The position numbers and the translations under genes were made by a program. From an uncultured virus (IMG/VR IMGVR_UViG_3300030099_005341) (taxonomy: Duplodnaviria; Heunggongvirae; Uroviricota; Caudoviricetes), in IMG/VR virus record IMGVR_UViG_3300030099_005341: a DNA stretch of 20,000 bases, one strand, 5' to 3'. This document shows, piece by piece, positions 1 to 20,000 of this stretch. Below the pieces are notes generated by a model. That model was given only the letters and a program-made list of their open reading frames with translations, had not been told where the DNA came from and ran no database searches. Numbering within the stretch: position 1 is the first letter of the stretch; each line of letters starts with the position of its first letter.

Positions 1-1071
1 CTTCCAACCATAGAGTTGGTTATATCCCACAACCATCTGGTCAACGAAGTCAGACTTCCCAGAGCTAGGTATGCCGGTAACAGTAATAAACTGACCGGTG
101 TAAGTACTGAAAATAGAATCAAAGTTTTTAAGTCCGATTTGAAATCCGGGCTTAAATCCATTTTTAACAAAGTCTTTAAGTTCATCTTCTATGTCTTTTA
201 AGGTTGATACATTTTCTAGTGGTACAGGGCGGGAAGTGTGTATAGCATTTTTGAGTGCATCACTACCGTGCTCTAACAAGAAGTCATTAGCGTCTTTTTG
301 TCCGTTGAAATCTACAAGATAACAAACTTCTGCTCCAAGACGTCTAACTAATTCTCGTTGTAGCATTTGACCTGGTTCGTCTTGATCTACCGCTAGAATT
401 ATTCTAGTTTTGTCGTCGAAATAATCTATACAATTATCTAAATAATCTAAATTATTATTGTTTAACGTAGCTCCATTAGGAACTGAAATAGCATTTGGTA
501 TACCGGCTTCGTGTAATGCTAACACATCCATTTCACCTTCAACAATAACACAGGTATCATAACCCACGATACTATTGATATTATAAAATACTTTTTCAGC
601 ACCTTTATAAAGCTTAAAGTTTTTTCTACCGTCACGGTATTTAACATTGATAAGTTGATCACCCATAAAGTAATTAAACTGTATTGTGTTTTCTTTCTTA
701 CCAGTTTGAGGCATAAACTCAGGACCTTCAGTTACCTGAAGATCTCTAAGTGTTTGCTTTGATATACCTCTTGTACCAAACCACGTTTCAACGTTTGTAC
801 TTACCTCATTAAATTGTTCTGGTGTTTCAGGTCTAATATAAACTCTTTCACTAGAACCTTTACGTTGGTATGTATGTAATTGAAATGTAGTGTTACAATT
901 GTGACATGTACCGAGACCACGTTCCCAATCATAGCTAGCACATTGTGCTTTCTGATTTTTAGGTTTCCTAGTATGAGAGCACAACGGGCATATACCTTGT
1001 GCTGCACCCTCTTTTAGGCCGTGTTGGTTGAATTTATCAACAACAAATCCATTGATCTCTTCTCTATTCAT
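1..1071 (-). CDS. Bifunctional DNA primase-helicase, T7 gp4/Twinkle-like (5' part; runs off the left edge)
   Basis: Not in the ORF track; translated by hand from the ATG at 1071, which overlaps the upstream TAA. MNREEINGF... contains a Zn finger (CPLC...CHNC), TOPRIM motifs (IVEGEMD, SVPNGA, AVDQD, KDANDFL) and a Walker A (VTGIPSSGKS) near the window edge. Confidence 0.93.
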   Translation of the reverse strand, partial: MNREEINGFVVDKFNQHGLKEGAAQGICPLCSHTRKPKNQKAQCASYDWERGLGTCHNCNTTFQLHTYQRKGSSERVYIRPETPEQFNEVSTNVETWFGTRGISKQTLRDLQVTEGPEFMPQTGKKENTIQFNYFMGDQLINVKYRDGRKNFKLYKGAEKVFYNINSIVGYDTCVIVEGEMDVLALHEAGIPNAISVPNGATLNNNNLDYLDNCIDYFDDKTRIILAVDQDEPGQMLQRELVRRLGAEVCYLVDFNGQKDANDFLLEHGSDALKNAIHTSRPVPLENVSTLKDIEDELKDFVKNGFKPGFQIGLKNFDSIFSTYTGQFITVTGIPSSGKSDFVDQMVVGYNQLYGWK

Positions 1072-1379
1072 TAAAACGGTAAGTCTTCATCAGCCGCAGC
1101 AGGAGCAGGTGCCGGTGCTGATTGATTATCCATTGGAGCTCTGTCAACATTGTTGCCATCAGTCCAAACTACTTTAACATTACCAAGGTAAGTCTTAGCT
1201 GCTTTAGCATCTCTTTCTTCCTTAGTTTGTTCAACTACAACTGGGCCTTGATTACCAAACTGATCTGGTTCGTTGTTCAGTGTAATTGTAATTGGTAAGT
1301 ATTTACCTTTTTTACCAGTAAAGATTTTATCTTTAGGTATGTTATTAAGGTTAATACTAGTTTTAATAATACTTGCCAT
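1071..1379 (-). CDS. Putative ssDNA-binding protein
   Basis: 102 aa with a beta-rich core (KGKYLPITITLN...YLGNVKVVW), a flexible PA linker and an acidic DEDLPF tail typical of SSBs. Lies between the recombinase and primase genes. Confidence 0.65.
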   Translation of the reverse strand: MASIIKTSINLNNIPKDKIFTGKKGKYLPITITLNNEPDQFGNQGPVVVEQTKEERDAKAAKTYLGNVKVVWTDGNNVDRAPMDNQSAPAPAPAAADEDLPF

Positions 1380-1381
1380 AA

Positions 1382-1537
1382 TTAATAATTATTTATTTGG
1401 TTAAACATTCTTTTTAATTGTTTTTTTGTAACATTAGTATTTCTTCTAATATTATCTACAGCCTTTAAATGACTTTGGTTTTTGTAGAAATTATTAGTAC
1501 TAGTCTTTACACCTGTTACATCACATACTTTTTTCAT
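1382..1537 (-). CDS. Small hypothetical protein (51 aa)
   Basis: Hand-translated MKKVCDVTGVKTSTNNFYKNQSHLKAVDNIRR...; fills the gap between co-directional genes. Confidence 0.65.
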   Translation of the reverse strand: MKKVCDVTGVKTSTNNFYKNQSHLKAVDNIRRNTNVTKKQLKRMFNQINNY

Positions 1538-1546
1538 AGAATAGGT

Positions 1547-2278
1547 TTAAAGGGTTTTGCTTATGAAATACTGTTTAGGATCAAACTCCTTAGTCTTATA
1601 AAACAAGTCATAAGCTTCACTTGCTTTACTCACTTTTTCTTCTCCACGTTCATAAAACTGTGGTGAACAGTCGAACATACCAATTTGATGGGTGTTCTTA
1701 TCTATAACTATAAATAACATTTCATATCCAAACAACTTGCTATAGATATACGCTTGTGAATCATAGTTAAATTTAGACGCTGACCATTGAAACTTCTCAA
1801 TGTCTGCTGTTGTTTTTAAGTCAATAATTAGTTTTTCATCGTGGTTAACAATATCTGCCTTACCTTTCCATTTGTTATTAAATAACTCTGTAATCATGGG
1901 TACTTCATACTCAACATTACCTAGCTGTATAAGATCTCTACATATATCGTTAGCCATAACTTTTTCTCTCATCAACTCAATCGCATCTACTTCGTGTTGA
2001 AGTAAACAAAGCTCACCACCACTAACATCTTTGTATTCTTTAGTATTTCTAGTGGTTGATTTCACAATTTTAAACCTATCTATTTTATCTGGTTCTAATA
2101 TACATGTGTGAAAATATCCACCAACTAAAAATGCTGGTGATGGTTTGCTAGGTTCAAAAGCTCTTAACGGGTCTTTTAATAATTTACCTACGTGAGAGTT
2201 AGATAAAAATTGATTACCAAAATCACCGTAATATTCTTCGTCGTTTCTAAGCTTTTGTAATATCTTTTCTTTGTTCAT
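1547..2278 (-). CDS. PD-(D/E)XK exonuclease (RecE/exonuclease VIII, DUF3799-like)
   Basis: Motifs LSNS, G.YFHTCILEP, KGKADIV...IIDLKTT and YDSQAYIY; adjacent to an ERF annealase. Confidence 0.85.
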   Translation of the reverse strand: MNKEKILQKLRNDEEYYGDFGNQFLSNSHVGKLLKDPLRAFEPSKPSPAFLVGGYFHTCILEPDKIDRFKIVKSTTRNTKEYKDVSGGELCLLQHEVDAIELMREKVMANDICRDLIQLGNVEYEVPMITELFNNKWKGKADIVNHDEKLIIDLKTTADIEKFQWSASKFNYDSQAYIYSKLFGYEMLFIVIDKNTHQIGMFDCSPQFYERGEEKVSKASEAYDLFYKTKEFDPKQYFISKTL

Positions 2279-2798
2279 CTGTTATTTTATATTTAGATTC
2301 AATAGCTTGAATATTACCTCCCGCTTTTATATATTCTTTAGCTTTAGTTATTTGTTCTTTAGTTATAGCTGGTTTAGCAGCTTGTTTAATTTTGTTTACA
2401 GCTTTAGATTTACCATTGTTAGTTGCATCACTATCTTGCGTGTCATCAATTAAGAATAAATTACCTAAAGCGTACTTCTTTCCATAAGAAGATGCTGCAC
2501 CAAACTTCTGTGGCATTTGCATACCTTTTGCACTCATATCAACTCCAACAACAGCTGAAGCGTCTAATTCATTTTCTCCATCAGATATTATTGCTGTTGT
2601 TTTTAGTATTGGACAAGGATCTATTTGTATTAGATCTTCTTTAACAACAACACTGACACCTAATTGCAATAAAAAAGGCTTTGTAGCCTCTAATATATCT
2701 TCAGCTGATCTGAAGTAGTATTTACCAAACGAATTATACCTAGACTTTTTAGATTTAAACTTCGTTTGTATGTTTGCTAATTTTTCATTTATTGTCAT
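2247..2798 (-). CDS. erf: ERF-family single-strand annealing protein
   Basis: N-terminal KLANIQ...YNSFGKYYFRSAEDILEA and the ERF signature QKFGAASSYGKKYALGNLFLIDD..DSD. Confidence 0.9.
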   Translation of the reverse strand: MTINEKLANIQTKFKSKKSRYNSFGKYYFRSAEDILEATKPFLLQLGVSVVVKEDLIQIDPCPILKTTAIISDGENELDASAVVGVDMSAKGMQMPQKFGAASSYGKKYALGNLFLIDDTQDSDATNNGKSKAVNKIKQAAKPAITKEQITKAKEYIKAGGNIQAIESKYKITDEQRKDITKA

Positions 2799-2821
2799 AT
2801 TATTTTATTTTATTCTATATA

Positions 2822-2852
2822 TATAATTACATATTTGTTATACGCTTTTAAA
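2822..2852 (-). promoter_or_regulatory. Candidate middle/late promoter (TTTAAA-N15-TGTAATTATA)
   Basis: Intergenic between the sigma and ERF genes; resembles TTTAAA-N14-TGTGATTATA at 13183-13212 (+). Only two copies, in AT-rich DNA. Confidence 0.4.
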
Positions 2853-2870
2853 CTTATTTTTCGCTCTAAC

Positions 2871-3620
2871 TTACAGAAAATCAATCACTTGCGAGTGATC
2901 TACATTCTCTATTAATTTGTCTACAGCTTGCTTTTTTAACTGTGAAACACGCACGTAAGAACTACTACCTTCCATACCTAATTTAGCTGCAATTTCACTA
3001 GCAGAATGCTTGTCACAATCAAGACCATAACTAAGTCTTAGTACTTCATATTCTTTATCATTTAAGTGTTGTTTTAATAAACTTTTTAAATAAGAGTTTA
3101 ATAACACTTGGTTATATGGTTCTGATTCATCAGGTATTTGAAACACTAAATCATCTTGACCTTTAGCATCTATACTTAAGAATATAGAGTTAAAGAACAT
3201 TGATACAGCTTTTTTGTCTTTACTTTTTCTCATGCTATTTGTAACGTGTTCAGGTATTCTTATTGAACCTCTATTTATATCTATAGCTCTACGTATTGCT
3301 CCTCGTATTCTTTTAGACAAGAAACTTTTTAATGTTTTTTCTTGATCTTCAGATTTTTCTAATGTGTCTTTATCTAATCTATCAATAGCTTTGATTAATC
3401 CTATACTTCCTTCTTGTATGAAATCCATAACAGTCATTACACCACTAGCTTGTTGTGATGTAGCAAACTTTCTAGCTAAGTTTTCTACCAACGGTAAAAA
3501 TAACGTTGTTAATTCTTCTTTAGAATAATCTGTCCAACTGTTTTGTTTTTTAACTCTTTTAATTGCTGATGTAACGTCAGCTTTATATTTTATATAGTTT
3601 GGTATATTATAGTATTTCAT
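2871..3620 (-). CDS. Phage-encoded sigma70-family RNA polymerase sigma factor
   Basis: Region 2 (LVENLARKF...DFIQEGSIGLIKAIDR, RIRGAIRRAI), IRIPEHV, and a region 4 HTH (LNDKEYEVLRLSYGL...EIAAKLG...VRVSQLKKQA). Confidence 0.92.
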   Translation of the reverse strand: MKYYNIPNYIKYKADVTSAIKRVKKQNSWTDYSKEELTTLFLPLVENLARKFATSQQASGVMTVMDFIQEGSIGLIKAIDRLDKDTLEKSEDQEKTLKSFLSKRIRGAIRRAIDINRGSIRIPEHVTNSMRKSKDKKAVSMFFNSIFLSIDAKGQDDLVFQIPDESEPYNQVLLNSYLKSLLKQHLNDKEYEVLRLSYGLDCDKHSASEIAAKLGMEGSSSYVRVSQLKKQAVDKLIENVDHSQVIDFL

Positions 3621-4053
3621 TGTTTTGTTCTTTATAAATTAGTTCTAATGTTGAGGGCCAATCTAAACATCTCTGTGCAGTGCCGAACCACAACCATGTA
3701 CCTTTAAAATCTGGTTGGCCTCGCCATCTACTGTCATCAATAAGTATATCGCCTATTAATAGATCTTTTCTATGTGTTAATATTAATTTACGTTTTAACC
3801 ATGGAAAATGTTCAGCTAACCATTCACGTTTAGCTGACCACATATCTGGTCTATCCCATGGAGGAGTTGAAGCTATGTATATATCAAAATCTTGATTTAG
3901 CTTTATAAGTGCTTCTTGTGCACCCGGCATAAGCTCTAGATTTCTATAGTCTACATATTTATCAGGTCTGTGTGTATAACCGCCATCATCTGCTGCTTTC
4001 TTAAAATTAGCTATAACACCGTCCATATCTATATATATTATTTTTTTATTCAT
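3607..4053 (-). CDS. 5'(3')-deoxyribonucleotidase (NT5C, HAD superfamily)
   Basis: IYIDMDGV motif I, ASTPPW, KREWL..HF, K..L.GDILIDD. Start moved to the ATG at 4053, which overlaps the upstream stop as ATGA. Confidence 0.9.
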   Translation of the reverse strand: MNKKIIYIDMDGVIANFKKAADDGGYTHRPDKYVDYRNLELMPGAQEALIKLNQDFDIYIASTPPWDRPDMWSAKREWLAEHFPWLKRKLILTHRKDLLIGDILIDDSRWRGQPDFKGTWLWFGTAQRCLDWPSTLELIYKEQNNEIL

Positions 4054-4667
4054 ATCTGTTTGTTTAATAATTCTTTTTCTCTTTTTAAATCTGCACACAT
4101 ATTTCTATGTATTGTTCTACTTGAGCAGTCTAATAGACCTGCTATTCTAGCAATAGTAATTTTCTTACCCATGTCATGCATATCTATCATACACTGGTAT
4201 ATATCATCTGCATGTATACGTTTTGTTCTACCTATCAACTCGCCAACTATACGTAGTTTTTCTTCTTTACTAACTCTAGTAAACGGTTTAAATATAACCT
4301 TACGTAGTTTATTTCTAGGCGGCTTATCTAAATCTAACATACTAACCTCATATACTATCTTGCGTAGCAGGTCAGCGTGTATAGCAAAACTGACGAAGCC
4401 ATTGTCCTTGTGAGATATAACCTCTGCCAGTCTCATGAACTGATCTTGGTCAAGATCTGGGTTTAAATACCATAGTACTAACAAGTGCCACTTGAGAGAT
4501 TTGTATGTAGTAATTTTAGCTTTACTTCTAAATAATTCATAACATTCGTAAGTACCATTTACATAAAAAGAATATACTTCATTATCAATATCTGGCTTAT
4601 CATTAATAGGATGTCTTCTATATACGATGCGATTGTTATTTAAATAATTTAAATTTCTTTGTGACAT
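4050..4667 (-). CDS. Putative DNA-binding protein with C-terminal HTH
   Basis: 205 aa; the C-terminal KITIARIAGLLDCSSRTIHRN fits a helix-turn-helix. Its start codon lies inside a TGTGACA...TGTCACA inverted repeat. Confidence 0.7.
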   Translation of the reverse strand: MSQRNLNYLNNNRIVYRRHPINDKPDIDNEVYSFYVNGTYECYELFRSKAKITTYKSLKWHLLVLWYLNPDLDQDQFMRLAEVISHKDNGFVSFAIHADLLRKIVYEVSMLDLDKPPRNKLRKVIFKPFTRVSKEEKLRIVGELIGRTKRIHADDIYQCMIDMHDMGKKITIARIAGLLDCSSRTIHRNMCADLKREKELLNKQI

Positions 4668-4705
4668 TAGGGTATTACTATTTATTATTAGGGGCTGTTG
4701 TCACA
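4660..4705. promoter_or_regulatory. Inverted-repeat operator-like site TGTGACA-N32-TGTCACA
   Basis: TGTGACA at 4660-4666 and TGTCACA at 4699-4705. A related site at 12574-12620 shares TGACATTAG...GGCT..TGTCACA. Confidence 0.6.
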
Positions 4706-4815
4706 GTCCCCTGGTTTCTTGGTTTTAATTTTGCTATTATTATTCTTGTTTCATTATCATTAGGATATTTAATTTTATTAAATTCCTCAATACGTTTCTT
4801 TAGGTCTTTGTTCAT
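4678..4815 (-). CDS. Small hypothetical protein (45 aa)
   Basis: Hand-translated MNKDLKKRIEEFNKIKYP...APNNK*; fills the gap in the operon. Confidence 0.5.
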   Translation of the reverse strand: MNKDLKKRIEEFNKIKYPNDNETRIIIAKLKPRNQGTVTTAPNNK

Positions 4816-5269
4816 ATAATTTTTCGGTTTTAGGGTTTGCTACTATGTGTTTCTCGCCTATGTAATAATTCCAATAAGCTTGTACACTACATTTATCTTT
4901 ATATTCATCTGGCATTGCTTGTGGTGGTTGTGTAAAACCATTATCATATATACCACCTGGTACATATTTTAACACGTCAGCACATTTAGTTATTGATAAA
5001 TGTATTTTACCATAACGTTTATTGTACTCACGACCTAAAGCAATCATGTGATTATATAACCATTCATAATGAGGTTTAGATTGTCTACACCATATAGTTG
5101 ATGGATGGTTCTTGTGAGCTATTTTGTAAGGTACATCTTTACCATGTATATCTACATGATGAGCAGTACATAGCATTTGAGCTGACTCAAGTATCATCTT
5201 AACCACATGTTTATTATATTGTAGTCTAGCTGCTTTATCAGGGCATTTGTCTAAGTAAAATATATTCAT
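4787..5269 (-). CDS. Pyrimidine dimer DNA glycosylase/endonuclease V-like family protein
   Basis: MNIFYLD...KHVVKMILESAQMLCTAH, YK.AHKNHPSTIW, EYNKRYGKIH and PPQAMPDEYK...AY..YY match the widespread phage MNIF/HxNHP family, usually annotated as DenV-like. Confidence 0.75.
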   Translation of the reverse strand: MNIFYLDKCPDKAARLQYNKHVVKMILESAQMLCTAHHVDIHGKDVPYKIAHKNHPSTIWCRQSKPHYEWLYNHMIALGREYNKRYGKIHLSITKCADVLKYVPGGIYDNGFTQPPQAMPDEYKDKCSVQAYWNYYIGEKHIVANPKTEKLYEQRPKETY

Positions 5270-5370
5270 GATTGTTCTTTAATTATTTTTTCTAATACTT
5301 TAACTAGTTTAGTTATAGCCTTTGTTAATTGGCTAATGTCTCTATAAAATTGTTGTTCATTTCTATTCAT
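5266..5370 (-). CDS. Small hypothetical protein (34 aa)
   Basis: MNRNEQQFYRDISQLTKAITKLVKVLEKIIKEQS; its start overlaps the ligase 3' end and its stop overlaps the next ATG. The longer track start lies inside the ligase gene. Confidence 0.5.
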   Translation of the reverse strand: MNRNEQQFYRDISQLTKAITKLVKVLEKIIKEQS

Positions 5371-6298
5371 AATCTCTAATACATTTAAAAAATGGGTGTC
5401 TGTAGCTATTAGCTTTAGTTCTCTCAAAGAATGTAAAGGTAGCTGTTGCTTTGTGATCCACATACCACTGAGCTTTGTGTAATAAAGCTCTAAGATCTTT
5501 GTAGTTATAACCTTTACCTGGTGGACAACCGAATCTAATACCTTCTGAGTCTATCATAAGGAATTTACCTAACGTGCCTTTACGTTTACCTTTACCTTCG
5601 ACAAAACCTACAATAGTAGCCTCTGCGTCGTGAAAGTCTTTAAATTTTTGTAAATTGTAAGAACGTTTTTGTTCGTATAAGGCATTTTTTCTTAGTATAG
5701 TACCTTCGTAGCCTGTAGATAGGTTATTCTTGTGTAAATCTTCAGCGTGAGACTTAGAATATACTAATCCATATTTAAGTACTTCAATAGATGGAGATCT
5801 ATGTGGTAAGCCTTGTAGCTGTTGAGCCCACGGTGTTGTGTGAAAGTCATTTTTGATATAAGCATTTCTAGTTGCAAAATCATAATGTTCATTTTCTTGT
5901 TCTGGTATAAAGTCATAACAATAAAACTTAATCTTTTCTGCAGCTTCTTTTCTATGCTCGTCTGTTGGTTTTGTTTTTCTAACAAGAGATATTATTTTCT
6001 CGAAGTCATCTTTTAGTTCGTGATTGTACAATTCGCCATCAAGAACTCTATTAGGATATTTTTGAAAATAAAACTTAAGTTGTTCAAGTATATGATTTAC
6101 ATTTTTAAACTCTTTACCTGTACGTGAATATGCTACAACTACATCTTCTCTTGGTTGTGTTCTTCTTTCATATTGTATTAAACATCTAACACCATCAAGC
6201 TTTGGTTGTACATATATACCTTGTCTGTATTCTATCTCTGTTATTGGTTTTTTACTAGCGTTGTAAGCTAGCATAGGTTTTACTTTTAATTTACTCAT
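5363..6298 (-). CDS. ATP-dependent DNA ligase
   Basis: KPMLA, motif I QPKLDGVRC, LDGELY, YCYD, GYEGTILR, KRSYNLQKFK, and an OB fold ending in YRHPFF..IRDYE. Confidence 0.95.
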   Translation of the reverse strand: MSKLKVKPMLAYNASKKPITEIEYRQGIYVQPKLDGVRCLIQYERRTQPREDVVVAYSRTGKEFKNVNHILEQLKFYFQKYPNRVLDGELYNHELKDDFEKIISLVRKTKPTDEHRKEAAEKIKFYCYDFIPEQENEHYDFATRNAYIKNDFHTTPWAQQLQGLPHRSPSIEVLKYGLVYSKSHAEDLHKNNLSTGYEGTILRKNALYEQKRSYNLQKFKDFHDAEATIVGFVEGKGKRKGTLGKFLMIDSEGIRFGCPPGKGYNYKDLRALLHKAQWYVDHKATATFTFFERTKANSYRHPFFKCIRDYE

Positions 6299-6584
6299 TA
6301 CTTAATTTTGTTTTTAATCTTTTTATCATTTTGTTAATGATTGCACATTTCTCATATTCTTCTCTGTCTTGAAACATGTTCATTATAGTCATTAGTTTAG
6401 CTAGTTCACCAACGTCTTTGTCTTCGTCTGTCATATCTAGCTTGTCGTAGTCTTTTGATAGTTTAGCTGCGTGCATTGCGTCATGCCAATCTAACATACT
6501 TTGTAGATTAACTATTTTAGCGACAACTTTGTTAGCTATTTTATCACAAAGTCTATCAAAATTTTCTTGTTCTTCTTTATTCAT
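6291..6584 (-). CDS. Hypothetical protein with C-terminal UVR-like motif
   Basis: The C-terminal EEYEKCAIINKMIKRL resembles the UvrB/UvrC coiled-coil motif. First gene after a conserved promoter copy. Confidence 0.65.
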   Translation of the reverse strand: MNKEEQENFDRLCDKIANKVVAKIVNLQSMLDWHDAMHAAKLSKDYDKLDMTDEDKDVGELAKLMTIMNMFQDREEYEKCAIINKMIKRLKTKLSNE

Positions 6585-6600
6585 ATATTTATATTTATAT

Positions 6601-6632
6601 TATTATCCTTGCTCGATCGTATTTAGCATGTA
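6601..6632 (-). promoter_or_regulatory. Conserved phage early-promoter motif, copy 1
   Basis: Minus strand TACATGCTAAATACGATCGAGCAAGGATAATA; same 32-bp layout as six other copies. Confidence 0.8.
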
Positions 6633-6965
6633 TTTATCTAATAGTTTTTGTGGTTCACCTACGAATATACACTCAAAGTCATCACCGTTACCCATACCTT
6701 CAAATATACTTATCCACGTTGTTTTACCTGGTGTCTGCCATATATAATATATATATTCTAAATCACCGTGTTTTGTGTCAAGGTATTCTATTTCCCATCC
6801 TTCTACCTTCATTGAATCTAACAATGACTCTGCTATTTCTACACCTAATCCTTCTGGATAACCATCACTATGATTATAGAACTGTGCGTGTATTTGTTTT
6901 GGATGTTCACTAAACGATACTCCTTCTTCTCGTGTAGCAAATCTAATTTGTGCTCTTGTACTCAT
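6603..6965 (-). CDS. Conserved phage hypothetical protein (MSTR...YxHxDGYP type)
   Basis: MSTRAQI...FYNHSDGYPEGLG...HGDLEYIY. Start set at 6965 (TAATG overlap). Confidence 0.8.
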   Translation of the reverse strand: MSTRAQIRFATREEGVSFSEHPKQIHAQFYNHSDGYPEGLGVEIAESLLDSMKVEGWEIEYLDTKHGDLEYIYYIWQTPGKTTWISIFEGMGNGDDFECIFVGEPQKLLDKYMLNTIEQG

Positions 6966-7054
6966 TATTCTTTCCATTTAGTTTTGGTAAAACAATCTAT
7001 AATACAAACTATTATAAATAGTAACCAAAAAATTGTTATTATATTTATTTCCAT
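6965..7054 (-). CDS. Small membrane peptide (29 aa)
   Basis: MEINIITIFWLLFIIVCIIDCFTKTKWKE; TAATG overlaps at both ends. Confidence 0.55.
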   Translation of the reverse strand: MEINIITIFWLLFIIVCIIDCFTKTKWKE

Positions 7055-7320
7055 TAATCTAATAATACATAGTATGCATCAGGGTTATTTTTTCTAAACC
7101 AGTCAAGACCTTTTCTAAGTTCATTGACTATTTTAGGATTAGTGTTAAAACCTCTCATTTCATACACCATTGTAGCACCCATTATAAAATCATACATGGA
7201 TAACTCTATATTATTTAATTCATATTCCTCTCCTGAAAATCTGTTTTGAACAGTATTTCCTCTACTATAAACAGTTCCTTTGAACCATTTAGGTAATTCT
7301 TGTTTAGTTTTCGTTTTCAT
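7054..7320 (-). CDS. Hypothetical phage protein
   Basis: 88-aa ORF in a tightly packed operon (V.NRFSGE..EL...ELS.YD...GLDWFR.NNP.AY.VLLD). Confidence 0.8.
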   Translation of the reverse strand: MKTKTKQELPKWFKGTVYSRGNTVQNRFSGEEYELNNIELSMYDFIMGATMVYEMRGFNTNPKIVNELRKGLDWFRKNNPDAYYVLLD

Positions 7321-7582
7321 AATATTTTTCTTTTAATGTTTCTATAATATGTCTACCTGATGCCGTGTGAAAACCATAACTATGTGTATGTAATTCGGGT
7401 ATTGGATCATTAAAGAACAATAACTTCATTAGATCTATTGGTTTTACACTTACAAACTCATTGTGCTTAAACTCTTCATACATATCGTTACAGGCAGCGG
7501 CGATAGCTTCTGTATTGTGTCTTATTTCTTCATCTGTTCGCCAAGACAGGTATTCTTTTACCTTTTTACTTGTTAATTTCAT
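7304..7582 (-). CDS. Hypothetical protein
   Basis: 92-aa ORF overlapping both neighbours in the same direction. Confidence 0.75.
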   Translation of the reverse strand: MKLTSKKVKEYLSWRTDEEIRHNTEAIAAACNDMYEEFKHNEFVSVKPIDLMKLLFFNDPIPELHTHSYGFHTASGRHIIETLKEKYYENEN

Positions 7583-7838
7583 TTATTATTAATTTAAATT
7601 CTTTATATTTATCTTGTTTTAATCTTTCTTTAGCATATTCAATAGGATTCTTTTGATGAGTTTTAAATGAACAATAACTATCTGGTCCATCTTCTAGTAT
7701 CTCTACGTTACCATAACCTGGCCAGTGTTTGTTATTACTAAGTGTAACTATTATTTCTTTTCTAACAGGTACATTTGAATGGTCCATGTTAAACCATATA
7801 TGCTTTAAAGCTTCTCTATGTTTTCTTATTTTATCCAT
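7566..7838 (-). CDS. Hypothetical protein
   Basis: Start reassigned to MDKIRK (ATG 7838, A-rich context); the track's GTG start at 7898 falls inside the structured RNA region. Confidence 0.7.
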   Translation of the reverse strand: MDKIRKHREALKHIWFNMDHSNVPVRKEIIVTLSNNKHWPGYGNVEILEDGPDSYCSFKTHQKNPIEYAKERLKQDKYKEFKLIINEINK

Positions 7839-7860
7839 AATTATATTTTTTAAGTAAAAA

Positions 7861-8141
7861 CGAGGGTTAGTGCCGTTCGGTGCGAGCCTAGGAGACACTT
7901 ACTAGTACACTACCTGTCGTCTTTATATTTTTTATATTTACGAGGTCGGGCAGGTGTGGTTCTTGTTATGCGGGGAATCTAAACATTAAGACCGCCGACT
8001 AATAAACATTTGCTTTATCCTGCCGTTTCGCCAAGTGAGTAAGATGAAATAACTTGTTCACTGTGGGCTCACTTCTGAACGAAGTTACATCGCCTCCCCA
8101 AATTATTCCTACACGTCTCACGCGCTACCACCCTCACCTCG
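7861..8141 (-). ncRNA. Candidate large structured non-coding RNA (unclassified)
   Basis: About 46% GC (hand count, 7861-8150) with no credible ORF. Terminal pairings 7862-7867/8130-8135 and 7892-7896/8115-8119, several internal helices and two potential pseudoknots. Strand inferred from flanking genes and a minus-strand U-tract, not certain. Confidence 0.7.
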
Positions 8142-8154
8142 TGTGTATAGCATT

Positions 8155-8535
8155 TTATGCTTTGTTTAATTGCTCGTTTGTTGGCTCGTCTTCTGGACAA
8201 TCAACCTCTTTAAATAAGTTATGCACTTTTTCAACTATCATTTCAGTTAATTCGTAAGTGTCATTTAAGTCTATACTTTCCAGTTGTACTCTACCATCAT
8301 AATCAAGACTAAAGTCAACTTCATAGCTGTCAGCATCACTGAAACTATAGTTTTCAACAGCTTTCTCAATAGCTTCTTGAATGTCATCAAGTTGAGCTGG
8401 TGTTAATGCTGGTTTATTGTAGTCATCTATTTGCTTTTGCAATATAGATATTTGTTGCTTATAATCATTTAGTTTGTCGTTAGTTTCGTTTTGTAAAAGC
8501 TCTAACGCAGCTTTTTTGTTTTCTAATTCTTGCAT
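8155..8535 (-). CDS. Hypothetical acidic coiled-coil protein
   Basis: ORF from the track. Start probably MQELENK (8535), because the ATG at 8553 lies only 4 nt from the promoter -10 element. Confidence 0.75.
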   Translation of the reverse strand: MQELENKKAALELLQNETNDKLNDYKQQISILQKQIDDYNKPALTPAQLDDIQEAIEKAVENYSFSDADSYEVDFSLDYDGRVQLESIDLNDTYELTEMIVEKVHNLFKEVDCPEDEPTNEQLNKA

Positions 8536-8556
8536 ATTATTTAATTTAATCATTTG

Positions 8557-8588
8557 TATTATCCATTAGTAATCGTATCTAGTATGTA
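8557..8588 (-). promoter_or_regulatory. Conserved phage early-promoter motif, copy 2
   Basis: Minus strand TACATACTAGATACGATTACTAATGGATAATA. Confidence 0.85.
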
Positions 8589-8762
8589 TTATGGTACTAT
8601 AAATTCAATAGCATCTTCACCTATTCCTTCACCATTTTTAGTTACTTCTTGATTAGGGCAAACACCACAGTTTACTATATGTTCTAGTAATTCGTTTAAA
8701 CTATCAAACTCTTCATTGAAATAAGATGATAGTAATCCCCATTTATTCGTACCACACTCCAT
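8589..8762 (-). CDS. Small hypothetical protein (57 aa)
   Basis: Hand-translated MECGTNKWGLLSSYFNEEFDSLNELLEHIVNCGVCPN...EFIVP*; the stop abuts promoter copy 2. Confidence 0.65.
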   Translation of the reverse strand: MECGTNKWGLLSSYFNEEFDSLNELLEHIVNCGVCPNQEVTKNGEGIGEDAIEFIVP

Positions 8763-8782
8763 ATACTTTAACTCCTTTTACG

Positions 8783-8947
8783 TTACACATTAATTTCTTT
8801 TGCTTTATTTTCTTCTCGGTTAACAGGCTTTTGTCCTGATACTTTGGATTTTTGCTGTTCAGCTTTCTTTTTTTTGTCATACTCTTCTATATTTTTAATT
8901 AATTTTTCGTCTTGTCCTAATGTTTTTTTAAAAAGTTTTCTTATCAT
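8783..8947 (-). CDS. Small hypothetical protein (54 aa)
   Basis: Hand-translated MIRKLFKKTLGQDEKLIKNIEEY...; starts 2 nt after the upstream stop. Confidence 0.5.
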   Translation of the reverse strand: MIRKLFKKTLGQDEKLIKNIEEYDKKKKAEQQKSKVSGQKPVNREENKAKEINV

Positions 8948-8948
8948 A

Positions 8949-9470
8949 TTATATTATTTTATATCTTTCATTATTTACTATCACTGATAAATTTTCAACA
9001 GCAGGTTTAGCGTCAATATTTTCTTGTAATCCAGCACTATAACCTAGTTTTTCTGCGTCTTCATATTTCCATTTAGGTACAAACTCACCATTTGATAGCT
9101 TGTTAGCTTGACCAATGTAATAGTTTTTAAGACAAAAGCTTATTAAGTATTCTAATCTATCTTGCTCGTTAGGTATCAGTACGCAACTACGAGTTGAAAA
9201 CTGAGTATATAAAGTTCTACCCATACTATCTTTTTTACCTGAATCAAAATACTCTGGTTCACCTTCACATCTTTTGTTTATTTGCCAATTCGGACAATAT
9301 CCACCTGCTTTAGTACGTCTTACGTAACCACTAGCAAAACTCGCCACGTGTATTTCACTACCATACTGATCTTTGACTGGTAACTTAAACTCACGTGTAC
9401 CATTTTTCTTTTGTCTTTTAGTTGTAACTTCTTGTATATCAAGTAGTTGTAATGTTTCTTTAATATTCAT
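8949..9470 (-). CDS. Hypothetical phage protein
   Basis: 173-aa ORF (EVTTKRQKKNGT..F...ASFASGYVRR...WQINKR). Confidence 0.8.
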   Translation of the reverse strand: MNIKETLQLLDIQEVTTKRQKKNGTREFKLPVKDQYGSEIHVASFASGYVRRTKAGGYCPNWQINKRCEGEPEYFDSGKKDSMGRTLYTQFSTRSCVLIPNEQDRLEYLISFCLKNYYIGQANKLSNGEFVPKWKYEDAEKLGYSAGLQENIDAKPAVENLSVIVNNERYKII

Positions 9471-9621
9471 TTTTGTATATATTTGTTAATTTACTCATAT
9501 AATTATCTTCTTTCAATAGTATTTCTACTAATCTTATTATAGCTAAGTGCTCACTTGGTGCTTCAATTGTCATTCCACAACCAAAGTCACTTTTATCTTT
9601 ATATTCTATATTGTACTTCAT
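9460..9621 (-). CDS. Small hypothetical protein (53 aa)
   Basis: Hand-translated MKYNIEYKDKSDFGCGMTIEAPSEHLAIIRL...; ATGA overlap with the upstream gene. Confidence 0.6.
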   Translation of the reverse strand: MKYNIEYKDKSDFGCGMTIEAPSEHLAIIRLVEILLKEDNYMSKLTNIYKNEY

Positions 9622-9848
9622 CTTCTATTTTTATAATCTAAATCTTTGTTATGTGTAAGAGTATCTATCATATTTTTACTGTTTGGAAATACACTTTCGT
9701 GTATGTATATGTAGCCTTTCATCTTTATTATATCTTGCTGGTCTATCTCTTCGTACTTATCAGGTAATTGATGTAGTAAATGAGGTATAAACCTTTGCTT
9801 GTTTACTGTTAGCACGCCGTTCATGCTGTTGATTTTAAATTTATTCAT
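9618..9848 (-). CDS. Hypothetical protein
   Basis: 76-aa ORF directly downstream of promoter copy 3. Confidence 0.75.
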   Translation of the reverse strand: MNKFKINSMNGVLTVNKQRFIPHLLHQLPDKYEEIDQQDIIKMKGYIYIHESVFPNSKNMIDTLTHNKDLDYKNRR

Positions 9849-9863
9849 ATTTGTATTTTATAA

Positions 9864-9895
9864 TATTATCCATTTACTGTCTTATTCAGTATGTA
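9864..9895 (-). promoter_or_regulatory. Conserved phage early-promoter motif, copy 3
   Basis: Minus strand TACATACTGAATAAGACAGTAAATGGATAATA. Confidence 0.85.
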
Positions 9896-10177
9896 TTAAT
9901 CTAACCCATCTCTGTGGTTACCTCTACTGTCTGTAAAGCGTATTCCACCTTTTTCTTCTAGCTCTATAAGCGCGTGTATAGCATTTTGAAGCGGATCTGG
10001 TTCTTGTTTGATTTCGTTTTGCCACAACATTTCTGCATCTGATTCTATCTCTGATAGTATATCGGGTGACAAATCGTTGTAGTAACCCAAGTGATGTTCT
10101 TGACCGAAACTATCTTCAACGTATACACTGTAAACAGTATTTCCTTGATATTTACTTATATGTATTTTTCTTGGCAT
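9896..10177 (-). CDS. Hypothetical protein
   Basis: 93-aa ORF; the stop abuts promoter copy 3. Confidence 0.75.
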   Translation of the reverse strand: MPRKIHISKYQGNTVYSVYVEDSFGQEHHLGYYNDLSPDILSEIESDAEMLWQNEIKQEPDPLQNAIHALIELEEKGGIRFTDSRGNHRDGLD

Positions 10178-10200
10178 ATTATTCTTATTTAATTATTATT

Positions 10201-10413
10201 CTATCCTAACATTGTACCATAACCTCTACGTCGAGTTAACCTAGCTATTTGAGCAGCGTCACTGCTTGACATAATCTGTATGGAATTACCGGTCTTATGG
10301 TTAATTAATGGAGCGCAGCCATATTGCTCGGTCGTGGAGCAGTTGACACACACTTTGTAGCCGAGATTAACACGACCTTGAGGTATTGTACTGTTACATT
10401 TATTACATTTCAT
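10201..10413 (-). CDS. C4 zinc-finger protein (DksA/TraR-type finger)
   Basis: CNKC..TIPQGRV.LGYKVCVNC matches the CxxC-x3-IP-x2-R-x6-8-CxxC layout; followed by NHKTGN.IQI. Confidence 0.7.
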   Translation of the reverse strand: MKCNKCNSTIPQGRVNLGYKVCVNCSTTEQYGCAPLINHKTGNSIQIMSSSDAAQIARLTRRRGYGTMLG

Positions 10414-10434
10414 ATTATATATTTTTTACATATA

Positions 10435-10466
10435 TATTATCCAATCACTATCTTATTCAGTATGTA
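10435..10466 (-). promoter_or_regulatory. Conserved phage early-promoter motif, copy 4
   Basis: Minus strand TACATACTGAATAAGATAGTGATTGGATAATA. Confidence 0.85.
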
Positions 10467-10631
10467 TTATGGTGTTATTATTTCAGGATTATCGTGTACC
10501 ATCCACTCACAATTACTTAAATTATGACCAAGTCCACTTAAATATTCTTCATAATCTTGTAAGAATGGTTGTATCGCTTCATATTGAAATACTTTACCCA
10601 CTTCAAAATCTAATACTGTTATATACTTCAT
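10467..10631 (-). CDS. Small hypothetical protein (54 aa)
   Basis: Hand-translated MKYITVLDFEVGKVFQYE...GHNLSNCEWMVHDNPEIITP*; ATGA overlap upstream, and the stop abuts promoter copy 4. Confidence 0.7.
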   Translation of the reverse strand: MKYITVLDFEVGKVFQYEAIQPFLQDYEEYLSGLGHNLSNCEWMVHDNPEIITP

Positions 10632-10765
10632 TTCTTTTTATGTTTTATTTTTCTTGTATATTTCTTCTTGTTCTTGTATATGGAACTCGACGGTGGTGAG
10701 ACACCTAAATCTATGTCCACCTTCCGCCTAACGCTCCTCTTGTGTTTGTTTGTAAGTTTATTCAT
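10628..10765 (-). CDS. Small basic protein with ArfA-like C-terminal motif (45 aa)
   Basis: Hand-translated MNKLTNKHKRSVRRKVDIDLGVSPPSSSIYKNKKKYTRKIKHKKK. Confidence 0.65.
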   Translation of the reverse strand: MNKLTNKHKRSVRRKVDIDLGVSPPSSSIYKNKKKYTRKIKHKKK

Positions 10766-10828
10766 CTTTCATCAGTGCACCATAACACATAGCGGTTATG
10801 AGTAATAATATTAACCATTCACCCATAA

Positions 10829-11194
10829 CTATAATTTTACTATGAATCTTGAAGGACCAACTATTAATTTTAGTGGACCTGGATCGGTGTAGTATACGTG
10901 GTCACTCGCGTTTAGTACGTCTTGCCACACTTCTCCATCAGGATATATTATAGTTACTTTTCTTATTGACCACCATCTGTCGTCAAACAAGTGCAAACAT
11001 TTTACTTCATTTTCTGGTACATCCATAGTGTACTCACCTTTATGTAGTAAAGAGTCTAACAGGTAATCTGTATCGTAACACCATTCTAGTATTTCTTTCT
11101 TAGTTACCATCGTACAAGTTGTATCAAACAACTGTTGACTATAACTATTTAGTGCAAGTGCAAGTGCTGCTACACTTAATGTTATTTTCTTCAT
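10829..11194 (-). CDS. Secreted hypothetical protein
   Basis: Signal peptide MKKITLSVAALALALNSYS followed by Q, typical of Bacteroidota signal peptidase I substrates. Confidence 0.75.
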   Translation of the reverse strand: MKKITLSVAALALALNSYSQQLFDTTCTMVTKKEILEWCYDTDYLLDSLLHKGEYTMDVPENEVKCLHLFDDRWWSIRKVTIIYPDGEVWQDVLNASDHVYYTDPGPLKLIVGPSRFIVKL

Positions 11195-11206
11195 AATTTA
11201 TTATTT

Positions 11207-11548
11207 TTAATCTATTTCATCACAATTCTGACAATCAATTTGTCTTTGTACTTCAGTTTTACTGTATACTTGTTGTCTATAATTAGGACACTCAAAGTCT
11301 CTACACAAGTTCATTTGTATATCTTCTAATTTACTTAGTATATCGAGTAAATTGTGTACATATATTTCCGCCATTTCTACAGGAAAACCATTAAATTTAT
11401 CTTCTACAATACCTACTCTCATTGACTCAATCATATCTTCAGTAGATATTGATATTTCTTTTACTAATTCTTCATTTGTTGGTGGATTTGTACAAAACCC
11501 ACTTATCGCAAGAGATAGTGCTGCTACACTTAGTGTTAATTTTTTCAT
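11207..11548 (-). CDS. Secreted hypothetical protein
   Basis: Signal peptide MKKLTLSVAALSLAISGFC; C-terminal CQNCDEID. Confidence 0.75.
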   Translation of the reverse strand: MKKLTLSVAALSLAISGFCTNPPTNEELVKEISISTEDMIESMRVGIVEDKFNGFPVEMAEIYVHNLLDILSKLEDIQMNLCRDFECPNYRQQVYSKTEVQRQIDCQNCDEID

Positions 11549-11559
11549 AGTTATATATT

Positions 11560-11670
11560 TTATCTACATCCATAATTATAGTTACCGTACGCTGGACACG
11601 GTGAATATCTACTCGACCCACAAGATGATAGTAATACTATCACTGCAATAATTGCTAATAATTTTTTCAT
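11560..11670 (-). CDS. Small lipoprotein (36 aa)
   Basis: Hand-translated MKKLLAIIAVIVLLSSC-GSSRYSPCPAYGNYNYGCR; lipobox LSSC. Confidence 0.75.
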   Translation of the reverse strand: MKKLLAIIAVIVLLSSCGSSRYSPCPAYGNYNYGCR

Positions 11671-11708
11671 TGTTAATTTGATTTAGTTATACATTTATTT
11701 TATAAGTT

Positions 11709-11791
11709 ATATGAGTAGTACGTTTACTACTGGGATACTTTGTCTTATTAAAACTTGAGTTGATTATCAAGTGTCCAGAGACTACTCATAT
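11709..11791. other. Stem-loop closed by an 11-bp perfect inverted repeat
   Basis: ATATGAGTAGT (11709-11719) / ACTACTCATAT (11781-11791), with inner near-complementary arms CTGGGATACTT / AAGTGTCCAG. Confidence 0.65.
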
Positions 11792-11849
11792 TAGTTGTAG
11801 TGGTGAGAATCGAACTCACATATCACAGTGATATTACCATTGACTACAT
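11792..11849 (-). ncRNA. Minimal tRNA-like element (acceptor stem + T-arm, no canonical D stem or anticodon arm)
   Basis: Minus strand TGTAGT-CAATGGTA-ATATCA.CTG.TGATAT-GTGAG.TTCGATT.CTCAC-C-ACTACA-ACTA. Confidence 0.65.
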
Positions 11850-11888
11850 TGACATTCGTATTATTTATACTCGCTAAATGTTTCTCAA

Positions 11889-12029
11889 CTACGAGTGTGC
11901 TTTGATCGCTGACATTATAGTGAAGACAAATACTGCTACGAATCCACTAATATACACTGCTGTCAGAACTATAGGGAAGTAGTGATTGAACACCACTTTA
12001 GCCTTTCTTTTTAATAAGCGCAACTTCAT
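11889..12029 (-). CDS. Small membrane protein (46 aa)
   Basis: Hand-translated MKLRLLKRKAKVVFNHYFPIVLTAVYISGFVAVFVFTIMSAIKAHS; TAATG coupling to the upstream gene; one TM segment. Confidence 0.6.
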   Translation of the reverse strand: MKLRLLKRKAKVVFNHYFPIVLTAVYISGFVAVFVFTIMSAIKAHS

Positions 12030-12265
12030 TATAGTAACTCTTTACCTCTTAGTACTACTGGAATATTGTTAGTTGCAGTGTACGACTTGTATTTAGCGAA
12101 ACATGCTAACTTTTCTAGTGTATCTTTCATGATAGAATATACTTTGTCATGATTGTACTTTACTGTATCACCTTTTTTGTTAGTGAATTCGATTACTTGA
12201 TTCTTGCCTATCAATGACTTACGCACTACGAATCTTTTACTTTTTAAAACATTTTCTTTTGACAT
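12029..12265 (-). CDS. Hypothetical early protein, paralog of 12623-12841
   Basis: KRFVVRKSLIGKN.VI.F.NKKGDTVKYNHDKVY...CF.KYKSYT.TNNIP. Confidence 0.85.
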   Translation of the reverse strand: MSKENVLKSKRFVVRKSLIGKNQVIEFTNKKGDTVKYNHDKVYSIMKDTLEKLACFAKYKSYTATNNIPVVLRGKELL

Positions 12266-12309
12266 AATTTTATTTTTTAGTTATTAATTTATTTTATTAG
12301 TTACATTTA

Positions 12310-12341
12310 TATTATCCATTACTTATCGTATTTATTATGTA
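12310..12341 (-). promoter_or_regulatory. Conserved phage early-promoter motif, copy 5
   Basis: Minus strand TACATAATAAATACGATAAGTAATGGATAATA. Confidence 0.85.
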
Positions 12342-12402
12342 TACTAAAGTAGGTAATTTGTTTAGTTGTTATTTGAGTTACCACTACTACTCCACACTCT
12401 CT

Positions 12403-12519
12403 CTAAGCGTATGATAAATAAGTAAATAGTTTCTCATAACATTTAGTTTTACTTCTACTTACCATTATTAGTTGTCCGTAGTGAATTAGTTTATAGTATT
12501 TACCATTATATCTTATCAT
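12403..12519 (-). CDS. Small hypothetical protein (38 aa)
   Basis: Hand-translated MIRYNGKYYKLIHYGQLIMVSRSKTKCYEKLFTYLSYA; directly downstream of promoter copy 6. Confidence 0.55.
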   Translation of the reverse strand: MIRYNGKYYKLIHYGQLIMVSRSKTKCYEKLFTYLSYA

Positions 12520-12543
12520 ATCTTTATATTTTATTTACATTAT

Positions 12544-12575
12544 TATTATCCATTAGTAGTCGTATTTAGTCTGTA
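12544..12575 (-). promoter_or_regulatory. Conserved phage early-promoter motif, copy 6
   Basis: Minus strand TACAGACTAAATACGACTACTAATGGATAATA. Confidence 0.85.
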
Positions 12576-12620
12576 TGACATTAGCCAATTAAGTAGATAC
12601 AGTAACTGGCTAGTGTCACA
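12574..12620. promoter_or_regulatory. Inverted-repeat operator-like site TATGACA-N33-TGTCACA
   Basis: 16-bp arms TGACATTAGCCAATTA / TAACTGGCTAGTGTCA (2 mismatches, 11-nt spacer), abutting promoter copy 6; related to 4660-4705. Confidence 0.65.
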
Positions 12621-12622
12621 CT

Positions 12623-12841
12623 TTACCTGCAGAAAGTTGGTATGTTATTCGATGAAGTGTAAGACTTATATTTCTTGAAACAGTTCATGTTATCGAATCT
12701 TTCTTTATTCTTGTTATATACATCGTCATGATTGTAGGTAATTGTATCACCTTTCTTATTAACGAATGTTATTACTGTGTTAGTACCGATTAAGGATTTT
12801 CTGATTACAAATCTTTTTGTAGTTAATTCATTTACTTTCAT
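12623..12841 (-). CDS. Hypothetical early protein, paralog of 12029-12265
   Basis: KRFVIRKSLIGTN.VI.F.NKKGDTITYNHDDVY...CF.KYKSYT.SNNIP. Confidence 0.85.
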   Translation of the reverse strand: MKVNELTTKRFVIRKSLIGTNTVITFVNKKGDTITYNHDDVYNKNKERFDNMNCFKKYKSYTSSNNIPTFCR

Positions 12842-12880
12842 ATTGTTTATTTTATTTATTATACATTCAACTTACATTAA

Positions 12881-12912
12881 TATTATCCATAATGTATCTT
12901 GTTTAGTATGTA
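12881..12912 (-). promoter_or_regulatory. Conserved phage early-promoter motif, copy 7
   Basis: Minus strand TACATACTAAACAAGATACATTATGGATAATA. Confidence 0.85.
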
Positions 12913-12959
12913 TAAATATAATAGTAAATGTAGTAGTGTGTAGTAACTAGATAGCTAGA

Positions 12960-13180
12960 ATAAAGTCTGAAATATCTACAGGGTCTGGTGATTCGGACGA
13001 GGAGGGACGACCGGAAGAGAAAACGCTGTAACGTAGGACGAAACGAAAAACGAAACGGCCGGGCGCGTAAAAAGTTTTGAGTTTTCTTTTTAGTAGTGGG
13101 GCTGAGAGGAGGGGGGCAACACTTTGTCTCGATATTTATAATGTCCTAAATGTACCGGTACCTATATATAAGGGTACCTG
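12960..13180. other. GC-rich non-coding strand-switch region; candidate genome terminus/packaging site
   Basis: No ORF; lies between the divergent arms; purine-skewed, with repeated GGACGA/ACGAAA, G-runs (GGGGCTGAGAGGAGGGGGGC) and GGTACC-TATATATAAG-GGTACC. Confidence 0.5.
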
Positions 13181-13182
13181 TT

Positions 13183-13212
13183 TTTAAATATTGATTTATT
13201 TGTGTGATTATA
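13183..13212 (+). promoter_or_regulatory. Candidate middle/late promoter (TTTAAA-N14-TGTGATTATA)
   Basis: Ends 44 nt before the first rightward gene; resembles 2822-2852. Confidence 0.45.
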
Positions 13213-13256
13213 GAGAAATATAAAGTAATATTACAAAAATAAAAAAAATACAAGTC

Positions 13257-14051
13257 ATGTCATACAAGCCGTTCAAAATGAAAGGTCATACGTTAAAAGG
13301 ACCTAAACAAAGAAAAGCTGCTCCACTACCAGGATTAAACATGGGTATGGACGCTAAAGCAACAAATGTTGCAGAAAAAGGATTAGCATCTTCTTCACCG
13401 ATGCAAATGATGGAGGAAAGCCCAATGAAGATGGGTCACAAAAAATCTCCTGCTAAAGATATTAAGTCTACATACAACAAAGCGAAAAAATACGTTAAGA
13501 AAACAGCTGATAAAGTTAAAAAGTCTAGTTTTGTTAGAGGAGCAAAAGAAGTTGGTGAAGGGTTTAAAACTATAGGTAGAACAATAGCAAACCCTGTTGA
13601 TTCATTTAAAGCAGATCTTAAGCACTACAGAAAAATGAAAGCAAGTGCAAAGAAGAAAAAATCTCCTGCTAAATTAGGTGCTATGGCTGGAGCTGCTGGA
13701 GCTGCTATGAAAAAAGGAGCTAAATCTGCTGCTAAAATGGGTATGAAGAAGTCTCCTGCTAAAATGATGAAAAAAGACGCTCCTGCTAAAATGATGAAGA
13801 AGTCTCCTGCTAAAAAGCCTTTAGTTGGTAAACAAAAAAACCTACCTGAAGGATTAAAGTCTAAGATATTAGCTTCTCCTGCTAAAATGGGTGAAAAAAG
13901 TGTAAAAACGTCACCTGGTGCAGACAGAAAAGCTATAAACAAAAAAATACTAGAAAAAAGTATTAATAAAATTAGAGTGAATAGAAAAATAAGGAAAGCG
14001 AAAATGCAAAGAAAAACTAGAAGAGGGAAAATGCAAGGTCTTACTCTATAA
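13257..14051 (+). CDS. Lys-rich KMKG/SPAK-repeat protein 1
   Basis: Starts MSYKPFKMKGHTLKGP; five exact SPAK plus the variants SPMQ, SPMK, APAK and SAAK. Confidence 0.85.
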   Translation: MSYKPFKMKGHTLKGPKQRKAAPLPGLNMGMDAKATNVAEKGLASSSPMQMMEESPMKMGHKKSPAKDIKSTYNKAKKYVKKTADKVKKSSFVRGAKEVGEGFKTIGRTIANPVDSFKADLKHYRKMKASAKKKKSPAKLGAMAGAAGAAMKKGAKSAAKMGMKKSPAKMMKKDAPAKMMKKSPAKKPLVGKQKNLPEGLKSKILASPAKMGEKSVKTSPGADRKAINKKILEKSINKIRVNRKIRKAKMQRKTRRGKMQGLTL

Positions 14052-14272
14052 TGTCACAAAAATTATCTCCCGAAGCCGCAAAAGCAAAAGCTGAACGGGA
14101 CTTGAGATATGCTAAATCACCGGTGAGAAGGAGAAAGAAGGCATTTAACCAACGTTGGCATCGTGCAAATCCTCAACATGATGGCAAAGATTACGATCAC
14201 AAAGACAAAAGACCAGAAACACCTCATCAAAACAGAGGAAATGATGGGTTAGGAACTAAAAAAGAAGGATAA
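14051..14272 (+). CDS. Small HNH-like protein
   Basis: RRRKKA.NQR...DGKDYDHKD......NRG resembles a compact HNH (DxDH...N.R) motif; TAATG-coupled on both sides. Confidence 0.6.
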   Translation: MSQKLSPEAAKAKAERDLRYAKSPVRRRKKAFNQRWHRANPQHDGKDYDHKDKRPETPHQNRGNDGLGTKKEG

Positions 14273-15033
14273 TGGGTTATAAAATGAAAGGACATACTCT
14301 TCCTGGACCACAATCTCGTGAAAACAAGGGTAAATCTCCGGCTAAAAGCTGGTTAGATAGGGTTCAAGATGGATTATCGGTAGCTGGAATGGTTCCTGTT
14401 ATAGGAAACTTTGCAGATGCTGCTAATGTTGCTGTTTCTGGTGGTAGAGCTGGCTATGCTAAATACAAAGGTGACGATAAAGCAGCTAAGAAACATGCTA
14501 AAAACGCAGCTATTAACGCCGCAGCTATGGTTCCTGGCGCTGGTCAAGCGGTTACAGCTACTAAATTAGCTGCAAAAGGTGGTAAAGCGCTAGCAAAAGG
14601 TGTTAAAGAAGGGGTTAAAGCACAAACAAAAAAAGAAGTTGGTAAAAAAATTGCAAAAAAGGGTACTGCATACGGAGCTAAAGCAGCTGGTGATCAAGTT
14701 ATAGATAAGAAAAGTATCGATAAAAGTATGATGGCTAAAAACAACCAAGATAAGAAGGGTATGAAGCCTAGTGCAACGCTACCAAAACCTGGTTCTGCAG
14801 TAGAAAAAGCAGCTGTCGAGAAAAAAGTTAAAATGGCTAAGAAAGATACGCCTAAAAAACCAAAACCAGCACCTAAAAAGCAAGCACCAAAACCAGCTCC
14901 AAAGAAAGTAGCTAAATCAAAACCTAAAGGTAAACCAGGTGGAGGTGTTTTAGCAAGTAAAAGTAAAGGTAAAAGTAAAAAAGGTGGATTTAAAAATCCA
15001 ACTGATGGAATATTTAACAAATTAAAAGCATAA
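14272..15033 (+). CDS. Lys-rich KMKG/SPAK protein 2 with pre-toxin TG-like segment
   Basis: MGYKMKGHTLPGP...SPAK, then WLDRVQDGLSVAGMVPVIGNFADAAN...AAINAAAMVPGAG, then a K/P/A-rich tail. Confidence 0.85.
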   Translation: MGYKMKGHTLPGPQSRENKGKSPAKSWLDRVQDGLSVAGMVPVIGNFADAANVAVSGGRAGYAKYKGDDKAAKKHAKNAAINAAAMVPGAGQAVTATKLAAKGGKALAKGVKEGVKAQTKKEVGKKIAKKGTAYGAKAAGDQVIDKKSIDKSMMAKNNQDKKGMKPSATLPKPGSAVEKAAVEKKVKMAKKDTPKKPKPAPKKQAPKPAPKKVAKSKPKGKPGGGVLASKSKGKSKKGGFKNPTDGIFNKLKA

Positions 15034-15036
15034 AAT

Positions 15037-15570
15037 ATGAGTTTTGTAAATGTAGCAGCGTCTCAAAAAATGAATCCGTTTGAGAAAATAAAACAAAGAC
15101 AAGCAGCTAAACTAGCACAAGCTGGTGGTGATCCTAATCAAGCAGCAGCCGATGCACAAGCTGAAGCCGCATCACCACAAGTTGTAGCAGCAGATGGTTC
15201 CACACCTCAAGGTGGAGGTGGTGGTGATTTAGAAGCAAGAGTTTCAGCTTTAGAAAAAGAAGCAGGAAAAGGAATAGTTGGAACTGCTTTTAGTAAAGCT
15301 AAAAACACAAAGAAAAAATTACTTGGAGGTCTTGGAAAGTTATTCTCAGACGAAAGGTTAAAAGAAAATATTGTTAGTTTAGGAGTTTCACCATCAGGAA
15401 TTCCAATTTATAAATTTAATTATATAGGTGATAGAACTATGTGGTCTGGTACAATGGCGCAAGATCTATTAGAGATGGGTATAAAAGAAGTTGTATCAAA
15501 AGATAAAGAATCAGGTTACTACATGGTAGACTACAGCTGTATCGATGTTGAACCTAAAATATTAAATTAA
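15037..15570 (+). CDS. Protein with C-terminal peptidase S74 (intramolecular chaperone autoprocessing) domain
   Basis: FSDERLKENI...GIPIYKFNY...GTMAQDL...V......GYYMVDYS. Confidence 0.85.
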   Translation: MSFVNVAASQKMNPFEKIKQRQAAKLAQAGGDPNQAAADAQAEAASPQVVAADGSTPQGGGGGDLEARVSALEKEAGKGIVGTAFSKAKNTKKKLLGGLGKLFSDERLKENIVSLGVSPSGIPIYKFNYIGDRTMWSGTMAQDLLEMGIKEVVSKDKESGYYMVDYSCIDVEPKILN

Positions 15571-15576
15571 TAAATT

Positions 15577-16176
15577 ATGGGATTTAAAATGAAAGGTAAT
15601 CCTTTTGCTAGAAACTTTGGCATAGGATCACCATTAAAAGAAACTGAAGATATAAAGTGGGGTCCTGAGAAAAAAGTTAAAACTACTGTAACTAAAGACA
15701 AAGGTACTACTACTACAAAAACTGATTATAAAACTGAAGGTACTAGTTATACACCACCTAAGAAAACCCCAGCAGGAGATGAGGCTTATAAAAAATTAAC
15801 TCCAGCTGAAAGAAAAAAGCAAGATGAAAAGTATATAAAAGCTAATACTAAAAAACATACTAAGGGTAGGTCAGAGGTTAAAAAGAAAACAGATGTTGTA
15901 AAGTTAAAACCAAAGCCAGTAAAGCCGATACCTGTAAAAACTGAAGATGGACCAAAAAAGGCTAAACTTACAATAGATCAAAAAAGATCTATGAAGTTAA
16001 AAGATAAAAAGAAAAGAAGAAGAAGAAAACCAGATAAACCTGGTACCGTGTTGTCTAGAGCAGTTCATAAAGCTAAAAAGAAAGCATACTCAAGAAGAAA
16101 AATTAATAGAGGTGGTACTAAATGTACTATAGGAATTGGTAGCAGAGGTAGAAAGCCAAGAGGTTGTAAACTATAA
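15577..16176 (+). CDS. Lys-rich KMKG/SPxK protein 3
   Basis: MGFKMKGNPFARNFGIGSPLK, followed by T/K-rich and R/K-rich segments. Confidence 0.85.
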   Translation: MGFKMKGNPFARNFGIGSPLKETEDIKWGPEKKVKTTVTKDKGTTTTKTDYKTEGTSYTPPKKTPAGDEAYKKLTPAERKKQDEKYIKANTKKHTKGRSEVKKKTDVVKLKPKPVKPIPVKTEDGPKKAKLTIDQKRSMKLKDKKKRRRRKPDKPGTVLSRAVHKAKKKAYSRRKINRGGTKCTIGIGSRGRKPRGCKL

Positions 16177-16187
16177 AATAATAAAAC

Positions 16188-16886
16188 ATGGGATATAAAA
16201 TGAAAGGTTCTACATTTTACGGTAAAAAATGTATGACAAGCTCACCTGCTAAAAGTGTAGATCAAATTATAGATAGTGCTACTAGTGCTATAGGAAGCGC
16301 TGGATCTGGAGAAGCTGCAAAAGCAGACAGAATGGCAAAAGCTTATAGTAAGGTTGCTGATAGAAGTAAATCATCAGGCAGACCACAGCTACAAGCTAGA
16401 ACTCCTATGAAAATGAGAAAGACAGCTCCAGCTGGTGCTAACATGAAAGGTAAAGATTTATCTTCACCTACTAAACTAATGGGGTTGGTAAAAAAGAAAG
16501 TAAATAAAGAATTAAAAACTCCTGCTGGTAAAATGGCTGCAAATATAGCTACAGGAGGATTAGCTTCAGCTTCACCAGCTAAAGGAAAACGTGGATTATG
16601 GGATAACATACATGCTAAACGTAAAAGAATAAAATCAGGTTCTGGTGAAGAAATGAGAAAGCCTGGTAGTAAAGGAGCTCCAACGTCAAAAGCATTAAAA
16701 GAATCTCAATCACCAGCAAAAGCAAAAGGTGATCAAGTTATAGATGGTGTGTTGTGTGATGCTTATGGTAACCCAAAACCAAGCCAAGAGCAAATGAAAA
16801 AAATGACAGCTTCACCAAACTTTAGTAATAAAGCAAGAGCTAAAAAAGGATTAGGCAGAGGTTTAGGCCCTGCTTTTAAGAGATAG
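16188..16886 (+). CDS. Lys-rich KMKG/SPAK protein 4
   Basis: MGYKMKGSTF...; three SPAK plus SPTK and TPMK; contains the GLWDNIHAKRKRIKSGSGEEMRKPGSKGAPT module. Confidence 0.85.
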   Translation: MGYKMKGSTFYGKKCMTSSPAKSVDQIIDSATSAIGSAGSGEAAKADRMAKAYSKVADRSKSSGRPQLQARTPMKMRKTAPAGANMKGKDLSSPTKLMGLVKKKVNKELKTPAGKMAANIATGGLASASPAKGKRGLWDNIHAKRKRIKSGSGEEMRKPGSKGAPTSKALKESQSPAKAKGDQVIDGVLCDAYGNPKPSQEQMKKMTASPNFSNKARAKKGLGRGLGPAFKR

Positions 16887-16899
16887 GGAAATACCCTAT
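16883..16899 (+). other. Short hairpin at the end of the KMKG cluster
   Basis: ATAGGG-AAATA-CCCTAT overlapping the stop codon; no U-tract, so not a clear terminator. Confidence 0.35.
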
Positions 16900-16931
16900 A
16901 CCAATAAGTATTAACCAAAAATAAAACCAAA

Positions 16932-17222
16932 ATGACTTATTTGTATTACAAGACTAGTACATATACTAGCAACCAAAAACCGAGTGAAAAAACTATTAAT
17001 GAGTGGAAACATTTATCTGAAAAGAAAAACTGGAGGATAACACAGCTTGCTAATGGTTTTTACCAAACAGAATGTTCAAATCCTGAAAATGAAGATTGGC
17101 ATCCTGTAACTAGAAGAGAAACAATTGATGGTGCTGAAACAGCAATTGACGGTAGCATTGAGCATTTCTCTAAAAAACTAGATACGATCAAAGGTCCTAA
17201 GGTAGTTAAAACCTTTGAGTAA
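16932..17222 (+). CDS. Hypothetical protein upstream of groEL
   Basis: 96-aa globular-looking ORF (WKHLSEKKNWRITQLANGFYQTE...W..VTRRET..GAE.AIDGS). Confidence 0.85.
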   Translation: MTYLYYKTSTYTSNQKPSEKTINEWKHLSEKKNWRITQLANGFYQTECSNPENEDWHPVTRRETIDGAETAIDGSIEHFSKKLDTIKGPKVVKTFE

Positions 17223-17252
17223 AAAAAATATAATCAAATTTAATTTAATATC

Positions 17253-18812
17253 ATGGAATACAATCAACCAAGTGAATTCATCAAAGACTTGTCTTTTGGT
17301 GAGGACGCTAAATTCAAAATTTTAAACGGTGTTGGAAAACTAGCAAAAGCAGTTAAATCAACACTGGGTGCTTCTGGTAAATGTGTTATTTACGAAGACG
17401 GAAGAGGAAAACCGGTGATAACAAAAGATGGTGTAACCGTTGCAGAGAGCGTAGTCTTATACGATCCGGTTGAAAATATGGGTGCAACACTTATTAAAGA
17501 AGCAGCTAAGAATACAGTAAGAGAAGCAGGTGACGGTACTACTACAGCTACAGTCCTTGCTGAATCTCTTATAAACGAGGTAAACAATAGCAAAGGAACA
17601 ACTAGAGAAATAAAAGATGGTATAAAATCTGGTTTAGCTAAAATAAATAAAAACCTAGAAGATAAAGCTATAAGCGTTAAAGGTGAGATGTTAAAAGATG
17701 TAAGCGCTATATCGTGTAATAACGATGCTGAATTAGGATTAATAATAGCAGATGCTTACAGTAAAGTGGGTAAAGACGGTGTTGTCTTGATGGAAGAATC
17801 AGGAACCGAAAAAACGTACGTTGAAATCACAGATGGAGTACAGATAGAATCGGGACTTACGTCTCCTCATTTTATTACAGATCAAAACAAACAAAAATGC
17901 GAGTTAGAAGAACCTTTAGTTTTAATAGTATCTTCACCAATACCTAGTATAAGAAAAATACAAACTATATTAGAGTATGTTATAAAACATAAAAGATCAT
18001 TACTTATAGTTGCTGAAGTTGAACAACAAGTTAAAGCAGCTTTAATGATGAATAAAGTAAAAGGTAATATCAAAGTAAACATAATAGACTTACCAGGCTT
18101 TGGTCCTACAAAGAGAGATGCTATTGAAGATTTGGCTTTTTTAACAGGTGCTAAAGTAATAAATGAAGAGCTTGGTGACGATCTAGACTTAATAACTATA
18201 GATTGTTTAGGTGAAGTTGATTTTACAGTTACAGATGATAAATCTACAGTTTTTACTCTTGGTGATTTAGAAGGAAACGTTGAAGATAGAATAAAAGATG
18301 TAAAGAAGAAAATTAAAAAAGAGAAAAACGAATTTTTAAAGAAAAAACTACAACAAAGATTAGCTATGCTATCAGGTAGTATAGGTATAATAAAAGTTGG
18401 CGCTGATTCTAAAGTTGAGTTAAAAGAAAAGAAAGATAGAATAGAAGACGCGATATATGCTACAAAAGCAGCATTAAAAGAAGGTATTGTATCTGGAGGT
18501 GGTATCGCATTATTAAATGCTTCGCAAGAAATACAACCTGAGAATATTGGCGAAGAAATTATATTAAATGCTATTAGAGCTCCTTTTGATACTATATTAG
18601 CTAATGCTGGTTTAGAACAAGTGGCACCAAGACCTGAAAAAGGCTTAGGTGTTAATGTTGTAACTGGAGAAGCTGTTAATATGATAGAATCTGGAATAAT
18701 AGATCCAGTGCTTGTTACAAAATCAGCGCTCAAAAATGCAGTGAGCGTAGTATCTACCATAATATCTGCAGATTGTATAATCAGTAATAGACGTACAGAT
18801 GAAAGCAATTAA
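17253..18812 (+). CDS. groEL: Phage-encoded chaperonin GroEL
   Basis: AVKSTLG, ITKDGVTVA, AGDGTTTATVLA, PGFG, KEKKDRIEDA..ATKAA..EGIV.GGG, GIIDP..VTKSAL.NA. Confidence 0.97.
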   Translation: MEYNQPSEFIKDLSFGEDAKFKILNGVGKLAKAVKSTLGASGKCVIYEDGRGKPVITKDGVTVAESVVLYDPVENMGATLIKEAAKNTVREAGDGTTTATVLAESLINEVNNSKGTTREIKDGIKSGLAKINKNLEDKAISVKGEMLKDVSAISCNNDAELGLIIADAYSKVGKDGVVLMEESGTEKTYVEITDGVQIESGLTSPHFITDQNKQKCELEEPLVLIVSSPIPSIRKIQTILEYVIKHKRSLLIVAEVEQQVKAALMMNKVKGNIKVNIIDLPGFGPTKRDAIEDLAFLTGAKVINEELGDDLDLITIDCLGEVDFTVTDDKSTVFTLGDLEGNVEDRIKDVKKKIKKEKNEFLKKKLQQRLAMLSGSIGIIKVGADSKVELKEKKDRIEDAIYATKAALKEGIVSGGGIALLNASQEIQPENIGEEIILNAIRAPFDTILANAGLEQVAPRPEKGLGVNVVTGEAVNMIESGIIDPVLVTKSALKNAVSVVSTIISADCIISNRRTDESN

Positions 18813-19056
18813 TCATTATTTGGTAGTAGAAAAAATAAAAGAAGAGCCTAGTACTGTTGCTGGTCTAATTATAACAGAAAATATAGATAGTGACAATAGG
18901 TACATAAAGGCTAATGTTGTTTCAACAGGTAATTTAGTTGAAGGAATTAAAGATAACGATAAGGTATATTATGATAAACACGCTGGTCATAGTATAAATT
19001 ATAAAGGAAAACATTATTATATCATCAAATCAGGTGATATAGTATTAGTAGATTAA
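18799..19056 (+). CDS. groES: Phage-encoded co-chaperonin GroES
   Basis: 85 aa; mobile loop STVAGLII, A.VVSTG, D.VYYDKHAG, IIKSGDIV; overlaps the groEL stop. Confidence 0.9.
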   Translation: MKAINHYLVVEKIKEEPSTVAGLIITENIDSDNRYIKANVVSTGNLVEGIKDNDKVYYDKHAGHSINYKGKHYYIIKSGDIVLVD

Positions 19057-19130
19057 GCCCAAACCAAAAACCTAAAGCCTTAAACTAAAAAACGAAAACA
19101 AATTATTAATTATTAAAAAAAAACAAAATT

Positions 19131-19493
19131 ATGAAACTGATTAAATTTGAAACCGTTACTGGTGACAATATCGTAGCTAACACTGGTTTTATCCTAAACG
19201 TAGATGTAGAAAATTTAGAAATTAACATTGGTGCTACAGGTACAACAACAACCCTGATAGTTCCAGCAGGAACTGTTACTTTTACTGTTGATGGTGCTAC
19301 TAATGCTGAAAAACTTTTAAACACTGAAAAGATAGCTGTTTATCTTGCTGATAAAATAGCACTTTTAAGTTCTGGAAAAGCAAAAGGTATAATTGAATTA
19401 TTTAGAGGAGGAACAATCGCTAATTTTGAAACAGATACTGGTATAGTACACACAGGTAGTACTAACCCATTAGTATCTATTGCATTGTCATAG
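19131..19493 (+). CDS. Hypothetical protein (possibly structural)
   Basis: 120-aa T/G/A/V-rich ORF with a strong A-rich leader. Confidence 0.8.
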   Translation: MKLIKFETVTGDNIVANTGFILNVDVENLEINIGATGTTTTLIVPAGTVTFTVDGATNAEKLLNTEKIAVYLADKIALLSSGKAKGIIELFRGGTIANFETDTGIVHTGSTNPLVSIALS

Positions 19494-19518
19494 TAAATAA
19501 CCCTTAAAAAATTAAATT

Positions 19519-20000
19519 ATGAGCACAAGTTTAAATAAATACTTATACTTCAATACCGCAAGACGTGAGGAGATGGGTAAACCAAAAGGAGAAGATAAAG
19601 CTACTAGAGAAGCTAATGCTAGAGCTTTTATTGCTTCTCAAAAAACTGGTGAAGCAAAAGAAGAGATGTTTTTTAAGATAGCAGCTGATCAAGCAGCGGT
19701 TGGAGCAGAAGAAACACAGGTTTTAGATGTGTTGTCAGATAATGCACATAAAAAACCTTTAGTTGGAGCAACTGTAGTATCAAGAGATATTTCTGGTACT
19801 GATATTAGCGGTGAAACTGGAGCTACAATAGATTCTGGAACAACTATATCTGCTGTGGCTGCTTATAACACAGACACAAAAGCTTTTAGAATAACGCTTA
19901 ACAAGCCATTAAAAACATCTTTTGATATCGATGTGTTTTCACAAGAAGAGGATTATCACGATGATTTAAATCCAAAGTCTGGTGTTTATATTAAAAACAC
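19519..20000 (+). CDS. Hypothetical protein, 3' end beyond the window (possibly structural)
   Basis: Hand-translated from ATG 19519: MSTSLNKYLYFNTARREEMG...; open to the window end. Confidence 0.75.
   Translation, partial: MSTSLNKYLYFNTARREEMGKPKGEDKATREANARAFIASQKTGEAKEEMFFKIAADQAAVGAEETQVLDVLSDNAHKKPLVGATVVSRDISGTDISGETGATIDSGTTISAVAAYNTDTKAFRITLNKPLKTSFDIDVFSQEEDYHDDLNPKSGVYIKN

Follow-up and report, generated by a model that had tools for sequence, protein, structure and literature searches.

What is encoded by a GC-rich gap between the genes of an uncultured marine Caudoviricetes phage? In the 20,000-nt stretch of DNA that we analysed (IMG/VR record IMGVR_UViG_3300030099_005341, hereafter the window), positions 7839-8154 are non-coding and are flanked by two minus-strand ORFs (8155-8553 and 7566-7838). 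The GC content is 46.6% at 7861-8141 compared with 32.7% for the whole window, and only one of the 1972 sliding 281-nt windows has a GC content that high. The GC-rich coding gap reported in a first-pass annotation of this DNA is therefore borne out. That annotation read the gap as one RNA of about 290 nt with paired ends, two pseudoknots, and an undecided strand. Here, we show that the gap consists of two separate folded RNA modules on the minus (gene-sense) strand, forming a phage “RNA island” (Table 1).

Table 1. Coordinates of the two RNA modules and their parts in the window
Feature	Position	Strand	Description
Module A	7940..8142	-	203 nt; order P1, junction, insertion site a, core, insertion site b, 3′ block, P1
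P1 5′ strand ACGAGGU	8136..8142	-	Both-side changes at 7/7 pairs
P1 3′ strand ACCUCGU	7940..7946	-	Evidence shared with the P1 5′ strand
Junction block GGGUGGU	8127..8133	-	GUGG (8131-8128) is the proposed pseudoknot 5′ strand
Domain I in insertion site a	8030..8126	-	Closing helix GUGAG (8121-8117) / CUCAC (8039-8035)
Core block ACGGCAGGAUAAAGC	8012..8026	-	GGCAGG (8024-8019) is the P2 5′ strand
Insertion site b	7963..8011	-	A-rich linker and phage-specific hairpin cassette (hairpin about 7996-7970)
3′ block GAACCACACCUGCCC	7948..7962	-	CCAC (7959-7956), proposed pseudoknot 3′ strand; A7955, variable purine linker; CCUGCC (7954-7949), P2 3′ strand
AU-rich linker between modules A and B	7921..7939	-	Similar AAAUAU-type linkers between modules in L005, L024, L029, L055, and L061
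Module B	7856..7920	-	Long imperfect hairpin (7920-7860), then U5 (7860-7856)

Comparison with known sequences and families gave no assignment. Searches of GenBank phages with blastn, using either the gap or the surrounding 5.2 kb, returned no match, and the DNA ligase of the window is at most 35% identical to those of cultured phages, which is too distant to assign a host. The first-pass annotation had regarded the RNA as unclassified, with no resemblance to tmRNA, RNase P, or introns, and this holds: none of the 4227 covariance models of Rfam 15 matched the window at the gathering score. In E-value mode, the window gave only a 47-nt miRNA-like hairpin (24.7 bits against a gathering score of 70) and SCARNA7 noise, and 12 homologous loci, minimal members among them, had no match on the element with E ≤ 1. 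ARAGORN reported no tRNA or tmRNA gene in the window and none on the element in 44 loci (15 + 29), its sole calls near the loci being tRNA-Asp in L026/L109. No description of such an RNA was found in the literature searched, where a large catalogue of candidate RNAs from IMG/VR (PMC10690425) may list module A under a number.

Relatives of module A were recovered through its conserved blocks. A search for relatives with the 90-aa neighbouring protein returned none. Searching IMG/VR with a 15-nt core word yielded 83 matches, 39 of which have the 3′ block within 250 nt. The relatives of module A amount to 39 further IMG/VR loci, and the resulting set comprises 37 unique sequences including the window, to which the variants L026, L149, and L184 were added, so that covariation counts cover 40 sequences. 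As the family was gathered by exact-word patterns, its apparent invariance is inflated. Across the family, module A measures 65-284 nt, the smallest member being L015:579-643, and a covariance model (R1) detects a single copy in the window, where stop codons interrupt all six frames of the module. The 185,579 prokaryote genomes that we searched gave four matches, none with the module A motif, and the family thus appears, from these searches, to be restricted to phages.

The closing stem P1 is supported by covariation. Both-side changes occur at all seven of its pairs, 95% of cells are paired in the 40 sequences, and the observed values were reached by none of 500 shuffles. For module A as a whole, 97.7% of the structure is paired compared with 29-53% when the partners are slid, and no whole-structure measure was matched in 500 shuffles. 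P2 (GGCAGG/CCUGCC) is 100% paired in the 40 sequences and has both-side changes at two of its six pairs, both contributed by L184 alone (AGUAGG/CCUACU); L026 carries a single G.U in this helix. A pattern with six P2 letters left free gave 11 matches, of which the nine true ones all read GGCAGG, while freeing both P2 strands gave 89 matches, comprising 15 canonical members and one divergent true member (L184). A search for the L184 type returned 103 matches with one true member, from the same contig as L184 itself.

The second helix of the core is a proposed one. The stem GUGG/CCAC is invariant in the 40 sequences and gives no covariation signal. The junction block is nearly invariant (its sole variant, GCGUGG in L079, keeps GUGG), and its pairing with CCAC is a candidate. 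In addition, three alternative pairings exist for the 3′ block, which are told apart by single variants only (L079 and L026). Judging from its complementary segments, the core of module A can form a pseudoknot (P2 plus GUGG/CCAC) with A-rich loops. Thermodynamic support is weak: the z value of the gap region is -1.14 for the minus strand and -0.54 for the plus strand, which is at chance level (13/100 and 32/100 shuffles, respectively, fold equally well), and four minimal members gave z values of -0.8 to -1.9. Altogether, we consider it very probable that module A represents a genuine family of structured RNAs, conserved and gene-sense, that has the anatomy given in Table 1. If this anatomy holds, it constitutes a new class of phage structured RNA.

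The same alignment resolves the strand, which the first-pass annotation had left undecided, with a U-tract pointing to the minus strand and three G-T pairs working better on the plus strand. Read on the minus strand, the P1 cells contain eight G.U and two A.C combinations, and the excess of G.U over A.C favors the minus strand as the RNA strand. Module A always has the orientation of the flanking genes, and the last module of a cluster is followed by a U-tract.

Two permissive sites in module A carry hairpins that have been swapped between sites and between phages. The two hairpins of the window that the first-pass annotation had noticed (8043-8091, with arms around 8050-8087, and 7970-7996) are real predicted hairpins and fall exactly at these variable insertion sites. 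In site a, the window has domain I, with its conserved internal-loop strands and a phage-specific cassette at 8110-8046 (hairpin 8091-8043) that matches no other locus. Among 18 unique instances of domain I, the closing helix reads GUGAG/CUCAC in 12, GCGAG/CUCGC in five, and GUAAG/CUUAC in one. Domain I is not confined to module A: it also stands alone in a stem plus U-tract (L007/L009) and occurs at the 5′ end of another RNA (L005, L010, L055, and L089). Site b varies from 5 to 107 nt across the family. Ten BLAST pairs connect cassettes in site a of one phage with site b of another, one example matching over 54/54 nt, and cassettes are 95-100% conserved at differing positions and can be nested within each other. 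One 32-nt cassette is present in exactly one copy in each of five genomes, while its place varies among site a, site b, and a neighboring RNA; this single-copy state rules out a mobile repeat for the one cassette tested. In DNA run X1, alternative inserts replace 8045-8110, and the conserved blocks are present at 9- to 22-fold excess local depth.

Module B is a separate element. It is 100% identical over 67 nt in L007/L009, where the flanking protein is 71% identical. Its inner hairpin (7898-7880) is conserved, with the loop palindrome CCUAGG at 7892-7887. In an alignment of eight sequences, read by eye, both the inner helix and the outer stem covary; the inner helix has U:A, A:U, and G:C at one pair, and the pair next to it is G:C or A:U. 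Module B adjoins module A in the window and in L061, lies upstream of it in L032, is about 1 kb away in L001 and L006, and occurs without it in L009. It is likely the terminator of the RNA cluster: U5 comes after its closing stem, but with a “loop” of about 40 nt it is not listed by a consensus terminator scan. A candidate interaction between module B and domain I (AGUAAG 7903-7898 with CUUACU 8043-8038) was rejected, given that module B is absent from 5/5 genomes with domain I and also from 5/5 A-bearing genomes without domain I.

Exactly one copy of module A is present in each of the six A-bearing genomes with a CheckV completeness of 100% (about 70 kb). A complete relative, G012, lacks module A, which implies that it is dispensable or replaceable. 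The gene downstream differs among loci and may be a homologue of a 132-aa coiled-coil protein, another small ORF, a tRNA-Asp, or further RNA modules; the 132-aa gene itself lies upstream of module A in the window and downstream in L001, L002, L006, and L008. The tRNA-Asp begins 5 nt past module A in L026 and about 25 nt past it in L149, in keeping with a defined end of the module, tRNA-like T-arm elements adjoin it in L079 and L080, and T-arm-like hairpins occur on the same strand in 14/37 loci. Module A shares with tRNA and tmRNA a 7-bp closing stem and neighbors with T-arm-like hairpins, but has no T arm, anticodon arm, or CCA. The tRNA cluster of phage T4 encodes small stable RNAs, species 1 and 2, which are not tRNAs and whose function is not known. 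Module A resembles these RNAs in being encoded within the early region of a phage, next to genes for tRNAs or tRNA-like RNAs; to our knowledge, exchangeable hairpins have not been described for species 1 and 2.

RNA data contain the element. In metatranscriptome run X18, one contig is identical to 7911-8065 within the 1301 bases searched (7400-8700), and in run X20, one contig covers 7940-8045 with different flanks; both are assembled, low-depth marine contigs from one study, without strand or end information and with DNA carry-over possible. No contig of either run covers the flanking genes, and the contig-free parts of 7400-8700 carry no weight. The oligo-dT run X19 reaches just a portion of the 132-aa gene, and that of a relative.

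How might such an island work? The best explanation overall, to which we assign about an even chance, is that of a two-module RNA island in which module A acts in trans. The modules and the leftward early genes would share a transcript, from which cleavage at the AU-rich linkers, or by RNase P in loci with a tRNA behind the element, would release the modules, and the closing stems would stabilize the released modules. The invariant core of module A may be bound by one conserved partner or may simply be a nuclease-resistant fold, while the exchangeable hairpins could act as independent binding modules of a scaffold or decoy. Among the roles suggested in the first-pass annotation (ribozyme, decoy or sponge, and scaffold), the exchange of cassettes makes this reading the more attractive, and we propose a trans-acting scaffold or decoy mechanism for module A tentatively, as something that may well turn out otherwise.

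The main rival is a cis-acting 3′-end or processing element. Modules A and B would then mark the 3′ boundary of an early transcription unit as elaborated hairpins for intrinsic termination, RNA stabilization, or processing, much like RNase III sites or the cassettes of stem-loop and promoter between early genes of phages, and the inserted hairpins would be tolerated passengers. In 23/37 sequences (hand count over the 3′ flanks), a run of U starts within 1-2 nt of the end of P1, and where a further module follows, the U-tract comes past the last module. The stretch separating the element from the next gene contains a conserved promoter-like motif, ACAnnCUnnAnAnGA-N8-GGAUAAU; it has seven sites on the minus strand of the window, where the other copies are likewise preceded by stem-loops. 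The combination of P1, U-tract, and promoter-like motif fits a cis-acting element equally well, and the occurrence of domain I alone in a stem plus U-tract and the existence of a complete relative without module A also speak for it. Promoter-early stem-loop (PeSL) cassettes, regulatory elements of T4-type phages, have a comparable makeup, with a stem-loop and early promoter at gene boundaries and modular shuffling. In contrast to PeSL, module A is single-copy and has an invariant structured core well beyond a stem-loop. A terminator or stabilizer would not need a core of about 45 nt that is identical across phages whose neighboring protein is just 46-87% identical, nor would it be expected once per genome despite many gene boundaries. 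Furthermore, P1 lacks following U’s in the window (AAAUAU instead), L005, L024, L029, L055, and L061, and passengers would not explain cassettes conserved at 95-100% in different positions. We regard a cis-acting role as somewhat unlikely. If module A were nevertheless an ornate terminator or processing element, its interest would be far lower.

A more specific form of the trans-acting scaffold is a multivalent display platform, which we think unlikely as a complete account. In an arms race with the host, the swappable hairpins would each bind or decoy a host factor of their own, be it a nuclease, a defence sensor, or an RNA-binding protein. The pseudoknotted scaffold, domain I, module B, and the tRNA-like RNAs would draw on a common library of single-copy cassettes, which recombination would shift between positions and phages. 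If true, this would be an RNA counterpart of protein anti-defence gene cassettes. The evolution of the family is unusual, combining a frozen core with hairpin cassettes that hop between two sites, nest, and are shared with neighboring RNAs. The conserved blocks are abundant in marine samples, as judged from their local depth in one metagenome. Module A also offers a compact natural scaffold (65 nt in its minimal form) with two proven permissive sites, and the conserved hairpin set is a concrete bait for finding partners.

Among known phage RNAs, GOLLD and ROOL, both Rfam families and the subject of a cryo-EM study (PMC12286853), are large ornate RNAs of phages and prophages, often beside tRNA genes, with conserved and variable parts. 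Module A is like them in being a phage-borne structured RNA that combines conserved with variable parts. It differs in having no Rfam match and in its size of 65-284 nt, against about 500-800 nt. Its hallmark is a small invariant core, capable of a pseudoknot, in which two sites accept exchangeable hairpins that can be nested.

A catalytic role for module A, for instance as a new self-cleaving ribozyme acting on the early polycistronic transcript or on the neighboring tRNAs and tRNA-like RNAs to process them, is improbable. An invariant pseudoknot-capable core with optional peripheral stems is typical of small ribozymes, and the adjoining tRNA-Asp and T-arm elements, together with the T-arm-like hairpins noted above, also speak for it. 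The HDV-like theta ribozymes, small pseudoknotted RNAs adjoining phage tRNAs (PMC10879173), provide a precedent. The HDV-like fold is a nested double pseudoknot with the order P1-P2-P3-P1′-(P1.1)-P4-J4/2(C)-P2′. By reasoning, module A does not follow this order, as its first block finds its complement in the last one and no variable P4 comes behind. Relative to theta ribozymes, the helix order is incompatible with P1-P2-P3-P1′-P4-P2′ and no junction with a catalytic C can be placed. There is no match to an HDV-family covariance model, and in L026 and L149 the tRNA is situated downstream of module A. The ribozyme models of Rfam gave no match at E ≤ 10 in 7700-8300 of the window or at E ≤ 1 in the 12 loci, and the X18 contig runs uninterrupted from 8065 to 7911, crossing the 3′ end of module A.

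A ligand-binding aptamer is still more doubtful. Such a riboswitch would terminate transcription before the next gene through a ligand-stabilized P1 and the U-tract. The aptamers preQ1-II and SAM-II are H-type pseudoknots, in which two helices cross, a short stem closes the fold, and A-rich loops could line the grooves. Module A shares with such aptamers a compact pseudoknot-capable core, A-rich loops, and a closing P1, and the U-tract directly follows the minimal forms. However, it matches no preQ1-II, SAM-II, or other riboswitch model of Rfam, and its loop lengths are unusual, as a single nucleotide links the two 3′ strands while the middle loop is long. The downstream genes differ and belong to no conserved class that could be regulated, and the promoter-like motif intervenes between the element and the next gene. 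In addition, the “terminator loop” would reach 270 nt, and in the window P1 is followed by A’s and then by module B.

An element acting as DNA (a recombination hot spot, a shuffling cassette, an origin, or protein-binding palindromes) is very improbable: phages have clearly reshuffled both modules and cassettes, palindromes containing CTAG are present in module B, and the island is often 1-8 kb from a contig end, but G.U is tolerated on one strand only (8 vs 2), compensatory changes preserve helices spanning up to 270 nt, orientation to the genes is constant, and RNA contigs lie on the element.

Equally hard to sustain is the single RNA of the first-pass annotation. The complementary words on which it was built exist (GAGGGT 7862-7867 with ACCCTC 8130-8135, and AAGTGAG 8033-8039 with CTCACTT 8068-8074), and the adjacency of modules A and B here and in L061 makes long-range pairing physically possible. 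However, the two modules occur separately in relatives, with module B and no module A in the complete genome G012 and module A without module B in 10/10 other A-bearing genomes tested. The proposed closing stem joins the 3′ stem of module B to the junction block of module A, and the complementarity is explained by the resemblance of the 5′ strand of module B to the 5′ region of module A. The “second arm” (7908-7958) pairs the P1 3′ strand with the 5′ strand of module B across the AU-rich linker, and is disfavored because it competes with two covarying helices, P1 and the stem of module B itself. Both proposed pseudoknots use phage-specific cassettes without counterpart in other loci; the conserved core pairings are different ones (8024-8019 with 7954-7949, and 8131-8128 with 7959-7956). 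Comparison across the 39 homologues does not support the closing stem, the “second arm,” or either of these pseudoknots, and the minimum free energy fold of the minus strand leaves modules A and B separate.

One further neighbor of module A is a small basic ORF of about 47 aa. With no Pfam match, it was considered as a protein partner of module A and rejected, being found in one of five genomes and absent from a complete A-bearing genome. In at least 10 loci the ORF lies ahead of module A; its homologue in the window, at 8880-8746, is 73% identical.

The phage DNA in the window is rich in AT (32.7% GC), with genes on the minus strand from 1 to 12841 and plus-strand ORFs from 13257 on; the gene set includes primase/helicase, an Erf-type annealing protein, an exonuclease, a sigma factor, a DNA ligase and GroEL/GroES. 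Cultured phages gave no nucleotide matches to its sequence and its DNA ligase is at most 35% identical to theirs; therefore, no cultured phage is close to this one. The public runs containing the stretch are labelled marine metagenomes. Between two minus-strand ORFs (8155-8553, 132 aa; 7566-7838, 90 aa) lies a coding gap (7839-8154), in which the first-pass annotation had proposed a single GC-rich, pseudoknotted RNA of about 290 nt. The composition was borne out, since the proposed interval has 46.6% GC, a value attained by just 1 of 1,972 windows of 281 nt slid across the 20 kb, and every complementary word named is present in the sequence. Single-sequence folding of the gap did not exceed chance expectation (minus strand, z = -1.14; plus strand, z = -0.54). 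Rfam returned nothing for the whole window at gathering thresholds and noise only for 7700-8300 at E ≤ 10, and ARAGORN found neither tRNA nor tmRNA.

Using relatives of the 132-aa protein, we collected 11 IMG/VR loci (L-numbers denote the loci compared) and compared the minus-strand gap with them by BLAST. Three short conserved blocks, with unrelated sequence between them, are upstream of the 132-aa gene's homologue in six of these loci; the window has the opposite arrangement, with the blocks downstream of the gene. In L007/L009 the sequence downstream of the homologue holds another, 97% identical stretch of 76 nt. The 15-nt central block matched 83 times in a scan of IMG/VR, and 39 of these matches have the 3' block within 250 nt; once duplicate loci were removed, 37 distinct sequences remained, window included, and later scans added L026, L149 and L184. 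These sequences define module A, a conserved structured RNA that is restricted to phages, single-copy and read in gene sense; it has a closing stem (P1) that covaries, a near-invariant core and two sites for exchangeable hairpins, or cassettes. In the window it is followed by an independent hairpin, module B, which bears the U-tract. At site a, ten members have 3-4 nt, sixteen, including the window, have a conserved domain I and others have a plain hairpin; site b ranges from 5 to 107 nt, and the smallest member (L015) has 65 nt. No conserved ORF was found in module A: stops occur in all six frames in 21 of the 37 modules, including the window's, and the freely varying insert lengths also count against one.

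Coordinates of RNA features, motifs and a small ORF in the window
Feature	Position	Strand	Remark
Module A, P1 5' strand	8142-8136	minus	
Module A, GA, then GGGUGGU	8133-8127	minus	
Module A, insertion site a	between GGGUGGU and central block	minus	
Module A, central block	8026-8012	minus	ACGGCAGGAUAAAGC
Module A, A-rich linker and insertion site b	3' of central block	minus	
Module A, 3' block	7962-7948	minus	AGAA-CCAC-R-CCUGCC-C
Module A, one nucleotide, then P1 3' strand	7946-7940	minus	
P2 strands	8024-8019 with 7954-7949	minus	GGCAGG/CCUGCC
Candidate pseudoknot strands	8131-8128 with 7959-7956	minus	GUGG/CCAC
Domain I	8126-8030	minus	eighteen distinct instances compared
Module B	7920-7860, then U5 to 7856	minus	eight homologues aligned
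CTAG-centred palindromes in module B	7892-7887, 7906-7901		
Promoter-like motif	12911-12897, 12574-12560, 12340-12326, 10465-10451, 9894-9880, 8587-8573, 6631-6617	minus	ACAnnCUnnAnAnGA, 8 nt, GGAUAAU
Lysine-rich ORF	8880-8746	minus	45 aa
tRNA-like mini-element	11848-11796	minus	T arm at 11819-11803
Module C	about 11791-11709	minus	
Conserved non-coding stretch	12425-12532		

Covariation was measured on the 40-sequence module A alignment. All seven P1 pairs show compensatory changes, with 95% of cells paired, and the core helix P2 is paired in 40/40 sequences, its two compensated pairs both coming from one divergent member, L184 (AGUAGG/CCUACU). Overall, 97.7% of the structure is paired, compared with 29-53% after shifting the partners by 1-3 columns, and none of 500 shuffles reached any of five measures. 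Exact-word searches build in part of the core invariance; patterns with the P2 letters left free returned GGCAGG again each time, with L184 as the sole exception. In a candidate pseudoknot, GUGG can pair with CCAC, 1 nt upstream of the P2 3' strand; these letters are invariant across the family and so carry no covariation signal. GGGUGG has competing pairings with CCAC-CC or CUGCCC, and one variant, GCGUGG in L079, hints against both.

The strand, which the first-pass annotation had left open, is also settled. P1 cells contain 8 G.U versus 2 A.C, the latter at helix ends; P2 of L026 has one G.U; module A points the same way as the flanking genes in every case; and a run of U comes 3' of the last module in each RNA cluster. 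Altogether, these observations indicate an RNA read from the minus strand.

The outer stem of module B changes in a compensatory manner among its homologues (UAGUG/CACUA, UAAUG/CAUUA, UGAGUG/CACUCA), and its inner 3-bp helix has U:A, A:U or G:C at one pair and G:C or A:U at the next, with pairs counted by eye rather than by a tool. It is 100% identical to L007/L009 over 67 nt, the adjacent protein being 71% identical. Module B occurs without A in the complete genome G012, before A in L032, after A in the window and L061, and about 1 kb away in L001 and L006; a search of ten further A-bearing genomes did not find it. Its 5' strand resembles the 5' region of module A, which explains two helices proposed earlier: the supposed closing stem sets the B 3' strand on the A junction, and the second arm (7908-7958) sets the P1 3' strand on the B 5' strand. 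Both compete with covarying helices and are unused in the minus-strand MFE structure. Module B also contains CTAG-centred palindromes, and its loop palindrome CCUAGG becomes UCUAGA in L005, L032 and L061 with self-complementarity retained. This retention could reflect loop-loop dimerisation or a DNA-level site, though perhaps it stems from a single evolutionary event.

Domain I is an independent module. The strands GYGAGRYGNGU and UCUUAC-UYRC are common to its instances, and the closing helix is GUGAG/CUCAC in 12, GCGAG/CUCGC in 5 and GUAAG/CUUAC in 1, so that two different pairs are compensated. Its setting varies: module A encloses it in the window and 12 other instances; in L007/L009, whose complete genome lacks module A, it occurs by itself in a stem plus U-tract; and in L005, L010, L055 and L089 it starts a longer neighbouring RNA. 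The long hairpin noted at 8043-8091 is a phage-specific cassette borne by domain I. Its loop word AAGUGAG duplicates the 5' strand of domain I and is therefore complementary to CUCACUU; since the cassette occurs in no other phage compared, the pseudoknot drawn between these words is not a family feature.

Hairpins at site a of one phage turn up at site b of another in 10 BLAST pairs (for example, L001 site b and L031 site a, 54/54 nt). A 32-nt cassette occurs in exactly one copy in each of five genomes, at site a, site b or in a neighbouring RNA, which excludes a proliferating repeat for this cassette. Cassettes are also nested, with a recurrent adaptor stem holding further hairpins in its loop. 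This stem has two facing CCGA-AAC-UCGG strands with a symmetric 3x3 AAC/AAC internal loop; it is seen at site b of L002, L005, L011, L019, L024, L026, L051 and L089, its apical loop sometimes with other hairpins. In the best DNA run, conserved-block depth was 1194 and 3016 versus about 134 in the flanks, and contigs have 12 or 30 other letters in place of 8045-8110; this single sample therefore contains many cassette variants side by side.

Module A is present once in 6/6 complete A-bearing genomes examined, and one complete relative lacks it. A pattern scan of 185,579 prokaryote genomes gave 4 hits, none a true member. The gene downstream differs between loci; the usual order after the last module is U-tract, then a conserved bipartite promoter-like motif, also found 3' of the RNA cluster in most related loci. 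Each of its seven window copies lies a short way upstream of an early ORF, and its first half, at ≤3 mismatches, has 20 matches versus 7.7 ± 2.9 expected. UUUUUACUUAAAAAAUAUAAUUAUGGAUAAAAU, 3' of module B's U-tract (7838 region), resembles a degenerate copy; the listed ATG of the 90-aa ORF falls within its second half, and the real start may be an ATG further downstream. A canonical tRNA-Asp (GUC) follows module A within 5 nt in L026 (678-752) and after about 25 nt in L149, and T-arm-like hairpins uncalled by ARAGORN lie on the same strand in 14/37 loci. In at least 19 IMG/VR contigs of 45-80 kb, the RNA island is 1-8 kb from a contig end, which could reflect a fixed place near a genome terminus or assembly breaks near sequence common to co-occurring phages.

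Expression was judged from assembled contigs. Metatranscriptome run X18 has a single contig over the 1301 bases compared, identical to 7911-8065, and X20, from the same study, has one on 7940-8045 whose flanks differ from the window on both sides, so its source is a relative bearing different cassettes. The genes flanking the gap have no contigs in either run. These contigs reveal neither strand nor transcript ends, are compatible with DNA carry-over and hint at a stable RNA.

The core is invariant while phage proteins are only 46-87% identical, which suggests recognition by a conserved macromolecule or a demanding fold; the hairpins are conserved and mobile, which suggests independent, position-insensitive functions. 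On these comparisons, we tentatively favour a trans-acting scaffold or decoy. We infer that modules would be transcribed together with early genes and cut apart either at AU-rich linkers or, next to a downstream tRNA, by RNase P, and that the closing stems would stabilise them. Only slightly less probable than the scaffold or decoy is an elaborate cis-acting element for termination, stabilisation or processing. Rfam, searched with 12 loci at E ≤ 1 and including ribozyme, riboswitch and CRISPR-repeat models, gave no family; a new ribozyme is unlikely and a riboswitch very unlikely. By our reasoning, the order in which conserved blocks and variable sites follow one another does not map onto an HDV-like fold or the theta-ribozyme fold of PMC10879173. 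Full-text literature searches turned up no published account of an RNA of this kind. A catalogue of 8,495 candidate RNAs from IMG/VR (PMC10690425) may already include the family; alignment files aside, its searchable tables contain neither the motifs nor six of the contig numbers.

The lysine-rich ORF overlaps a listed 57-aa ORF (8589-8762), has no Pfam match and is 73% identical to a small ORF ending right at the module A start in at least 10 related loci; at the genome level its presence does not strictly follow that of module A (found in 1/5 genomes). A longer unclassified RNA adjoins module A in L005 (2600-2960), L055, L072, L089, L092 and L011 (2548-2800), with domain I first (a B-like hairpin in L072), then GACACUAGCUCCUUAAGCGAUAGC ... 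GUGCUGUUGGGAGC and a tRNA-like T arm last; the one such locus scanned (L013, the L005 region) had no Rfam match. Similar T-arm hairpins adjoin module A in L079/L080. The window's own tRNA-like mini-element combines an acceptor-like stem of 6 bp with a single short hairpin and a perfect T arm (GUGAG-UUCGAUU-CUCAC); ARAGORN made no call, and the sole Rfam result was a local match to the T arm of tmRNA (E 0.023, 12.3 bits). The non-coding stretch between ORFs 12029-12265 and 12623-12841 is 88% conserved over 108 nt with L010. Module C is a conserved hairpin RNA with an 11-bp closing stem; its region is 93.5% identical to L010 over 139 nt (11682-11820) and 83% to L018 over 11718-11782, and the L018 inner hairpin differs by compensatory changes (CUUGA/UCAAG versus UCUAG/CUAGA) around a conserved loop.
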